From Nitrosopumilus sp. (GTDB lineage Archaea; Thermoproteota; Nitrososphaeria; Nitrososphaerales; Nitrosopumilaceae), in contig OZ241981.1 in NCBI GenBank assembly GCA_965204345.1, positions 96,001 to 160,000 of the forward strand: a stretch of DNA of 64,000 bases, in the 5' to 3' direction. The position numbers were made by a program, and so were the translations under genes. Positions 1 to 64,000 of this stretch are shown piece by piece. How positions within the stretch are numbered: the stretch's first letter is position 1; each line of letters opens with the position of its first letter. The notes beneath the pieces were generated by a model. It was not told where the DNA came from, made no database searches, and worked only from the letters and a program-made list of their open reading frames with translations.

Positions 1-138
1 TTTTACCTGCTGTATTATCTTGCAGGCCCGAAGATGAAGATGGAATTTTTTGGGGAATTGGACTGTAATGAATGTCATGCGTGGCGTGAAAAGTACGTTG
101 ATGTCCTAAAAACATTTGGAGACGATCCTGAAAAATAA
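1..138 (+). CDS. 3' end of a hypothetical protein (partial, runs off the window)
   Basis: Frame 1 is open from base 1: FYLLYYLAGPKMKMEFFGELDCNECHAWREKYVDVLKTFGDDPEK*, with a CxxC motif; stop TAA at 136-138. Confidence 0.55.
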   Translation, partial: FYLLYYLAGPKMKMEFFGELDCNECHAWREKYVDVLKTFGDDPEK

Positions 139-208
139 AGTCATGAAAAATATCCGAAATTATCTACGTTTTGTGTTGGTTAATATTTGCAATATTGTTT
201 TTACAATT

Positions 209-1207
209 ATGGCAAAAACATGGAAAGATGCCGATATCAGCCTTGATCCTATAAGGGATCAAACAATTGCCGTAATTGGCTATGGAATCCAAGGCGATGC
301 GCAAGCCAACAACATGAAAGACTCTGGTCTTGATGTGATAGTCGGTCTTAAGGAAGGCGGTACTAGCTGGAAAAAAGCAGAATCTGATGGTCACAAGGTG
401 ATGTCTGTTGCAGATGCAACAAAACAGGCAGACATTGTACACATGCTGATTCCTGATATGATTCAGGGCCAAGTATACAGGGATCAAATCAGGCCAAATC
501 TTTCAGAAGGAAAAGCACTGTCATTTTCTCATGCCGCTGCAATCTATTGGAAATGGATTGAGGCACCAAGTGATGCTGATTTAATCATGGTTGCCCCAAA
601 GGGACCAGGTTCCAAAGTAAGGGAAACATATCTTGATAATTTTGGCACTCCTGCAATCGTTGCAGTTGAACAAGATTTTACAGGAAAAGCTTGGGATAGG
701 ACACTGGGAATTGCAAAAGCGATTGGCAGTGCCCGCGCTGGATTGATCAAAACCACTTTCAAAGAGGAAGTGGAGACTGATTGGTTTGGTGAACAGGCAG
801 ACCTCTGCGGCGGTGCGGCCTCTATGGTTACAAATGCATTTGAGACTCTTGTTGAGGCAGGATACCAGCCGGAAATTGCATACTTTGAAGTCTTGCATGA
901 GCTAAAACTCATTGTAGACATGATTCAAAGATACGGAATTAATGGAATGTGGAGACGTGTAAGCGAGACTGCCAGGTATGGCGGACTGACACGCGGACCA
1001 ATGGTTATGGATTCTGCAAGCAAAGAAAACATGAAAAAGGTACTAACTATGATTCAGGATGGAACATTCAACAGCGAATGGATCTCTGAATATCAGAAAA
1101 ACGGCAAGGATGCATTTGACAGGCACATGAAGGTATATGACCAACACCAAATTGAAAAAGTTGGCAAAGAGATGCGTAAAATGATGTGGCCTGATTCCAC
1201 AGAATAA
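209..1207 (+). CDS. ilvC: ketol-acid reductoisomerase
   Basis: IAVIGYGIQGDAQA NADPH-binding motif, APKGPG, TTFKEEVETDWFGEQ, AYFEVLHELKLIVD; likely start is ATG 209 (MAKTWKD). Confidence 0.96.
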   Translation: MAKTWKDADISLDPIRDQTIAVIGYGIQGDAQANNMKDSGLDVIVGLKEGGTSWKKAESDGHKVMSVADATKQADIVHMLIPDMIQGQVYRDQIRPNLSEGKALSFSHAAAIYWKWIEAPSDADLIMVAPKGPGSKVRETYLDNFGTPAIVAVEQDFTGKAWDRTLGIAKAIGSARAGLIKTTFKEEVETDWFGEQADLCGGAASMVTNAFETLVEAGYQPEIAYFEVLHELKLIVDMIQRYGINGMWRRVSETARYGGLTRGPMVMDSASKENMKKVLTMIQDGTFNSEWISEYQKNGKDAFDRHMKVYDQHQIEKVGKEMRKMMWPDSTE

Positions 1208-1353
1208 TGTATGCTTATTACAGAGAATAAGTGATTTTTTCTTTTTTTTATTCCGTTATCTTTGATGTAAAAAGATTTTCTAAATTGAGACTACGTAATT
1301 TGAGGAAAAACTATAAGATTATCATTTCAATATACTCAATACGTAATTAAAAA

Positions 1354-3257
1354 ATGAGGGATATTCTAAAAGAAAGTGAAAAAAATCAAGCAGTTCTCAA
1401 AGAGCGTTTAGAATCGGATCCTGATCTAACTAACACAAAAAAAGAACTTTATGATCTTATAGAAAAATTAGAAAAAAATTAGATGATTGTGGTTCTCTAG
1501 ATTTAGTCAGTAAATTTGCATTAATTGAGTTACTGGCACAAACCCCATATGCTCATAATGATGAATATCCAGAAAGTGAAAACCCCTTTGGGTTATTTTT
1601 ATTAGGATTGTTTCTTAATCATAATAATTTAACCTCGTCATTTGAAGAAACTGATTTTCAAGATGTTTATAGTCTATTAGTTGAAATATTTAAAAAAAAC
1701 CAAATTCTTCTAGTTTTAAATAATATTGTTAATGCTAAAGGAAATCAATTATCTTTTCAGGCAAATTCTCAAAAATTACTGGATGATAATAATCCTCATG
1801 TTTTTTCAAAACAGAAAAATGAGTATACTTTAGCAATTTTTAGACCTTTTAATGAGAAGTTTGCCAAAGAACTGGGATTTACAATTGATGATGCATATGA
1901 TTTTGCAAAAATCATTCACATTAGACTAAATGCTGTTTTAAAATCTTCTTCTAAACAAGTGGAAAAAATAAAGAATGAAATCAAAAAAAAGTATGAGACT
2001 GATGAAAACTATCAAAAACTTCTAAAAGAATCGAATATGAAATTTGAAAATGTTTTTCATCAACACTTAAATCATCTTTTCTTAAAAAATTCTACTAATG
2101 CACTTACAATTGACTTTGAAAAATTATGTCAAATTTCAAAATTTAGCAACAATCAAAAAACATGTTTTAAAAATTATCTGAAAAGTCTTAGTTGTACCTT
2201 TAGTGAACAATTTGAATCTTTTAAGACTTCTAATGATGAAAATATCATTTACTATAAACCAATAATAAAATTAGATGAAAATACATTTTTTGTATCAAGA
2301 CCTGATGTTCTTGAACAGAGACTGGACGTTGTTTTTGAATATCTTTTGTTAGATGAAAAAATCAAAAAATCAGAACTTTGGACAAAATTTAATGATATAA
2401 AATCATCATATGTGGAAGAAAAAATCTTTCAATGGTTACGAAAAGTTTTTGGTCAAAAAAATGTCTATCGTAATCTCTATTATTGGATTGGCAGTGATAG
2501 GATGGAAATTGATATTTTGGTGATATATGGTGAAAAAATCCTTCTTTTGGAGGCTAAATCTGGTTTTATTCCTGTAACCGTCAAAATACATGGGGAAAAA
2601 ATCAAAAATAGATTAAAAGATTTGATAAAAAAACCATACAATCAGAATTTATCTGCTCAAAATTACATCTTATCTAATTCAAAGAGTGAATTTTGGAATG
2701 AAGATAAAACCAAGAAAATACTGATAATTGAACAAAAACCAGAACATGAATTTATTTTTCTAAATATTACACTGGAAATGTTAGGTGGCATTTACATGGA
2801 TTTGAAGCATTTAGTTGATGCTGGTTTTTACCAAAAAAATACTCTCTATCCTTGGTTAGTTTATTTTTTTGATCTGGAAGTTATTCTTGATGTCCTTAAG
2901 GATCCAATTCTTTTCATTCATCACATTAGAGAAAGAATGATTGTAAACGAGGAAGAGATTGTGGATTCTGTTGGCGAATTGTCTTATTTTGGGTATTATC
3001 TTAAACATGGAAATTTGAAAATACAAAATTCTGTTACTGACAGTTCTGATAGAATGATGTTTAATCCTTATAGAATAATGCTTGGTTCTGATTATATGTC
3101 TGATTTAGAAAAATATTATTCCATGGGTGAAAAAAAGCCAAATTTTCCTATGCCTCTTCAATTAAAGAGAGTATTTAGAGAACTCTATAAAATGAAAAAA
3201 CCCGGGTTTGTTGATGAAGGTTGTTATTTATTAGAAGAATTTTTTAAGAAAAATTAA
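1354..3257 (+). pseudogene. AT-rich PD-(D/E)xK/NERD-like nuclease-domain protein, frameshifted in an A7 tract (1472-1478)
   Basis: The ORF from ATG 1354 stops at 1482, but the frame of the 549-aa ORF is open back to the A7 run and one extra A joins them; motif MEIDILVIYGEKILLLEAKSG; visibly more AT-rich than its flanks. Confidence 0.6.
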
Positions 3258-3366
3258 CCATATGTAAGAATCATCTGTTAAAATATCGGATATGAGTTAT
3301 TTTTTGACGAAAAATTATTAAAATTGATCTAAATCACACGACAATCCACCCAATAGCCTTTTTTCC

Positions 3367-3789
3367 TTATATTTTTCTTAATTTAGACACACCAATTGTG
3401 ATGTGATCAATGATTGTTGACAATGGCGTACCTGGACCAAACACATGATCTACTCCTGATTTGACTAAATCCTTGTGATCAATTTCTGGAATTACTCCTC
3501 CTCCAACAACAAGAACATCTTTGATTCCTTTTTTCTTTAGTGCCTTGACCACCCTTGGGAACAGTGTTCCGTGTGCCCCATTTAGCAAACTCATGGCAAT
3601 TGCATCGACATCTTCATCTTCTGCAATCTGTGCAATCCTGTCCGGGGTTGCAAAAAGTCCTGAATAGATTACCTCCATCCCTGCATCCCTGAATGCTCTG
3701 CAAAGTACTAGTGCACCCCTATCGTGCCCATCTAGTCCCAATTTGGCAACTAGGATTTTGATACTACGCGATGCTGTCCTTTGTTTCAT
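3367..3789 (-). CDS. methylmalonyl-CoA mutase small (cobalamin-binding) subunit
   Basis: KLGLDGHDRGA B12-binding DxHxxG motif, GMEVIYSGL, VVGGGVIP, FGPGT; start ATG 3789. Confidence 0.93.
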   Translation of the reverse strand: MKQRTASRSIKILVAKLGLDGHDRGALVLCRAFRDAGMEVIYSGLFATPDRIAQIAEDEDVDAIAMSLLNGAHGTLFPRVVKALKKKGIKDVLVVGGGVIPEIDHKDLVKSGVDHVFGPGTPLSTIIDHITIGVSKLRKI

Positions 3790-3997
3790 GATTATAGTTG
3801 AATTTGGGATATATTTATTTATTAAAATCAACATTTGCTACTCATGCCAAGGACTGAATCCGAACAGACGTCTGTTTCAAGAATTGATGATATGATGGTT
3901 TCAATATTGCGGAGGAACTTGGAATTAATTAATTGCTACTTGCTATTTTTTTAGGATTATGATATTATTCAGTGTAATAATTACAGGAATTGCATTT

Positions 3998-4045
3998 TAT
4001 TTTTTACTGTTATTTTTTACTGTTATTTTTTACTGTTATTTTTTA
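3998..4045. repeat. 13-bp tandem repeat (TATTTTTTACTGT x ~3.7)
   Basis: Exact units at 3998-4010, 4011-4023 and 4024-4036, partial at 4037-4045. Confidence 0.85.
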
Positions 4046-4709
4046 TCATTATGCCCTCTTGGTGTTATCCTTTCCCTAATTATTCAGACATCCCTACAAA
4101 TTGTTGGAAGAAAAATACGAGTTATTTTATGTTGCTTTTAATTTCAGAAGCCGTGTTTTGTTTATTGGTTGTTATAATAAGAAGAATAAAATCCAAGTCA
4201 CAAAATGATTGAATTTTTATCAAACATCAAGACATTACAACCCAAGGTTTCTAGAAATTATCCTACACGCTAGAGAAATCAAACACATCCATGACAGAAT
4301 GATGAGGAGTTTTGCTGAAAAACAGCTATCAGATCATAAAAATCCGCAATAACCATAATAAATTATTTTCTGAGCATTATGATAACTATCTCAGTAGAGT
4401 GATATCTTGAGATCCTATGTTGCCTAAATTATCAGATAAATCATCTGATACAAAAACAGATGCTGAGAATGACTAAAGATGCGACGGCATTCTCTGGAGT
4501 TGATAAAAACTTGACAGAATGCAATAGGCTTGTTTTTGAAACCGGGGGGCCAATTCCACACACGTGCACAGGGTGTCCGTTGTTAGGGTCAGGTGAGCTT
4601 TGACAAACATTACATGTGTAAAACTGTGATGAATCACAATTTCATCCAGCAATGATGAATTGTGTCAGAATCCGATGAAAATATTGACAAAAAATATGGA
4701 AGTGTGGTT

Positions 4710-4946
4710 CTACAGGTTGTGCTTGAATGGCCTTGTAAGCTTGTATCTGCCGTCTTTGATTCTCACAAAGTAGACAGGCCTTTTCTGTGGGTTGCCTTTT
4801 CTGTGCCTAGAGGGGTAACTTGATGCTGCCCTTGCAGAAATGCGGCACGACTTTACCAGGTCAGTTGGATAAAATGGCTCTTTTAACTTCTTTGATTTTA
4901 TCGCCTTTACTATCCTAGAGTAGGTCGGGTGCAAGTTTTTCTTCAT
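4710..4946 (-). CDS. small basic hypothetical protein, possibly winged-helix DNA-binding
   Basis: 78 aa, Lys/Arg-rich, ATG start; the pattern EPFYPTDL...YFVRIKDGRYKL resembles a wHTH wing. Confidence 0.6.
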   Translation of the reverse strand: MKKNLHPTYSRIVKAIKSKKLKEPFYPTDLVKSCRISARAASSYPSRHRKGNPQKRPVYFVRIKDGRYKLTRPFKHNL

Positions 4947-5089
4947 GCAATAACTGCTGTATCATTGCCTTTTTTAGTTTTTGATTTTGCGGCTTTGTTA
5001 ACCTGAGGCAGGTTGCCATCTTGCCTTAATTGCCTGAAGATCTGTTGTTGCCTATCCCGGAATGAACCCAAAACGGTGATGTGAGAGAT

Positions 5090-5153
5090 TCAAGCGACAG
5101 AATTTAGGCGTAAAATTACTGATTTTAATAAACAAAATAAGGCAAAACGCACA
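5090..5153. repeat. dispersed intergenic repeat family 2, copy 1
   Basis: 25-bp exact core AAAATTACTGATTTTAATAAACAAA at 5112-5136 also occurs at 48041-48065, with similar flanks (CGAC.GAATTTAGG... and ...AAGG..A.AC.CACA). Confidence 0.8.
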
Positions 5154-5471
5154 TTGCTAGCTTGCATGATTTACCCTGATTTTTACTGCCCTGTTAAACA
5201 TGGTCCAAAAACATGATGAGTTTGCAGTGACTCGACATGTCAAAAGATGCTGCCAGATGATCAAGTGATAGCAGGCCCAGTAATATGACATCATAGAGAT
5301 ATTTTGTAACAAATTGAGCATGTTCTTTATGATGAATGTTAAAAAGGACTTAGTTATGGATTTGATATGCTCTTTTTAGGTCCTAATAGATCCACAAATT
5401 ATCTTCATAAAGGAGACTGGTATGACTCGTAATTGTTTCAAATTTTCATCTAACATGAAAAGGACTTTTTT

Positions 5472-5705
5472 TTATGGCAATTCATCAAAATGATATATAG
5501 AACCATCCACTTGACAGACTGGATAATCAAGCTGTTTTTGTAGGTCGCAAATTAAATTATTGTATGCTTTTATCTTAGAATCAGGGAGAGGAGGTCTATT
5601 AAAAAGCAACATGCTATATTCTACTGCAATAGTGGATGTATAAACAATCATAATACACATGGCTATAACCATTATTTTGTAATGTCCAGTTTTAAGGTGA
5701 AACAT
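5472..5705 (-). CDS. small membrane-anchored hypothetical protein (ICDLQKQLDYPVC motif)
   Basis: 77 aa with an N-terminal hydrophobic helix; shares a ~35-bp DNA block and the Cys-pair motif with the upstream paralog. Confidence 0.6.
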   Translation of the reverse strand: MFHLKTGHYKIMVIAMCIMIVYTSTIAVEYSMLLFNRPPLPDSKIKAYNNLICDLQKQLDYPVCQVDGSIYHFDELP

Positions 5706-6063
5706 TATGGGTACGCCTCAACACTTTGTTCAAGTTCATCAAAGCTAAACCTTAAATTTCCTATATTGCAAACTGGATAATCAAGCTGTTTTTGTAGGTC
5801 GCAAATGTATTGATGTAACCCTGCTCTTGAATATCGGCCATACTTGGCATGTGATAGTATCCAACACGATATGAAACTGCCAGTATGGATGTAACGGCTA
5901 GCACCGCACATAATGTAATGATTATTACTAGATAATATCTGGATTTAATTGTCTGTTTCGCTTTATTTTGTTTATCCAAATCAGTAATTTCACTCCTAGA
6001 TTTTGTACACTTCAATGGATAGAGTTCCATCACATTGACATGACTTGCATTTCCCATTAACAA
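5705..6063 (-). pseudogene. frameshifted tandem paralog of the 5472-5705 protein
   Basis: ORF 5761-6063 (TM helix ...QEQGYIN) joins ORF 5705-5911 (ICDLQKQLDYPVC...FDEL) if one base is added near 5806; true start uncertain. Confidence 0.55.
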
Positions 6064-6230
6064 TTTGTGATTTTCTGTCTGCTGTGATTATGTGGTTTGT
6101 AAGTGAATGTCCACATTCAGAACAGACACTTTTCTGTTCCACACCAATTCTGACTCTCATAGTTTTCATATCGTCCCCTTGCTGTTAAATTTTTGTTGCC
6201 ATGTATTGGATTATTGCTTGGATAGTGACT

Positions 6231-6392
6231 TTTGATGTATATTATAATGTCATACCAGGGCCAAAAAGCGGATTTGACAATCGCTGAACTGCACTTTGGG
6301 ATTTTTTGATGGCTGGATATCTAAGAAAATCATATCTTGACAATTTATTATCAAATTCCAGTAATCAGATCATCAAAATGTATCAAACCCGA
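6231..6392. mobile_element. degenerate copy of MITE-like repeat family 1
   Basis: Colinear similarity with 47745-47910 (ATTTGACA.TC.CTGAA.TGCAC, TTTTTTGATG, TAAGAAAATCAT, GAT.ATCAAAAT.TA.CAAA.CC). Confidence 0.6.
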
Positions 6393-6541
6393 ATTGAACT
6401 GTCTGTTTAAAACAGGCAAATGACACTAAGATTGAACAGTGTAGGAAATAGACAATTAATTTAACTAATTAAAGGCTTGATCTCGTAAACTATGTCTTAC
6501 CTCTTCACATATATTGATTTAAGATCAAGCAGTCCTAAGGA

Positions 6542-6805
6542 ATGCCTGAGAATGTTTGTGATTTTTGTAAGGGTGTGGGTTCTTCATCCTCACACGTCTG
6601 TGTCTATTGCAATGGCACCGGTGAATGGAACCAAGCTGCACAAGCATATGTAAAGAATCACATCTGTCAGTGTATCGTACTTGACAGAAAATTTTGTCCT
6701 GTGTGCAACAAGGCATGCCATCATGATACCTCATTAAATCCCAAACAAAAGATTGATCCCGGATATGGCGGCATGTCTGCTCCTGAGGTTCCAGTTATTG
6801 TCTGA
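6542..6805 (+). CDS. small Cys-rich zinc-finger protein (DnaJ-type CxxCxGxG repeats)
   Basis: CDFCKGVG and CVYCNGTG, plus CQC...CPVC...CHH. Confidence 0.85.
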   Translation: MPENVCDFCKGVGSSSSHVCVYCNGTGEWNQAAQAYVKNHICQCIVLDRKFCPVCNKACHHDTSLNPKQKIDPGYGGMSAPEVPVIV

Positions 6806-6930
6806 GTATGATTGAGCCTTTACTAACATACTCACACTTCTTATAGATGAGTATTGCTCTTAAATCATGCCTGAATATTATGAGAGTGATTGTTCTTCAC
6901 TGACTAATTTGATAAGGAAAATTATCTGGT

Positions 6931-7851
6931 GTGGAAATTAAAATGGATAACACTAATTCTGTCTGTGCCCGCTGTGGAAAAAACTCCCTGCTTACTGATG
7001 AGGTGACAGGAGAACAATTCTGTGGAAAATGCGGCTATGTAATCACTGAAAAATCCCAGGAATCCGGTCCTGAATGGAGGTCTTTTCAAAAAGACGGCGG
7101 TGCAGATCCTGCAAGAACCGGCGCCCCCTCATCACTAATGATTCATGATATGGGGCTATCTACTGTCATTAATCCCCTAAACAAGGATGCCTCAGGAAAG
7201 CCTCTCTCCACATCCATGAAAAGCACCATTGAGCGGTTAAGAACTTGGGATAGCCGAAGCCAGGTTCATGCCCCAGTTGACAGAAACCTGCGTCAAGCGC
7301 TAAGCGATTTGAACAAGCTAAAGGACAAGGTTTCAATTCCTGCAAACGTGCTGGAAAAAGCCGCATACATTTATCGCAAGGCATTGGAGAAAAAGTTGGT
7401 TCGTGGAAGATCTATCTCTGCCATGATTGCCGCATCCTTGTATGCTGCATGCAGAGACACTGAAACCCCCAGAACCCTAAAGGATGTTGCAGATGCTGCA
7501 AACGTAAAGCGAAAGGACATTGCAAGATGCTATAGGCTGCTTCATCACGAACTGGAGCTAAAAATGCCTGTTGTTGATTCTATACAGTGTATTGCAAGGA
7601 TCTCAAGCAAGCTTGAGATATCTGAGAAGACAAAACGGTACGCAGTCAAGGTACTAAAGGAGGCCCAAGAACGCAAAGAGTCTGCCGGAAAAGACCCTAT
7701 GGGACTGGCAGCTACTGCACTTTATCTCTCATGTGTTAAAAACGGCGTATCCATTACCCAGAGGGACCTTGCAGAAGCTGCCGGAGTAACTGAAGTCACC
7801 ATCAGAAATCGCTACAAGGGATTAAAGGCCGAACAGTCACAAAACCCCTGA
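6931..7851 (+). CDS. tfb: transcription initiation factor IIB (TFB paralog)
   Basis: Zn ribbon CARC...CGKCG, GPEWRSF, two cyclin repeats (LVRGRSI, GKDPMGLAA, VTEVTIRNRYK); start may be ATG 6943. Confidence 0.96.
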   Translation: MEIKMDNTNSVCARCGKNSLLTDEVTGEQFCGKCGYVITEKSQESGPEWRSFQKDGGADPARTGAPSSLMIHDMGLSTVINPLNKDASGKPLSTSMKSTIERLRTWDSRSQVHAPVDRNLRQALSDLNKLKDKVSIPANVLEKAAYIYRKALEKKLVRGRSISAMIAASLYAACRDTETPRTLKDVADAANVKRKDIARCYRLLHHELELKMPVVDSIQCIARISSKLEISEKTKRYAVKVLKEAQERKESAGKDPMGLAATALYLSCVKNGVSITQRDLAEAAGVTEVTIRNRYKGLKAEQSQNP

Positions 7852-7886
7852 TCTGTCTTTGCTATAGCTGTACGCCTTGATTTACA

Positions 7887-10427
7887 ATGGAAAATATACA
7901 TAAAGTGCAACACGATACTTTTGTTGTGGATACAGTCCCAATTAATTACCAGCTAACCTTTGAGCCTGATCTTAGGAAATTCACATTTGCAGGCTCTGAA
8001 TCCGTTTCTGTCAACTGCAAAAGACCTACTAATCTCATAACCATGCATTGCGCCGAATTGGAAATTGTTTCATGTCAGGTAAAATCTGGAAGCAAAACAA
8101 TCGGTTCCTCAATAAAATTAAATCCCAAAAAGGAAGAATTACAAATCAAGTTATCTGATAAGATCAAAGGAAAATCCACCATCAGTTTGGAATTTAATGG
8201 AGTTTTAAATGACAGGCTGCTGGGATTTTATCGCAGCCAATATACACAAAACGGCAAAATCAAATACCTTGCCACTACTCAGTTTGAGGCAGCAGATGCT
8301 AGGCGCGCATTTCCTTGCTGGGATGAGCCTGTGGCCAAGGCCACTTTTGAGATCTCAATCATTGCAGATAACAGGCTCACTGCAATTTCCAACATGCCTG
8401 TCAAATCAAAGAAGAAACTTGGCAGTAAGACCCTGTACAAATTTTCAAAGACTCCCGTGGTCTCAACGTATCTGGTTTATCTTGGCGTTGGCGAATTTGA
8501 ATACCTTGCAAGCAGAGTCGGGAAAATCCGGATTAGGGTTGTAACTACAAAGGGAAACAGGTCCAAGGCCAAATTTTCACTGGAATTGGCAAAGAAGCTT
8601 CTTGGTTCGTATGAAAAATATTTTGGAATAAGGTATCCTCTGCCCAAGCTTGACCTGATTGCAGTTCCGGATTTTGCAGCAGGTGCCATGGAAAATTGGG
8701 GCGCAATAACTTTCAGGGAGACTATTTTGCTATATGATCCAAAGACATCTTCTACAAGAACCAAGCAATTCATTGCAGAGGTGATCTCCCACGAAATCGC
8801 ACATCAGTGGTTTGGCAATCTTGTAACCATGAAGTGGTGGAATGACTTGTGGTTAAATGAAAGCTTTGCAACCTTTATGGCAACCAAGTTTGTTGACAAG
8901 TTTTATCCTCAGTGGGATCTGTGGAATCAGTTCGTTGAGGATGCCATGAATGTTGCCATGGGGCTTGATTCTTTAAAGACTACCCATCCAATAGACGTCA
9001 CAGTAAACTCCCCTGCTGAAATCCGGGAAATTTTTGATGCGATATCTTATGACAAGGGCGGATGCATATTAAGAATGCTTGAAAACTATGTTGGAGAGCC
9101 AAACTTTCAAAAGGGATTAAAAAAATACCTGTCTGATTTCAAGTATCAAAACGCACAGGGCCAGGACCTGTGGGATGCCATTGGCAAGGCCTCCAAAATG
9201 CCTGTCTCCTCTATGGTCAATACATGGTTAAAGCAGCCCGGATTTCCCCTAGTCCGAATCAGCCAGGACAGAAACACGCTAAAGCTAACACAGCAACGGT
9301 ACCTGCTTGAATCTGATAAGAAATTCAGCAAAGGGATATGGTCAATCCCCCTGTCTTTGGGACTGGAATCTGAAATCACCAAAAGACTGTTCACTAGAAA
9401 AACAATGTCCATAAAGCTACCTGGGAATACCTTGGGTTTTGTTGCAAACTATGGGAGAAAGGGATTCTATCGCATAAAATATGACGAAGGCATACTGCTT
9501 GATCTGAAGATGCTAGTAGACAGAAAACGCATCTCTCCCATTGACAGGTGGGCAATTCAGAATGACTTGTTTTCTTTGTGCGTCTCTGGCAATGAGCAGG
9601 TAAGAAACTATCTTGATTTTTCTGATGCGTATTTTGATGAGGACAGCTATCTTGCATCTGTTAATGTTGCCCATAACCTGGCGTCCTTGTATTTCCGTGC
9701 ATTTGATGAACCCTTTGCAGATGAGATACGCGATTACACCCTGAACTATTTTAGAAAGCTTTTGTCCAATTTGGGGTGGGAACCCCAAAAATCCGACAGG
9801 CATACTGATGCATTGCTGCGCTCATTTGTAGTCTCGGTGCTGGGCAGGATGGATGATGAGGATGTCACAGGCACGGCGCTTGCAAAATATAAGAAATTCT
9901 TAAAATCCCCATCCTCCTTGCCTGCTGACCTGATTGAAGCTGTCTGCTCCATTGCTGCATGGAACGGCGATGCAAAAACCCATGCCGAGCTTACAAGGCT
10001 TTACAAAAACGCAAAAACTATGGAGGAGAAACTCAGATTCCTAGGCGCATTATGCGGCTTTAGGGATAAAAAATTACTCTTAAAATCCCTTGACTTTTCC
10101 CAAACTTTTCATGTCCGTTCTCAGAACATGCAGCTGCCAATCATGAAAGTCTCTGCAAATCCTTACGGTGACAGGGTTTTGTGGCCGTGGCTGAAGAAAA
10201 ATTGGAAAAAATTAAACAAAAAGGTGGGACATGGCAATCCTCTCTTTAATCGCATTGTGGCAAGCATTACTGCCGTAGCTGATGCCACTATGGAAAAAGA
10301 GATCAAAACCTTTTTCAAAAACAATCCCACTCCCGGCACTGAGCGCACCCAATCCCAAACCCTTGAAAGAATAAGGATAAACTCAAAATTCCTCAGGCAA
10401 ATGAGAAAAGAGTTCAAGGATGGCTAA
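7887..10427 (+). CDS. M1 family zinc aminopeptidase (PepN/tricorn-interacting factor-like)
   Basis: TQFEAADARRAFPCWDEP, GAMENWG, HEIAH...WLNE (HExxHx18E); start could be GTG 7926. Confidence 0.95.
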   Translation: MENIHKVQHDTFVVDTVPINYQLTFEPDLRKFTFAGSESVSVNCKRPTNLITMHCAELEIVSCQVKSGSKTIGSSIKLNPKKEELQIKLSDKIKGKSTISLEFNGVLNDRLLGFYRSQYTQNGKIKYLATTQFEAADARRAFPCWDEPVAKATFEISIIADNRLTAISNMPVKSKKKLGSKTLYKFSKTPVVSTYLVYLGVGEFEYLASRVGKIRIRVVTTKGNRSKAKFSLELAKKLLGSYEKYFGIRYPLPKLDLIAVPDFAAGAMENWGAITFRETILLYDPKTSSTRTKQFIAEVISHEIAHQWFGNLVTMKWWNDLWLNESFATFMATKFVDKFYPQWDLWNQFVEDAMNVAMGLDSLKTTHPIDVTVNSPAEIREIFDAISYDKGGCILRMLENYVGEPNFQKGLKKYLSDFKYQNAQGQDLWDAIGKASKMPVSSMVNTWLKQPGFPLVRISQDRNTLKLTQQRYLLESDKKFSKGIWSIPLSLGLESEITKRLFTRKTMSIKLPGNTLGFVANYGRKGFYRIKYDEGILLDLKMLVDRKRISPIDRWAIQNDLFSLCVSGNEQVRNYLDFSDAYFDEDSYLASVNVAHNLASLYFRAFDEPFADEIRDYTLNYFRKLLSNLGWEPQKSDRHTDALLRSFVVSVLGRMDDEDVTGTALAKYKKFLKSPSSLPADLIEAVCSIAAWNGDAKTHAELTRLYKNAKTMEEKLRFLGALCGFRDKKLLLKSLDFSQTFHVRSQNMQLPIMKVSANPYGDRVLWPWLKKNWKKLNKKVGHGNPLFNRIVASITAVADATMEKEIKTFFKNNPTPGTERTQSQTLERIRINSKFLRQMRKEFKDG

Positions 10428-10827
10428 AAGACTAGGACCGCCAATATTTCTTGGTGTCTTTACTGTACTGGCCATTGTGTTTTTGACCGGAGGTGCAACA
10501 GACGACAAGGATGCCCTTAGGGAAACATTTCAAATTGAGGCAGTATACTATGATACTGGCCATGTGGAGATATCATATCTTGATAATTCTGATAGGACAA
10601 ATTCTGCCGTACTGGAAATTCTTGGAATGGACGAGTCTTTTCAAAAGACCTTTTCTGAATCTCAATTCGTTGAAATCGTTCCTTTTTCTGACGTTCCAAA
10701 GTATGGCTGGGCAATACATCCCATAGTCTTGGATATTCAGCATGATGAATTTGGACACATTCAATTAAAAACTGAAGTTCATCCCTTGGGTGATCCGGTT
10801 CCATCTGTAATCTACTCTAGACCCTGA
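10420..10827 (+). CDS. hypothetical protein with N-terminal membrane anchor
   Basis: 135 aa, hydrophobic N-terminus, overlaps the upstream stop codon. Confidence 0.8.
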   Translation: MAKRLGPPIFLGVFTVLAIVFLTGGATDDKDALRETFQIEAVYYDTGHVEISYLDNSDRTNSAVLEILGMDESFQKTFSESQFVEIVPFSDVPKYGWAIHPIVLDIQHDEFGHIQLKTEVHPLGDPVPSVIYSRP

Positions 10828-10872
10828 CTTGCCGGGGCACAAGATTTTATTGCACCCCTTATTATTTACTGT

Positions 10873-11796
10873 ATGACTGACATGCTTTCTGATCTAAAAA
10901 AGGGAAGGCGCGGGGCAATTGCCAAGGCTATTACTGTTGTTGAAAATGATCAAAAGGAAGCAAAAAAACTGCTAAAGAAAATCTTCAAGGACTGCGGAAA
11001 TTCCAGCATCATTGGCATAACAGGGCCTGCCGGTGCCGGCAAGAGCTCGCTGATAAACAAGACTTCTCTTGCCCTAAAGGAATTGGGCTCAAAACCCGCC
11101 GTTTTGGCAGTTGATCCCACAAGCCATGTTACCGGCGGCTCTATTTTGGGAGATAGAGTCAGGATGAGCGAGTCCACTGATTCTGGGACTTTTATTCGCA
11201 GCATTGCGTCTCGCGGTGCAACCGGTGCCGTCTCTCGCTCATTGAGAAACAGCATACGTGTTTTAGAATATGCCGGATTTGACCCAATAATCATTGAAAG
11301 CGTTGGTGCAGGCCAAACCGAAGTTGAGATCTCAAACATTGCTGATATCACAGTCGTTGTCTTTAATCCCAATACCGGGGATAGCATTCAGACAATCAAG
11401 GCAGGCCTCACTGAGATTGGCGATATCTATCTTGTAAACAAAAGCGATCTGAGCGGAACAAACCAGCTCTTTGATGCAGTCCGTGATTTTATTGGCGATT
11501 CTAAGAGAAATCCCGTCATTTTAAAAACATCCGTGAAAAAAAATTCTGGCATCACAGTCTTTGCAAAAACCCTAAAAGACATGATAAAGTCCAAAAAAAA
11601 ACTCAAGGACATCAAAAATCGTGAGAGGCTTGAGGTGGAACTAAAGGATATTGTTTTAAATAACATAAAACAGAGCATTGATGAGATGCTGGTTTCTGAT
11701 AAAACCTTTTCAAGATATCTTAAAAAATTATACTCAAAGGACATTGATCCATTTGAAGCCGGGGATAAGATTACAAAATCCTTGCTAAAAAAGTGA
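10873..11796 (+). CDS. meaB: methylmalonyl-CoA mutase-associated GTPase MeaB/ArgK
   Basis: GITGPAGAGKS, VLAVDPTS...GDRVRM, ESVGAGQTE, NKSD; directly upstream of the mutase. Confidence 0.94.
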   Translation: MTDMLSDLKKGRRGAIAKAITVVENDQKEAKKLLKKIFKDCGNSSIIGITGPAGAGKSSLINKTSLALKELGSKPAVLAVDPTSHVTGGSILGDRVRMSESTDSGTFIRSIASRGATGAVSRSLRNSIRVLEYAGFDPIIIESVGAGQTEVEISNIADITVVVFNPNTGDSIQTIKAGLTEIGDIYLVNKSDLSGTNQLFDAVRDFIGDSKRNPVILKTSVKKNSGITVFAKTLKDMIKSKKKLKDIKNRERLEVELKDIVLNNIKQSIDEMLVSDKTFSRYLKKLYSKDIDPFEAGDKITKSLLKK

Positions 11797-11800
11797 TACT

Positions 11801-13402
11801 ATGGCTATAAAAAAATCTTCAAAATCAAAGGTTTCTGAAAAGAAAATTTTCACTGATTCTACTTTTCTGGTAAAACGAATCTATCAAAAATCTGGCAAGA
11901 AAAGATCCGTGGAGGATGCAGGAAAGTACCCTTTCACTAGGGGCATTCATCCTGGGATGTTCCGTGATAGGTTTTGGACCATGAGGCAGTATTCGGGATT
12001 CGGTGATGCAAAACTAACCAACGAGCGATTCAAGTTCATGCTTGAAAAAGGCCAGACTGGCCTTAGCATGGCCTTTGACTTGCCTACGCAGATTGGGTAT
12101 GATTCTGACTCTCCCCAGGCAGAGGGCGAAGTGGGCAAAGTCGGAGTCTCCATCACGTCAATTAGGGACATGATGACTGCCTTTGATGGCATTCCCTTGG
12201 GCAAAGTCAGTTCCTCGATGACTATAAATTCGACTGCATCCACGCTTCTTGCATACTATATTGCAGTGGGAGAATCCCAAGGATTCAAAAGCCATCAGCT
12301 GCGTGGAACCACCCAAAATGACATTCTAAAAGAATACATTGCAAGAAACACCTACATCTATCCCCCCCAGCCCTCGATGAGATTGATTGGCGACATGATT
12401 GGCTATTGTGCACAAAAAGTTCCTTTCTGGTATCCCGTATCTATCTCTGGATATCACATGAGGGAGGCCGGCTGTACTGCAACACAGGAGGTTGCATTCA
12501 CACTAGCCAATGCAATTGCGTATATTCAGACTTGTATCGATAAAGGATTGAAAATTGACGACTTTGCACCCCGCCTGTCTTTCTTTTTTTGCTGTACCAT
12601 GGAGTTCTTTGAGGAGGTCGCAAAGTTCAGAGTCGCAAGAAGGGTTTATGCAAAAATATTAAAAGAGACGTTCCATGCAAAAAATCCCCGCTCACTACAA
12701 TTAAAATTCCATACCCAGACTAGCGGTGAGTCACTAACTGCACAGCAGCCCAACAATAACATTGTTCGTGTTGCAATACAAACCATGGCAGCAGTTGCAG
12801 GAGGAACCCAGTCACTTCATACCAATTCTAGGGATGAGGCATTGGCACTTCCAACACAGGAATCTGCAAAAATTGCACTAAGGACACAGCAGATTGTGGC
12901 TCATGAAAGCGGCATTACAAAGACTGCCGATCCCCTGGCAGGTTCCTACTATCTTGAAGAGCTGTGCGACCAAATTGAGGACGGCGTCTGGAAGTATCTT
13001 AGGAAAATTCAAAAAATGGGCGGTTCTGTAAAAGCAATTGAAAAGGGCTTCTTCCAGTCCGAAATTCGTGCAAATGCCTACCGTCTCAAAAAAGAGACAG
13101 ATGATGCTGACAGGGTCATTGTTGGCGTAAACAGGTATTCTGAGGAGGAACAACAGCCCGAACTGCTTAGGATAGATGGCAGGATTGAAATTCAGCAAAA
13201 AAAGGCATTAAAAAAATTACGTGCAGACAGGGATCCTAAAAAACTGGAAAAAGCACTGTCTGCAATGCAGAGTGCCGCTGACACTGGAGACAATCTCATG
13301 CCTTACATTGTTACTGCTGCCAAAGCATTTGCAACTACTGGTGAGATTAGCAATACGTTCAGGGAGGTATTTGGCGAGTACCGCCCAAAAGAGGTCTTTT
13401 AG
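11801..13402 (+). CDS. methylmalonyl-CoA mutase large (catalytic) subunit
   Basis: YPFTRGIHP, WTMRQYSGFG, FDLPTQIGYDSD, GTTQNDILKEY, SISGYHMREAG, TQSLHTNS. Confidence 0.96.
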   Translation: MAIKKSSKSKVSEKKIFTDSTFLVKRIYQKSGKKRSVEDAGKYPFTRGIHPGMFRDRFWTMRQYSGFGDAKLTNERFKFMLEKGQTGLSMAFDLPTQIGYDSDSPQAEGEVGKVGVSITSIRDMMTAFDGIPLGKVSSSMTINSTASTLLAYYIAVGESQGFKSHQLRGTTQNDILKEYIARNTYIYPPQPSMRLIGDMIGYCAQKVPFWYPVSISGYHMREAGCTATQEVAFTLANAIAYIQTCIDKGLKIDDFAPRLSFFFCCTMEFFEEVAKFRVARRVYAKILKETFHAKNPRSLQLKFHTQTSGESLTAQQPNNNIVRVAIQTMAAVAGGTQSLHTNSRDEALALPTQESAKIALRTQQIVAHESGITKTADPLAGSYYLEELCDQIEDGVWKYLRKIQKMGGSVKAIEKGFFQSEIRANAYRLKKETDDADRVIVGVNRYSEEEQQPELLRIDGRIEIQQKKALKKLRADRDPKKLEKALSAMQSAADTGDNLMPYIVTAAKAFATTGEISNTFREVFGEYRPKEVF

Positions 13403-13801
13403 ATGAAAATTGATCATATTGCAATAGCAGTAAATGATGTAGAGGAATCCGCCAAAATTTACCAGCAGGCACTAGGTGTTAAGAGTGTGGAATTTGAAAC
13501 AGTAGAGTCTGAAGGAGTTAGAGTTGCAATAATTCATTTGGAGAATGGGCGTGTCGAACTAATGCAGCCAACAAATGATCAAAGTCCAATTAAAAAATTT
13601 CTTGACAAAAAAGGTCAAGGATTGCATCATATGGCATTGGATACTGAGAATATTGAAGGTGAGGTCAAGCGAATGGAGGGCTGTGGCATACAGTTCTTGG
13701 GTAAAATACGCCCTGGATCTGCAGGAACCAAAGTCACTTTTATTCATCCAAAATCGTTACACGGCGTACTGACAGAACTTTGCTCTCATCCCAAACAATA
13801 A
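13403..13801 (+). CDS. mce: methylmalonyl-CoA epimerase
   Basis: IDHIAIAV, VELMQP...FLDKKGQGLHHMA, FIHPK...GVLTEL; VOC fold; operonic with the mutase. Confidence 0.94.
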   Translation: MKIDHIAIAVNDVEESAKIYQQALGVKSVEFETVESEGVRVAIIHLENGRVELMQPTNDQSPIKKFLDKKGQGLHHMALDTENIEGEVKRMEGCGIQFLGKIRPGSAGTKVTFIHPKSLHGVLTELCSHPKQ

Positions 13802-13840
13802 AACCAAAAAAGAAAGCCAGAGATGCATATGCTATTTTTG

Positions 13841-14233
13841 TTATGCCTTGGTAGGATCTCTGCTCAATATGTTTAGCACATGCTCAACAATTTGTTTTTG
13901 ACCGCCTGCATGCATATCTGTCCGTACTGTATCAGAGCCCAAGCTAACAAAAATCAGATTCTCATCCCCCAATGGAAACGTCATACGTGTAATCTTTTCA
14001 AATGCTGCTACTGCGTACAACCCATTGCCTATTTTTGGCCTTAATTCTTTTCTGCCTTTCCAGGCGGTTGCTGCCCTTTTTAGCGATGATGCTGTCTCAT
14101 CTGGGGACAGGTAATTTGTAATTCCTTCTCTGTGGCTAGTTGAGAGAATATTCCCGTCCGTATCTGTGATTATGCTGTGTCTGATGTTTGGGTCCGAATC
14201 CATTATTCTCCTTAAGAGATTTTTAAAATCCAT
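13841..14233 (-). CDS. thaumarchaeal roadblock/profilin-like (DUF6659-like) protein
   Basis: DPNIRHSIITDTDG...KIGNGLYAVAAFEKITRMTFPL pattern; similar to 34553-34918. Confidence 0.7.
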   Translation of the reverse strand: MDFKNLLRRIMDSDPNIRHSIITDTDGNILSTSHREGITNYLSPDETASSLKRAATAWKGRKELRPKIGNGLYAVAAFEKITRMTFPLGDENLIFVSLGSDTVRTDMHAGGQKQIVEHVLNILSRDPTKA

Positions 14234-14351
14234 TCTTTATTTCACGTCAAAATATTACTTAAGAGTTCTGTGTTATTTTAAAAGTAGCTGTGTTGGCCTT
14301 TGTGATCTTACTTTGTCCTTGACATCTTGCAGATCTTGGCTATTCTTTGCA

Positions 14352-14448
14352 CAAGTCCCAAATAATAATCCAGTTTCAACTTTCTGACGCTGATGCCTGC
14401 TGTCTAGTTCTCTGCTGATTGCAAGTCCCAAATAATAATCCAGTTTCA
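14352..14448. repeat. 27-bp exact direct repeat pair with a 43-bp spacer
   Basis: CAAGTCCCAAATAATAATCCAGTTTCA at 14352-14378 and 14422-14448. Confidence 0.9.
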
Positions 14449-14546
14449 GCATCTGAAAATATGTTTGATAATGTCCAATTCCGGTTCTCGTTTTAGCAGT
14501 TACTCTCATAATTGCATCTTATTGCGTGTTTCAAACTTGAAGATAA

Positions 14547-15104
14547 CTATTCCATCATCTTCAAAGTATCCGAAGCCGTAATGATGCCTATGATCTTTGA
14601 TTTTTTTGAAACCAGGATACATTTTGAATATCTGATTAACGGAACAAGTACATTTGCTGGCGTGTCATAATTGACAATTGGCGGTATGGGGTCCATCGTA
14701 TCTGCAAGCTTTGCTTTTTTTAACTCTGATTCCCCTAAATCTGATAAATGCCTTACAATCCCGTCTTCTGAAATTACGCCTACTACCTCTGAATCATTAA
14801 AAACAGGAATTTGGCTGATTGATAACTGATGCATTTTTTTGATTGCATCATGAAGTGTGTTTGTTGGCCTTAATTTCACAATGTCCTTGCTGCAAAAATC
14901 CCCCGCCGTATGGGATGATGACTCTCCTTCTAGTTTTGCAAGACTTTCAAAAATTTTCTTTGCCGTATCATAACTTGGCTGGCTTCTTCCTGACTCTATT
15001 TGATTAATCATTGATGTGCTTACTCCTGTCATTATCGCAAGTTTTTTTTGTGTTATGCCTATCTTCTGCCTAATTTGCTTAATTGATTCAATTCTTGGCA
15101 GCAT
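14547..15104 (-). CDS. XRE-type HTH plus CBS-pair transcriptional regulator
   Basis: IRQKIGITQKKLA...GVSTSMINQIESGR HTH followed by two CBS domains (ISQIPV, IIGIITASD). Confidence 0.92.
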   Translation of the reverse strand: MLPRIESIKQIRQKIGITQKKLAIMTGVSTSMINQIESGRSQPSYDTAKKIFESLAKLEGESSSHTAGDFCSKDIVKLRPTNTLHDAIKKMHQLSISQIPVFNDSEVVGVISEDGIVRHLSDLGESELKKAKLADTMDPIPPIVNYDTPANVLVPLIRYSKCILVSKKSKIIGIITASDTLKMME

Positions 15105-15243
15105 CTCATTTTCAGTTAGATTTGGATGGTTTTAAAATATATTGAAAGTGAGTTTTTTGATAGCATTAATGTGCCTTTAGTGTGTTCAATTATGAGTAAC
15201 TGATTAATTCTATGGTATTTTAGTGTAAGATCAGTAGGCAGTA

Positions 15244-16863
15244 TTGATGAAAAAAAATATAATCATAAAAAATTTTGTCTTTCTGTCTTTTTGTGCCATT
15301 CTTCTTAGTTACGGTTTACAGCCTGCCTTTGCTGAAATTTTCTTTCCATCCACGAATTTCAGGCTTCAAGACAACCCTACTTTTTGTGTAGTTATTCCCG
15401 AAGATGACAATGTTCCTCAAGCGCAAAAAACTAGGTGGGTAAATTTGGCAGAACGTGCAGTATTGGAATGGGAAGCAAAATTAAAGGAAAAAGAAACAAT
15501 TAATCCTGATGTTTGGGACATTAGTGTAAAGATAGTCTCAGAAGATGACTCTAAAAATTGTGGAATTAACATTTCATTTAAAGACAAACCCAAGTTTGAA
15601 GGCACGATTATTGGGGTGTTTTGGTGGCCTCCTGCCTCCATTGAAATTTATTACTTGCAGTTCCAGCTGTGTGGTCTGTTTGGATGTTACAATGATGATG
15701 CTTTCATCTCTGATGATCACGTATTTGTTACTGTTTTACATGAGGTAGGCCATGCTATGGGATTAGATCATTATGTTTCTGATAATTCTGATATTAATTC
15801 ACAATGGAAAACTAGTAACAATGTGCCACCCTCGATAATGATTCCAACAATTCACAACACTCCTAGCATTCAACAAATTACTGATACTGACATTAACAAA
15901 GTTCGTGAAATTTATGGCAGTAATGGATTCAAAGCATTTTCCGTAATACCTGAGCCAAAGCCCGAGCCAAAACCTGAGCCAAAGCCCGAGCCAAAACCTG
16001 AGCCAAAGCCCGAACCAAAACCTGAGCCAAAGCCCGAGCCAAAACCTGAGCCAAAGCCCGAGCCAAAGCCCGAGCCAAAACCTGAGCCAAAACCTGAGCC
16101 AAAGCCCGAGCCAAAGCCCGAGCCAAAGCCCGAGCCAAAGCCCGAACCAAAACCTGAGCCAACACCTGCACCCCCAGCCGTAGAACCAATTCTTCCTGAC
16201 AGGCCATTTCTTGAAATAGAGGTCTCCAAAAAAATAATCAAGGTTCAAAACCACATACGTGATACAGTCAAAATTTCAGGAATTATATCTGGTGACAAGT
16301 TGCTACAGGGGCATCCTGTAATAATATCTGTATATTATCCTGATCAATCTGTAGAAATATTAAAAACATTAACTACACGCAGTGGCTACTTTGAAACATT
16401 ATTGATAATTGATAAAAATTCAATTCGGGGAGACTATCAGGTTTCAGTAAGCTATTTGGAGCATGTTGACAAAAACATGGATGTGTTTTTCAAAGTAATT
16501 GATGATACGGTTGATTCTGATGATGCTGTATTGGATGCATCTTCTGATAAAGAACAAAGTATCTCCACAGAATCTGTTTCTGGTTTGTTCTCCGTGTCTG
16601 TTATTCCTGAGTGGTTTAAAGATAATGCAAGATGGTGGGCTGATGGTCTTTTGGATGACGATACTTTTACTTCCGGAATGGAGTTTTTGCTTTCAGAGAA
16701 CATAATTACAATTCCAGAGTCTGATGTTGTTTTATCAAATCAGCCTATTCCTCCTTGGGTAAGATATAATGCTGGATTGTGGGCTGATGGTCTTTTGGAT
16801 GACGATTCCTTTATTTTGGATTTGAAATATCTTGTTGAGATTGGAATTATAAAAATAAACTAA
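15244..16863 (+). CDS. secreted matrixin-like (M10/M57 metzincin) protease with PEPK linker and thaumarchaeal C-terminal IPxW repeats
   Basis: Signal peptide, intact [11 protein letters not shown], Met-turn SIMIP, (PEPK)17, two IPx[14 protein letters not shown] repeats. Confidence 0.88.
15949..16164 (+). repeat. 12-bp coding VNTR, (PEPK)x17 followed by PEPT
   Basis: CC(T/C)GA(G/A)CCAAA(G/A) units counted from 15949. Confidence 0.95.
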
Positions 16864-17259
16864 TTATTTAAATAATCTTTTATCAATATTTGATTTTTTA
16901 CTAGCATAAATTTATTTTTCATATGCGGGATTAATTCCTCCAAGCTCCTATCAAATATGTGATTTTGTCTTTTTTGCTGAGCACATAATGTACTTCCCAA
17001 TCCTTGTTTATTTCTAAAGTTTCTACAGATATTTCCTGACTTTGGCAATTAGATGATGATCTTTTTTATCGAGTCTGAACTATTGTCCCAATTCTGAGTC
17101 TGGCAATTGCGTCTAGTGTCTCAAATACTTGGATTGTTTTGAGCAGCCCCCTTCCTTATCATGATATTCTCAACTCATATACAATAAAAATCCGCAATAC
17201 TGCGTTATGCAGGCCTGCTGCGATGTGATTCCTGGCTTTGCCTGAATTTCAGACGGTTA

Positions 17260-19923
17260 TCACTTTTTTGATTTTTTCTTTGGCTGTTCTATTGCTGCCT
17301 GTGCTGCTGCAACTATTGCAATGGGAATTCTGTGTGGTGATGCACTCACATAACTCAAACCTACGCTATGACAGAATTTAATCGAACTAGGATCCCCCCC
17401 GTGCTCTCCGCAAATTCCAACTTCCATATTGGGTCTCAATGCCCGTCCTGCTGACACGCCAATTTTTATCAGGCTGCCTACGCCGTTGACGTCAATTGAT
17501 TGAAATGGGTTTTTTTCCAGCAGTTCCTTTTCCATGTATTCCGGAAGGAATTTTCCCTCGACATCTTCCCTGCTGAAACTAAATGTTCCTTGAGTAAGGT
17601 CGTTTGTGCCAAAACTAAAAAACTCTGCCGTAGTTGCAAGCTCACTTGCAGTAAGTGCAGCCCTGACGACTTCGATCATCGTGCCAAAGTTAATTCTTAG
17701 CTTCATCCTGTGCTTTGACTCTGTTTCCTTTTTTATCCTGTCATAGATTTCTTTGATGTGGTTTAGCTCTGCAATGCTGCTGATTTGTGGAATCATGATT
17801 TGAGGATGTGCCCTGACTTTTTTCTTTGTTAGTTCCACTAGTGCATCAAATACTGCCCGAATCTGCATTTCATAAATTTCAGGATACGTGATTCCTACAC
17901 GCACTCCCCTGTGTCCCATCATTGGATTAATTTCCGCAAGCTCTCTTGCTCTTTTCAGAAATTTTCTTGCCTCACTGACTTGATCCGTATTTCCGCCTGA
18001 TTCCAATTTTTGAATTTTTTGTACTAGTTCTTCTGGATTTGGCAGAAATTCATGCAGTGGCGGATCCAAAAGTCGGATTGTTACCTCATATCCCTCCATT
18101 GCTTTTAGAATTTCCATAAAATCACTTTTCTGTAACTGGCCTAGTCTTTTCAGTATCTTACTGCGCTCTTCAATATTTTCAGCCATGATCATCTCCACAA
18201 ACAAATTGATTCTGTCGCTGCCGTTGAACATTCTTTCTGTCCTGCATAATCCAATTCCCTGACCTCCAAACTTTCTTGCAAGCCTTGCCCCCTCTGGGGT
18301 ATCTGCATTTGCCCTAATCCCTATCCTCTTGGATTTTTGAGCCCAGTCCAGAATCTGCCTGAAATCTTTTGTCACTCTGGGCTCTACTGTTGGAATTTCC
18401 CCAACAAATACGGTTCCTGCACTTCCGTCAATTGAGATCATCTCTCCTTCCCTGACTGTGGTTCCATTTGCAGTACACGTGTTGTTATCATAGTCAATTT
18501 TTAATTCTGGACATCCGACGATGCATGGCTTGCCCATTCCCCTTGAGACAATTGCCGCATGGGATGATTTTCCTCCCAGGCTAGTCAAAATGCCTTCTGA
18601 TGAAAAGAACGCTGGAACATCCTCAGGCTTGGTCTCTTTTCTTACAAGGATTATCTTTTTGCCTGCATCCCCTAGTTCAATTGCCTTTTTGACATCAAAT
18701 ATCACTATTCCGCTTGCAGCTCCCGGCGATGCGGCAATTCCTTTTGCCAGCTGTTTGAAATTCTTAATTTTTGACTCATCCATGGTTCTGTGGAGCAGTG
18801 CCTCTAACTGTTGGGCGGGAATTCTTGTAAGTGCCTTGTTTTTATCAATCAGTCTTTCTTTTACCATGTCTACTGATGTCTTGACTAGTGCTGCTGCACT
18901 CATTTTTGCGGCTCTTGTTTGCAGCAGATAGAATTTGCCCTGTTCAATGGTAAATTCAATATCCTGCGGTTCCCTGAAATGTTTTTCTAATTTTGCACAT
19001 GCATTACTTAATTCCCTGTGGGATTTTGGCATGTCTTTTTTGAGTATTTCAATGCTCTTTCCTGTTCTTACTCCTGCAACAACGTCTTCCCCCTGGGCAT
19101 TGATCAGGTATTCTCCTTCTATCTCTTTTTTGCCATTATGGCCGTTTCTTGTAAACACGACTCCTGTTGCGCTGTCATCTCCCATGTTCCCAAATACCAT
19201 TGTAACTATGTTAACTGCCGTTCCGTTTGCAATATCTTTTGTAATGCCGTTTTTTTCACGATAGACTATTGCCCTCTCCCCCATCCAACTCTTAAAGACA
19301 GCCTCTATGGATAGGACCAGCTGCTCGTCAGGTGTGTCTGGAAACTTTCTTTTGGTATGTTCCTCACAAATTTTTTTGTATTCTGCCACGATTGATTTTA
19401 ATGATTCCACGCTTAGTCTGCTGTCATCTGAAACCCCCTGCCTGTCCTTTGCAGATTCTAAGACTAGATCAAATTTCTCATCATTTACGCCAAATACAAC
19501 CTTGCCAAACAGCTGAATGAATCTTCGGTATGAATCCCATGAGAATCGCGGGTTTTTAGTCTGTTCTGCAAATCCCTCCACTGTCTTTTCATTTAGTCCC
19601 AAATTCAATATGGTGTCCATCATTCCAGGCATTGAGATTGCTGCCCCTGAACGAACTGAAACCAATAACGGATTTTTTGTAGAATTCCATTTTTTGCCCG
19701 TCTTTTTTTCCATTTTTGCAATGTTTTTCATTACTGCTGGCATCACGTCCTTTGGAAGTTTTTTGCTGTTTTGATAATACTTGTTGCAAACCTCAGTAGT
19801 GATGATAAATCCCGGCGGCACTGGCAGCTTTAATCGGGTCATCTCGCTTAATCCTGCCCCTTTTCCTCCTAGCAGCATTCTTTTTTTGCTGTCTGCCTCA
19901 TCAAACGCATAAACTGGTTTCAT
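17260..19923 (-). CDS. ppdK: pyruvate, phosphate dikinase
   Basis: LLGGKGAGL, VSVRSGA..SMPGMMDT, GGKSSHAAIV phospho-His, GLCRTE, FSFGTNDLTQ, GICGEHGG. Confidence 0.97.
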   Translation of the reverse strand: MKPVYAFDEADSKKRMLLGGKGAGLSEMTRLKLPVPPGFIITTEVCNKYYQNSKKLPKDVMPAVMKNIAKMEKKTGKKWNSTKNPLLVSVRSGAAISMPGMMDTILNLGLNEKTVEGFAEQTKNPRFSWDSYRRFIQLFGKVVFGVNDEKFDLVLESAKDRQGVSDDSRLSVESLKSIVAEYKKICEEHTKRKFPDTPDEQLVLSIEAVFKSWMGERAIVYREKNGITKDIANGTAVNIVTMVFGNMGDDSATGVVFTRNGHNGKKEIEGEYLINAQGEDVVAGVRTGKSIEILKKDMPKSHRELSNACAKLEKHFREPQDIEFTIEQGKFYLLQTRAAKMSAAALVKTSVDMVKERLIDKNKALTRIPAQQLEALLHRTMDESKIKNFKQLAKGIAASPGAASGIVIFDVKKAIELGDAGKKIILVRKETKPEDVPAFFSSEGILTSLGGKSSHAAIVSRGMGKPCIVGCPELKIDYDNNTCTANGTTVREGEMISIDGSAGTVFVGEIPTVEPRVTKDFRQILDWAQKSKRIGIRANADTPEGARLARKFGGQGIGLCRTERMFNGSDRINLFVEMIMAENIEERSKILKRLGQLQKSDFMEILKAMEGYEVTIRLLDPPLHEFLPNPEELVQKIQKLESGGNTDQVSEARKFLKRARELAEINPMMGHRGVRVGITYPEIYEMQIRAVFDALVELTKKKVRAHPQIMIPQISSIAELNHIKEIYDRIKKETESKHRMKLRINFGTMIEVVRAALTASELATTAEFFSFGTNDLTQGTFSFSREDVEGKFLPEYMEKELLEKNPFQSIDVNGVGSLIKIGVSAGRALRPNMEVGICGEHGGDPSSIKFCHSVGLSYVSASPHRIPIAIVAAAQAAIEQPKKKSKK

Positions 19924-19958
19924 TTTTACGATTAAGCAACAATCTTAGAAAGGGGGTA

Positions 19959-20615
19959 TTAAACCATTGATTTGGCAAAATCAGCCATAATCCTGCTCCA
20001 ATTTTTTGCCTTGACAATTCCGCTTGCAACAAGAATTCCTTTGGAACCCAATTCCATTGCCTTTGAAACATCCTGACCGGAAACAATTCCTGCACCACAA
20101 AGCAGTCTTGTATTGTTTTTACTGCTTTTTACTACGTTTGCTGCCTTTTCAATCAGCTCTGGTTTTTCTGTGGAAACTGCCTTGCCTGATCCGATTAGCT
20201 CCGGCGGCTCTATGGCAATATAGTCCGGGTTTAGTTTTACATATTTTTTAACCTCCTTGAGATCTTTTACGCAAAGAACGGATATCATTTTCAGCTCCCT
20301 TAGTTTTAAAATTCTGCCTTTAATCTCCCTACTTGAAATTCTGTGCTCGCTGTGATTAACCAACGATCCCCTTACCCTTGATTTTTTCAACAGTTCTGCA
20401 ATTACAAATCCTGTCGTACTGCCAACACTGGAGTTGTCAATATGCTGGGCCAAAATGGGAACTGATCTGTTTGATACCAGTCCGATTAGATGCTGGGGCG
20501 GGGATACGGCAATTTTTATTCCGTATTTTTTAGAAATTTTTTCAGCCGTTTTTACAAATCTAATTATTTTATCTCCTGCAACTTCCTCATAGTTTTTACA
20601 ATTGATTACAAACAT
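19959..20615 (-). CDS. tpiA: triosephosphate isomerase (archaeal type)
   Basis: INCKNY, LVNHSEHR, IAIEPPELIGSG, LCGAGI. Confidence 0.95.
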   Translation of the reverse strand: MFVINCKNYEEVAGDKIIRFVKTAEKISKKYGIKIAVSPPQHLIGLVSNRSVPILAQHIDNSSVGSTTGFVIAELLKKSRVRGSLVNHSEHRISSREIKGRILKLRELKMISVLCVKDLKEVKKYVKLNPDYIAIEPPELIGSGKAVSTEKPELIEKAANVVKSSKNNTRLLCGAGIVSGQDVSKAMELGSKGILVASGIVKAKNWSRIMADFAKSMV

Positions 20616-20653
20616 CCCTCTTTCAAACTTTTTGCATTGTATTTAATTCTTCA

Positions 20654-20938
20654 TTAGGATGTTTTTGATATTCTGTCATATCTTTTTTTCATTCCCAACA
20701 CAATCATCATCAGAATAATTGCCGCAACATTTGTGCCTATTATGAAAATATCCTCCACAATAATTCCGTAAATTAGCCACAATATTGCCCCTGCCGAAAT
20801 AAAGATCATCAGAAATCTTGAAACATCTTTTAGGCTTTTTGTCTTGTATCCCTTGTAAATCTGCTCTACCCAACCTGTAAGAATCAGGATTCCTGCTGCG
20901 ACTCCAAGCACTGTCAGAAGCGTTCCATCGACTTGCAT
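20654..20938 (-). CDS. SemiSWEET/PQ-loop family transporter
   Basis: 94 aa, three TM helices, EQIYKGYKTKSLKDVS...LWLIYG...N. Confidence 0.85.
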   Translation of the reverse strand: MQVDGTLLTVLGVAAGILILTGWVEQIYKGYKTKSLKDVSRFLMIFISAGAILWLIYGIIVEDIFIIGTNVAAIILMMIVLGMKKRYDRISKTS

Positions 20939-20946
20939 CTTTTATT

Positions 20947-23505
20947 CTAGCTCCAAAAGAACTCGTCCAATCCTGTCTGTTTTGGCTTTCCCAGCATTGT
21001 ATCAAAATCCAAATCCATTGATGCGGTGATTTGCTCCAACGTTGATTCCATAAATTCCATGTATTTTTTAGAATCTATCTCCTCCTTTTTGGCCAGCTCT
21101 ACTGGTTTTACCCCCGGCTTGTTTAGAATTTTAACAAATGAGATTCTGTCCCCCTTTTTTATTTCCCTAACTGATTCTAGCTGTTTTGCAGCCCTGATGT
21201 GCTGTGGAATTGTCTTGACGTACTCTGATGGAGCCTTGCTTAGCATTACATTAAATGTTAATTCCTCTAATGGGATCTCCTTTGCCTCTATTTTTTTGCC
21301 ACACGTTGCAATCTTTTCTGAAATTTCCTGTTTTGCCTTTACAAAGTCTTCTGTGGTCTGAACCTTGGATAAGACATCAATTAGCTCATAGAATAAATTT
21401 TTGATAAATGCTGGGGTGTGTGATTTTTTGCCTGTTAATCCCTTGACGTCCACTTTGCCTGATTTTGTTACTCCCAGATAGTTCTTCTTTCTGTTGCTTA
21501 GCACGCAGTATCTGTATGTTTTGTCAATCTCCAAATCTACCCCGTGATCTTTTTTTGCCTGCTCTATTACAGCTTGAATCTGTTCTTGAGTTGGGTTTTT
21601 AATAAAAAGCGAGTCTGTATCCCCGTACAGGACCTCTATTTTTGCCTCTTCGCATTTTTTAATTGTCTCCAAAATCGTGTGCCTCCCAATTGCAGTCGTT
21701 GCCTCTGCTGCTGGCAGAAAGTACAGTGGAAATATCTCCGCACCCATTACCCCATAGCTGGCATTTAAAATTACTTTGAGTGCCTGGCTGACTACCGTAT
21801 ATTGCTGCCTTTGATCCTCAGTTAGCGTGTCCTTCTTTGATAGGCTCTTGTAGTAATTTACACGCAGGTCCCTCAGCGAGCCTATGATCATAGATGTTAG
21901 GCCGTTCTTCTTTGTACATGCCCAGTGGTTTGTCTGCGGAATGGTGTTTCTTTTACACCCCTCGTGGGGACATCTTACCGTCTCATATGACAGGTTTCGA
22001 ACTTTGATGATGCTTGGATACAGGCTGGCAAAATCCATTACGACGACATCAAAATGAATTCCTTCCTTTGGTTCAACAACAAGCCCTCCACGGTACTTTT
22101 TGTCTTTGATTACTGCATCTGACATGACCCCTTCTGATCTTCTTTCTAGTTCCTCTCGTTTTGGAATTAAACAGTCTCTGCGTCTGTGCTCGTAATATAG
22201 CAGGCTTCGAATCCATTGCGATACTCCCATTCTTGCAATGTCGTCAATGGGCATTCTTCCAATCCTTGCAATGATTACAAGCAGGTCCATCAGCAAGTCC
22301 CTGTTAAAGCTGGTCAACTCGTATGTTAGCAGGGCGTCATTGTAACAGTAATTGGCAGTCTGATAAAGGGACAGTTCGTCAAATTCTAATCCATAATCTA
22401 TCTTCTCTTTGCCTAGCAATGCCTTTGATACGCTGTTTAGGGAAAAATCAGTGTATTTTTGACTGAAAGCATAAATTTGAAATGAGCGATTTGAGAGAAC
22501 TTTGTACAAATCAAGATGGACTCCCTCCTTGAGGGTTGCCGAATCCCTCATCATGTATAGCGGGTTCTCTGAGTTTTTTATTCCCAGTATGTTTGCCCTG
22601 TTGTACAGGTATGGCAAGTCAAAATCATCTCCGTTATATGTTAGAACAAACGGAAATGTCCTGATAATTTCAAATGCGTCCTGAATCATTTCTTTTTCCT
22701 TATCCAAATCATAAAACGTTACCTTGATGTTTTGGCCTAGTTCGTTTGTTCCTTCCTTGGTTCCCTTGGTTCTGAGTACAAAAATCTGATCAAACCCATC
22801 TGATCCCTTTAGTCCTATGGCCGTGATTTTTTTTTCTGCAATTTTTGGGTCTGGTATTCTGCCAATCTCTGCCTCCACTTCGATATCCACGCCGAGTCTT
22901 TTGATCTTTGGGATTGGCTGGTTTAGCAAGTCTGCCCATTCGGAGATGTATCTCTTGAATTCTTCTGCATCAACCATGCTTTTGCTGTCCACCTTGTCCC
23001 ATAACAGGCTCTTTAGTGCAAGCTTGACTTGATCAGAAATTTCTAAATCATGCTGCTGTACTTTGCCCCCTTTTATTTCATAATACTTTCCAACGATTAT
23101 CTTTCTATCGTACAAATAATTCTCATAATACTTGATATTTGATTCCCATGTCTCTATTACGTTTCTGATGCTCTTGTCTCCTGCCGTGCCCCCAATTACA
23201 AGCGGATCTGCTACGATAATTTTTGACATGTTTATCTTGCTGTCCTTGATCAAATCATACCTCTGGACTGTCTTGATTTCGAGTACATCGTCTCTCTCTT
23301 GTAGGAAATCCAACTCATCTGATGCCAGCCTTGAATAGCAGTATGGCTTGTGCCCGACCTCGTCTTTCCATAAAAATAATTTTTTAGATTCTGGCTCGTA
23401 AAATTTCAGCACGGCTGATTTTGAGATATTGTCATATGTTGCTGATACTAGCATCGATGCTGGCATTGATTCAATCTTTTTAGTCTCAGGCAAACTTGCT
23501 TGCAT
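20947..23505 (-). CDS. polB: family B DNA polymerase (PolB1)
   Basis: Exo DIEVE and YNGDDFDLPYL; polymerase motifs DFASLYPSII, KVILNASYG, YGDTDS; no intein-sized insertion. Confidence 0.96.
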   Translation of the reverse strand: MQASLPETKKIESMPASMLVSATYDNISKSAVLKFYEPESKKLFLWKDEVGHKPYCYSRLASDELDFLQERDDVLEIKTVQRYDLIKDSKINMSKIIVADPLVIGGTAGDKSIRNVIETWESNIKYYENYLYDRKIIVGKYYEIKGGKVQQHDLEISDQVKLALKSLLWDKVDSKSMVDAEEFKRYISEWADLLNQPIPKIKRLGVDIEVEAEIGRIPDPKIAEKKITAIGLKGSDGFDQIFVLRTKGTKEGTNELGQNIKVTFYDLDKEKEMIQDAFEIIRTFPFVLTYNGDDFDLPYLYNRANILGIKNSENPLYMMRDSATLKEGVHLDLYKVLSNRSFQIYAFSQKYTDFSLNSVSKALLGKEKIDYGLEFDELSLYQTANYCYNDALLTYELTSFNRDLLMDLLVIIARIGRMPIDDIARMGVSQWIRSLLYYEHRRRDCLIPKREELERRSEGVMSDAVIKDKKYRGGLVVEPKEGIHFDVVVMDFASLYPSIIKVRNLSYETVRCPHEGCKRNTIPQTNHWACTKKNGLTSMIIGSLRDLRVNYYKSLSKKDTLTEDQRQQYTVVSQALKVILNASYGVMGAEIFPLYFLPAAEATTAIGRHTILETIKKCEEAKIEVLYGDTDSLFIKNPTQEQIQAVIEQAKKDHGVDLEIDKTYRYCVLSNRKKNYLGVTKSGKVDVKGLTGKKSHTPAFIKNLFYELIDVLSKVQTTEDFVKAKQEISEKIATCGKKIEAKEIPLEELTFNVMLSKAPSEYVKTIPQHIRAAKQLESVREIKKGDRISFVKILNKPGVKPVELAKKEEIDSKKYMEFMESTLEQITASMDLDFDTMLGKPKQTGLDEFFWS

Positions 23506-23509
23506 CTTC

Positions 23510-24037
23510 TCACTCTGATTCTTCGTATCTGCTTACGAGCTCCCTTCCCCACTTTGCAATTTTGTCTTTGTCCATGCTAACCACTCTCACTCCAGCTTCT
23601 TTTAGCAGGTCATAATCTGTCTCCGGATATGAATCCAAGCAAACAAATTTTTTAATTCCTATGGTTATTGCCATTTTTGTGCACTCCAAGCACGGAACAA
23701 ACGTCGTGTATAAAACGGCTCCTTCTACTCCTGCCTCTATCCCTAAAATTGCACAGTGCATGATTGCATTGGCTTCTGCATGGTTGCAAAGGCATCTGTC
23801 AAGTGATTCTCCTGGTTTGATTTTTCCTTCCATTCTAAGCTGGCATCTTTTGCATCCTCCCTCAAAACAATTTTTGATTCCAGGCGGCGTTCCATTGTAT
23901 CCTGTTGCAAGCTGTCTGTGATTTCTGACAATCACTGCTCCTACCTGCCTTGCCATGCAGTTTGAGCGAAGCTTGGCAAGTTCTGCTTGGAGCATAAAAT
24001 ATTCGTCCCAATTGGGTCTGTTAAAAGGACTGTTCAC
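23510..24037 (-). CDS. dCMP deaminase family protein
   Basis: RPNWDEYFM, RSNC..RQVGAV, GYNG, HAEANA...PCLEC. Confidence 0.92.
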   Translation of the reverse strand: MNSPFNRPNWDEYFMLQAELAKLRSNCMARQVGAVIVRNHRQLATGYNGTPPGIKNCFEGGCKRCQLRMEGKIKPGESLDRCLCNHAEANAIMHCAILGIEAGVEGAVLYTTFVPCLECTKMAITIGIKKFVCLDSYPETDYDLLKEAGVRVVSMDKDKIAKWGRELVSRYEESE

Positions 24038-24289
24038 ACGAGTATTCTTTGTTCGTTCAATATATGGATCACGCTAGTTTAAATCCCGTCTGCGATCAGA
24101 CGCTGTGACAAATAGTGGATTGCAGCAGGCACTGATGATTACCTGACAGTAACATAAGAGATATACAAAACTGATGAGACAATAACTGAAATTCCGATAA
24201 TTATGCCTAGCTCTTTTTTTGAAAACACGCTTGCCCTAAAACTCATAATCCTCTTTGTCCTTTGTCAACTTAAGCATATTGGGGTCTGC

Positions 24290-24489
24290 AGCTTGCAAAT
24301 TAATGAATACCTTGGAGTTTGAAATCACCATCATCTCTGCTGCTTTGATTGGCATGCTCTATCTCTTTTTTTTGAAATATCCTATATCTCCTTGTGATGC
24401 CGGGCTTTTAAATGATCTAAAAATTCTTCCTCCTGAACCTCATTGTGTCTGTAGTTACATTCTGTAAAAATACAATCAAAGTTCAACAA
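24290..24489 (-). pseudogene. decayed small Cys/His (C2H2-like) hypothetical protein
   Basis: LNFDCIFTECNYRHNEVQEEEFLDHLK, then a frameshift and an in-frame stop, then MPIKAAEMMVISNSKVFIN; resembles a small Nitrosopumilus protein (recollection only). Confidence 0.45.
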
Positions 24490-24687
24490 TCTGCATCCTC
24501 CTTGGCTCCTTTTAAGAATGATAATATTCTTCATTGCCGTATGTATGTGCAAAAGTCTTCATTTTTGCTGATTTTGGCATAAAGTTCGTCATTTTTACGC
24601 ACGGTTTTCTTTAGTGGAGAATGTAATGGTATGCGTTAGCTAATAATTGACTACACGAAAGCATAAAATCCACAAATTAGATTCTTT

Positions 24688-26205
24688 TTGTATATGATGG
24701 CAAAGTTTGTAGAAAAAAAGTATATTAAAAAAAACTCTATTGAAAAACGTGATTACCAAGTAAATCTTGCAAATCAGGCCATTGGTGAGAACTGTGTTGT
24801 TGTTTTGCCCACCGGTCTTGGAAAGACTGCCGTTGCATTACATGTGATTTCAGAATACCTCTCAAAAGGGACCGGTGGGATTTTGTTCTTGGCGCCTACA
24901 CGTGTTCTTGTAAACCAGCACTATGATTTTCTAAAAAGCAGTCTGACCCTAGATGACATCTCCTTGATCACAGGCGAGGATGCAATTGAAAAAAGAACAA
25001 GGCTTTGGAATAACAGTGTTGTGTGTGCGACCCCTGAAATTGCAAGAAATGACCTGAATCGCAAAATTGTCTCCTCTGATCAATTTAACCTTGTGGTCTT
25101 TGATGAGGTTCATAGAACCGTTGGGGATTATGCCTACTCTGGAATTGCCCAATGGTTTGAAAACTCCCCGGCGCGGCTAGTTGGAATGACTGCCACCCTT
25201 CCCAGTGAAAAAGACAAGGCTGCTGAAATCTTAACAAAGCTACGAATTTCAAGTGTTGCAGAACGCACAGAAAACAGCCCTGATGTAAAACCCTACACGC
25301 AGCAAACCAACACAGAGTGGATAAATGTGGAATTGCCCCCGGAACTCAAATCCATTCAAGCACTACTAAAGTTAGCACTAAATGAAAGGTATGATGTTTT
25401 ACAAAAAAATGGCATTCGTTTGACAGAACAACAATCCCTTTCTGCGCTGCTTCGAGTCAGACAGTTTGTATTAAATCAGAATCGGCGCTCTGCAAAGCCC
25501 CTGTTTGCCGGAATTCGAATCCATTATGCCTTAAACATACTTGAGGCTCATGGAATTACGCCTTTTTTGAAATTTTGTGACAGAGCAAAGGCCAAAAAGG
25601 GCGTTGGCATCAAGGACCTATTTGAGGCTGATCCTAATTTTACACGAGCAATCCATCTGGCAAAAGCCGCACAATCCCGCGGAATTGAACACTCTAAAAT
25701 TCCCAAGCTAAAGGAGATTATTGAATCCGTTCCCGGCAAGGCCTTGATTTTTACAAGCTATAGGGATTCAGTTGATCTAATTTTTACAGAACTGACAAAG
25801 CTGGGAATCCCTGCCGGCATTCTGATAGGCAAAGCAGGTGATACGGGACTAAAGCAAAAAAAGCAGATTGAGACCGTACAAAATTTCCGTGACGGCGTAT
25901 TTCAAGTGCTGGTTGCAACTCGTGTGGGAGAGGAAGGACTAGACATTGCCGAAGTAAACCAGGTTATTTTTTATGACAACGTTCCAAGCTCCGTTAGGTT
26001 TATCCAAAGACGGGGAAGAACAGGCAGAAAGGATACTGGCAAGCTTGTAGTTCTTATTGCCAAAAATACCATTGATGAGACGTATTACTGGATTGGCAGG
26101 CGAAAGATGGCTGCCGCTAAATCCATGGGTGAGAAGATGACCCAAGTTTTGGAAAAAAATCAGAAAATTGAATCTGAAAAGACCGGGCTGGATGCATTTC
26201 TTTAA
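24688..26205 (+). CDS. Hef/FANCM/Mph1-like DEAH helicase (no C-terminal nuclease domain)
   Basis: RDYQ, LPTGLGKT, DEVH, GMTAT, VGEEGLDI, QRRGRTGR; start probably ATG 24694 or 24697. Confidence 0.92.
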   Translation: MYMMAKFVEKKYIKKNSIEKRDYQVNLANQAIGENCVVVLPTGLGKTAVALHVISEYLSKGTGGILFLAPTRVLVNQHYDFLKSSLTLDDISLITGEDAIEKRTRLWNNSVVCATPEIARNDLNRKIVSSDQFNLVVFDEVHRTVGDYAYSGIAQWFENSPARLVGMTATLPSEKDKAAEILTKLRISSVAERTENSPDVKPYTQQTNTEWINVELPPELKSIQALLKLALNERYDVLQKNGIRLTEQQSLSALLRVRQFVLNQNRRSAKPLFAGIRIHYALNILEAHGITPFLKFCDRAKAKKGVGIKDLFEADPNFTRAIHLAKAAQSRGIEHSKIPKLKEIIESVPGKALIFTSYRDSVDLIFTELTKLGIPAGILIGKAGDTGLKQKKQIETVQNFRDGVFQVLVATRVGEEGLDIAEVNQVIFYDNVPSSVRFIQRRGRTGRKDTGKLVVLIAKNTIDETYYWIGRRKMAAAKSMGEKMTQVLEKNQKIESEKTGLDAFL

Positions 26206-26471
26206 TTTCTGTACTGCCTGGATATTTTATCAAAAATAATCTGTCTTCTCTGAATTATCTTATTTTTAATTCCTGATTCCAAGTGATGTATGCTGCTGTG
26301 TTTTGCAACAAGTAAATTCTCCAGTCTGACTTCAAATTGACTTTGAAGAAAATCCTCTGCCCCCTGATAGCCTCCCTCCAACTCCAAACTCTCAAATGTG
26401 TCTTTTGCCAGATTGGCTATGGATTTATCTAGATATTCTAAAATCTCCTCTAATGCGTTTTCAGTAAGCAT
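26202..26471 (-). CDS. hypothetical protein
   Basis: 89-aa ORF with ATG start and helical composition, convergent with the helicase. Confidence 0.75.
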   Translation of the reverse strand: MLTENALEEILEYLDKSIANLAKDTFESLELEGGYQGAEDFLQSQFEVRLENLLVAKHSSIHHLESGIKNKIIQRRQIIFDKISRQYRN

Positions 26472-26719
26472 ATGTCATTTTTTCTCCTGGCATGCAAAAA
26501 TGTTTTGTATCTTGCTTTGGCTTTTTCAGATGCAGAAATTGACAAAAACCCCCCCAAATTCTGTTTTGTGTTATTGTCATTTTTGACACATCAAAAGCCA
26601 TGGGGTGTTTTGGCAGAAAAAGAAGAGAAACCTGATAAAGAAATTCATGATGATTTTGAAAAAAAGTCAGACAAAAAACTCATGATGGCTTAGAAAATCA
26701 GACCGCCTGAAACTTTAGT

Positions 26720-26998
26720 TCATCCTAGCCTTTTGATGATGTGGTATCCAAATTCTGTCTTAACTGGATTTGATAGTTCTCCAACTTGCAGTTTGAATGC
26801 CGCATCTTCAAACGGTTTTACCATCATTCCCTTGGTAAAATATCCCAAGTTGCCTTCTTTTTTACCGCTCCCTGTGTCTATTGAGAATTCCTTGGCCAAC
26901 TTGCCAAATTTTTCCCCATTCTTGATCTTTTCTAATATTTCTAGAGATTGGCTCTGCTTTTTGACTAGAATATGGGAGCACTTGATTTTATTGCTCAT
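26720..26998 (-). CDS. parvulin-type peptidyl-prolyl isomerase
   Basis: CSHILVK, FGKLAKEFSID, GNLGYF..G.MVKPFE.AAF, KTEFGYHIIK. Confidence 0.95.
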   Translation of the reverse strand: MSNKIKCSHILVKKQSQSLEILEKIKNGEKFGKLAKEFSIDTGSGKKEGNLGYFTKGMMVKPFEDAAFKLQVGELSNPVKTEFGYHIIKRLG

Positions 26999-27451
26999 TT
27001 TTTACCTTGGATTATTCTGTATCTTAATTGTTTAGTTTTGTCTTTGCTTGTTCATATGGACAAACACATATTTTTTTATCAGTTCTGACTCATTTGATAT
27101 GCTGTGAGAATTCTTTACCCTAAAGATGCCTCTAAAGCAGGCCGAGTTTTTGCAGATATTTTGACTGGTAGACACTGATTTTGATTCTCTAGATGAAAGT
27201 GGCGCAACTTGCAACAGTGCGTATCATGCTGTGATCTGGCTTTACTTGATGTGCATGCATGCCAAAATATTCTGGGGCATATTTTCTTCTAGACCTAAAA
27301 CACATGCATGCATCCGGATTATCCAAAGCTGTAACTGTCATTGCACTAGTCTTCACTCTAGAACAAGGATTTGCTTTGTTTGGGAATTTGTTCTGTTTTA
27401 AGATAATCCCAACGGTTCACAGACTGTTTGGAAATTGAGCAAGCCGTCTTA

Positions 27452-27850
27452 CTAGTTTAAACCCCAGCTGATTTTGTTACTTGGTACTATCTTCAAAAAC
27501 GGCGCTTCCCCTTCTTTCCAAGGATCTCTTCTCACCCATTCAAATTTTTCAGAAAATATGCCATAAATTTTTCTAAATTCAGGGCCTTCTTCAACAATCT
27601 CCGTTCTTCCCTGAATGCATACTGCCTTGTGGTTTCCTGACTTGTAAATGTCCATGACAATTGCTGTATTTGCATTTGATTTTATGTTAAGATACGTTCT
27701 TGTTTTATAGTCTGTTGCTATGATAACTTGATCATCTATGACCACATATGATACTGGTTTTACATGCGGGATACCCTCATGCGTAGTTGCTATCCGAGCT
27801 TCCTCTAGTTGATTTAGAAATTCCGTCTCTTTTTGATTGAATTTAATCAA
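27452..27850 (-). CDS. pyridoxamine 5'-phosphate oxidase-like (split-barrel FMN/F420-binding) protein
   Basis: ARIATT..G.PHVKPV, NIKSN, VCIQGRTEI, I.P..ISWG. Confidence 0.85.
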   Translation of the reverse strand: MIKFNQKETEFLNQLEEARIATTHEGIPHVKPVSYVVIDDQVIIATDYKTRTYLNIKSNANTAIVMDIYKSGNHKAVCIQGRTEIVEEGPEFRKIYGIFSEKFEWVRRDPWKEGEAPFLKIVPSNKISWGLN

Positions 27851-28125
27851 CTGAAAATCCGTTCTCTTATTTCTGGTATGTGCCTGTATACGATGTCCCT
27901 TACCTTGATTTGATCTTCTTTAGTTGGTGCCTCTTTTTGTGAACTAAGAACCGCCCCGCCCATTCCTAGTGCCATTCCCATTACAATTCCATAAACAAAT
28001 TCCTGGGGGTCCTTTACTTTTAGAACCTTGGTGTTTTCTTTAATTTCATCCAAATATGCCGGAATCGTAGATACTGCCCCGTTGATAACTTGCATGATTA
28101 CTGCCTCTAGCTGATCTTCGCTCAT
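27847..28125 (-). CDS. hypothetical protein
   Basis: 92 aa, 4-bp overlap with the downstream gene. Confidence 0.8.
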   Translation of the reverse strand: MSEDQLEAVIMQVINGAVSTIPAYLDEIKENTKVLKVKDPQEFVYGIVMGMALGMGGAVLSSQKEAPTKEDQIKVRDIVYRHIPEIRERIFS

Positions 28126-28196
28126 GATTATGCTCTGATCGATTTCTTAATAAATTTGTGCCCAAGATTTTTAATCTCTTTTATCTGCTTTGAGAC

Positions 28197-28598
28197 ATGT
28201 TCTCGTTTTTTACTACAAATCAAGCAAATGATGCACTACCTGATGTTATAAAAAAATATGAATACTCTTTGGCAAAGAATAACGAAATTAAAAAAATTGA
28301 GCAAGAACTACAAATGACCGTTGCTACAACTAATTCTTTTGAAGCATATGTCAACCTCAAACAAAAACTAAACTCCGCAATTACTAAATTCTATGAATCC
28401 GTTGAAATTCTTGAAAATACGGGGGTGGTTGTCAAAAGCATTGAACAGGGACTGCTTGATTTTCCATCAAAACGATTTGATGAAGAAGTTTGGCTCTGTT
28501 GGAAATATGGTGAAACTGAAATTAAATTCTGGCATGAAAAAGATTCGGGATTTATGGGCAGAAAGCCAATTAAAGTCAATGATGACTCTCTAGTTTGA
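28197..28598 (+). CDS. DUF2203 family protein
   Basis: FT..QAN.ALP, GVVVK..EQGLLDFP, LCWKYGE.EI.FWH...GF.GRKPI. Confidence 0.88.
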   Translation: MFSFFTTNQANDALPDVIKKYEYSLAKNNEIKKIEQELQMTVATTNSFEAYVNLKQKLNSAITKFYESVEILENTGVVVKSIEQGLLDFPSKRFDEEVWLCWKYGETEIKFWHEKDSGFMGRKPIKVNDDSLV

Positions 28599-28726
28599 TA
28601 ATCTGCCCCTCGTCTCTTTGGAGATGATGATGCACTGCGGGTCTTGGAATTAAAAATCGTCTCTTATGCCATATGATCTTCTTGTCCTTGCATATAGTTA
28701 GTTGCCATACTCTAGATAAGATATAG

Positions 28727-29278
28727 TCATACCAAGTCAAATAAAATTATTTCAATATCATTGATATTCTCATCAAACTCTATAATCAGAGTAATATTGC
28801 CTGAATCATCCAAAGTTTTAGAATAAACGACCGCCTCTTCGTTATTGATTAAAACAAATACATCCTCATCAGGCTCATTTGAAATAAATCCAAAAGGCAA
28901 CAATATTTCTAACTGGCCCGATCTATTCCACGAATCAACATCCAAATTTAGTATTGGAGAGTCAACCGCTACCGCTATATTGCTAATTGAGCCTGCTGTT
29001 ATTTTATACGAGACAGAAAATAGCTCGTCATTATATGGAGATGTCAACTCTACTGTTCTATATGATAGTACATCCCATTGTAACTTCTCAGCAGTTGATT
29101 CGTAGACACATGCAAGATTCTCATTGGGCCTAAGAACTAAGAGCATTTTATCGCTGCATACTATGTCCTCAGGGTCCAGACCCATCAGGATTTGACTCTT
29201 CAGTGATAATTCCTCTGAATGCACATCATTAACTGCAAATATCAAAAGAAAAAAAGATAGTATGATTGCCTGTTTCAT
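28727..29278 (-). CDS. secreted protein with N-terminal Cys-pair module and PEFG-protein-like beta domain
   Basis: Signal peptide; DIVC...LACV..TAEKLQW module; YKITAGSISNI...LEILLP...FVLIN...IEII. Confidence 0.75.
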   Translation of the reverse strand: MKQAIILSFFLLIFAVNDVHSEELSLKSQILMGLDPEDIVCSDKMLLVLRPNENLACVYESTAEKLQWDVLSYRTVELTSPYNDELFSVSYKITAGSISNIAVAVDSPILNLDVDSWNRSGQLEILLPFGFISNEPDEDVFVLINNEEAVVYSKTLDDSGNITLIIEFDENINDIEIILFDLV

Positions 29279-29370
29279 GTCTTGGATTCAGGTTGAATCT
29301 TATAAATGAATATACCTTCATTGCAGAATACCTTATTGAGTCACTTGCTGATTTAATCATGTCAAACAAT

Positions 29371-29820
29371 TCAGCGTTATTGCCAGATGATCTAGATGAT
29401 CTAAAACAGCTGGAGGACTCTAACCACATAAACAAATTAAACCATGGAGACAGAGCCTGCATAACCGGGAAGCTCAAGTATCAATGCCAAAGTTCCAAAT
29501 AACTGAAAAATATGTTCATAACGGAGCACTAGCGATTCTTGGAATGTTAGATGCATTTAATTCAAAAAATGCCTATCTTTAAGGAATTGCATATATTTTT
29601 CCAGATAACAATCCATACGTGAGTGCTACAACACAGGACACATTCATAGACGTAAATGAAGAAGGGACAGAAGCGGTTGCTACAACAAGTACCCTGACAA
29701 CTACCACAACTGCACACCACCACCTCTCCACAATTTATTGCAGATCATCCGTTTTTGCTTATAATTGGGGATAATGAGAGCGGTACGATTTTGTTTATGG
29801 GTAGGATATCTCATCTGTAA
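29371..29820 (+). pseudogene. serpin (serine protease inhibitor) C-terminal remnant
   Basis: LLPDDLDDLKQLEDS, VSMPKF...LGMLDAF, stop TAA 29580-29582, QDTFIDVNEEGTEAVA hinge, frameshift, FIADHPFLLII.D.ESGTILFMGRI serpin signature. Confidence 0.85.
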
Positions 29821-29830
29821 ACAGTAGTTG

Positions 29831-29880
29831 CAATTTACTGTTAAATTCCGTTATCAGATAATCAAAATGTACCAAATCCA
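29831..29880. mobile_element. partial (right-end) copy of MITE-like repeat family 1
   Basis: CAATTTACTGTTAAATTCCGTTATCAGATAATCAAAATGTACCAAATCCA matches 6341-6390 and 47859-47908. Confidence 0.6.
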
Positions 29881-29952
29881 TGTGAAATCTTGATGTTTCC
29901 AGAAAGCCATCTGCTAATCATTCTTAATAACAACGCATACCCACACTATCTA

Positions 29953-31506
29953 ATGGTTAGAATCCTACTGCTAGGGTTTTTGGTTTTGACCACCGTAATG
30001 GTGATAATGGCGGTGCCAGCATATGCTGCATACCCTGTCTTGCCATTGGATCAGCATCAGTCAGACATATCAATGGATATGATTCAGTGCAATGACGGCA
30101 AGCTTCTGATGATGACTTTTGCAGGCAAGCCAGTATGCGTAACTAGTGATTCTACAATGCAGTTAGCAGACAGGGGCTATGCCACGGCATACACACCAGA
30201 AACATCCCAAAAAGCCAATGAATCCTTGAATGAAAAGATCACAAACCAGACAGACACGCATGTATTTACTGACAAAGAAAAGCAGATTATTGCTGATTAC
30301 AGAGAATCTTCAATGTTATCATCAGAACCTTCAATTCTTATACACATGTATTCTATAGAACTACCAACATTGCCCAAAGTGGGTCAGACTGCCTTGGTAA
30401 ATTTTACTGGTGTTTATACTGATAAGGTAAATTTTGAACCATACAAGGAACCATTCACACTAAAAGTATTTTCTGGTACTGAGGACAAAGTTCGGTTTCT
30501 TGATGACGCCGTAACAAACGCAGGAACTGATGATCCAGATGTATTTGTGCCATTTGATAATGATGTTGGATATGTGGTAAATGATCCCGTGCTAGGTAGG
30601 GCTTATACCGTACTGGTTACTGTAGAAATTCTAGAAGAAGGATTTATTCACATTAATGCACTTAGATTTAATGGTGCAGAAAATAATATTGGTCGCTACT
30701 TTGCGATATCTGATGAGCATTCTATGATCATAGGTGAGTATATTGATGAGGGATACACTTTTCTGGATCACACCATTGTAGATTTGTACTCTAATATCGA
30801 ACATTTTACACGTGAGGATAAAATTCTCTCGACGGCAACACATGCTAGATCTCTGCGAGTTTGGGGTGAGATGTATAATATGGAACTTTACCCAGATACT
30901 GATGGTGTAATTCAGGCACTTACTAATATGCGTCTTCCATTGGATGATGCAGAACGTGTTTTAAATTATACAAATTTTACGTCAGCGCAAGTTGCCAACA
31001 TCTTGGAAAGATACAAATCAAATCACACTACATCATCAGATGTATCGTCATCCTCTGACCAGCCATTGACTCAGTCACATGGATCTCATGACGGCTGTGG
31101 CAACTATAGGATATTTTTAAAAAAAATCAGCAGTGGTGATATAGTCTGTGTGTTTGTTCCTACTGCTGAAAAACTGATAATTCGAGGCTGGGGTGATATG
31201 ACTCATGAGCCTCATGATATTGAGATTAGTTTTGAAACATTGTACAAGATTGAGCCAGGGCAGGTAAGAACTCCTTTTAATCGTGACTCGGCTGCTATGC
31301 TTGAAGGTGCAAATGAACAATTTTATGATTATTTACATAAATGCAGGCTTGGCACATCTATTGCAAATGAGGATATTCCACCTGAGGGCATTCCAGGAGG
31401 ATGCATCATTTATTTCCCAACTCTACACTTTGAGTTTAAGGATTTTGTATCGATACTGCGCCACAATGACACATTAAGCTGGTTGGATCGTGATAAATTT
31501 TCATAA
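29953..31506 (+). CDS. secreted hypothetical protein with two Cys-pair modules
   Basis: Signal peptide MVRILLLGFL...AYA; IQCNDG...KPVCV...LADRGY and GC...IVCV..PTAEKLIIRGW. Confidence 0.78.
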   Translation: MVRILLLGFLVLTTVMVIMAVPAYAAYPVLPLDQHQSDISMDMIQCNDGKLLMMTFAGKPVCVTSDSTMQLADRGYATAYTPETSQKANESLNEKITNQTDTHVFTDKEKQIIADYRESSMLSSEPSILIHMYSIELPTLPKVGQTALVNFTGVYTDKVNFEPYKEPFTLKVFSGTEDKVRFLDDAVTNAGTDDPDVFVPFDNDVGYVVNDPVLGRAYTVLVTVEILEEGFIHINALRFNGAENNIGRYFAISDEHSMIIGEYIDEGYTFLDHTIVDLYSNIEHFTREDKILSTATHARSLRVWGEMYNMELYPDTDGVIQALTNMRLPLDDAERVLNYTNFTSAQVANILERYKSNHTTSSDVSSSSDQPLTQSHGSHDGCGNYRIFLKKISSGDIVCVFVPTAEKLIIRGWGDMTHEPHDIEISFETLYKIEPGQVRTPFNRDSAAMLEGANEQFYDYLHKCRLGTSIANEDIPPEGIPGGCIIYFPTLHFEFKDFVSILRHNDTLSWLDRDKFS

Positions 31507-32169
31507 AGTCTTTTTCTGAACCTGAGATCCTACGTTCATTTTTTTGCATTCAAGGCCATACCCAAGATTTTACTGTTGAGGTGATTTCTTTCTTGCAAAA
31601 CTTTGAATTTTTCTCCTTCCTCGTCTTTTATTGTTGTTACACATGGACTTTTTTTTCTATTTTATATTTAGATATTAAAATGCCAACTCTCTGAATGCGA
31701 ATCTAAACACTGGCATCATGCTTCCTTAGTCATATTCATTAGTTTGTTATTTTTTTATACATGTGGCATTGTACAAGTAATTACTTTGCATACATGGTAA
31801 TTTTACAGTACCAAACCTGCATCTCTATGAATCTTGACAGATCTAGTCTGGATTAAAGAAACTTTGTTACAAGGCATTATGTTGAATTCTTTACTATGTG
31901 CCTCTGATGGCCAGTACCATTGCTAGTTTAGCTGCATCTGAAGGATCTGATATGTCATTTGATATAATTGCAACAGCTAAAAGTTATGCTGAATATAATG
32001 CAGTTTTACTGTAAATGTTGATGCACCTCAAAGAACACTTTATGCCGTTGATTTGGAACTTTCTTATGGGTAATTTGCATTGTCATTGGAACTGCTGTGG
32101 TGGACGTAATGGTATTTTTATTCTTCAAAAAATCTAGAGGCACATGTCAGAAGAATAAGCTGATGATGA

Positions 32170-32388
32170 TCAGCTCTGATTCTTTTTTTGAGTTCTTTTC
32201 CTATCTCTACAAATCCCGCAAAGATACTCTTTTTTAAAATCTTCCAACTCCTTTTTGAATTCCTTTGTTTCATAGAATTTTTTTGATGTTTTTAGCCCTC
32301 CTGGGACTTTTTTCTTGCAATTTGTACAACAGATATCCGAATCAAATCTTTGTACTTTATCATTTTTGTTGATTTTTCCTATAATCAT
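32170..32388 (-). CDS. small zinc-ribbon hypothetical protein
   Basis: CTNC...CGIC, 72 aa. Confidence 0.75.
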   Translation of the reverse strand: MIIGKINKNDKVQRFDSDICCTNCKKKVPGGLKTSKKFYETKEFKKELEDFKKEYLCGICRDRKRTQKKNQS

Positions 32389-32464
32389 ATCAGAATTCCT
32401 ACCCTATTTTGATATAAACAATGACTAGAACTCATGAATATTATATTGAAAAGCTAATGTATCT

Positions 32465-33385
32465 TTGATGCTTTCTGTATGGCTTAGGGTAATTCGGGTT
32501 AGATTTCTTTTAGCTTCTGTAATTGCAGTCTCTGTCGGCTTGTCATTAAATTGGTGGCAAAACTTGTCCATTGAACCATTTGATGCCGTTTTAACGTTTG
32601 CAGGAGTAATGGCACTTCATGCAAGCGTTGATCTGTTAAATGATTTTTGGGATTTTAAGCGGGGAATTGATACAAAAACTACTAGAACTAAAATGAGTGG
32701 AGGAACCGGCGTTCTGCCAGAGGGCCTGCTCAGGCCCTCTTCTGTATACCGTGCAGGGATTGCATTTTTGATTATCGGCTCAATAATTGGGGGATATTTT
32801 GTAATTACTGATGGCATTACAATTGCAATAATCTTGGGGTTTGCAATTTTATCCATCTATTTTTATTCTACAAAAATCGTTGATTCTGGGCTGGGTGAAT
32901 TTTTTGTTGCTGTAAAAGGCGCAATGATTGTTATTGGAACTTTTTTTATTCAATTTGGGGCAGTTTCAATAGAATCCATTCTTTCTGGCATTGTTGTTGG
33001 TTCACTGTCTTCTCTGGTTCTTTTTATTGCATCTTTTCCAGATCATGATGCTGATAAATCCAAAGGTAGGAAAACCCTGGTCATCTCAGTCGGAAAAGAA
33101 AAAGCTGCAAAATTATTTTGGATTTTCCCACTGGTTTCTTACCTGTCTATTATTGTGGGCGTATACACAAATCTGTTTCCTGCATATTCCTTGATCAGTC
33201 TCCTTAGCTTGCCCTTGATGATAAAATCTGGATTGGGACTGATGAAAAATTATGACTCTGTAAAGGATCTTGTTCCGTACATGTCTTCTACTTTGATGTT
33301 TGGACGAGCTACTGGGATTTTGTTTGTTGCTGGATTTTTCATTGATTTTTATGCTCTAGACATAAATTTGGCAAGTGGTGGATAA
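32465..33385 (+). CDS. menA: UbiA-family prenyltransferase (MenA-like)
   Basis: NDFWDFKRGID, DHDADKSKGRKTL, multiple TM helices. Confidence 0.82.
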   Translation: MMLSVWLRVIRVRFLLASVIAVSVGLSLNWWQNLSIEPFDAVLTFAGVMALHASVDLLNDFWDFKRGIDTKTTRTKMSGGTGVLPEGLLRPSSVYRAGIAFLIIGSIIGGYFVITDGITIAIILGFAILSIYFYSTKIVDSGLGEFFVAVKGAMIVIGTFFIQFGAVSIESILSGIVVGSLSSLVLFIASFPDHDADKSKGRKTLVISVGKEKAAKLFWIFPLVSYLSIIVGVYTNLFPAYSLISLLSLPLMIKSGLGLMKNYDSVKDLVPYMSSTLMFGRATGILFVAGFFIDFYALDINLASGG

Positions 33386-34490
33386 TGTCATGATTTTAGG
33401 AAATGCCACTGGAGAAGGAACTGAAAAATTTGCCCAAAGCTCAGGCGTAAATCCATCCAACTTTAAGAAATTTGAAAATCTGACTTTATCCAATGTTGGA
33501 ATGGGGACATATCTTGGTGATCCTGATGCCAAAACCGACGAATTAGTTACGCATGCTGTTAAACAAACGATTTCTTCTGGTGTTAATGTTATAGACACTG
33601 CGATAAATTATAGGGCACAAAAAGCAGAACGTTCGGTTGGAAAAGCAATCTCTGAACTAATTGAGGAAAACAAAATATCTCGTGATCAAATTTTTCTAAG
33701 CTCAAAAAATGGCTATGTCACAAATGATGCTGATATTCAACTTGGTTTTTGGGAATATGTCAAAGAAGAATACTCCCAAAAAGGCGTTATCAAAGAGGGA
33801 GATGTTACATCTGGTTATCATTGCATGACTCTTGCATATCTGTCTGATCAGCTGGATAGAAGCTTGAAAAATTTGGATATTGAATGTCTTGATTTAATGT
33901 ATCTTCACAATGCTGTTGAGGGACAAATCAATGATGTTTCCAAAGGGCAATTTTTAGAGAATCTGAAACTTGTTTTTGAATTCTATGAGCAAAAGCGTGA
34001 CGAAGGAAAAATCAAATTTTATGGATTGGCAACTTGGGAATGTTTTAGAGTCAAAAAAGACAGTCCTCAGTACCTCTCACTTGAAGATACTGTTAAGATG
34101 GCTCAAAAAATCGGCGGCAAAAACCATGGATTTAAATTTATTCAGTTGCCTTATAACATGAATTATGACCAAGCATTGCTGATGAAAAATCAACTGCTAG
34201 CAGCTAACAGCGTGTCTGTTTTAGAGGCATCTGTGAAACTAGGCATTGGTGTTTTTACTAGCGTTCCTTTCATGCAGGGAAGACTGCTGTCTCCTGGGGT
34301 GATGCCTGAGTTCAATGATATGAAGCCATCTCTTCGTGCATTACAGTTTCTTCGTTCATCTCCCGGCGTTTTGTCTCCCCTGGTTGGCCAAAAATCTGCC
34401 GAACATGTCTCAGAAAATCTTGAAATCATGAATATTCCTCCCCTGCAGGAAGATGAATTTCTTGCATTAGTTAAGAAACTAACTTCTTGA
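33375..34490 (+). CDS. aldo/keto reductase
   Basis: GMGT, GVNVIDTAINY, SSK, DLMYLHN, IQLPYN. Confidence 0.9.
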   Translation: MVDNVMILGNATGEGTEKFAQSSGVNPSNFKKFENLTLSNVGMGTYLGDPDAKTDELVTHAVKQTISSGVNVIDTAINYRAQKAERSVGKAISELIEENKISRDQIFLSSKNGYVTNDADIQLGFWEYVKEEYSQKGVIKEGDVTSGYHCMTLAYLSDQLDRSLKNLDIECLDLMYLHNAVEGQINDVSKGQFLENLKLVFEFYEQKRDEGKIKFYGLATWECFRVKKDSPQYLSLEDTVKMAQKIGGKNHGFKFIQLPYNMNYDQALLMKNQLLAANSVSVLEASVKLGIGVFTSVPFMQGRLLSPGVMPEFNDMKPSLRALQFLRSSPGVLSPLVGQKSAEHVSENLEIMNIPPLQEDEFLALVKKLTS

Positions 34491-34552
34491 TGATTTCAAG
34501 CCTTGCTGTTGTAGAAAGATAATAAATGAGTAGTATTTAGAATGGTAGTATA

Positions 34553-34918
34553 TTGCCTGACAAAATCTATGACTATTCAAAAATCTGTGAATCTGTATTT
34601 TCCATAGATCCTAAAATTCGATTTGCAGGCGTGATTAACGAGCGTGGTCGTTTGGTTGCAGGTGGAATGAAAGAAAACGTTGAACCGCTAGAAAACGAAA
34701 AGGATGATGAAATGATCTTCATGGAGCTTGCATTACGTGTAAAAATGCGTAAGGAATTTGATAAGCAACTGGGACAAGTCAATTTTGCAATGGCTTCTAG
34801 AGAACGTGCACTTGCAATCAGTGTCTTAATCAATAATGACATTCTGTATGTTGTGTCTGAACCTGACTCTGATTATGGCATACTGCCTAAGAAAATCATT
34901 GACATAGTCCACTCTTAA
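34553..34918 (+). CDS. DUF6659-like (roadblock/profilin-like) protein
   Basis: IDPKIRFAGVINERGRLVAGG...LRVKMRKEFDKQLG. Confidence 0.82.
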   Translation: MPDKIYDYSKICESVFSIDPKIRFAGVINERGRLVAGGMKENVEPLENEKDDEMIFMELALRVKMRKEFDKQLGQVNFAMASRERALAISVLINNDILYVVSEPDSDYGILPKKIIDIVHS

Positions 34919-35338
34919 TCTTAATTTTATTTCTGTTTCTGGGACTGTTTGCTAACGCATATGTTATTTTGTATGTGGTGTATTACATGCATATGACAGC
35001 AATTACATGAATAAAACATGATGTAATATTGATCCTGAGATTTTTTCTGCTGTGTGTTAAAAAATAAAGGCTCCATCTCTCTGTATTTCCAACTGGGGGT
35101 TCATGTGCAAATGTTAATTTTTATAATCAGACTCTGGATTGTTAATTTTCATAGCCAAGTCTCAAATATGCTTCTAGTCTGCTTGGCCAATTGTGTCAAT
35201 AGATGAGCCAATTGTATGCATTTTTTGGCGCATTTTTCATATTTATTCTCAAAATTGATTTTGCGTTTCCTTTGGCTTTGGAAAACAACAACATTTGATA
35301 GCACTTCTAATATAGTATGCCAAAAAACCAACAAACCA

Positions 35339-36612
35339 ATGCGGATTCTGCTTGCCATATCCATTGTATCACTTTTTGGAGTTGCCAGTGCATATGCTGA
35401 GATTGCCTCCCCCTATGAGCAGCTAAAATCCGGCGTGTCACTATATGAAATCCAGTGTGAGTATCAAAAGATTCTACTGGAATCTCCTAGGAACAACAAG
35501 CCGGTATGTGTGAAAAGTGATACGGCAGACATACTGGTAGAGCGGGGCTGGTTCATGATAAAAATATTTGATGAGATGCCAACTGCTGAGTTACCAGTTG
35601 ATGAGCTGCATATAGAAACTACCATCAACCAGACAGAGGGCAGCTCATATGCTGTCTCTGATCCTGTACAGACAGAGACATACTATCCTCATCTAGGAGA
35701 CCCGTATGTTATGTCATTCTATGGTACTACGACCGCATAGATCTATCTGGAATCAAACCACTTCCTGAAGGTGTCTACCTTCCCACAACCATAGAAAACT
35801 ATGAGCGCATCATGCAAAAAATACTTGATGGTATAGACGACAAACTGATACTTCCAAATCTGGAAGGTCCAAGATATGACTATGTTATTGACAACACCTT
35901 GCATGGGGGTACAATACTAGGAGAACGGCTGAACTACACATACTATACAGAACAAGGAAACATTATCAGGCCATATGGCAATACTAAAATAGAATTGATA
36001 ATATTAGAACCTGATAAAATATTCAGGTCAGATTATTTGGATGAAAAATGGCACGAATATGACTCCCTTGACCGAAAGGATGAGCTTGCATTTGCCAAAA
36101 ATCTAACGGCAGGTCCAGAAAAATTTATACAAAACTTTGTGGAAAAATCAGGACTGCCAAGTATAGTAATGACGCAGCATGATTTTGACAATTCATTGAT
36201 ATATCTTGAAAATGGTACAATAGAAATGCGAATGGAATGGGATAATGTGTACATGTATTTTCTGTATCAGGAAGAACCTCACTTTACTCCGCTGTCAAAA
36301 GATACGATGCGTCAATTAATGCATCAGTTTGCTATTGATAATGCACATGTAATAGATCGAGAAGAGTGTGATGGCTTTGTCCTATACGATAACAAGGATG
36401 ATATCAGAATAGTTAGGTTTAGCTACTTTCTAGCAGGAATTCCCATATATCAAGCAGATGTGGGAATTTGTGATCCAACTTGGAATCATCCTACAAATGC
36501 CTTATCTATTAGTATGGAGGGCATTACAGGAGAGATTGGCTGGTTTTCTGGCCCAAAAATAGATGACTGGATTGACAAGATAAACATTCCAGAACATGCC
36601 AAGGTAAGATAA
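35339..36612 (+). pseudogene. variable secreted protein A, copy 1 (frameshifted near 35735)
   Basis: ORFs 35216-35740 and 35812-36612 are the N- and C-terminal parts of the 423/425-aa paralogs; one base is missing before ATAGATCTATCTGG. Confidence 0.85.
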
Positions 36613-36728
36613 AACAGATGTGAATATTGTACATTACACCTCAAAAAGCAAAGCTTGATCATCCATATATGGCCAAAAGCAGACTCTCAGGATACAAATT
36701 TTGATATACTACTCCTTTTGGACAAAGT

Positions 36729-37241
36729 GTGATGGCTAATTTGCTTGCTCTGCTGCTAGCAGTCTTTGCAGTTATGGGAATTGGGCACGCATATGCACAG
36801 ACATCTGAACTGTTTGTACCCTTGCCAGATAGTGAGCTAGAATCACTTGATGTTTTTGAGGGCTATAATTTTGAATCAATGATGGTAGCAATAGATACGC
36901 AAATTTTCTCATCAGAACATCTAAGCATTACAATATTTGGCGAATCAACAACCTTCACAAAAGACTCTGTGGAGTATTATGAAGATGGCAACTATCTGTG
37001 GATAGGTTCCAATGATGATCAAGAGACAGCAATGTTTGAAATAAGCGGTACAAAAGCAGTGGGAGTAATAGACACATTAAACAAAACGTTTCAGGTGTTT
37101 CCTGTAGAGGCCACAACACATGAAGTGTATCTCATTGATCAGTCCCAGTTTCCACCAGACACTGTTGTACCACCTGGTGCAAGTGGTGAACAATCCTTTG
37201 ACAGAGATGAGACATATCACTTAATAGCACTTCTAATATAG
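36729..37241 (+). CDS. B' copy 1: signal peptide plus metalloprotease-prodomain-like region only
   Basis: Near-identical to aa 1-161 of the 1674-aa protein, then the junction-derived tail TYHLIALLI*. Confidence 0.8.
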   Translation: MMANLLALLLAVFAVMGIGHAYAQTSELFVPLPDSELESLDVFEGYNFESMMVAIDTQIFSSEHLSITIFGESTTFTKDSVEYYEDGNYLWIGSNDDQETAMFEISGTKAVGVIDTLNKTFQVFPVEATTHEVYLIDQSQFPPDTVVPPGASGEQSFDRDETYHLIALLI

Positions 37242-37264
37242 TATGCCAAAAAACCAACAAACCA

Positions 37265-38536
37265 ATGCGGATTCTGCTTGCCATATCCATTGTATCACTT
37301 TTTGGAGTTGCTAATGCATATGCTGAGATTGCCTCCCCATATGAGCAGCTAAAATCCGGCGTGTCACTATATGAAATCCAGTGTGAGTATCAAAAGACTC
37401 TGTTGGAATCTCCTAGGAACAACAGGCCTGTATGTGTAAAAAGTGGTACGGCAGACATACTGGTAGAGCGCGGCTGGTATGTGATAAAAATATTTGATGA
37501 GATGCCAACTGCTGAGCCATCACCTGATACAACTCTGCCTGTAGCAACTACTAGCAACCAGACAGAAAGCAACTCAGATGCTGTCTCTGATCCTGTACAG
37601 ACAGAGACATACTATCCTCACATAGAAAATCCGTATCTTGTTTCACGTAGTAGTCACGGCGCTATAGATCTATCTGGAATCAAACCACTTCCTGAAGGTG
37701 TTCACCTTCCCACAACCATAGAAAACTATGAGCGCATTATGCAAAAAATACTTGATGGCATAGATGACAAACTGATACTTCCAAATTCTGAGGGTCCAAG
37801 ATATGACTATGCTATTGAGGAGTTTCCCGGATATCCAGAAATAGGAAATAAACTGAACTATACATACTATACAGAACAAGGAAACATTATCAGGCCAGAC
37901 GGCACTACTAAAATAGAGCTGATAATATTAGAACCTGATGAAATATTCAGGTCAGATTATTTGGATAAAAAATGGGACGAATATGACTCCCTTGACCAAA
38001 AGGATGAGCTTGCATTTGCCAAAAGTCTAATTGCGGGTCCAGAAGAATTCATACAAAACTTTGTAGAAAAATCAGGACTGCCAAGGATAGTAAAGATGAA
38101 CTCTGATTTTGACCGTTCATCGATATATCTTGAAAATGGTAAAATAGACATGCGAATGCAATGGAATAACGTGTACATGTATTTTCTATATAAGGAAGAA
38201 CCTCACTTTACTCCGCTGTCAAAAGATGCGATGCGTCAATTAATGTATCAGTTTGCTATTGATAATGCACATGTAATAGATCGAGAAAGGTGTGATGGCT
38301 TTGTCCTATACGATAGCAAGGAGGATATCAGAGAAGTTTCAATTATATCCTATCGAGCAGGGATTCCCATATGGGAAGCAGATGTGGGAATTTGTGATCC
38401 AACTTGGAATCATCCTACAAATGCCTTATCTATTAGCATGGAGGGCATTACAGGAGAGATTGGCTGGTTCTCTAATCTTATGATAGATGACTGGCTTGAT
38501 AAGATAAACATTCCAGAGCATGCCAAGGTAAGATAA
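37265..38536 (+). CDS. variable secreted protein A, copy 2 (Cys-pair module, P/T linker, PepSY-like C-terminus)
   Basis: Signal peptide ...ANAYA, SPYEQ...IQC...PVCV...LVERGW, C-terminal PLSK..MRQL...GIPIWEADV...MEGITGEI. Confidence 0.88.
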   Translation: MRILLAISIVSLFGVANAYAEIASPYEQLKSGVSLYEIQCEYQKTLLESPRNNRPVCVKSGTADILVERGWYVIKIFDEMPTAEPSPDTTLPVATTSNQTESNSDAVSDPVQTETYYPHIENPYLVSRSSHGAIDLSGIKPLPEGVHLPTTIENYERIMQKILDGIDDKLILPNSEGPRYDYAIEEFPGYPEIGNKLNYTYYTEQGNIIRPDGTTKIELIILEPDEIFRSDYLDKKWDEYDSLDQKDELAFAKSLIAGPEEFIQNFVEKSGLPRIVKMNSDFDRSSIYLENGKIDMRMQWNNVYMYFLYKEEPHFTPLSKDAMRQLMYQFAIDNAHVIDRERCDGFVLYDSKEDIREVSIISYRAGIPIWEADVGICDPTWNHPTNALSISMEGITGEIGWFSNLMIDDWLDKINIPEHAKVR

Positions 38537-38651
38537 GATAGATATGAATATTGTCATTACGCCTCAAAAAGCAAAACTTGGCCATCCATATATGACCAAA
38601 AACAGATTCTCAGGATGCAAATTTTGATATACTGCCCCTTTTGGACATGGT

Positions 38652-39164
38652 GTGATGGCTAATTTGCTTGCCCTCCTACTAACAATCTTTGCAGTTATGA
38701 GTATCGGACACGCATATGCACAGACATCTGAACTGTTTGTACCCTTGCCAGATAGTGAGCTAGAATCACTTGATGTTTTTGAGGGCTATAATTTTGAATC
38801 AAGGATGGTAGCAATAGATACGCAAATTTTCTCATCAGAACATCTAAGCATTACAATATTTGGAGAATCGACAACCTTCACAAAAGACTCTGTGGAGCAT
38901 TATGAAGATGGCAACTATCTGTGGAAAGGTTCCAATAATGATGAAGAGACTGCAATGTTTGAAATAAGCGGTACAAAGGCAGTGGGAATAATAGACACAT
39001 TAAACAAAACATTCCAGGTGTTTCCTGTAGAGGCCACAACACATGAAGTGTATCTCATTGATCATTCCCAGTTTCCACCAGACGCGGTTGTACCACCTGG
39101 TGCAAGTGGTGAGCAATCCTTTGACAGAGATGAGACATATCACTTAATAGCACTTCTAATATAG
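38652..39164 (+). CDS. B' copy 2: signal peptide plus metalloprotease-prodomain-like region only
   Basis: Same length (170 aa) and same junction as 36729-37241, with scattered substitutions. Confidence 0.8.
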   Translation: MMANLLALLLTIFAVMSIGHAYAQTSELFVPLPDSELESLDVFEGYNFESRMVAIDTQIFSSEHLSITIFGESTTFTKDSVEHYEDGNYLWKGSNNDEETAMFEISGTKAVGIIDTLNKTFQVFPVEATTHEVYLIDHSQFPPDAVVPPGASGEQSFDRDETYHLIALLI

Positions 39165-39187
39165 TATGCCAAAAAACCAACAAACCA

Positions 39188-40465
39188 ATGCGGATTCTGC
39201 TTGCCATATCCATTGTATCACTTTTTGGAGTTGCCAATGCATATGCTGAGATTGCCTCCCCCTATGAGCAGCTAAAATCTGGCGTACCACTCTATGAAAT
39301 CCAGTGTGAGTATCAAAAGATTCTGCTGGAATCTCCTAGGAACAACAAGCCTGTATGTGTGAAAAGTGATACGGCAGACATACTGGTAGAGCGCGGCTGG
39401 CATATGATAAAAATATTTGATGAGCTGCCATCTGCTGAGCCATCACCTGATACAACTCTGCCTGTAGCAACTACTGGCAACCAGACAGAAAGCAACTCGG
39501 ATGCTGTCTCTGATCCTATACCGACAAATACATACTATACTGACCTAGGAGACCCGTATGTTATTTCATTCGGTACTACTTCCTATGGCATAGATCTATC
39601 TGGAATCAAACCACTTCCTGAAGGTGTCTACCTTCCCACAACCATAGAAAACTATGAACGCATCATGCAGAAAATACTTGATGGCATAGACGACAAACTA
39701 ATACTTCCAAATTCTGAAGGTCCAAGATATGACTATACTCTTCAACCCCTTCCTGGAGGTCGCGAAGTAGGAAAACGGCTGAACTATACATACTATACAG
39801 AACAAGGAAACATTATCAGGCCAGACGGCGCTACTAAAATAGAGCTGATAATATTAGAACCTGATGAAATATTCAGCTCAGATTATTTGGATAAAAAATG
39901 GGACGAATTTGACTCCCTTGACCAAAAGGATGAGCTTGCATTTGCCAAAAATCTAATAGCAGGTCGAGAAAAATTCCTGCAAAACTTTGTAGAAAAATCA
40001 GAACTACCAAGAATAGTAAATACGAACCATCTGCAGGTGGAATCACTGGCGTATCTTGAAAATGGTCAAATAGAAATGCTAATGCAATGGGGTAATGTGT
40101 ACATGTATTTTACATATAAGGAAAACCCTGACTTTTTACCGTTGTCAAAAAATACGATGCGTCAACTAATGCATCAGTTTGCTATTGATAATGCACACGT
40201 AATAGATCGAGAATGGTGTGATGACCTTGTCATATACGATAGCAAGGATGATGTCAAAAAAATTGGAGTTATCTACTTCCAAGCAGGGATTCCAATATGG
40301 GATGCAGCTGTGGGAACATGTGATCCAATTTTGAATCGTTCTGCAGATGTCGTATATCTTCACATGGAGGGTATTACAGGAGAGATCGGCTGGTTTGAGG
40401 AGGGGCAAACAGAAGACTGGATTGACAAGATAAACATTCCAGAACATGCCAAGATAAGAAGATAA
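39188..40465 (+). CDS. variable secreted protein A, copy 3
   Basis: 425-aa paralog with the same framework and different variable segments. Confidence 0.88.
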   Translation: MRILLAISIVSLFGVANAYAEIASPYEQLKSGVPLYEIQCEYQKILLESPRNNKPVCVKSDTADILVERGWHMIKIFDELPSAEPSPDTTLPVATTGNQTESNSDAVSDPIPTNTYYTDLGDPYVISFGTTSYGIDLSGIKPLPEGVYLPTTIENYERIMQKILDGIDDKLILPNSEGPRYDYTLQPLPGGREVGKRLNYTYYTEQGNIIRPDGATKIELIILEPDEIFSSDYLDKKWDEFDSLDQKDELAFAKNLIAGREKFLQNFVEKSELPRIVNTNHLQVESLAYLENGQIEMLMQWGNVYMYFTYKENPDFLPLSKNTMRQLMHQFAIDNAHVIDREWCDDLVIYDSKDDVKKIGVIYFQAGIPIWDAAVGTCDPILNRSADVVYLHMEGITGEIGWFEEGQTEDWIDKINIPEHAKIRR

Positions 40466-40578
40466 AACAGATATGAAATTGTCACTACACCTCAAAAAGC
40501 AAAACTTGGCCATCATATATGACCAAAAACAGTTTCTCAGAATGTAAATTTTGATATACTGTCCCTTTTGGACAAGGT

Positions 40579-43500
40579 GTGATGGCGAATTTGCTTGTCC
40601 TTCTCCTAACAATCTTTGCAGTTATGGGAATCGGCCACGCATATGCACAGACATCTGAACTGTTTGTACCCTTGCCAGACAGTGAGCTAGAATCACTTGA
40701 TGCTTTTGAAGGGTATAACTTTGAATCAAAGATGGTAACAATAGATACGCAAATTTTCTCATCAGAACGTATAAGCATTACAATATTTGGCCAATCAACA
40801 ACCTTCACAAAAGACTCGGTAGAGCATTATGATGATGGCAACTACCTGTGGATAGGTTCCAATGATGATCAAGAGACTGCAATGTTTGAAATAAGCGGTA
40901 CAAAGGCAGTGGGAGTAATAGACACATTAAACAAAACGTTTCAGGTGTTTCCCGTAGAGGACACAACACATGAAGTGTATCTCATTGATCATTCCCAGTT
41001 TCCACCAGACACTGTTGTACCACCTGGTGCAAGTGGTGAACAATCCTTTGACAGAGATGAGATAGACCATTTAGTGGAATCATACATTGGAGGATTCAAG
41101 TACGATAGATTTACCGAAGAACTGGTCATAGACGTATTCATAGCCATAACTACTGATGCACTTACCGAATATGGTGATTTCGAACGGTTCATCTCAAACT
41201 TGGTAATACGTAACACAGATAGTACGTATGGATATAACGATATTCCAGTTGAACTCAACCTCGTAGATCGTGATATTGTAGAGGGATATACTGAGACTAA
41301 CAAGTTGAGCAAAGATCTTCGTAAATTCCAAACCTCTGATGAGGGCAACTTGGAAAGAATTCGTGTGTTAATAGAGGAGGAACAGGCAGATATTGCAATA
41401 ATGTTTGTTGCTGGTGATGGCGATAAACGTAAGGAAGGTGATTTGGATAACAAATGTTCTCTAACTGCACAACAGCTTGTTAGAAGTCCAAGTACAGCAT
41501 TTGCAGTGGTGGACATAAAATGTCTTGCTGCACACTCTGCAACCAACGCAATAGGGCGTATGCACGGGGCAGGATATGATATCGACATGGAAAGAAATCC
41601 AATTTTCAGTCATGGTCATGGGTATTATGATGCAGGCATTGCCAGTAGAACAATGATGGCATCAAGTGGTGGCAACTGTAATAATCCAATTACTCAGGCA
41701 GAAGAAACATGTAGGAGAGACAGAGCGTGGTCGGATCCATTCAGAAATTTCTTTGGTACAACCAACAGGGCAGGTGATGATGTCAGCTGGAATGCCAGAG
41801 TAATATTTGCAACAGCACCACACATTGCATCACTGCGAGGACCGGCACAGGCATACGAGGACACAAGACCCACGGGCTTTGTGACACTGCCTCAAAACAT
41901 ACCGCGGAGTGGAAGTCTGGATATTTCTGCAACGTTTAATGAGATTATAAGCCCCAATTTTCCGCTTGATGTCACTATCACAGACGGCTATACGTCAACT
42001 ACCGGAACGATGACCCGTACATCAGATACGACATTTGAATACTCGCATCTGCTTGATGGGGAAGATGGCACATTTTCAATACTGTTTTCAAATGCACGCG
42101 ATATATTTGGAAACCCTGTTGTAAGGACCCCTACCTCAGGAGGCACGGTGACACTTGATGCAAACAACATACCTCAAAGCCCAATATCAGGACCATTCAC
42201 TACCAATTTTAAAGATAATTTTCAAGGAGGGCTATCTCAATGGAAGCTTACAGGATACGGCAGACCAACAACAGCTACTCCTGATGAAGTCATATTCCCG
42301 GCAACAGATACAAATACTGCCAACAAAGTAATGTCATCTAATCAATGTAGCAGAATATGCATGTCCACAATACCTACTTTACTTGATACACGCCAACCAC
42401 TTACAATATCCTTTGATAGATTTGTAGACAAATCCATTAGACAGGACGATGGCCTTTATCTGGAATATTCTGTAGATGATGGAGCAACATGGACTACGCT
42501 TGCCGAATATACTAGCGACAACGACGAGGACACAGACGATTGGGAGCGAGAATACCTCTCTCTGGCAATACCTCAAAGCAGTGCAAAACTGCGTCTGCTA
42601 ATGGACGTATCTGAACGCAGAGGCTTTGTAGAAGTAGACAACTTTAAGGTATACAAGCCTACGCCTGCCGAACCTGACATCATTCTCAAACCCCATCTTG
42701 GCGCAGAGAGAACAAGCATATCATTTAGTTTGATGGAGCGAATTCCATTTAGGCTTGATGCCTCTGACTTTGAGATTAGCCATGGAACAATTATTTCGCT
42801 GTCTCATCGCGCAAACTCTGCTGCAGTAACGATGCGTGTTGCAGACATTCCATATGATACGCAAATTACTGTGACATATACGGGACCGAGCATTCTGATA
42901 AATAGAGCATATCTGAATTCGGGTACCAGCGGAGTGACAAACATAATATCAACGCCTGCTACTATGCCCGAAATAACTGCACCATCAGATAAGACAATAG
43001 AGGCAACTGGCATACTTACGCGTCTTACCGCAGAACAGCTTGGAACGCCAGAGGTAACTGGTAACAGACTCTTGCCTGTAACAAACAATGCGCCAAGGGA
43101 TTTCCCACTGGGTGATACGACAGTAAGATGGACTGTAACTGATGCCTCCCGAAACTTTGCAACAGACACTCAGGTTATAACCATACGGGATACGACTCCG
43201 CCGGTAATACAAAAACCTGCCAATATCCTAGTAGAGGCTGCCTCATCATTTACTGCAATACGGCTGACAAACCCCGCAATATCAGATATCTTTCCTGTTG
43301 CCATAACTAACAACGCACCTGACAGGTTTCCCATTGGCACTACAACAGTTACATGGATTGCCACTGATACGTCAGGCAACTCAGTTAGTATGACCCAAGA
43401 TGTCACAATACGGGATACCATGCCGCCACAGCTTGGCACCATACGTGATATGACATTTGAGGCAACAGGTGTATTGACTCCGCTAAATAGTGCAGACTAT

Positions 43501-45603
43501 GGCATCCCATCTGCAACGGATTTGTCTGATGTTACCATAACAAACAACGCACCTGCATCATTCCCACTAGGCAATACCATAATCACCTGGACTGCAACTG
43601 ATGAATCAGGCAATACATCTACAATAACTAGCACAATAACCATCGAAGATACCACTCCTCCCACAATAGCACAGCCTGCACCAATAACTGTGGATGCCAC
43701 AGCAGTACTTACACCCGTATCAATAAGCGCGCCAGCTGCAACTGACATAGTGGATTCAGACGTTGTTGTTGTAACTACCAGTAATACTGCATCATTTGCC
43801 GTTGGAACACACAACATTGTATGGACTGCAACTGATGATTCAGGAAATACTGCAACTCTCACACAGACGGTGACTGTCCGAGATAGGAATCCTCCGACAT
43901 TTACGCACACGCCGTCTGATATCCTGCTGGTATCCCCTGACATGCAGGGAAGAACAGCCATGTTTGATCTGCCAACAGCCACAGATGCCGAAGATCCCAA
44001 CGTTACTGTGACATGCATACCATCACCATCATCATCACGCATATTCCCAGTCGGCTCTACTACCGTATCGTGCACTGCGCGTGACAGCTCCGGCAATACG
44101 GCAACTATATCCTTTAGTGTAATCATATCAAGAGCTGCTGACAGCCCTCCAAGCATTACGGCTCCTGCATCAAAGATAATCATCACGACAGATCAGAGCG
44201 TGGTTTTGCCACCTCAGGAGCTTGGCACACCCATAGTACAGGACGATATGGATTCTAATCCCGTCATAGCAAACAATGCACCTGCGGCATTCTCTCCTGG
44301 CATCACCAAGGTTGTATGGGTTGCCACTGACAGCTATGGAAACAACGCAACTGCAAACCAGTGGATAGTAATACATGATAACGTATCACCGGGCCTGACA
44401 TTATCTGCTGCAGTTACAATAGATACCACCCAGCAGATAACACCCTTTAACACAGGAGATACCCGGATTGCCCAATACCATGACAACCAGCTACTAGTAA
44501 ATCGCTCATCACCGCCAATCTTTCTTGACAATTACCTGCTTGAGCTAGGAGCCAACATCGTAGAATGGACCACAATAGACCCCAGCGGAAACATTGCACA
44601 GCTAAACCAAAATGTCACAGTCCAAAACAGTACGGCTGTTACTGCAAATCAGATATTCCACGATACCTTTGATGACTCGCTTGACTCTTGGATACAGCGT
44701 CACTATGTTCCACATGAAATTCAAGACGAGCAGTGTGATCCTGCTCCCACTAGCCTGTACGGTGCAAGGTACAGTGAGCAGTATGGCGGCTCGGCCCAGA
44801 TATACCGAGAGCATGACTGCGGGGTGTCTGCATCCATAATGTACAAGACAGTGGACATTGCAGATAAATTTGATAACCATAACTTTAGAATGGTCACAGA
44901 GCACATTCACATCTTAGATGATCCCCAATCACACATACTGTATGTTGCCATTGTCAGCAATACAGGACAGGTACTTGGCACTGCCAAGCTAGTAACCCAT
45001 GATTCAATAGACATAAGGGGCAATCACTGGCAGACCACAATTGTACAGAGTAACGGATTTGATGTGGATCGTTGTCCGTGTGTCATACAGCTGTACAGAT
45101 TTGACAGGGGTGATCAAGTGTTGCCGTTGTACACGCATATTGATAACGTACACCTTGCAATGACTAAACCTGCATCCTCTGGGGCATCTGGTGACAGTGA
45201 AATACCGGCAGACAAGCCAACAAATGTGCTTACAGTTGCAGAGTTGGAAAAGTTCATTGCCGAATCATTATACTATGACAGGATAATCATATCTGCAAAA
45301 TATGTTCAGGATGATGATAGTAACAACAACAGCATCGGCATAGGATGGGACGACATAGATGACAGTTATACGCATGACTATACCGTATCTGCATGGCCAG
45401 TATCCAATCCCGATGATATAACAACACACAGTGTCTTGGCATCTGATAATAATAACAATCTCCAACACATGTTTGCAGGACTAGAACCGGACACCCAATA
45501 CATGGTAACAGTACAGGTAACAGGGGATGATTCCACAAGGACAGGCATTACAATATCAACTAGTCAGGCAAATGCAGAAGATGGAGGTGCCAATACAAGT
45601 TGA
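40579..45603 (+). CDS. large secreted/surface protein: prodomain, catalytically degenerate metzincin (M72/M12B-like) domain, Ig-like and jelly-roll-like domains, ~6 HYR repeats, FN3-like C-terminus
   Basis: IDVFIAIT, ADIAIM, TNAIGRMHGAGYD, RTMMA, WSDP, NARVI..AP.IASLR; HYR signature D(T)TPP.I..P...VEA...FP.G.T.VTW.ATD.SGN; FAGLEPDTQYMVTV. Confidence 0.85.
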   Translation: MMANLLVLLLTIFAVMGIGHAYAQTSELFVPLPDSELESLDAFEGYNFESKMVTIDTQIFSSERISITIFGQSTTFTKDSVEHYDDGNYLWIGSNDDQETAMFEISGTKAVGVIDTLNKTFQVFPVEDTTHEVYLIDHSQFPPDTVVPPGASGEQSFDRDEIDHLVESYIGGFKYDRFTEELVIDVFIAITTDALTEYGDFERFISNLVIRNTDSTYGYNDIPVELNLVDRDIVEGYTETNKLSKDLRKFQTSDEGNLERIRVLIEEEQADIAIMFVAGDGDKRKEGDLDNKCSLTAQQLVRSPSTAFAVVDIKCLAAHSATNAIGRMHGAGYDIDMERNPIFSHGHGYYDAGIASRTMMASSGGNCNNPITQAEETCRRDRAWSDPFRNFFGTTNRAGDDVSWNARVIFATAPHIASLRGPAQAYEDTRPTGFVTLPQNIPRSGSLDISATFNEIISPNFPLDVTITDGYTSTTGTMTRTSDTTFEYSHLLDGEDGTFSILFSNARDIFGNPVVRTPTSGGTVTLDANNIPQSPISGPFTTNFKDNFQGGLSQWKLTGYGRPTTATPDEVIFPATDTNTANKVMSSNQCSRICMSTIPTLLDTRQPLTISFDRFVDKSIRQDDGLYLEYSVDDGATWTTLAEYTSDNDEDTDDWEREYLSLAIPQSSAKLRLLMDVSERRGFVEVDNFKVYKPTPAEPDIILKPHLGAERTSISFSLMERIPFRLDASDFEISHGTIISLSHRANSAAVTMRVADIPYDTQITVTYTGPSILINRAYLNSGTSGVTNIISTPATMPEITAPSDKTIEATGILTRLTAEQLGTPEVTGNRLLPVTNNAPRDFPLGDTTVRWTVTDASRNFATDTQVITIRDTTPPVIQKPANILVEAASSFTAIRLTNPAISDIFPVAITNNAPDRFPIGTTTVTWIATDTSGNSVSMTQDVTIRDTMPPQLGTIRDMTFEATGVLTPLNSADYGIPSATDLSDVTITNNAPASFPLGNTIITWTATDESGNTSTITSTITIEDTTPPTIAQPAPITVDATAVLTPVSISAPAATDIVDSDVVVVTTSNTASFAVGTHNIVWTATDDSGNTATLTQTVTVRDRNPPTFTHTPSDILLVSPDMQGRTAMFDLPTATDAEDPNVTVTCIPSPSSSRIFPVGSTTVSCTARDSSGNTATISFSVIISRAADSPPSITAPASKIIITTDQSVVLPPQELGTPIVQDDMDSNPVIANNAPAAFSPGITKVVWVATDSYGNNATANQWIVIHDNVSPGLTLSAAVTIDTTQQITPFNTGDTRIAQYHDNQLLVNRSSPPIFLDNYLLELGANIVEWTTIDPSGNIAQLNQNVTVQNSTAVTANQIFHDTFDDSLDSWIQRHYVPHEIQDEQCDPAPTSLYGARYSEQYGGSAQIYREHDCGVSASIMYKTVDIADKFDNHNFRMVTEHIHILDDPQSHILYVAIVSNTGQVLGTAKLVTHDSIDIRGNHWQTTIVQSNGFDVDRCPCVIQLYRFDRGDQVLPLYTHIDNVHLAMTKPASSGASGDSEIPADKPTNVLTVAELEKFIAESLYYDRIIISAKYVQDDDSNNNSIGIGWDDIDDSYTHDYTVSAWPVSNPDDITTHSVLASDNNNNLQHMFAGLEPDTQYMVTVQVTGDDSTRTGITISTSQANAEDGGANTS

Positions 45604-47696
45604 ACAGCAAATGGATACGGGTTCTAGCTTTAGTGGCAGTAATGGCCTCTGCAGGCATCCTGTTGCATTCTGCTGAATCCTTTGCTCAAAGCTCAACTGA
45701 CACAAACATGACCACTTCACGCATTACGGCACCGCCCGGACTAGTCCTAACAGCTACATCAAGTAACGGTATATCTCAAAGTAGTGTCAATCTTGGCTCG
45801 CCCACGCTGATTGGCAATCCTACACCAGCACCAGTCATAACTAACAACGCACCTGACATATTTCCAATAGGCGTAACCACCATTGTCTGGACTGCTACTG
45901 ATACTGCCGGAAATACTGCTTCTGCTGCCCAGCGAGTCATAGTCGAGGACAGGGTGGCACCCACCATAACTGCCCCGCCTAGTTATGCCCTTAATGCAGA
46001 TACTGAAACTGTCATACTGCATCAAGACCAGACAGGTTTTGCCATTGCGTCTGATAACATTGATGATACCCCCCTCATAACCAGTAATGTAGACGAGCGC
46101 CGCAGCATTGGAAACTCTACTGTATCATGGACTGTTACTGACACTGCCGGAAACACGGCTACTGCCATCCAGAAGATAGTCATAAAAAATGAAGAGCCCA
46201 TCAAACAAAGTACCACCATACTGCATGACACATTTGATAATAATACTGATCCCTGGAGAAATTGGGGAGCTCCACTATCCATATTCTCCTCACATGACTG
46301 CGTTAGAACAGACACCAACAGGCACAGCCTGGTACACAGCTCAGTTAACAACGGCTCTGCATACTTTGACTTTAACGGTGCATGCGGAGTCGGATATATT
46401 GGCATGCAGAGATATTTCCAGCTTGATGCCCCTGCAGACAATCACGACTTGGAGTTCTCATTTGACTATCTGCACACAGCAGACATTGCCGATTTTAGGG
46501 TGTACCTGATTGGGGATGGAAGTCCGTTTACTCCCTCTTATCCGACATACGTATGGGAGACCACGCAGGAACCCACAGTGGGAACAGAGTTTAACACGTT
46601 TACAGCCAGGGTACCACTGACTGATTTTAGTGAATGCCACTGCCGGTTACTCATATTTGGGTGGGCCCAATCCCCAGACAACTCTACATTCCATATTGAT
46701 AATGTCAAGGTAGTTACGATACCTGTGTCTGGCGGTGGCAGTGGTGCATCAGGTGCCATTGATACGTACACTCATGATTTGAGTACGGTTGAGATTCTTG
46801 ACATGCTGCATGATGGCAATCCAAATACTGTCCTGTTTACATCAAAGCAATATTCTTCATTGGATGGCACCATAACTGTATCATGGGAGGCAGGTGATGC
46901 CACACAGCTGGAACCATACAAAATAGTTATCGCCCCCGTATCTAATCCTGCTGATAAAACAACTGACATCGTAGATGCAGGCACACACAACTATACCTTT
47001 GAGAATCTCAAAGATGACACTGCATACTTTGTATCCGTAGGAGTAAGAGGAGATGACAATACACAAAGTACTATCCTTGTAAATACCGGGGATGAGCTAT
47101 TTGATAGCAATCTTGCGTTAAAGGCATCCCACATTGCAGGCTCTGATACCATAAGCATAGAGTGGTCTGACAGCAACGAAGTTGGTGATGACACATACCG
47201 TATGCAGAGACTGGATGGTGAGAATATAGTAGAGCAGTTTAGTGCTGGAAACGGAACTGTATCTGATACCATACGACCAGAATGGCTGGGTCAGGACATT
47301 TCATATAGAATATTTGAGCGGGTAGGCCAGCACAAGATATACTCTGACATAGTTACAATATCCATGCCATCTGCATTAGAGTCACCTGATAATTTTGGTG
47401 TCAGGGCAATTGAGACTGACCCTTCTCCCACGTCTGATGAGGGCATAATCAGCATACACCTAGGATGGGATCATGTGCCCCTGTTTAGAAATTACTTGGT
47501 AGAGACGTACAGTGCAGCAGACAATTCCTGGAGCAAGATAGAGAAGACCAGGCAAAACTCCATAGTATATGACATGCCTGCAGTCGAGCAGACCATAACC
47601 ATACCATTTAGAATAACGGTTCAGATGGGATCTGCTGCTCCTACAGAACCCGTCGAGATACGACACACCATATGGCTTGACTCACAGGCAAACTAG
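45600..47696 (+). CDS. secreted HYR + jelly-roll-like + FN3 protein, paralogous to the C-terminal part of 40579-45603
   Basis: Signal peptide, two HYR repeats, HDTFD...HIDNV domain, SGASG linker, YTFENLKDDTAYFVSVGVRGDD; TTG start overlaps the upstream TGA. Confidence 0.85.
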   Translation: MNSKWIRVLALVAVMASAGILLHSAESFAQSSTDTNMTTSRITAPPGLVLTATSSNGISQSSVNLGSPTLIGNPTPAPVITNNAPDIFPIGVTTIVWTATDTAGNTASAAQRVIVEDRVAPTITAPPSYALNADTETVILHQDQTGFAIASDNIDDTPLITSNVDERRSIGNSTVSWTVTDTAGNTATAIQKIVIKNEEPIKQSTTILHDTFDNNTDPWRNWGAPLSIFSSHDCVRTDTNRHSLVHSSVNNGSAYFDFNGACGVGYIGMQRYFQLDAPADNHDLEFSFDYLHTADIADFRVYLIGDGSPFTPSYPTYVWETTQEPTVGTEFNTFTARVPLTDFSECHCRLLIFGWAQSPDNSTFHIDNVKVVTIPVSGGGSGASGAIDTYTHDLSTVEILDMLHDGNPNTVLFTSKQYSSLDGTITVSWEAGDATQLEPYKIVIAPVSNPADKTTDIVDAGTHNYTFENLKDDTAYFVSVGVRGDDNTQSTILVNTGDELFDSNLALKASHIAGSDTISIEWSDSNEVGDDTYRMQRLDGENIVEQFSAGNGTVSDTIRPEWLGQDISYRIFERVGQHKIYSDIVTISMPSALESPDNFGVRAIETDPSPTSDEGIISIHLGWDHVPLFRNYLVETYSAADNSWSKIEKTRQNSIVYDMPAVEQTITIPFRITVQMGSAAPTEPVEIRHTIWLDSQAN

Positions 47697-47744
47697 ATTT
47701 TATTTTAATCGTTAGGCTGAATTTATAATAATTACAGCATTGTG

Positions 47745-47910
47745 TTTGGATTTGGCAAATTTTGGTGTTCATACATGAATCCCATATTTGACAGTCTCTG
47801 AATTGCACATCTTTGAGTTTTTTTGATGATTAGGTAATTTTTAAGAAAATCATCTCAGAATTTGCCATTAAATCACAGTGATAAGATAATCAAAATTTAC
47901 CAAATCCAAA
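47745..47910. mobile_element. MITE-like element (family 1) with ~20-bp terminal inverted repeats
   Basis: Left end TTTGGATTTGGCAAATTTTG vs reverse complement of right end TTTGGATTTGGTAAATTTTG (19/20); no ORF; related copies at 6231-6392 and 29831-29880. Confidence 0.68.
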
Positions 47911-48017
47911 GTCCAAAAACAAAAAGACAAATCTATGCCACTAACTAAATTCACAAAATATCAGACTGGAATCAACTAATACCTTCTGAATCTTTAAAAT
48001 GCTAAACTAGGAAAGAA

Positions 48018-48082
48018 TCAAATCGACGGAATTTAGGTACAAAATTACTGATTTTAATAAACAAAGCAAGGTGAGACACACA
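48018..48082. repeat. dispersed intergenic repeat family 2, copy 2
   Basis: 25-bp exact core shared with 5112-5136. Confidence 0.8.
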
Positions 48083-48123
48083 ATTAATTGAATGTATAAA
48101 TAGAATTCAAAAGTGAAAAATTT

Positions 48124-48270
48124 GTGCCAGTAGATCCTGTATGCGGAATTGAATTGGATGAAGATTTAGCCTTACTTTATGATCATAATGGGAAAAAATT
48201 TTATTTTTGCTGTAATGGATGCAGACGCATCTTTATCAAAAAACCGCGTAAATACAAAAACGGCGTCTAG
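48124..48270 (+). CDS. YHS/TRASH domain metal-binding protein (absent from the ORF track)
   Basis: GTG start, MPVDPVCGIELDEDLALLYDHNGKKFYFCCNGCRRIFIKKPRKYKNGV*. Confidence 0.88.
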   Translation: MPVDPVCGIELDEDLALLYDHNGKKFYFCCNGCRRIFIKKPRKYKNGV

Positions 48271-49211
48271 ATGGGAAAAGCCCCGCACATTCTACAAAAT
48301 TTTGATTTGCCTGCACCGTGCTTGCAATATGAACAGATATCCCGGGTCTGTGAATCCACCGGCGTTCCAAAATATTTTTTAAATATTTCATAATAGTGCA
48401 TTGATTCCCTGCTTCTAATCACGACATTATCATTTTTTTCAACTGTCAGCTTTTTTTCTACAAATTTCTCCTCGTCAATTATGGAATTAAACAAACCTGT
48501 CAAACCTGACGTACCTGCGCCTTCTTGCATTGGGGATTTTTCTCTCCATGCTATTTGTTGCGGTATGTATTTTTCAAACGTCTTGCGCAGTATCCATTTT
48601 CCATATGTCCTTGTTTTTTCATCCCTGACTTTCAAACTGACTGGTATCTTCTTTGCCAACTCTACTGTTTTTTGGCTTAAAAATGGCGATTGGACCTTAA
48701 TTCCTAATGCCTTTCCAATCTCCTGTGTCGGGAAATGCATTATTGAGCATATCCTTTCAACCTCTTCTTCTAATTCTTTTTCTGGCTTATTTCTCAGAAA
48801 ATTATACCCTGCAAACAGCTCGTCTGCACCGTCGCCTGTGATGATTGATTTTTCCCCGCTGTCTTTTGCCCATTTAATTGCCAAATACATTACAACACTG
48901 TTTCTTATTTCAATGTCGTTGAAATTTTTCAAAATCTTTACTGTTTTCTCAACTGCTTCAAGAATCAGGGATGTACTGACATTGTAAATCTCTAATGGCA
49001 GCTGCATCTCTTTTGAGATCATTTGGCAATATGTCAGATCAGTCGAAACAAAGTCTTTTGCAATTATGGCAACTGACTTTGGATTTCTCTGCCTTAAAAA
49101 ATATGATATGATTGAACTATCCACACCACCTGACAATGAGATTAAGCTTGCCTCACACTGGCTACACGATTCTTCTAAAACATTGTATAGGCTCTTGGCT
49201 AGGTCTTCCAA
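48267..49211 (-). CDS. asparagine synthase C-terminal-domain protein
   Basis: SLSGGVDSS, TGDGADELFAGY, PFL, GKWILR...IAWREK; likely TTG start at 49211 (ORF open to 49277). Confidence 0.88.
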   Translation of the reverse strand: MEDLAKSLYNVLEESCSQCEASLISLSGGVDSSIISYFLRQRNPKSVAIIAKDFVSTDLTYCQMISKEMQLPLEIYNVSTSLILEAVEKTVKILKNFNDIEIRNSVVMYLAIKWAKDSGEKSIITGDGADELFAGYNFLRNKPEKELEEEVERICSIMHFPTQEIGKALGIKVQSPFLSQKTVELAKKIPVSLKVRDEKTRTYGKWILRKTFEKYIPQQIAWREKSPMQEGAGTSGLTGLFNSIIDEEKFVEKKLTVEKNDNVVIRSRESMHYYEIFKKYFGTPVDSQTRDICSYCKHGAGKSKFCRMCGAFPI

Positions 49212-49320
49212 CGACTCTGATCTAGTTTTGAAATTAAAATATCTATGCCTGATATTTCTCTTAAGTGAGTATGGCATCTTATTGCAAACTTTAAATTCTT
49301 AATGAATTCCTTGAGGAATT

Positions 49321-49737
49321 ATGCTACTGCCTGCCGAAATAGAATCTAAGACGCTGATTCCTGCATTGCGCGCCATTCTTGCTAAAAAGCTGGCCGAAGA
49401 TCATGATATTAGGGAAGATGAAATCTCAAAAATGCTTGGAGTCACCCAAGCTGCAATCAGCAACTACATTCGTGGCACACGCGGTGATCCTTCTTTGATT
49501 GCCAAGCTTTTAGCAGAAAAACAAGTTGCTGATATGATTGATGAGCTATCTGACAATCTTTCCTCTGATATGGCCTATACTCCGTCAAGCCTTTCTAAAT
49601 TTATCGGGCTATGTAACTATATCAAATCTAGTCTGCTAATCTGTGAGATACATCATAATTTAGAGTCTAATATTGATGAAAAAGTCTGTAAAGAATGTGA
49701 AAATATGCTTCTCAAGGGACCTGGAAGCGTCTATTAG
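49321..49737 (+). CDS. archaeal HTH transcriptional regulator with C-terminal Cys/His cluster
   Basis: LIPALRAILAKKL...ISKMLGVTQAAISNY...RG; C...CEIH...CKEC. Confidence 0.85.
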   Translation: MLLPAEIESKTLIPALRAILAKKLAEDHDIREDEISKMLGVTQAAISNYIRGTRGDPSLIAKLLAEKQVADMIDELSDNLSSDMAYTPSSLSKFIGLCNYIKSSLLICEIHHNLESNIDEKVCKECENMLLKGPGSVY

Positions 49738-50048
49738 ATTTTATTTAAGATAATCTCAATAGTTGATGTCATATTCCCAATTCCTGCAGCAGCTACTGTG
49801 TCTAGAGTAATTTTTCCGATTTTGGAATTCCCCTTTAGCATCTCCTCTGTGATTATGTTTGCAACTGCCACGGCATTTGGGATGGAGTTTCCTCTTGATT
49901 TTAGAATAATCTGATCCTTGTTTCCCAATGCGGATAAAACATCTAGTGCTAGTTGCATTACCGGATCATTTCCTATGTTGATTACTGTGTCTTCGGACTT
50001 GACGGCCTGCTCCTGACCTCCTTCTTGCTTTGTTTCTTCCATGAGCAT
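49734..50048 (-). CDS. Alba family DNA/RNA-binding protein
   Basis: IGNDPVM, ILKSRGNSIPNAVAVA, STIEIIL. Confidence 0.85.
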   Translation of the reverse strand: MLMEETKQEGGQEQAVKSEDTVINIGNDPVMQLALDVLSALGNKDQIILKSRGNSIPNAVAVANIITEEMLKGNSKIGKITLDTVAAAGIGNMTSTIEIILNKI

Positions 50049-50099
50049 TGTCCAATAACTAGAAATTTTATGTTCTTTTAAGTTTTATCGACGATTAAT

Positions 50100-50594
50100 T
50101 CATTTCTCAAAGTAGTCAATTGGAATGTTTTGATAATCCCCATTTGGAAGCACCCTTCTAATTGTAATTGGGATTACTCTTTCGTCAAGCTCTTCCATTG
50201 ATATATCCAATGAAATTCTTGCGGTTTTTGGGATTGGGATAAACGGTGGTGCGCCTAGTGACAATTGCAGTGCCCTTGCTCCCATGATTCTTGCCTTTTC
50301 AAACCTGGTCAGTGTCGGAGGTCCGATTGTTATTTTTCCTTTTTCACACGGAATTTCTGTTGCATCATGCTCTACAATTTTTTCAACAACTTCTCTTGCC
50401 TCAATTTCCTTGATTTTTTTCTCTAGATTGTCCTGCTCTTTTTCAGTCAATGGCTCGGCTAGATCTTTTCTGTCAATTAGCTTTCGATAGGTGTCAAGTG
50501 CCTTGTTTAATCCCGCATTTTCTTCTGGTTCTGCATCTGCTGGCTCATCAGACTGTGAAGCTGCAATTAATTCTGGCTCTTTAACATCAGACAA
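50100..50594 (-). CDS. rpoK: DNA-directed RNA polymerase subunit K (Rpo6)
   Basis: LTRFEKARIMGARALQLSLGAP...IPITIRR.LPNG. Confidence 0.93.
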   Translation of the reverse strand: MSDVKEPELIAASQSDEPADAEPEENAGLNKALDTYRKLIDRKDLAEPLTEKEQDNLEKKIKEIEAREVVEKIVEHDATEIPCEKGKITIGPPTLTRFEKARIMGARALQLSLGAPPFIPIPKTARISLDISMEELDERVIPITIRRVLPNGDYQNIPIDYFEK

Positions 50595-50649
50595 GATATG
50601 CAGGTTTTCTTAAAAAACGTTATATAATCTAATCATTTTAAAGTACAAA

Positions 50650-51036
50650 TTGAGTGCAACATCCGTATCTAGAAAGCAGCTGGTTCTGGAAATTCGTGGA
50701 AAAACAAAAATCTCATGTGATCTAAAACGTCATTTATCCCCGCGTACCGTTGGGACTATAATGAGATCCCTGCCTTTGGAAGGCCATGCCCATCTCTTGG
50801 GAAAAAGCATTCTGTATTTTGAAACCGGTGTTGACTCGGGCATCGAGAGATCACGCTCAGAGTTTAAAAAAGGCGATGTCGCATTTTTACCCTCAACTGG
50901 AAGCATCTGTTTTTTTCTCAACGATGCTGTTTTTGCAAAGACCATGACTCCTATTGGAAGACTAGCTGGTAGTATTGATGCATTAAATGATGTAAAATCC
51001 GGAGATGTGTTTTGCATCTATGAGGAAGCTATTTGA
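50650..51036 (+). CDS. cyclophilin-like fold protein
   Basis: SPRTV..I...LPL.G, YFE...GDVAF.P..GSICFF. Confidence 0.8.
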   Translation: MSATSVSRKQLVLEIRGKTKISCDLKRHLSPRTVGTIMRSLPLEGHAHLLGKSILYFETGVDSGIERSRSEFKKGDVAFLPSTGSICFFLNDAVFAKTMTPIGRLAGSIDALNDVKSGDVFCIYEEAI

Positions 51037-51338
51037 TACAAATGATGTCCTGCATATCCGCCAACCTTTTTTACAGTGCCTTTGTCTGCAGATTCCCTTA
51101 GAAATGCATTTGCAGCAGAGATCTTGACTCCTGTCTGTCTTGCAAGATCCTGAACTGTGAGAACTTTGGCATTTTGAATGATCTTGATTGCTTGCTGTTC
51201 GTTGAGCATGACTATAATCTCTGCCTTTTTCTGTCCTCCTCCTCCTCCTTCACCCTTGTCTTTCTTGCCTTTTTTGGAATCCTTGGAACCGCCTGACTTG
51301 TCTTTGTTTGCGGCAGTTGGTTTTTTTGCTCCACCCAT
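51018..51338 (-). CDS. rps25e: 30S ribosomal protein S25e
   Basis: Basic N-tail MGGAKK, KVLTVQDLARQTGVKISAANAFL winged helix. Confidence 0.85.
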   Translation of the reverse strand: MGGAKKPTAANKDKSGGSKDSKKGKKDKGEGGGGGQKKAEIIVMLNEQQAIKIIQNAKVLTVQDLARQTGVKISAANAFLRESADKGTVKKVGGYAGHHLYQIASS

Positions 51339-51459
51339 GGGTCTTGAAAAAAATATTCCTCTTATAAACGATGAACAGACTTTTGGTTTTTTGGTTAATT
51401 GAAATTAAGTTTATTCTCTCTCTCAAGAAGTATAAATAATATCTTTACTATTGTATCAT

Positions 51460-51672
51460 ATGGGCATAGTATCCAAAGGCGCTAAATGTAATTTTGATGG
51501 GTGCGGCCAAGATGGTGCACGCTCCCTTAATACAAGCAAAGTTGAAAATGCCGGTCTTCGTGTCAATTCGACAGGGAAGAAAACCGTCCTTTGCAAGGAA
51601 CATTACAAAGAATACAAAAAAGAATCCAAAGATGATCGTGATCTTGAGCGCGCCCGCTTTAACAAGTTTTAG
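51460..51672 (+). CDS. small zinc-binding hypothetical protein
   Basis: MGIVSKGAKCNFDGC...ARSL...LCKEHYKEYKK; divergent from S25e. Confidence 0.85.
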   Translation: MGIVSKGAKCNFDGCGQDGARSLNTSKVENAGLRVNSTGKKTVLCKEHYKEYKKESKDDRDLERARFNKF

Positions 51673-52754
51673 TCCTCTCTTTTAGTCTTATTTGATGGAT
51701 TTTTGATATAGTCATCACTTAATTTCTGATATAGCTTGTCTAGTTTTTTATAAAGTCTTTTTGGCTTTCTTTTTTCTTGATTGCTAAGAACATACAGTGC
51801 AAGGACTGGAAATGCTATGGTGGCATCTGCATATACTGTGATCATTCCGTTATGTGCGTCTTGAACCTTGCCCCAACTTTTTCCTTCTTGCAGCGTTGCA
51901 CCTGACAACCCCCCTGTATCAGGGCGCGCATCTGTAATCTGTATGATGTAATCCTGTCCTCCGTCTCCTCTTTTTAAAATTTGATCCAGTAACGGGCCTG
52001 TCTGCTGTGCCGTATTCTTTGGCACTCCCCCTCCAAGCTCCAAAATTCCTGATTTTTTTGAATCATATAAAATTGCGGCCTGCTCAATAATCTCTCTTAC
52101 AAAATCCAAGCTGTATGTCTTGCCTTCTAATCTGTGAACAGCCAAGTTAAGTGCCAATGATGAATCCTTGATGGTTGAGATGTATACTGGAACATCATAG
52201 TCATACGCTGCAGTAATGAAGCTTTTTTCTGGATGTTTTGCGTTTTTTTTACTCATTTTTCCCATCAGATTACAAAATTCTGCCGTCGTAAACGGCCTGT
52301 CTGGAAAATCTTTGGCAAACATTTTTTGAACTAGTGCATCTTGGGCCTCTAGTGTCTCGTTAAACTTTATGTATACGTCTCTAATCCTGACTATTTCGTT
52401 CTCGTACAATTTCATATCGTCCACATTAAAACTCCCCTGCTTGACTGGCAGTCCCCATGCAAAGTGATCTTCATGGTATACGTTGGCCCCTGTTGTTATT
52501 ATCCAGTCAACAAATCCCCTCTCAATCAGTGTTTTAATTATTCCTCCAAATCCAACCGGTGTCATCGCCCCTGATACTGTCAAGCAAATCGTTACATCTT
52601 CTTTGATCATTTTTGCGTACATTTTTGCAGCATCCCCAAGCTGTCTCCCATTATACCCTGAACCTGCAAAAACATCTACCAAATCCCCTATGGTCATCTT
52701 TGGATCCAATTTTATGTGCGGGATGTCTCTGCCGTGAAACTCGTGCGGATTCAT
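51669..52754 (-). CDS. deoxyhypusine synthase-like / homospermidine biosynthesis protein
   Basis: SGAMTPVG, IITTGAN.YHE, LGGGVPKN, DARPDTGGLSGAT.QEGKSWGK, YADATIAFP. Confidence 0.9.
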   Translation of the reverse strand: MNPHEFHGRDIPHIKLDPKMTIGDLVDVFAGSGYNGRQLGDAAKMYAKMIKEDVTICLTVSGAMTPVGFGGIIKTLIERGFVDWIITTGANVYHEDHFAWGLPVKQGSFNVDDMKLYENEIVRIRDVYIKFNETLEAQDALVQKMFAKDFPDRPFTTAEFCNLMGKMSKKNAKHPEKSFITAAYDYDVPVYISTIKDSSLALNLAVHRLEGKTYSLDFVREIIEQAAILYDSKKSGILELGGGVPKNTAQQTGPLLDQILKRGDGGQDYIIQITDARPDTGGLSGATLQEGKSWGKVQDAHNGMITVYADATIAFPVLALYVLSNQEKRKPKRLYKKLDKLYQKLSDDYIKNPSNKTKRED

Positions 52755-52863
52755 ATTTAGAAAATCAAATTTTTAGTAAATAATGCTATCGTATTGTTTT
52801 ATTTACAATGCATGTAACTGTCAACTAATTATAACTTATTTAGTAAACACGGTAAAACTTTGC

Positions 52864-53202
52864 ATGGTAAATGTTGTTGACCTGCACGATCCCGCTAGGG
52901 TGGATCGAGTTCCTGATGCCGTGGAGGTCTTGCTATCCTCTGGAAACTTCATCCAGGACGAGTTTTCAATCTGCAGGGTAGAACTGCGCCTATACAAAGA
53001 GCAGACTGATGAGAAACTGGGAATTTTCTCCTTGATTACCTCTTTTGTTGAGACTGATCATGGTACTGTTGAGATGATTTATGATGAAGGGTTTCGTGGC
53101 AGGGATTCCCTTTTACGCGCATCGCAGTTTCTTACCTCCAATCTGGGAATATCTGCCTTAATCTTGCGCTCAGTTATTGTTTTACGTGAAAAATCAAACT
53201 AG
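52864..53202 (+). CDS. hypothetical protein
   Basis: ATG 52864 MVNVVDLHDP...; normal codon usage. Confidence 0.78.
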   Translation: MVNVVDLHDPARVDRVPDAVEVLLSSGNFIQDEFSICRVELRLYKEQTDEKLGIFSLITSFVETDHGTVEMIYDEGFRGRDSLLRASQFLTSNLGISALILRSVIVLREKSN

Positions 53203-53224
53203 CATCCAACCTGACAGAATATCC

Positions 53225-53722
53225 TTACCATGCTTTGCCCTGTTCCCTTAATTTTGCCTGCATGTCTTCTGAAATTGTTTTTAATGTGTGCAGATCATAG
53301 TTTGCGTTTGTAAAGTTTATCGATGAAAGTGTCGCACCCTCAAAGTTTGCATGTCTCATATTCACTCCGCTCAAATCCGCATTTTCCAAATCCGCATTTT
53401 CCAAATCCGCATAAAACAAATCCGCGCCATTTAGATTTGCATTGCGTAAATCCGCGCCATACAATTCAGCATCCCATAGTTTTGCGTTTGAGATATCCGC
53501 ATTACGCAAATCAGTTCCTCTCAGCTTGACATAAAATAAGATTGCCCCGCTCAAATCCGAGTCACTAAGATCAGTGCGGCTCAAATCCGCATTGTGTATG
53601 TCTCTGCCATGCAGGTTCACTCCTTTCATGTTTGTATCTGACAGATTCCTCCCAATCAACTCCTCGTATTCAAAATTTATTTTTGAGAGATTTCGCCTTT
53701 TAAACACATCTGATGGGTTCAT
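53225..53722 (-). CDS. pentapeptide repeat protein
   Basis: Run of A(D/N)Lxx repeats (ADLSR, TDLSD, ADLRN, ANLNG, ADLEN). Confidence 0.93.
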   Translation of the reverse strand: MNPSDVFKRRNLSKINFEYEELIGRNLSDTNMKGVNLHGRDIHNADLSRTDLSDSDLSGAILFYVKLRGTDLRNADISNAKLWDAELYGADLRNANLNGADLFYADLENADLENADLSGVNMRHANFEGATLSSINFTNANYDLHTLKTISEDMQAKLREQGKAW

Positions 53723-53777
53723 TGAGTGTTGTTCTATATATCACAACACATTTGAATTTAGATCAACTGTGGCCATA

Positions 53778-53933
53778 TCACTGCTTGAACAGCTCTAATT
53801 CCTGCAAAACTTTGCCCATAGAATGCTTCCACCTTCGCATTTCTTCGATATCATGTGGTCTGTTTTGCTCCAATTCATTTTTCTCCCTGAGTAACTCCTG
53901 ATGTCGCCTGCTGTCTGTTTTCTTCTTATGCAC
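53778..53933 (-). CDS. small hypothetical protein, 51 aa (absent from the ORF track)
   Basis: GTG start, MHKKKTDSRRHQELLREKNELEQNRPHDIEEMRRWKHSMGKVLQELELFKQ*; helical hairpin-like, co-oriented upstream of the pentapeptide gene. Confidence 0.6.
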   Translation of the reverse strand: MHKKKTDSRRHQELLREKNELEQNRPHDIEEMRRWKHSMGKVLQELELFKQ

Positions 53934-54069
53934 ATTTTTTTATTCTGATCTCCGAATAAATCTCTATTTGCTATTTCTCCTCTGCCAATTTTTGGCTGGA
54001 GCATTTTCTGTGTAAGAGATTACGGCCTTTTGGGAATCGTATATTTATGCCATATTTGGATGTCTTAGC

Positions 54070-55941
54070 ATGCGCATATTGCAATTGCATTGTGATCATA
54101 TTGAATACACGCCTACAAAAAAAGAGATTAAATCCGCTGAGGATATAGAAAACCCTCAAACCCAAAGGCTTGAAGATCTTGTAGTCGTATTTGTGGCAAT
54201 AGAGGACGGCGATGACTCTACAGTTGCACAAAATGCCATCTCACAAATAAAAAATTCCATGGAAAAAATCGGTTGTAAAAAACTGCTATTGTATCCCTAT
54301 GCCCATCTTAGCTCTAATCTGGCAAAGCCCTCAGTTGCAATGGCACTGCTAAGAGAGATGGAGACTGGCGCCTCTGATCTGGATAAAGTCACCCATTCCC
54401 CGTTTGGATGGACAAAATCATACAGCATCCAAGTTAAGGGACATCCCCTTGCAGAAAGTTCCAAAGTTGTTACAAAAGATTCTGCTGGTTCAAGACCTGA
54501 TGAGGAAATAACTTCTGATGCACTCAAAGGAGAATCTAAAATCCGTTCATACTGGAAGATACTGTCTCCTGAGGGAACAATGACTAACATTGGCGACTTT
54601 GATTTTTCAAAACACAGAAAATTAGAAATCCTAGCAAAATACGAGTCTGCAAAAATTCGCAAAGCTGATCAGCCTCCGCCACACGTTGCTTTGATGAAAA
54701 AAATGGGAATTTCTGATTACGAACCTGTATCTGATTCGGGAAACATGAGGTTTTATCCTAATGGCCGCCTGATAAAATCCCTGATTGAAAGATATGTCAC
54801 TGATAGGGTAAAGGACTATGGCGGATGTGAAGTTGAAACCCCAATCATGTATGACTCTGAACATCCAAGCATGGTCAGCTACTTTAATCGGTTTCCTGCC
54901 CGACAATACAGTATTGATTCAGAAGGCAAAAAATTATTCTTAAGATTTGCAGCGTGCTTTGGACAATTTCTCATGGCCAACCAATATCAGTTATCATACA
55001 AGAACCTGCCATACAAACTCTATGAACTTACCCGTTATAGTTTCAGACGGGAGCAATCCGGCGAACTTGTTGGCTTGAGACGGTTAAGAGCATTTACAAT
55101 GCCTGACTGTCATGCATTTTGCAAAGATATGAAGCAGGCAGTCGATGAAATCAAGGACAGGTTTGATTTATCACAAAGCGTTCTTGGCGAATTGGGCATC
55201 AATGAATCTGATTATGATATGGCAATCAGATTTACTGAGGATTTTTACAACGAGCATAAATCTGCCATTGAAGAACTGGTCAAAAAACATGGCAGGCCTG
55301 TGCTAGTTGAAATGTGGAAAGAAAAGTTCTTTTATTTTGTCTTAAAATGGGAATTTAACTTTGTTGACGGGTTGGGAAAGGCATCTGCATTATCCACTGA
55401 TCAAATTGACGTGGAAAACGCAGAGAGATACGGTATTGGTTTTGTAGATGAAAACAACGCCAAACAACATCCGATTATTTTGCACAATTCGCCTAGTGGC
55501 GCAATTGAGAGAATAATCTATGCGTTGCTGGAAAAGGCAGCAAAGGATTCCTATGAGGGACGAAAACCCCAACTGCCCCTTTGGCTTGCACCTACACAGG
55601 TTAGAATTATTCCCCTCAAAGAGGAGTTTGGCACATTTTCAGAAACCCTTGGCGATAAAATCTCTGCAAATAACATTCGAGTTGATATTGATGACAGAAA
55701 TGAAAGTATTGGGAAAAGAATACGTGAGGCAGAAAAAGAATGGATACGATACATCTTGGTAATTGGTGAGAAGGAAGCCGGTTCTGAAAACCTAAGCATT
55801 CGCGATAGACAGACAGGAAGTGTCAGGGAGCTGTCTTTTGATGACTTTGTAAACGAAATTAATGAACAAACAAGCGGCAAGCCGTTTGCAGGTTTGAATC
55901 TGCCAAAACATCTCTCAAAGAGACCAAATCTGATGGTGTAA
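54070..55941 (+). CDS. thrS: threonyl-tRNA synthetase (archaeal editing domain)
   Basis: MRILQLHCD, YPYAHLSS, PFGWTK, LRFAACFG, FRREQSGEL.GL.RLRAFTMPDCH, LPLWLAPTQVR. Confidence 0.97.
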   Translation: MRILQLHCDHIEYTPTKKEIKSAEDIENPQTQRLEDLVVVFVAIEDGDDSTVAQNAISQIKNSMEKIGCKKLLLYPYAHLSSNLAKPSVAMALLREMETGASDLDKVTHSPFGWTKSYSIQVKGHPLAESSKVVTKDSAGSRPDEEITSDALKGESKIRSYWKILSPEGTMTNIGDFDFSKHRKLEILAKYESAKIRKADQPPPHVALMKKMGISDYEPVSDSGNMRFYPNGRLIKSLIERYVTDRVKDYGGCEVETPIMYDSEHPSMVSYFNRFPARQYSIDSEGKKLFLRFAACFGQFLMANQYQLSYKNLPYKLYELTRYSFRREQSGELVGLRRLRAFTMPDCHAFCKDMKQAVDEIKDRFDLSQSVLGELGINESDYDMAIRFTEDFYNEHKSAIEELVKKHGRPVLVEMWKEKFFYFVLKWEFNFVDGLGKASALSTDQIDVENAERYGIGFVDENNAKQHPIILHNSPSGAIERIIYALLEKAAKDSYEGRKPQLPLWLAPTQVRIIPLKEEFGTFSETLGDKISANNIRVDIDDRNESIGKRIREAEKEWIRYILVIGEKEAGSENLSIRDRQTGSVRELSFDDFVNEINEQTSGKPFAGLNLPKHLSKRPNLMV

Positions 55942-55945
55942 AATT

Positions 55946-56821
55946 ATGAGCTTCCTTGATCTTTACATGAACAACAGTCCTTTGATCACATCATCTGGTG
56001 ATGATTCAGAACCTGTGGCTATCCTCCTTGGTATTCCCTTTGATGCCACTCACTCTTACAAGCCCGGATGCAGGTTTGGTCCTGATGCCATTCGTGACTC
56101 GTTTAACAATATTGAGATCTTCCATCCCGGCCTTGGAATTGATTTAGAAACTGTACATATTGAGGACTTGGGAAATACCCGGCACACTGTTGTTGCATCT
56201 GAAATGATTGACATGGTAAAAAAAATTACCGCCGAAATTGTATCAAAACAGAAACAGCTGTTTGTTCTAGGAGGGGAGCATTCCATTACATATGGTACAT
56301 ACACTAGCTTTCCAAAAGAAACCGGCTATGTTGTATTTGATGCTCACTATGATCTGCGTGATGAGTTTGCAGATATCAAACTAAGCCACGCATCTTATTT
56401 GCGACGAATCGTTGAGCAAAGAGGCGCTGAAAATATTTTACATGTTGGTGCAAGGGCCTTTGTTAAGGAGGAGCTGGAATTTTTAACAGAAAATAAAATC
56501 AATACCATTTCTGATAAAGAAATTCGGGCCGGAAATGGCCCCTCTCTTCTTAAGGACTATGTGTCCACCTTTGATGCCGTTTATTCCAGCTTTGATCTTG
56601 ATGTCTTAGATCCTGCCTTTGCACCCGGCGTGGGAAATCCTGAAGCCGTGGGAATCACCTCTAGGGAGCTCTTTGATATGATTGGTTCTTTTGATAATAC
56701 CCGAGTAACAGGCGCTGACATTGTAGAATTAAATCCCTACCATGATAACGGCTCAACTGCCTCGCTTGCCGCAAAAATAATTTCTACCCTGATTGCACTA
56801 AATCTGTCACAAAACAGCTAG
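55946..56821 (+). CDS. speB: agmatinase
   Basis: GIPFD.T.SYKPG.RFGP, GGEHS, DAHYD, SFDLDVLDPAFAPG, DIVELNP. Confidence 0.93.
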   Translation: MSFLDLYMNNSPLITSSGDDSEPVAILLGIPFDATHSYKPGCRFGPDAIRDSFNNIEIFHPGLGIDLETVHIEDLGNTRHTVVASEMIDMVKKITAEIVSKQKQLFVLGGEHSITYGTYTSFPKETGYVVFDAHYDLRDEFADIKLSHASYLRRIVEQRGAENILHVGARAFVKEELEFLTENKINTISDKEIRAGNGPSLLKDYVSTFDAVYSSFDLDVLDPAFAPGVGNPEAVGITSRELFDMIGSFDNTRVTGADIVELNPYHDNGSTASLAAKIISTLIALNLSQNS

Positions 56822-57043
56822 ACACATCCAATTTTTTATGCCGGGAATTTTTTACAAGTACCGCAGGCAACATTTCAAAACCCCTCGTGCCTCCCATCAA
56901 AACCATCAATTTATTATTCATATCGTGTGTATGTCATGTTCCTTTATCTGACCCGTCGGTTTTCCTAATTGGCAGCATCTTGCTCTGGTTTGCTTTGATT
57001 TTTGTACTGCTCACTTTATTAGATGGTGTTTTGAGGGTATCTC

Positions 57044-57616
57044 GTGTTAAACAACCTAAGGGATACACTTCGACCAGCACTTGAAAAAATTGGCAAAGGA
57101 TTTGCATCTACTGGCCTTTCCCCTAATTTCTGGACTGGCGTTGGATTGGCCTTTGCACTAATCTCTGCTGCTGTGTATGGCATGGGACTTGAGTTTGGCC
57201 TAGTTCTTGGGGGTATTTTGCTACTTGTTTCTGGATTTTTTGATATGGTTGATGGTCAGGTTGCTAGGGCTACTGGCAAAACATCGATTAAGGGTTCCTA
57301 CCTTGATTCGATGTTTGATAAAATAGCCGAGGTTGCAATATTTTTAGGAATCCTGGTTGGAGGGTATGCCGAACCTTACCTCGTATTGCTTGCAATCACG
57401 TTATCGCTGCTAGTAAGCTATGCTAGAGCAAAATCCGACTCTATAAACATCAAACTACAGGGAATTGGTATTGGTGAACGTGCAGAACGACTTTTGGTAA
57501 TTGCAATTATTGGCATCATTGGATTTATGGACTATGCCGTAGTTATTGTTGCAGTAATTGCAGCAATTACGTTAATACAAAGAATGATTTTTACTGCAAA
57601 AAACATCAAAGAATAA
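57044..57616 (+). CDS. pgsA: CDP-alcohol phosphatidyltransferase (archaetidylinositol phosphate synthase-like)
   Basis: DMVDGQVAR...GSYLDSMFD signature, LVSYARAK, GERAER. Confidence 0.9.
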   Translation: MLNNLRDTLRPALEKIGKGFASTGLSPNFWTGVGLAFALISAAVYGMGLEFGLVLGGILLLVSGFFDMVDGQVARATGKTSIKGSYLDSMFDKIAEVAIFLGILVGGYAEPYLVLLAITLSLLVSYARAKSDSINIKLQGIGIGERAERLLVIAIIGIIGFMDYAVVIVAVIAAITLIQRMIFTAKNIKE

Positions 57617-57618
57617 CT

Positions 57619-57906
57619 TTAACGGAGTTTTCCGCGTTTTCTTCTGTTATCTGCGGATCTAATTTTTAGAATTTTAAAATGAATCGCACATGAAATGCAA
57701 TAATGCTTCAAAACTGTCGGCGATGCAATGTATGCGCCTTGTGCACGCAATTCTTTTGCCAATGTGTGCTCCACTAGATTTAGCTTTGATGTAACTTTTT
57801 TTGCCTTGTCTTTTGGCACTGTCTGTCCACAGTTTGTACACTGTACCACGCCTGAGGAACCCTTTCCTCCCTTAGTGCGACCTCTACTTGCACGCTTAAG
57901 TGGCAT
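57619..57906 (-). CDS. rps26e: 30S ribosomal protein S26e
   Basis: MPLKRASRGR, CTNCG..VPKDKA, YCISCAIH. Confidence 0.95.
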   Translation of the reverse strand: MPLKRASRGRTKGGKGSSGVVQCTNCGQTVPKDKAKKVTSKLNLVEHTLAKELRAQGAYIASPTVLKHYCISCAIHFKILKIRSADNRRKRGKLR

Positions 57907-58009
57907 GAACATGAACTGATTTGCCTACTTATATTCTTGTTCCATTCAATTGTTTTATCTTCTTTGGGTCCAAACTTTTTTTATAAATGGATTTCTTAGC
58001 AGGGCTGTA

Positions 58010-58120
58010 TTGTTTGGATTTGGTTGGATCTGAGTCAAGTAACCCCAGATATGGCACTTTGTGAGCCTGTATTAGTGCACCGGGTTTAGGTCTTGACTCT
58101 CTTGTGGGAACTATGCCATC
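58010..58120 (+). ncRNA. candidate structured non-coding RNA (unassigned)
   Basis: TTTATAAA box at ~57980-57987; nested pairings GAGTCAAG/CTTGACTC, AACCC/GGGTT, GCACT/AGTGC; alternative ATGGCA/TGCCAT. Confidence 0.3.
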
Positions 58121-58699
58121 TTATGAAAATAATACAGATGTTTTTCTCAGTGACGCTCAAACATGGGTGGGAAGGGGAGGAGTAGGAGGAGGAGGCAACG
58201 AATCTGCAAATTCAACCCATTGAAAGCCGAGGACAAATAAACGGGCAAGCAAAATTTTATGCAGAAACTTGCAGAAATTGCCTGTGTTGCCGACTCTAAT
58301 TTAGCATTCTGCTGAATCATAAAAAACAATGTTGTAGGGTATGTATCCTAACCAAAGTCTCTGCAGATGAAACTAGACACAGCAGGACAAATAATTTCTG
58401 ATTCTGTAGCAAACGCCATGTTGGCGAGTTTGAAAATTGAAAAACAGATATTTCCACACATGATTTTGTTTCACTTGGTCATGTTTGAAATGATATTGAT
58501 GTACAATAAAAGCACGTGATAAGAATGTAGAAAATACAAAATTCAAATTTGCTGACAGTGCAAAGTTGTCTGTAGATAATCCAAGACAACCTGCCATGAT
58601 ACGGATGATTCTAAAACCGAATTTTTTACGTCTGTTGCATATCAAACTATCCCTGATAAGAGGGTCTGCTTGATGTAAAATAATATGCTGAACAAAACA

Positions 58700-59550
58700 C
58701 ATATGGATTTATAGCTGATGACTGCAACAAAAAAATGTTTGCATCCTGTGATTGATCCTCTTACTGTCTCTACATGCATTGGATGTGGCACTGATGAAGA
58801 TGATCTTGCTAATGCAATTAGCAGTAATGGAAATCTTTTCAAATTATCCAACTTTGAAAATCAAACGCCGTACGGTTTATCTTGCATGAATCAGGCGGTG
58901 CAGACAGTCTTGTCTTTTTAAATTTTTAACTAATCTGACAGAAAAGAAGCGTAACTATATTTCTAGTAATGCATGCATAATTCATGATAAAGGTTCTAAA
59001 TTACAAGCAATTATTCATCATGATTATTTTGCAGATTGCCCACTTGATATCACAAATGGGAAAAGTTTGGCATCTGTGACATTAGATTTGACTTTTGCAA
59101 AATCAACGGGCTTTACGCGATGCAGTAACTAGAATATAAAATGGAAAAAATCAAACGCCTGATACTATCACTGACGGGATGTTCTTAGCATGGCAATCCT
59201 GATAATTCTATCATCATTGAAAATGCCTGTCTGAAATTCAGACTGCTGATGATTCGGTCCTTGTTTCTGGCTGGTTCAAAAACAATGCCTGCTGATGGGG
59301 TAAGAACAATCAGACGACGGCTCTGCATCTGCTAGCATCATAGAGTGTGCATGATTTGCAACGACGCAGTTGATCCTTTTGCTATCAAATGCGTCAGCTG
59401 ATCCTGATTTGAAAGTAGATGGCACCCAAGATGAAATAATCCTTATCCTCTCTGACTGGATTAAAAACAGCGTTTTGTGGATGTCTGCGGGTTTGACTGG
59501 TGATGATATCTCTCTGCTAATGGGGTGGGCAATATTTGATAAAAAATAAG
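58700..59550 (+). pseudogene. heavily decayed secreted protein with thaumarchaeal C-terminal IPxW repeats
   Basis: Fragments VSGWFKNNAC*W (~59263) and LSDWIKNSVLWMSAGLTGDD (~59449) resemble the [20 protein letters not shown] repeats of 15244-16863; boundaries approximate. Confidence 0.5.
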
Positions 59551-59784
59551 ATAATGCCTGCAAATTGACCCTAGTTTTATATTATTTTGTGCCCAAGTCT
59601 AGCAAATTCTTCATCTTTTAATCTTAGATTGTGTAATGTCTATTGATGCGCATGAATGGTCTTTGTCATAATTGCTTCAAATCCGGAATCAAAGTTTTTG
59701 TATCAAAGGGAGACATTTTGTGTCAGGATTGCCTTGATAAAGCCAATGCAAAAAACTAAATCCACATTCCCATGAGTTTTAGAA

Positions 59785-60657
59785 ATGAAACTGGCGATTT
59801 TTGGTCACTGTGCAATTGATACCATTCATCTAAATAATTCCAAGTATGAGCAAGTTGGAGGATCTGCATGCTACTGTGGAATTACTGCAAGGCAATTCAA
59901 GTTTGAGGTAGACTTGTTTACAAAGTATGGCCCTGATTTTCAAAGACGATACTTGACTGAACATAAAATCAATCCTGTCAACCCTGATTCTGACCAAAAA
60001 ACTACCAAATTTTCCATATCCGTTGATGGCTCTGATAGGACCCTCAAGCTTGAGAATCAGTGCGATGCCATACAATACGATGCAGTTTCTGCTGATGGCC
60101 ACCTTGTCAGTCCCATATATCATGAAATTTCTAGTGAAATGTTCTCAAAAATTAAAAACGATTCCAATTTTATTCTTGTTGATCCTCAGGGGTTTTTGAG
60201 ACAGACTGATTCCTCAAATAATGTCATCTTACAAAATAATTCTGATCTTGATTTGTCTGGTGTAGATGCAATCAAGGTTAACCCTGATGAAGCCAGGTGT
60301 ATTGTTAATGGAACTGGTGATGAAATGATGTTGGCCTTGCAGAAAAAAGGTGTCAGGCATGTATTGCTAACTAACAAGGCTGACGTGTCCTTGCTGGTAA
60401 AAGACAAAATTTATTCCATTACCCTTCCAAATACCCAAATTTATGATACGACTGGCGTGGGTGATATCTTTTGTTCTGCATTTAGCTGCGCCCTTTTAAA
60501 GGAAAGAGACTTTTTGTGGGCTTTGTGTTTTGCAGGTGGTGCCGCACAGGCTGCACTTGAATCCAAAAACGTAGGACTGCAAAAAATTCCCAAAAAAGGA
60601 ACTATTCAAACCAATGCCTCATATTTTTACAATTTGGTAAAATTTCGAGATTTATAG
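59785..60657 (+). CDS. PfkB family carbohydrate kinase
   Basis: GGSACY, VDPQGFLR, IKVN..EA, DTTGVGDIF. Confidence 0.92.
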   Translation: MKLAIFGHCAIDTIHLNNSKYEQVGGSACYCGITARQFKFEVDLFTKYGPDFQRRYLTEHKINPVNPDSDQKTTKFSISVDGSDRTLKLENQCDAIQYDAVSADGHLVSPIYHEISSEMFSKIKNDSNFILVDPQGFLRQTDSSNNVILQNNSDLDLSGVDAIKVNPDEARCIVNGTGDEMMLALQKKGVRHVLLTNKADVSLLVKDKIYSITLPNTQIYDTTGVGDIFCSAFSCALLKERDFLWALCFAGGAAQAALESKNVGLQKIPKKGTIQTNASYFYNLVKFRDL

Positions 60658-60697
60658 TGCATTATTCTTTTATTGAACCAAGTTGAATGTTTCTTTT

Positions 60698-61696
60698 ATG
60701 CAAATAGGAATTTACGGCTCTGATTCTACTGACAATGCTACAAAGATGATCAAAAAAATTCTAGATGATTCTGGAATCAAGTCTTTTTCCGTCACAAAAT
60801 CTAGGAACAAGCAGGCTGACTGTGTCATTGTTTTAGGCGGGGACAAGGGCGTCCGAAATTACTTTCATAGAACTTTTGATTCTACCTTGCCCGTGTTGGG
60901 AATCAACGAAGGCGAAGCCAGCGGTTTTTTGGCACAGATAGAACTGCGTGAGTTTGCAACTTATGTCAGTGTCCTAAAAAAACAAAATTACACCGTCGAA
61001 GAGGTTCCACGGTTGGGGGTAAAAATTGATGGAAAAAATGTCTATCCTGTCTTAAATGACGTGGCCGTATTTCCCTCAAAGAGTGCAATGTTGATGGAGC
61101 ATACTTTGAGAGTCAATGGTGATGAAGTATGGCATGATAACGGCGATGGGATAATCGTGTCTACCCCTATTGGTTCGTCTGCATATTCAATGTCCGTAGG
61201 CGGTCCCGTGTTATTCCAAGATTCTGCCGTCTTTGAAATTATTTCTGTCAATTCCCTTGACGTAACTAGGAGGCCAATCATCGTATCCAATGACAGCTCC
61301 ATTGAGATTGATGATATTTCTGCCCGACTGCACTGTGAAGTTATACTTGATGGATTAGATAGGTACAAAGTAAACAAAACCGTCGAGTGTACTCAATTTT
61401 CCCCTCCTGCCAAAATTATCCGGTTAAAAAAAGACACCACTGCAATTTCTGCCCTTGCTAAAAAAGTACATCTTGCAGAGGAATTGCTCAGCATGCCTCC
61501 TAGCTCCAAGCTGCTTTTGAAGACATTAGAATATGAGGGGGCATTAACTCAAAAAGATCTGGCAAATAAAACCCTCCTTCCAGACAGAACCGTCAGACTG
61601 GCACTAAGCCATCTTTTGAAGAAAGGATACGTCAAGAAGAAGGTTTCAATCAGGGATGCAAGGCAAAAAATCTATGAAATACACAAAATTGAATGA
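60698..61696 (+). CDS. NAD(+) kinase with C-terminal winged-HTH domain
   Basis: VLGGDKG, GFLA, LND, GDGIIVSTPIGSSAYSMSVGGP; C-terminal ALTQKDLA....PDRTVRLAL..L...GYV. Confidence 0.9.
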   Translation: MQIGIYGSDSTDNATKMIKKILDDSGIKSFSVTKSRNKQADCVIVLGGDKGVRNYFHRTFDSTLPVLGINEGEASGFLAQIELREFATYVSVLKKQNYTVEEVPRLGVKIDGKNVYPVLNDVAVFPSKSAMLMEHTLRVNGDEVWHDNGDGIIVSTPIGSSAYSMSVGGPVLFQDSAVFEIISVNSLDVTRRPIIVSNDSSIEIDDISARLHCEVILDGLDRYKVNKTVECTQFSPPAKIIRLKKDTTAISALAKKVHLAEELLSMPPSSKLLLKTLEYEGALTQKDLANKTLLPDRTVRLALSHLLKKGYVKKKVSIRDARQKIYEIHKIE

Positions 61697-61907
61697 TTTT
61701 TTTTAGGATTTGCCTTTTGTCATTTTGCAGCGTATAGTTTTTCATTTTCAATTGCAATGCTGACACTTGGACTTTCTTTTGACACATGCCTCCAAACAGC
61801 AATCATTTGCGCCTGCAGGCACTTTTGTTCTTTACACTGATTTGCATGTTTTAATACCATTTTTGATGCATGTGCATTCAAAGCTCCCGTTTGTGGAATT
61901 GCATTTT

Positions 61908-63575
61908 TTATCCTGCAGATTGTTTTTCAGAAGATGCCTTGATAAATGCAGCAAATGATTCTTCTGGAAATCCAGGCCTGCTGTCAAATTCCGGATGGAA
62001 CTGAACGCCTAGATAGAACCTGTGCGATGGAATTTCAAGCATCTCCATTCTTTTACCGCCGTCGCTATATGCTGAAAATATCAGTCCCTTCTCCTCAAAT
62101 TCTGGAATGTATTCCTTGTTGATCTCATATCTGTGCCTATGGCGTTTGCTTATCGTTGATGAGCTGTAAATTTTTTCTGCGTTGGTATTTTTTTTGATGA
62201 TTACGTCATTTGCACCTAATCTTAATGAGCCTCCCATGTCTGAAACATCTTCTTGTTCTGGAAGCAAACCCACAATTGGATTCTTTGTGCCTTCATTGAT
62301 CTCAGTTGAACTTGCATCCTCCAAATTCAGCACGTTTCTTCCAAACGCAATTGCGGCCAACTGAAATCCAAAGCATATTCCAAGATATGGCACATTTTTT
62401 TCACGAGCAAAATTTGCAGTTTGTATAATTCCCTCTGATCCCCTTGTACCAAACCCTCCCGGAACCAAAATTCCGTCATAACCTGCCAAAATGCCATGAT
62501 CCGTAATGGATTCAGAGTCTATCCATGTGATATCTACTGTTTTTCCTATCTGTGCCCCTGCATGTTTTAACGCATGATTTACACTTACGTAGCTGTCTGC
62601 TAGTGTGACATACTTTCCTACCATTGCAATCTTTACTCTTCCATTTTGATGATTAACCATGCTGTGGACAATTTTATTCCATCTGTCCCAATTAGCCGAC
62701 GCATTTACCATTCCAACTTTGCCAAATTTTGTAAATATTGAATCTAGTATGCCTTGATCATAAAGCATCTGAGGCACATTAAAAATTGATTTTGCATCAT
62801 GACAGGATAAAACATCTCTTGTTGTAACATTGGTAAACATCCCTATCTTTTTCTTTGTCTTTTCCTCTAATGGCAATGAGCATCTCACTGCTAGAAAATC
62901 TGGCTGAATTCCTATTCTTCTTAGTTCCTGCACGCTATGCTGAGTCGGCTTTGTCTTTTGCTCTCCTACCACCTCCAATGACGGGGCCAATGTAACATGA
63001 ACGAAAATTACATTCTCTGAGCCCTCTTCTGCCCTTATTTGTCTTAGTGCTTCTAAAAATGGCAGTGATTCGATGTCTCCTACGGTTCCGCCACATTCCA
63101 CAATCAAAAAGTCTAGGTTCTCATCTTTTGCGATATCTGATATCCTACTTTTAATTTCATCTGTAACATGAGGTATAATCTGCACACATGCCCCAAGGTA
63201 CTCTCCTTTTCTTTCTGCTTCTATGACTGAAGAGTACACCTGTGCAGTTGTAATGTTGTGATTTTTGGGAATATTCTGATTAAGAAACCTTTCATAATTT
63301 CCGATATCCATGTCACATTCTCCCCCGTCATTTGTGACAAAGACTTCACCATGTGCTACCGGATTCATAGTTCCTGCATCATAGTTAAGATACGGATCTA
63401 TTTTGATACACGATACCCTCTGATCTGCCAGTTGAAATAATTTTGCAATGGAGGATGTTGTTATGCCTTTTCCAAGGCCAGACATCACACCGCCTGTGAC
63501 AAAAATATACTTTGTCTGACTTTTTTTGACATCTTTTTTTTGCTGAGCAGATGTTTTCACGCCTAATTCACTCAT
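61908..63575 (-). CDS. pyrG: CTP synthase
   Basis: [57 protein letters not shown]. Confidence 0.97.
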
Positions 63576-64000
63576 GGATCAATTATGATGGTCTTGGCTT
63601 TTAAAATATTGCATATGCAGGTTATGTGTAATCTTTGGGTGTTTTATCAAGTTATCGGGATCTAGGCTTTATGTGCAGTTATCATTATATTTTTGTTGTA
63701 ATTACTGATATTCTTGTATTGCTTTACGATCTCCAAGTAAAGCAGACCACCTGTAGCGTGTCTTTATGTGCATTACCTGATAGCCTAAAAATTCACAATT
63801 TATTGTACCATCAGAGTATTCTTCAGCCGCTTCAGCAACAGATGCCTCCACAATTCAAATGAAAATGAGCATCACTGGTATCCTGCATGTGCAGTCAAAT
63901 CAAGTACCAGCAAAGTTCTTTTTTAGCCTTTTTTTTGATTTTCACCATGCAATACATCATATATAATAAGACCTCCAAGAAAACCAAAGAAAATAGACAG

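Follow-up and report, generated by a model that had tools for sequence, protein, structure and literature searches.

Background

Some proteases are encoded in one operon with a cognate inhibitor, as in the serralysin/Inh and protealysin/emfourin pairs, and the PepSY/FTP propeptides of M4 and M36 proteases are themselves inhibitory. Three PepSY domains also make up YpeB, a non-catalytic protein that is encoded beside the spore cortex lytic enzyme SleB and works as its partner. More generally, pseudoproteases are known to serve as binding modules. In Neisseria (pilE/pilS), Borrelia (vls), Anaplasma (msp2) and other bacteria, recombining variable surface families have been characterised.

In the ammonia-oxidising archaea, the closest described counterpart of the locus analysed here is a 2027-aa metalloprotease of Ca. 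Nitrosospongia ianthellae that is exported, carries hyaline repeats, is assigned to the "M72 family" and was detected in a metaproteome (Moeller et al. 2019, PMC6790972); the passages of that paper that deal with the protein report it as specific to sponge-associated ammonia oxidisers and treat it as an active protease. Within a 64,000-nt stretch of a Nitrosopumilus sp. contig (hereafter the window), we examined a gene cluster whose largest member, B, likewise encodes a giant thaumarchaeal protein with a metallopeptidase-like head and HYR repeats, the likeness being one of description only. In contrast to the published protein in its reading as an active enzyme, every B-family member that we examined is devoid of an HExxH motif. 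Moreover, the account of the M72 protein in that paper mentions no upstream partner gene, tandem amplification or truncated copies, whereas all of these are found here. The initial annotation of the window knew of no system of this kind; that claim has to be narrowed, since an M72 protein with hyaline repeats had already been published for a sponge thaumarchaeon (PMC6790972), but there appears to be no precedent for the A partner, for the dead active site or for the amplification.

A cluster built by tandem duplication

The cluster reads A1-B'1-A2-B'2-A3-B-C, all on the + strand, and, as had been proposed initially, derives from the triplication of a unit of about 1.92 kb, whose copies share 83-95% of their nucleotides. 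A repeat search (families D1-D10) and a three-way MAFFT alignment define three direct-repeat units, U1 (35292..37217, +), U2 (37218..39140, +) and U3 (39141..41067, +), which are spaced by 1923-1929 nt and show 79-95% nucleotide identity block by block. Since the copies are this diverged, an assembly duplication can be ruled out as their source. U1 consists of 47 nt upstream of A that include a TATA-like element (TAATATAG), A1, a spacer and the first 163 codons of a copy of B; in U3, the B part runs on into full-length B. The A-B spacer and the TATA-like element upstream of A, presumably a promoter, have been kept in every unit of the alignment. The duplication junction falls inside B, where B (at about 41068-41073) shares a 5-nt microhomology (CATTT) with the stretch before A1 (at about 35292-35297).

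Gene A and its paralogues

The copies of A vary strongly in patches, as expected from the three hypervariable A genes annotated initially, but A1 (35339..36612, +) is not intact. By ORF calls and MAFFT alignment with A2, A3 and the homologue P0007, which has intact counterpart sequence, A1 lacks 1 nt near 35727/35728; the resulting frameshift leads to a TAG stop at 35738-35740 and splits the gene into an N-terminal piece of 133 aa and an ORF of its own of 266 aa at 35812-36612. Thus, not all copies are maintained. A2 (423 aa, 37265..38536, +) has a signal peptide-like start followed by a WING-49 domain (aa 25-72), a linker and an alpha+beta C-terminal part, and A3 (425 aa, 39188..40465, +) is the copy that was used for an AlphaFold2 model (mean pLDDT 70.7). 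WING-49 (NCBIfam NF058652) scores 50.8 bits in A2 and 53.6 bits in A3 at aa 25-72, against a curated cut-off of 22 bits, and it was also present in 15/15 further A-like or N-terminal-only matches tested; we found no literature on its function. The domain occurs in a Nitrosopumilus serpin (P0018) as well.

In the A3 model, the C-terminal part (pLDDT 75-97) forms three units, each a helix with a sheet of three to four strands, and on this model A looks like three alpha+beta units of PepSY-like appearance that a disordered linker joins to the WING-49 domain. The PepSY-like fold that had been suggested for A nevertheless holds up weakly. Foldseek against the PDB ranked the triple-PepSY structure of YpeB (5boi) first, which at E=0.02, probability 0.41 and TM 0.17-0.25 is a lead only, and placed YpmB and YycI at ranks 25 and 27, but there were no PDB matches at E<=0.001. 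Pfam PepSY (PF03413) matched neither A2 nor A3 at E<=1, nor, at E<=0.01, any of the 22 A-family sequences scanned (16 that match over most of the length or in parts, and six that match in the C-terminal part only). Compared with one another by hhalign, the three units do not resemble each other in sequence (probability <8%). In addition, YpeB differs from A in organism, partner and domain context, and neither Inh nor emfourin appears among the 50 Foldseek matches listed for the A model.

This genome possesses at least nine A paralogues, three at the locus and at least six elsewhere on the same 2.04-Mb contig. A profile search with A recovered 11 library representatives at E<=1e-30, and the close family is limited to about five contigs. 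When 16 A proteins were aligned, 246 of the 425 columns were invariant, and 12 hypervariable segments could be delimited, a single segment having as many as 10 types; all four cassette combinations were observed in 23 of the 66 segment pairs. A2 and P0012, for instance, are identical at 207/207 positions over aa 218-425, yet share only 72% identity over aa 81-217. The A paralogues are mosaics of exchanged cassettes, which fits a recombining variable multigene family. As in pilE/pilS, vls and msp2, framework blocks alternate with reshuffled short hypervariable cassettes and identity changes at sharp breakpoints. Unlike those families, each A copy seen is a full-length gene that has a start and a signal peptide of its own, with no silent cassettes feeding one expression site, and the carrier is an archaeon not known as a pathogen.

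Synonymous divergence among A genes is higher in the hypervariable segments than elsewhere (dS 0.34 vs 0.16). In these segments, which were picked by their variability, dN/dS is 1.70 and not significantly above 1 (p=0.245), and outside them A is constrained (dN/dS 0.46, p=0.0016). Our analysis identified no recombination machinery or switch for the family. A diversity-generating retroelement was considered as well and rejected: there is no RT domain among the 37 window ORFs scanned, and the hypervariable segments of A differ in length, with insertions of up to ~25 aa.

B, C and the loss of the active site

B (1674 aa, 40579..45603, +) comprises a beta-rich N-domain, a putative pseudo-metzincin head, Ig-like and Reelin-B-like modules, a HYR array, a beta domain common to B and C, and an FN3-like module. 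It had been described initially as a dead metzincin domain on a HYR/FN3 stalk, and the parts of that description fare differently. Pfam HYR (PF02494) matches six stretches with 133.6 bits in all (E=3e-39; cut-off 21.7), and together with repeat families D7 and D9 and a tblastn search of C against B it places the array at approximately 42913..44449 (+). The FN3-like module (aa 1580-1648, 45316..45522, +) stays below the Pfam cut-off (fn3, E=1.2e-4, 22.7 bits vs 25). For the head (aa 165-450, 41071..41928, +), which appears to be a reprolysin/M72-like domain without a catalytic site, the ten best matches by ESM Atlas features are all Reprolysin_3/4/5 clusters (scores 0.92-0.90), and Pfam Reprolysin_3 emerges below threshold in 3/9 B homologues scanned (P0019, P0020 and P0023; E=4.9e-4 to 3.9e-3, 18-21 bits vs a cut-off of 22.4). 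Foldseek of a poor AlphaFold2 model of the head (pLDDT 40) was topped by B. fragilis MPII, profragilysin, the ADAM17 zymogen and PAPP-A at E-values of 0.04-0.1, with no match at E<=0.001. No peptidase family model in Pfam or NCBIfam matches B itself, and no NCBIfam metzincin model matches any of the 10 B homologues scanned.

The zinc motif is degenerate. In register with HExxHxxGxxH, B reads HSATNAIGRMH (aa 319-329, 41533..41565, +): His1, Gly8 and His11 are retained, while Glu2 is replaced by Ser and His5 by Asn. HExxH is found in none of 12 B-family sequences (window B, P0019-P0026 and L001-L003). The 10 of these in which the motif is readable (P0022 has diverged further at this point, and in P0026 the region is missing) follow the register HSxx[N/H/T/S]xxGxx[H/Q], all with Ser at the catalytic Glu position; the second His is retained in only two of them (P0021 and P0024). 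Thirty-one residues downstream of the motif, the sequence alignment of the B family has an invariant Met (Met360 of B) in an "RTxMSQS" context. The motif register, together with the sub-threshold leads, supports a metzincin-derived head whose active site has been destroyed. Like pseudoproteases, the B family would thus have kept a (putative) protease fold while losing the catalytic residues family-wide, which implies a binding role for B.

C (698 aa, 45600..47696, +) carries two HYR stretches (Pfam, 32.3 bits; cut-off 21.7), the beta domain and an FN3-like module, and its TTG start overlaps the TGA stop of B by 4 nt. In a tblastn search, B 1193-1661 matched C with 26% identity (E=5e-30), in addition to HYR-to-HYR matches. 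The match and the overlap bear out the initial annotation of C as a coupled paralogue, namely of the C-terminal part of B. No C-terminal anchor is recognisable in the translations of B and C, and B, C and A are probably secreted. The B homologues found come from Cenarchaeum sp. and Thaumarchaeota MAGs. Within the window, the sole intact metzincin is encoded at 15244-16863, 19 kb off and without an A-like neighbour.

Linkage of A and B in other genomes

Linkage of A homologues to metzincin-type genes in other genomes had been named beforehand as the decisive test of the A-B pairing, and it was found in both loci that are informative. In L001 (a Cenarchaeum sp. MAG) the B-like ORF starts at 1279, before the end of the A-like ORF at 1282, and in L003 (a Thaumarchaeota MAG) the corresponding positions are 2214 and 2230, so that a distant A homologue overlaps the start of the B homologue in each; the A-like ORFs are related to A with BLASTP E-values of 1e-7 and 1e-10. 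The count covers the two loci with upstream sequence, L002 having only 79 nt upstream. Since an A homologue lies upstream of the B homologue and overlaps it in 2/2 loci, A-B is, judged by gene order, a conserved operon of Thaumarchaeota, so far in sponge-type lineages.

Like the inhibitors of the serralysin/Inh and protealysin/emfourin pairs, A is small, predicted to be secreted and adjoins a metzincin-type gene, and like the PepSY/FTP propeptides of M4/M36 proteases it possibly has a PepSY-like alpha+beta architecture. Unlike in those pairs, the "protease" B is apparently dead, and A lies upstream, is 420 aa long, contains three modules plus WING-49, and is amplified and hypervariable. The adjacency typical of a protease-inhibitor gene pair is thus seen at both loci, but a competent protease is not, as the catalytic Glu is absent family-wide. 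Because the sole conserved genomic partner of A is protease-dead in every relative examined, the conserved interaction is unlikely to be inhibition of an active enzyme.

The truncated B' copies

B'1 (170 aa, 36729..37241, +) has an N-terminus resembling a signal peptide, spans the N-domain of B (aa 1-163) and closes with a 7-aa read-through tail; B'2 (38652..39164, +), delimited by ORF calls, tblastn and dN/dS, is also 170 aa long. The "prodomain-only" genes of the initial annotation are therefore real in the sense that B' equals residues 1-163 of B plus the tail, although the prodomain label itself is an interpretation. Their supposed design as free prodomains did not survive: B' is truncated because the duplication junction fell inside B, and it arose as a by-product of the position of that junction, although it is seemingly maintained by selection. 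Pairwise comparison gave a dN/dS of 0.23 for B' in 3/3 pairs, with fewer nonsynonymous changes than neutrally expected (p=1e-3 to 9e-5). Standalone B' ORFs of similar length (169-170 aa) exist on two other contigs with 91-92% identity; altogether, standalone B' is seen only in three very close clusters (91-100% identity). Lineage-specific changes are few, with synonymous to nonsynonymous counts of 3:4 for B'1 and 6.5:6.5 for B'2. From these comparisons, B' looks to be under purifying selection and selectively maintained. Alternatively, gene conversion by functional B copies could produce the apparent constraint.

Interpretation of the locus

Our preferred reading, to which we assign a probability of about one half, is that the locus is a non-proteolytic module in which A is the amplified, variable partner of a dead-protease adhesin, together forming a variable surface-recognition or surface-evasion system. 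At its core, a secreted A would be followed by B, which starts within or just after the A stop, and by C, a shorter paralogue of the B stalk. A microhomology-mediated tandem duplication would have copied "A + first 163 codons of B" twice, yielding extra A genes and two truncated B' with the start, signal peptide and upstream spacer of B, after which the A genes may have diversified by short-cassette exchange among paralogues. B would act as an adhesin or recognition protein that binds ligands through its former protease cleft and its stalk. A, formerly a trans-acting inhibitor or chaperone, may have been kept as a tight docking partner of the N-terminal head of B, its hypervariable hairpins forming an exposed, exchangeable surface, and the extra A copies would be served by B' as further free head pieces. 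The anatomy, the dead motif, the A-B synteny, the mosaicism of A and the constraint on B' are observed, whereas secretion, the A-B binding, the surface exposure and the selective agent are what we infer here. A bolder form of this reading, which we regard as rather unlikely, would be an archaeal combinatorial surface variation, in which the A paralogues are interchangeable, recombining specificity subunits that dock via a fossil inhibitor-protease interface onto the pseudo-metzincin head (of B or free B'), and thereby change the display toward animal host recognition/phagocytic machinery or toward viruses.

One may also consider that the locus is merely the by-product of a recent segmental amplification without function, with B' as relics, A copies that are redundant, decaying or drifting, and mosaics that reflect ectopic gene conversion only. 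The chance of this seems small to us, even if the junction inside B at a 5-nt microhomology, the read-through tail of B', the frameshift in A1, the confinement of standalone B' to three very close clusters and of the close A family to some five contigs would all agree with it. Such an account sits poorly with the significantly sub-neutral dN/dS of B' in every pair, with two intact B' ORFs that have counterparts of like length on other contigs at 91-92% identity, with the constraint on the non-hypervariable parts of A and their many invariant columns, and with the retention of the A-B spacer and the TATA-like element in each unit. A functional alternative, the one put forward in the initial annotation, would have the cell secrete the A variants and the free B' "prodomains" as inhibitors or decoys, to bind the metalloproteases of a host or a competitor, and takes B for a surface decoy. 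A does adjoin a metzincin-derived gene and has its best structural lead in a PepSY-type protein; in M4/M36 proteases, PepSY and propeptide domains act as inhibitors, and hypervariability would fit an arms race. BLIP- and YpmB-like folds have been grouped together with a "possible inhibitory function" in the abstract of PMC2954215, and the relevant parts of two further papers describe expanded secreted serpins in sponge archaea, read there as protection from host proteases (PMC6790972, PMC7848895); the serpin P0018 has WING-49 as A does. We nevertheless hold this to be distinctly unlikely, given that the conserved neighbour of A is catalytically dead in every relative seen, that B' owes its origin to the position of the junction, that the PepSY assignment of A is not significant, and that the only intact metzincin of the window is far from any A-like gene.

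Very unlikely, in our view, is that B is a working exported metalloprotease feeding mixotrophy, with A as its inhibitor or folding chaperone, in line with the published reading of a related protein. While the HYR-bearing 2027-aa M72 protein was indeed detected in the metaproteome, according to the part of PMC6790972 that covers it, and window B still has the first and the third His of the motif, its Gly and the Met, the general-base Glu has given way to Ser in all readable family members and the second His persists in just P0021 and P0024.

Implications

Only a few archaea, the ammonia oxidisers among them, live inside animals, and the locus provides a testable candidate for recognition or tolerance. 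A type of protein that has been flagged in the literature as a symbiont-specific "protease" is probably non-cutting, at least in the B family examined, and B has a previously unnoticed partner gene, A, that is conserved across genomes. In one lineage A has undergone amplification and cassette exchange, a pattern behind which there is usually an antagonist, for example viruses or the immunity of a host. The locus also offers a handle on WING-49, a domain that is widespread in thaumarchaeal secreted proteins. If the reading of the locus as a non-proteolytic module is true, the weight of the "expanded protease repertoire" argument for mixotrophy would change, and the locus would count among the rare cases in which surface variation in Archaea looks programmed. 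Should combinatorial surface variation prove true, no mechanism resembling antigenic variation would have been described in Archaea before it, and a dead protease-inhibitor pair would have been put to a new use.

The head of B and its partner

The N-terminal region of B (residues 1-480) has relatives in other Thaumarchaeota at 34-60% identity, and in this family the metzincin active site appears to have decayed in place. Neither HExxH nor HxxEH occurs in any of the 12 B-family sequences compared (the B of the window, its homologues P0019-P0026 and the B-like ORFs of loci L001-L003 from other Thaumarchaeota), but 10 of the 12 carry HSxx[N/H/T/S]xxGxx[H/Q] at the aligned site, in exactly the register of the metzincin HExxHxxGxxH. 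Serine replaces the catalytic glutamate in all 10 of these, and two (P0021 and P0024) retain the second histidine. In the B of the window the site reads HSATNAIGRMH (aa 319-329), with an invariant methionine 31 residues downstream. A different His-Glu, in the prodomain-like part of B, is conserved while the catalytic HE is lost: it belongs to a family-conserved 'HE[VI]Y/L.L[DA].S.FPP' at the end of the N-domain (40960-41010, B aa ~128-145, and the equivalent place in B'1 and B'2).

The initial annotation had called this head a dead metzincin. The catalytic glutamate is lost, with the motif in register, and the leads as to the fold all fall below significance. Pfam Reprolysin_3 was just below threshold in three of nine B homologues; the best 10 ESM Atlas matches of the head were all Reprolysin_3/4/5 clusters (0.92-0.90, a measure that is uncalibrated for parts of proteins); and a Foldseek search ranked metzincin zymogens first (E 0.04-0.1, a weak lead), using an AlphaFold2 model of B 1-480 (9-row alignment) whose pLDDT of 40 is too poor for fold assignment. 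These independent leads, each non-significant alone, agree in pointing to a reprolysin/M12B-type origin. The curated Pfam and NCBIfam models called no peptidase on B or its relatives, hhalign found no match between the head profile and the intact M10-like metzincin of the window, and PDB sequence searches with B 1-500, with A3 and with two profiles (handles A1 and A4) gave no meaningful match. The rest of the protein consists of an Ig-like module, a Reelin-subrepeat-B-like module, six HYR repeats, a beta domain common with C and an FN3-like module. Since A, B, B' and C all start with a hydrophobic stretch ending in AxA-type sites, all four are predicted to be secreted.

A key expectation of the initial annotation, that A genes should accompany B genes elsewhere, was borne out. 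The B profile recovered three loci, two of which include sequence upstream of B, and in both of these (L001 and L003, whose MAGs carry the labels Cenarchaeum sp. and Thaumarchaeota archaeon) the gene preceding B is a distantly related homologue of A whose stop overlaps the start of B (BLASTP against A, E=1e-10 for L003 and 1e-7 for L001). Both upstream genes have the conserved cysteine pair and a C-terminal 'DW..R..IP' motif, and the WING-49 domain typical of A was shown for that of L003. The B homologue of L003 (2214-5357 of that locus) has FN3 and PKD-like modules without HYR and is followed by no C paralogue; the conserved core is thus A plus the head region of B, on a variable stalk. In the distant A homologues L003 299-2230 and P0030, roughly 170 extra residues, Cys included, are inserted between WING-49 and the linker. 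Complex prediction with A3 133-425 and B 28-450, using separate alignments, returned no answer (score 0.00 in both runs) and bears neither way on binding.

Architecture and origin of the array

Direct-repeat analysis and a three-way alignment both recover the co-oriented cluster that had been reported, as three tandem units on the + strand: U1 (35292-37217), U2 (37218-39140) and U3 (39141-41067). They are spaced 1923-1929 nt apart and are 79-95% identical by block, and the genes on this strand run A1, B'1, A2, B'2, A3, B, C. An assembly artefact by duplication was ruled out, as the copies differ by 5-21% by block. Three copies of A are present as claimed, but A1 is frameshifted and split in two ORFs: compared with A2, A3 and the A-family protein P0007 it has a 1-nt deletion near 35727/35728, a TAG is reached at 35738-35740, and the remainder forms a separate ORF (35812-36612).

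The unit boundary lies inside B, 3' of codon 163; past the junction, each B' continues through seven read-through codons into pre-A sequence and stops within the TAATATAG element. CATTT is common to the B breakpoint sequence and the sequence upstream of A1, so the array formed by microhomology-mediated tandem duplication, two times, of A together with the 5' end of B. By origin, B' is evidently a truncated B and no purpose-built gene. Every unit contains an A-B spacer of 113-116 nt (84-90% conserved) as well as 47 nt upstream of A, so that both genes of a unit probably keep their own expression signals. The spacer holds a 9-bp imperfect hairpin conserved between A and B/B' (38577-38600 in U2, 40505-40527 in U3), which was flagged on the minus strand by a terminator scan whose model is bacterial, the genome being archaeal; for the same reason the sigma-70 promoter and terminator results were set aside. 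Directly upstream of the array is a small DUF6659 ORF (34553-34918, +), with a paralogue at 13841-14233 (-); the two matches have E=5.6e-18 and 3.8e-4.

Over the 163 codons shared by B'1, B'2 and B, dN/dS is 0.23 in each of the three pairwise comparisons, and nonsynonymous changes are significantly fewer than neutral (p=1e-3 to 9e-5). Private synonymous and nonsynonymous changes number 3 and 4 in B'1 and 6.5 and 6.5 in B'2, alike those of B (10 and 9). Standalone B'-like ORFs of 169-170 aa (91-92% identity) are found on two other contigs. B' therefore behaves as a maintained gene would, although the same pattern could result if functional B genes had converted the B' copies.

The A family

Close relatives of A number 17 matches (69-99% identity), spread over about five contigs. 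On the 2,038,535-bp contig of the window, six further A paralogues lie outside the window itself. The N-terminus of A is a WING-49 domain (NCBIfam NF058652; 50.8 bits in A2 and 53.6 bits in A3), on which our literature search returned nothing. The same domain stands at the start of many thaumarchaeal proteins that are otherwise unrelated, among them a Nitrosopumilus serpin (P0018) and a 538-aa ORF of the window (29890-31506, +). This ORF has two WING-49 stretches (near the N-terminus and near aa 430-470; NCBIfam 67.5 bits) and no Pfam domain, and is a further member of the WING-49 class of secreted proteins. Among 1.84 billion representatives the A profile gave 92 matches, about a dozen extending over most of A (P0030-P0041), six covering its C-terminal part only and the others confined to WING-49; no known Pfam domain coincided with the A-specific part among these matches. 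A pattern search of genome contigs with the A alignment produced 26 matches and none confirmed, the genome of the window and its close relatives evidently lying outside the species representatives, and ESM Atlas returned no usable match to A3.

The AlphaFold2 model of A3 (28-row alignment, mean pLDDT 70.7) comprises the WING-49 domain (85-91), a disordered linker (aa 82-123) and three helix-plus-sheet units, the last two at pLDDT 75-97; Cys344 and Cys378 are invariant in A. A PepSY-like fold had been proposed for A. The best PDB match of the model is indeed the triple-PepSY C-terminal domain of YpeB, with YpmB and YycI lower in the list, but at E=0.02 and probability 0.41 it misses E<=0.001, which no PDB match attained, and the Pfam PepSY model did not match A. 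The predicted PepSY-like architecture is therefore a lead and not a result. No internal repeat was detectable by hhalign among the three units and the WING-49 domain (probabilities 0.2-7.9%).

The reported hypervariability of A is clear. The alignment of 16 A proteins has 246 invariant columns out of 425, among them unbroken runs of 14, 27 and 12 residues; interspersed are 12 hypervariable segments, which differ in length and each occur in as many as 10 sequence types. In the A3 model most of these segments map to the linker, to a low-confidence loop, and to hairpins or edge strands within the three helix-plus-sheet units. The types are reshuffled as cassettes: for 23 of the 66 segment pairs all four combinations were observed, and A2 and P0012 agree fully (207/207 positions) across aa 218-425 yet are only 72% identical over aa 81-217. 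Synonymous divergence between A2 and A3 is doubled in the hypervariable segments (0.34 vs 0.16 elsewhere), which demonstrates, at the level of these sequences, an exchange of old, diverged cassettes among A copies. Positive selection on the segments is plausible: dN/dS between A2 and A3 is 0.46 in the rest of the gene and 1.70 in the segments, a value not significantly above 1 (p=0.245), from segments picked for variability and with three DNA copies of A for codon comparison. A diversity-generating retroelement was ruled out, as no RT domain was found among the 37 ORFs of the window that were scanned and indels occur in the variable segments. In two A paralogues outside the window, P0005 and P0003, the segment at aa 380-392 has grown to 25-38 residues (with additional Cys in P0005), and P0003 also bears, after aa 343, a 23-aa insertion that resembles a duplication; A cassettes thus differ in both length and sequence.

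Genomic surroundings

The window is archaeal chromosome, encoding TFIIB, a family-B DNA polymerase, the archaeal editing domain of ThrRS and deoxyhypusine synthase, with G+C of 0.31-0.46; an assignment to Nitrosopumilaceae, as in the initial annotation, is plausible. It also encodes methylmalonyl-CoA mutase, its MeaB GTPase and a glyoxalase-fold protein of epimerase type, presumably the epimerase; functions of these types belong to the thaumarchaeal carbon-fixation cycle. In a low-G+C stretch (0.305 at 2001-4000), a 549-aa ORF (1608-3257, +) matches NERD and DUF4143 weakly and may represent an insertion of mobile or defence-related DNA. A probable active secreted metalloprotease of 539 aa is encoded at 15244-16863 (+), upstream of the cluster by about 19 kb. 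Its N-terminus resembles a signal peptide, its metzincin motif (aa 166-176) is intact, it matches Peptidase_M10 and Reprolysin weakly, and it contains a long (PEPK)n linker; no A-like gene is among its neighbours.

Relation to described proteins and proposed function

Moeller et al. [quoted passage not shown] Judged by the description in the main article, B is very likely a protein of the same kind. The initial view that no such system had been described therefore has to be narrowed, since a B-type protein is already in print as a 'protease', whereas we found nothing on the A partner or the array. Literature searches on Thaumarchaeota and sponge HYR metalloproteases, hypervariable surface proteins and PepSY/metzincin inhibitors yielded no description of either, nor did the parts of PMC6697440 and PMC11812461 consulted; the pseudo-enzyme nature of the B-type protein, a conserved A partner, A-B' amplification and cassette mosaicism were likewise not found, in a search that drew on the main article of PMC6790972.

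That B is a working protease, as the published name would imply, is very unlikely given the family-wide loss of the catalytic glutamate. One may also consider the array a segmental amplification devoid of function of its own, as its junctions inside B might suggest, but the constraint on B' and on the framework of A weakens this explanation, which we regard as unlikely. The model of the initial annotation, in which A and B' inhibit foreign proteases, appears to us improbable.

We favour instead a reading in which the locus would derive from a protease and its partner and would now serve in recognition, without proteolysis. B would be an adhesin or recognition protein whose head is the relic of a protease; A would dock onto B and present an exchangeable surface; and B' would be extra head pieces that were carried along in the A duplications and then kept. 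On this reading A would bind B and be exposed at the cell surface of these archaea, where a host or a virus may be the selective agent.

Follow-up and report, generated by a model that had tools for sequence, protein, structure and literature searches.

The tandem gene array described here raises the question of how short segments of a protein come to be rewritten from copy to copy while the sequence around them stays much the same, and whether such variation is made in place, brought in from elsewhere or left to drift. The window, by which we mean the whole 64,000-nucleotide stretch of DNA analysed, contains at positions 35292-41070 three direct tandem repeats with a unit of ~1925 bp and a start-to-start spacing of 1923-1929 nt. 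Each unit carries one copy of a gene, here called gene A (423-425 aa), together with a 170-aa ORF duplicated from the 5' end of the giant gene next to the array, which encodes an HYR surface protein. The features of the array are as follows.

35339..36612, forward strand: gene A copy 1 (A1), broken by a frameshift; 5' half closest to copy a334 (C1:334463), 3' part closest to A2
36729..37241, forward strand: B'1, a 170-aa ORF that repeats the start of the giant HYR protein (signal peptide and ~165 N-terminal aa)
37221..37264, forward strand: part of the upstream element lying downstream of the duplication junction; the whole element is ~55 nt and common to 11/11 copies
37265..38536, forward strand: gene A copy 2 (A2), 423 aa, intact; signal peptide, WING-49 at residues 25-72, linker 80-116, C-terminal variable domain 133-423
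38652..39164, forward strand: B'2, a second 170-aa duplicate of the giant gene 5' end, with its junction as in B'1
39188..40465, forward strand: gene A copy 3 (A3), 425 aa, intact
40579..45603, forward strand: gene B at full length, encoding a 1674-aa secreted protein with HYR repeats and with Reelin-subrepeat-B-like and fn3 matches

Organisation of the array and its variable segments

The first-pass annotation had placed three gene copies with antibody-like hypervariable segments between 35339 and 40465, and these limits are correct, being the ATG of A1 and the stop codon of A3. A1 itself is not intact, as a 1-nt deletion after 35727 leaves two ORFs (35216-35740 and 35812-36612). The sequence duplicated in B'1 and B'2 corresponds to the first ~165 codons of gene B, and B'1 terminates at the duplication junction with its TAG stop falling within TAATATAG upstream of A2. 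This TATA-like TAATATAG, at 37234-37241, lies 31 nt ahead of the A2 ATG, and from its sequence the upstream element that includes it may be a promoter.

In a three-way DNA alignment of the units, long stretches with 83-95% identity (repeat families D1-D6) are separated by short blocks in which hardly any column is conserved and in-frame indels occur. At the protein level seven short segments and a linker are rewritten within the conserved framework of gene A. All six segments quoted in the annotation were found in the translations, and to these we add the linker, whose repeat number varies, and a further short segment covering A2 residues 211-216. Apart from the deletion that breaks A1, every gene A indel is in frame. 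The likeness of the variable segments to those of antibodies may be taken as an analogy only. On A2 the segments are placed as follows.

37502..37564, forward strand: linker, residues 80-100, Pro/Thr/Ala/Glu-rich, with in-frame differences in repeat number among copies
37613..37663, forward strand: HV1, residues 117-133, with indels and low model confidence
37811..37855, forward strand: HV2, residues 183-197, the sole low-confidence stretch of the domain model
37895..37912, forward strand: HV3, residues 211-216, a turn joining two strands
38093..38131, forward strand: HV4, residues 277-289, a beta-hairpin of the first helix and sheet module
38288..38359, forward strand: HV5, residues 342-365 (core strand 356-364), beginning beside invariant Cys343; internally duplicated in copy a284
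38396..38437, forward strand: HV6, residues 378-391, directly after invariant Cys377; carries a 25-aa internal duplication in copy a1796
38471..38488, forward strand: HV7, residues 403-408, a loop behind the invariant GEIGWF strand

A family of eleven genes in one genome

A1-A3 are three of 11 gene A copies found at 7 places in the genome, all of them on one 2.04-Mb contig, and 10 of the 11 are open with lengths of 417-451 aa. The genome is 99.74% complete with a reported contamination of 3.49% and contains an archaeal amoA; its bearer is an ammonia-oxidising archaeon, probably a sponge associate. The ~55 nt of upstream sequence and the opening 30 nt of the reading frame hardly differ among the 11 copies, either in length or in sequence. 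This shared upstream and signal-peptide region showed no length-variable repeat, and its signal-peptide part is free of indels in the protein alignment. A blastn search of all copies against the genome returned the full-length copies and a single partial one, a 3' relic (32 codons / ~50 nt), and we accordingly rejected an archive of silent cassettes. Further DNA alleles sought in genome and metagenome contigs gave none that could be confirmed.

The 11 near-identical genes make up a lineage-specific family, whose near-orphan domain occurs in 2 of the 201 Nitrosopumilaceae genomes sampled. The full-text literature searched holds no description of the family; this included sponge-archaeon genome papers, whose supplements may mention the genes.

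Protein architecture and predicted structure

Read from the sequence, the gene A protein begins with a hydrophobic signal-like sequence ending in AYA, followed at A2 residues 25-72 by a WING-49 module (NCBIfam NF058652, 50.8 bits against a curated cut-off of 22). WING-49 has 30 matches in the genome, of which 11 are in gene A, and the module is common to other secreted-looking proteins encoded there. Beyond the linker, a C-terminal domain of ~290 aa is predicted to form two modules of helix and antiparallel sheet (pLDDT 78.8). The combination of signal peptide, WING-49, linker and two-module domain points to a protein that would be secreted or displayed at the surface.

No Pfam family matched the protein, a PDB sequence search yielded noise only (E 0.03-0.04), and Foldseek run on both models gave no match at E <= 0.001. 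The best structural match by VIA was YycH (2fgt; Z 7.0 where the bar is 8, rmsd 6.0 over 118 aa), with EUBREC_2869 (5coz, Z 6.6), CD1622 (4exr, Z 5.8, rmsd 2.5 over 65 aa), YpeB-C (5boi, Z 5.6) and YpmB (2gu3, Z 4.6) likewise under the reliability bar. The Atlas feature search gave sub-threshold leads of up to 0.84, with YpeB/PepSY clusters at 0.80-0.81.

When sequence variability was overlaid on the predicted model, variable residues fell on strands and loops and not on helices, with a mean entropy of 0.28 for helices, 0.73 for strands and 0.58 for coil; helix entropy was as low in just 2.1% of circular shifts. In the predicted strands at residues 292-299 and 367-376, variable positions alternate with invariant ones. 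This avoidance of helices and alternation on strands would fit exposure of the variable residues in the modelled fold.

Cassettes are exchanged between copies

The nearest neighbour of each gene A copy switches along its length. In A3 the DNA of alignment residues ~330-480, the 3' third, is 99-100% identical to that of a037 (C1:37574), 98 kb away, and alignment residues 181-315 are 90-99% identical to a1796 (C1:1796264), 1.66 Mb away. A1 is 94-100% identical to a334 over residues 1-165 and 86-94% on to residue 225, and is closest to A2 over residues 300-465. The PHI test on 255 informative sites gave an observed value of 0.424 against a null of 0.584 (z = -20.6; none of 1000 permutations gave so low a value). 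Of the informative site pairs 53% were incompatible, and the test was still significant when restricted to the 141 framework sites (z = -9.8). Among 19 alleles there are 7-11 cassette types per segment in 17 distinct combinations, and all four combinations of two types were seen in 4 of the 21 segment pairs.

Alleles of a sister strain extend this picture, being known as proteins from which tract ends and the direction of transfer cannot be read. Allele P0002 has 43 aligned differences from A2, all at or before residue 214, and none over the 209 C-terminal residues (215-423); A3 and P0010 differ at 4 positions, as do a334 and P0012. Judged from the sequences, recent exchange between near-identical strains is evident. 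A2-specific pieces of 121-316 nt were also found with 0 differences in contigs of 4 public runs from 4 studies, in keeping with a stable pool of cassettes, these runs being short assembled contigs in which paralog and population diversity are not separable; the RNA libraries with gene A sequence are likewise assembled contigs and may contain DNA. Exchange of cassettes between paralogs by recombination is the main source of the variation, and what distinguishes A1, A2 and A3 from one another is for the most part cassettes that existed beforehand and were so exchanged, not changes made in place.

False mosaics could also arise in assembly, if strain variants or paralogs had been joined into chimeric genes. 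The family is repetitive, contigs from public short reads are broken up at the borders between framework and variable segments, in pieces of <=320 nt, and the genome has the reported contamination given above. We nevertheless consider such an artefact very improbable: all copies lie on the single long contig, alleles from other assemblies match A3 and a334 at all but the 4 positions each and the C-terminal part of A2 exactly, contigs from independent runs cross the B'-to-A2 junction (37176-37311, 2 differences) and cover the A2-to-B' stretch (38437-38752, 0 differences), and the recombination signal persists in framework sites.

Local hypervariability in a conserved scaffold also has a superficial resemblance to the variable regions of diversity-generating retroelements (DGRs), and targeted hypermutation of the segments by a DGR or a similar mutator would make the variation in place. 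Here however the variability is spread over seven separate segments and is not confined to one C-terminal region, identical cassettes recur in four studies, and indels are present. The absence of a reverse transcriptase from the window, as claimed in the first-pass annotation, was borne out and extends to the genome, in which, at its 99.74% completeness, RVT_1 (PF00078) had 0 matches where 3 of 14 control genomes were positive. There was no adenine bias, the fraction of variable columns being 0.67 for A, 0.89 for C, 0.83 for G and 0.68 for T, nor was a template-like partial gene A copy found in the genome. With neither reverse transcriptase, template repeat nor adenine bias, and with indels present, a DGR was excluded, and we give targeted hypermutation in general scarcely any credence.

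Divergence and selection at the variable segments

Over all 55 pairs of the 11 copies, pS is 0.142 and pN 0.073 in the framework, as against 0.288 and 0.384 in the variable segments, for which the estimates obtained range over 0.288-0.303 and 0.384-0.407. The non-coding spacer between A and B has a mean identity of 85% (28 pairs), a divergence of 0.15, so that in divergence the variable segments exceed the neutral part of their own repeat 2-3 fold. Among segment pairs of one cassette type pS falls to 0.061 (25 pairs). The framework had been called near-invariant; its long stretches are indeed 83-95% identical, but its synonymous divergence is simply at the neutral level of the spacer, and its likeness between copies is a sign of homogenisation or recent copying, not of exceptional constraint.

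In order to limit ascertainment bias, we took the segments that the first-pass annotation had set out on A1-A3 and measured them in the remaining 8 paralogs, which have cassettes in common with A1-A3, so that the test is not fully independent; pN/pS in the segments was 1.34 (bootstrap 95% CI 1.01-1.84), where alignment within indel-rich segments may inflate pS and pN alike, and in the framework 0.50 (0.36-0.69). Variability at codon positions 1, 2 and 3 is 0.83, 0.77 and 0.66 in the segments and 0.23, 0.18 and 0.33 in the framework, positions 1 and 2 thus exceeding position 3 in the variable segments only. The diversifying selection proposed at first reading therefore stands in that pN/pS is raised over the framework in further copies and the codon positions agree, but the effect is marginal given the lower bound of 1.01. 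Selection for diversity at the variable segments is supported but borderline.

An account without selection has to be weighed at this point, in which the variable segments are unconstrained loops and gene conversion homogenises the rest of the gene, being blocked by mismatches at diverged patches that are left to drift. The framework divergence at neutral level agrees with it, as do a pN/pS close to the neutral value of 1, a pS that is raised in the segments too (1.8 times the framework in the same 8 paralogs), and the low confidence of HV1 and HV2 in the full-length model. Against it, whole cassettes travel between copies and the patches are thus not refractory to exchange, variability in the segments is higher at codon positions 1 and 2 than at position 3, and reading frames are kept through all indels with a single copy of the 11 closed. 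HV4, HV5 and HV6 moreover lie on predicted strands rather than in free loops, and this placement, with the alternation along the two strands noted above, argues for a structured, one-sided constraint. We regard drift behind a conversion barrier as unlikely, though less so than either of the alternatives above.

Proposed mechanism and its meaning

Taken as a whole, we consider it probable that gene A is an 11-gene family encoding a putatively secreted or surface-displayed protein, whose cassettes are swapped by homologous recombination and whose diversity is kept. The framework, 85-95% identical, would let homologous recombination, putatively of the RadA type, act inside tandem arrays as well as between loci separated by as much as 1.66 Mb, and non-reciprocal tracts of ~100-650 nt would carry the short variable cassettes from copy to copy. 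Each gene A would then be a patchwork with one of 7-11 cassette types at each of seven positions, and the same exchange would keep the framework homogeneous at about the neutral level of divergence. The cassettes themselves would be older lineages, their diversity being kept where amino-acid change is favoured or at least tolerated. Each copy may be expressed independently from its own TATA-like element, and the selective agent would presumably be host recognition or viruses.

Among bacterial and protozoan pathogens under adaptive immunity, shuffling of cassettes between paralogs is a classic strategy. A bolder interpretation, which we put forward tentatively and think more doubtful than probable, is that gene A does for an archaeon what antigenic or surface variation does for bacteria: the symbiont would show combinatorial variable alpha/beta 'heads', possibly beside or on the giant HYR adhesin, with cassettes reshuffled by intragenomic gene conversion to evade sponge innate receptors and phagocytes, or archaeal viruses for which the protein serves as receptor. 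If true, Archaea would possess a surface-variation system that looks programmed, with a host lacking adaptive immunity as its driver. Such an architecture in an ammonia-oxidising, probably sponge-living archaeon would imply strong and changing selection on a surface protein, coming from host recognition or viruses, and the family would offer a concrete, sequence-defined handle on the interaction of an archaeal symbiont with its animal host. The data also show that in this archaeal group dispersed loci frequently undergo gene conversion with one another, and the near-orphan domain is a target for structural and binding studies.

Comparison with known variation systems

With DGRs gene A shares hypervariability localised on a stable scaffold; any resemblance of its predicted domain to the extracellular alpha/beta modules of PepSY, YpeB and YycH would be one of fold type at most. 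In pilE/pilS of Neisseria, vlsE of Borrelia and msp2 of Anaplasma, segmental gene conversion puts variable cassettes into a conserved frame, from many truncated silent donors into one expressed gene. Variable cassettes are likewise placed in a conserved frame in gene A, but its copies are all full length with a common upstream element, and the frameshifted A1 is the only candidate silent donor among them.

The Opa proteins of Neisseria have ~9-12 complete loci per genome, with semivariable and hypervariable regions in a conserved frame, according to the available text of a preprint (bioRxiv 10.64898/2026.02.02.703239). Gene A is alike in having 11 full-length loci, 10 of them open, with 7 discrete HV segments in a conserved frame (pN 0.384 vs 0.073) and variable regions exchanged between loci, as seen in the PHI test, in donor painting and in the breakpoint between A2 and P0002. 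Opa alleles are continuously reshuffled by inter-locus recombination; the protein forms a beta-barrel in the bacterial outer membrane, and coding repeats switch it on and off. Gene A differs in that its upstream and 5' coding region is without length-variable repeats for such switching, its predicted fold is alpha/beta without Pfam homology, and its bearer is an archaeon whose host is not known to have adaptive immunity.

Wsp of Wolbachia, a symbiont surface protein, has several hypervariable regions set in a conserved frame, whose combinations are shuffled by recombination, as gene A has several such regions recombined in a conserved frame. Wsp is a single-copy gene shuffled between strains, whereas the donors of gene A are 11 paralogs of one genome.

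Organisation of the gene A family

The 2.12 Mb genome with the window is 99.74% complete (main contig 2.04 Mb), and as it encodes an archaeal AmoA (match at 2e-116) the organism is an ammonia-oxidising archaeon. The main contig holds 11 copies of gene A in seven places, with frames open over 417-451 aa in 10 of them. Three copies are solo, and at four places the arrangement is A(-B'-A)n-B, where B encodes an HYR protein of 1472-1681 aa and B' is a duplicate of the initial ~165 codons of gene B. Within the window each unit consists of gene A, a spacer of ~115 nt and the 170-aa ORF B'.

Features of the window and related loci
Window 35292-41070: three tandem repeat units, start-to-start spacing 1923-1929 nt
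Window 35339-36612: A1
Window 37265-38536: A2
Window 39188-40465: A3
Window 36729-37241 and 38652-39164, G000:C1:295469-295981 and 1797736-1798248: truncated B' ORFs of 170 aa, four in all, distributed over three clusters
Window 40579-45603: gene B, 1674 aa, HYR repeats with weaker Reelin-subrepeat-B and fn3 matches
Window 29890-31506: secreted-looking 538-aa ORF opening with a WING-49 module (67.5 bits)
L031:10268-11620, L031:13907-15259 and L033:5454-6800 (minus strand): three DDE_Tnp_IS240 (IS6-type) transposase genes, ~450 aa, adjoining a284 and a334 and also lying between clusters
L031:15530-17848 (minus strand) and L032:7408-9690: genes for S8 subtilases of 772 and 760 aa on either side of the a294-a296-B cluster

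A1 is disrupted by a 1-nt deletion after window position 35727, not in a homopolymer, and may be a pseudogene or possibly a silent cassette donor. All 11 copies have in common ~55 nt upstream, with TAATATAG 31 nt before the ATG, as well as ~115 nt downstream. The solo copy a037 retains ~50 nt of B, so the ancestral module was A then B. All four B' ORFs terminate at one junction (...DRDETYHLIALLI and stop), with the stop codon within the TAATATAG that precedes the following A gene, and the B'|A junction is identical in the four internal copies (A2, A3, a296 and a1798); the A+B' unit therefore had a single origin and then spread, or the junction itself was spread by conversion. A solitary piece of the conserved gene A 3' end, 32 codons long (...NDWVDKINTPEHAKVG and stop, G000:C1:1700508-1700604), is probably what is left of a twelfth copy. 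The IS240-type transposases may be linked to how the family dispersed. The A-B spacer contains a conserved hairpin with a 9-bp stem (window 38577-38600 and 40505-40527), which scores as a terminator-like feature of the minus strand; on the plus strand it lies between A and B' and may act in regulation or termination.

Hypervariable segments and selection

The first-pass annotation had described hypervariable segments set in conserved sequence; all of the segments it quoted are found in A1-A3 (the break in A1 is not mentioned there), and alignment of the 11 proteins agrees, with seven hypervariable segments (HV1-HV7) and a linker of variable repeat length in an almost invariant remainder.

Pairwise divergence by region (Nei-Gojobori, all 55 pairs of the 11 copies; variable segments picked by amino-acid variability)
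Region; pS; pN; pN/pS
N-terminal module; 0.146; 0.024; 0.16
C-domain framework; 0.142; 0.073; 0.51
Variable segments; 0.288; 0.384; 1.33

As these segments were selected on amino-acid variability, we repeated the test with the segments originally set on A1-A3, measured in the other eight paralogs only. In this retest, whose independence is incomplete as some cassettes (sequence types of a segment) are common to both sets, pN/pS was 1.34 in the hypervariable segments (bootstrap 95% CI 1.01-1.84) and 0.50 (0.36-0.69) in the framework, and relative to framework pS the hypervariable pN and pS stood at 2.41 (1.87-3.20) and 1.79 (1.23-2.58) respectively. Mean identity of the non-coding A-B spacer is 85% (28 pairs), so the supposedly invariant framework is merely at the level of neutral divergence and the variable segments lie above it. 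The proportions of variable columns at codon positions 1, 2 and 3 were 0.83, 0.77 and 0.66 in the hypervariable segments and 0.23, 0.18 and 0.33 in the framework. The earlier interpretation holds in part: the diversifying selection it proposed is supported by the difference in pN/pS, though with a lower bound of 1.01 the support is borderline. The N-terminal region of B (pS 0.226, pN 0.047) is under purifying selection.

Exchange of cassettes among paralogs

What chiefly shapes the family is the combinatorial exchange of cassettes between its 11 paralogs through homologous recombination, accompanied by concerted evolution in the framework. The closest relative of each copy shifts along the gene: A3 has a294 and a284 as nearest at its 5' end, matches a1796 (1.66 Mb apart) at 90-99% identity over residues 181-315, taking in HV2 and HV4, and matches a037 (98 kb apart) at 99-100% over alignment residues ~330-480, taking in HV5, HV6 and HV7. 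A1 is a334-like for its first ~210 residues and A2-like at residues 300-465, and A2 is a mosaic of stretches like a037, a197, a296 and A1. The PHI test on 255 informative sites gave 0.424 against a null of 0.584 (z = -20.6; as low in 0 of 1000 permutations), with z = -9.8 on framework sites alone, and 53% of pairs of informative sites were incompatible. Segment pairs with a common cassette type (25 of 385) had a pS of 0.061, compared with 0.303 (pN 0.407) for the 360 with different types, a contrast that agrees with old cassette lineages having been transferred recently.

In a284 at HV5 (L031) and a1796 at HV6 (L036), internal duplications that add 23-25 aa in frame copy the adjoining conserved motif (CD..LYDSKDD and GICD.IY respectively) and look like products of misaligned exchange. 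The four giant HYR proteins (window 40579-45603; L031:3093-8138, minus strand; L032:2374-6792; L036:10659-15179) are themselves mosaics, B284 being 91-100% identical to B297 across the first ~900 alignment columns (81% in the ninth block of 100 columns) and 96-100% identical to B131 across the remaining ones.

Alleles in other assemblies and public runs

Searching 5.8 billion proteins through a word index gave 17 matches, none below 73% identity. Nine are absent from the proteins of this genome; the contigs that encode them, 6-276 kb long, belong to other assemblies. Two of these nine, P0010 and P0012, differ at four positions each from A3 and a334 respectively. P0002 has 43 aligned differences from A2, all at or before residue 214, and none across residues 215-423, so that a near-identical strain carries other cassettes, of types known from other paralogs, in the 5' half of one copy. 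Among 19 alleles (leaving out the partial P0017) each segment has 7-11 cassette types, which are combined in 17 different ways, and all four combinations of two types are seen in 4 of 21 segment pairs.

Part of the stretch is present in 18 of 24 listed public runs from six studies, the majority labelled sponge metagenome. We compared four runs from four studies (X1, X6, X9 and X10) with window 37150-39180; all consist of short contigs (≤320 nt), in which paralogs and population alleles are indistinguishable. All four contain A2-specific pieces with no differences (e.g. X1 38066-38222, X6 38095-38215, X9 38437-38752, X10 38055-38215), one X10 contig bridges the B'-to-A2 junction (37176-37311) with two differences, and loose contig ends coincide with the edges of the linker and of HV1, HV2, HV3 and HV7. 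Contigs of X6 and X9 also show the a284-type insertion, in the form of a joint that 'goes back 38'. Two of the libraries, X9 and X10, are metatranscriptomic, and the A2 pieces in them are compatible with, without proving, expression of gene A. As only X1 and X10 of the four carry sponge labels, the archaeon is probably sponge-associated, short of proof.

Domains, relatives and predicted fold

A Pfam search of the gene A protein gave no match. Residues 25-72 match the NCBIfam domain WING-49 (50.8 bits, cut-off 22), a name absent from the papers in our literature search; the genome has 30 such matches, 11 in gene A and the others on secreted-looking proteins, some giant (open frames of 2273-2694 aa). 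With nine matches at E ≤ 0.001 among 1.84 billion representatives, the last 291 residues come close to being an orphan. Among 201 sampled Nitrosopumilaceae genomes (27 genera) the domain occurs in two, this one and G041 from another genus, which has a single copy at 42% identity (L047:6574-7944). This copy adjoins no HYR giant. Its neighbours, namely a DDE_3 transposase, a pair of tyrosine recombinases and two proteins that are actin-like and TrwB-like respectively, place it in or beside an integrated mobile element. Distant homologues keep the architecture and two invariant cysteines, Cys343 and Cys377, right before HV5 and HV6 respectively.

AlphaFold2, with an alignment of 23 rows, gave a full-length model (pLDDT 64.4) and a domain-only model (pLDDT 78.8, pTM 0.63; low confidence at HV2 only) that reads as two modules of helix plus antiparallel sheet. 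Mean entropy was 0.28 in predicted helices, against 0.73 for strands and 0.58 for coil, with 8 of the 67 residues above 1 bit helical, and helix entropy was as low in only 2.1% of circular shifts. Along predicted strand 292-299 entropy alternates 0/1.8/0/1.6/0/0.5/0/1.0 bits, and strand 367-376 is similar, a pattern that one exposed sheet face would show. Foldseek found no match to either model at E ≤ 0.001, and VIA-align gave weak matches to YycH (Z 7.0), EUBREC_2869 (6.6), CD1622 (5.8), YpeB-C (5.6) and YpmB (4.6), so a PepSY/YycH-like extracellular module is a lead rather than a finding. The position of the S8 subtilases near a gene whose protein weakly resembles PepSY is an interesting juxtaposition.

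Comparison with known systems

Papers on sponge-archaeon genomes report HYR proteins, extra transposases and expanded subtilases, and the passages covered contain neither 'gene conversion' nor 'paralog'. The absence of reverse transcriptase noted for the window was confirmed for the whole genome with positive controls, the variable segments have no adenine bias, and the genome has no template-like or silent partial gene A copy except the 32-codon 3' relic. A DGR is excluded by the lack of all three, and a pilS-type archive is excluded as that relic is the sole partial copy. In mode of action, the Opa family of Neisseria is the nearest analogue known. Unlike Opa, gene A is without phase-variation repeats, has a different predicted fold and resides in an archaeal host, and it is therefore not an Opa member.
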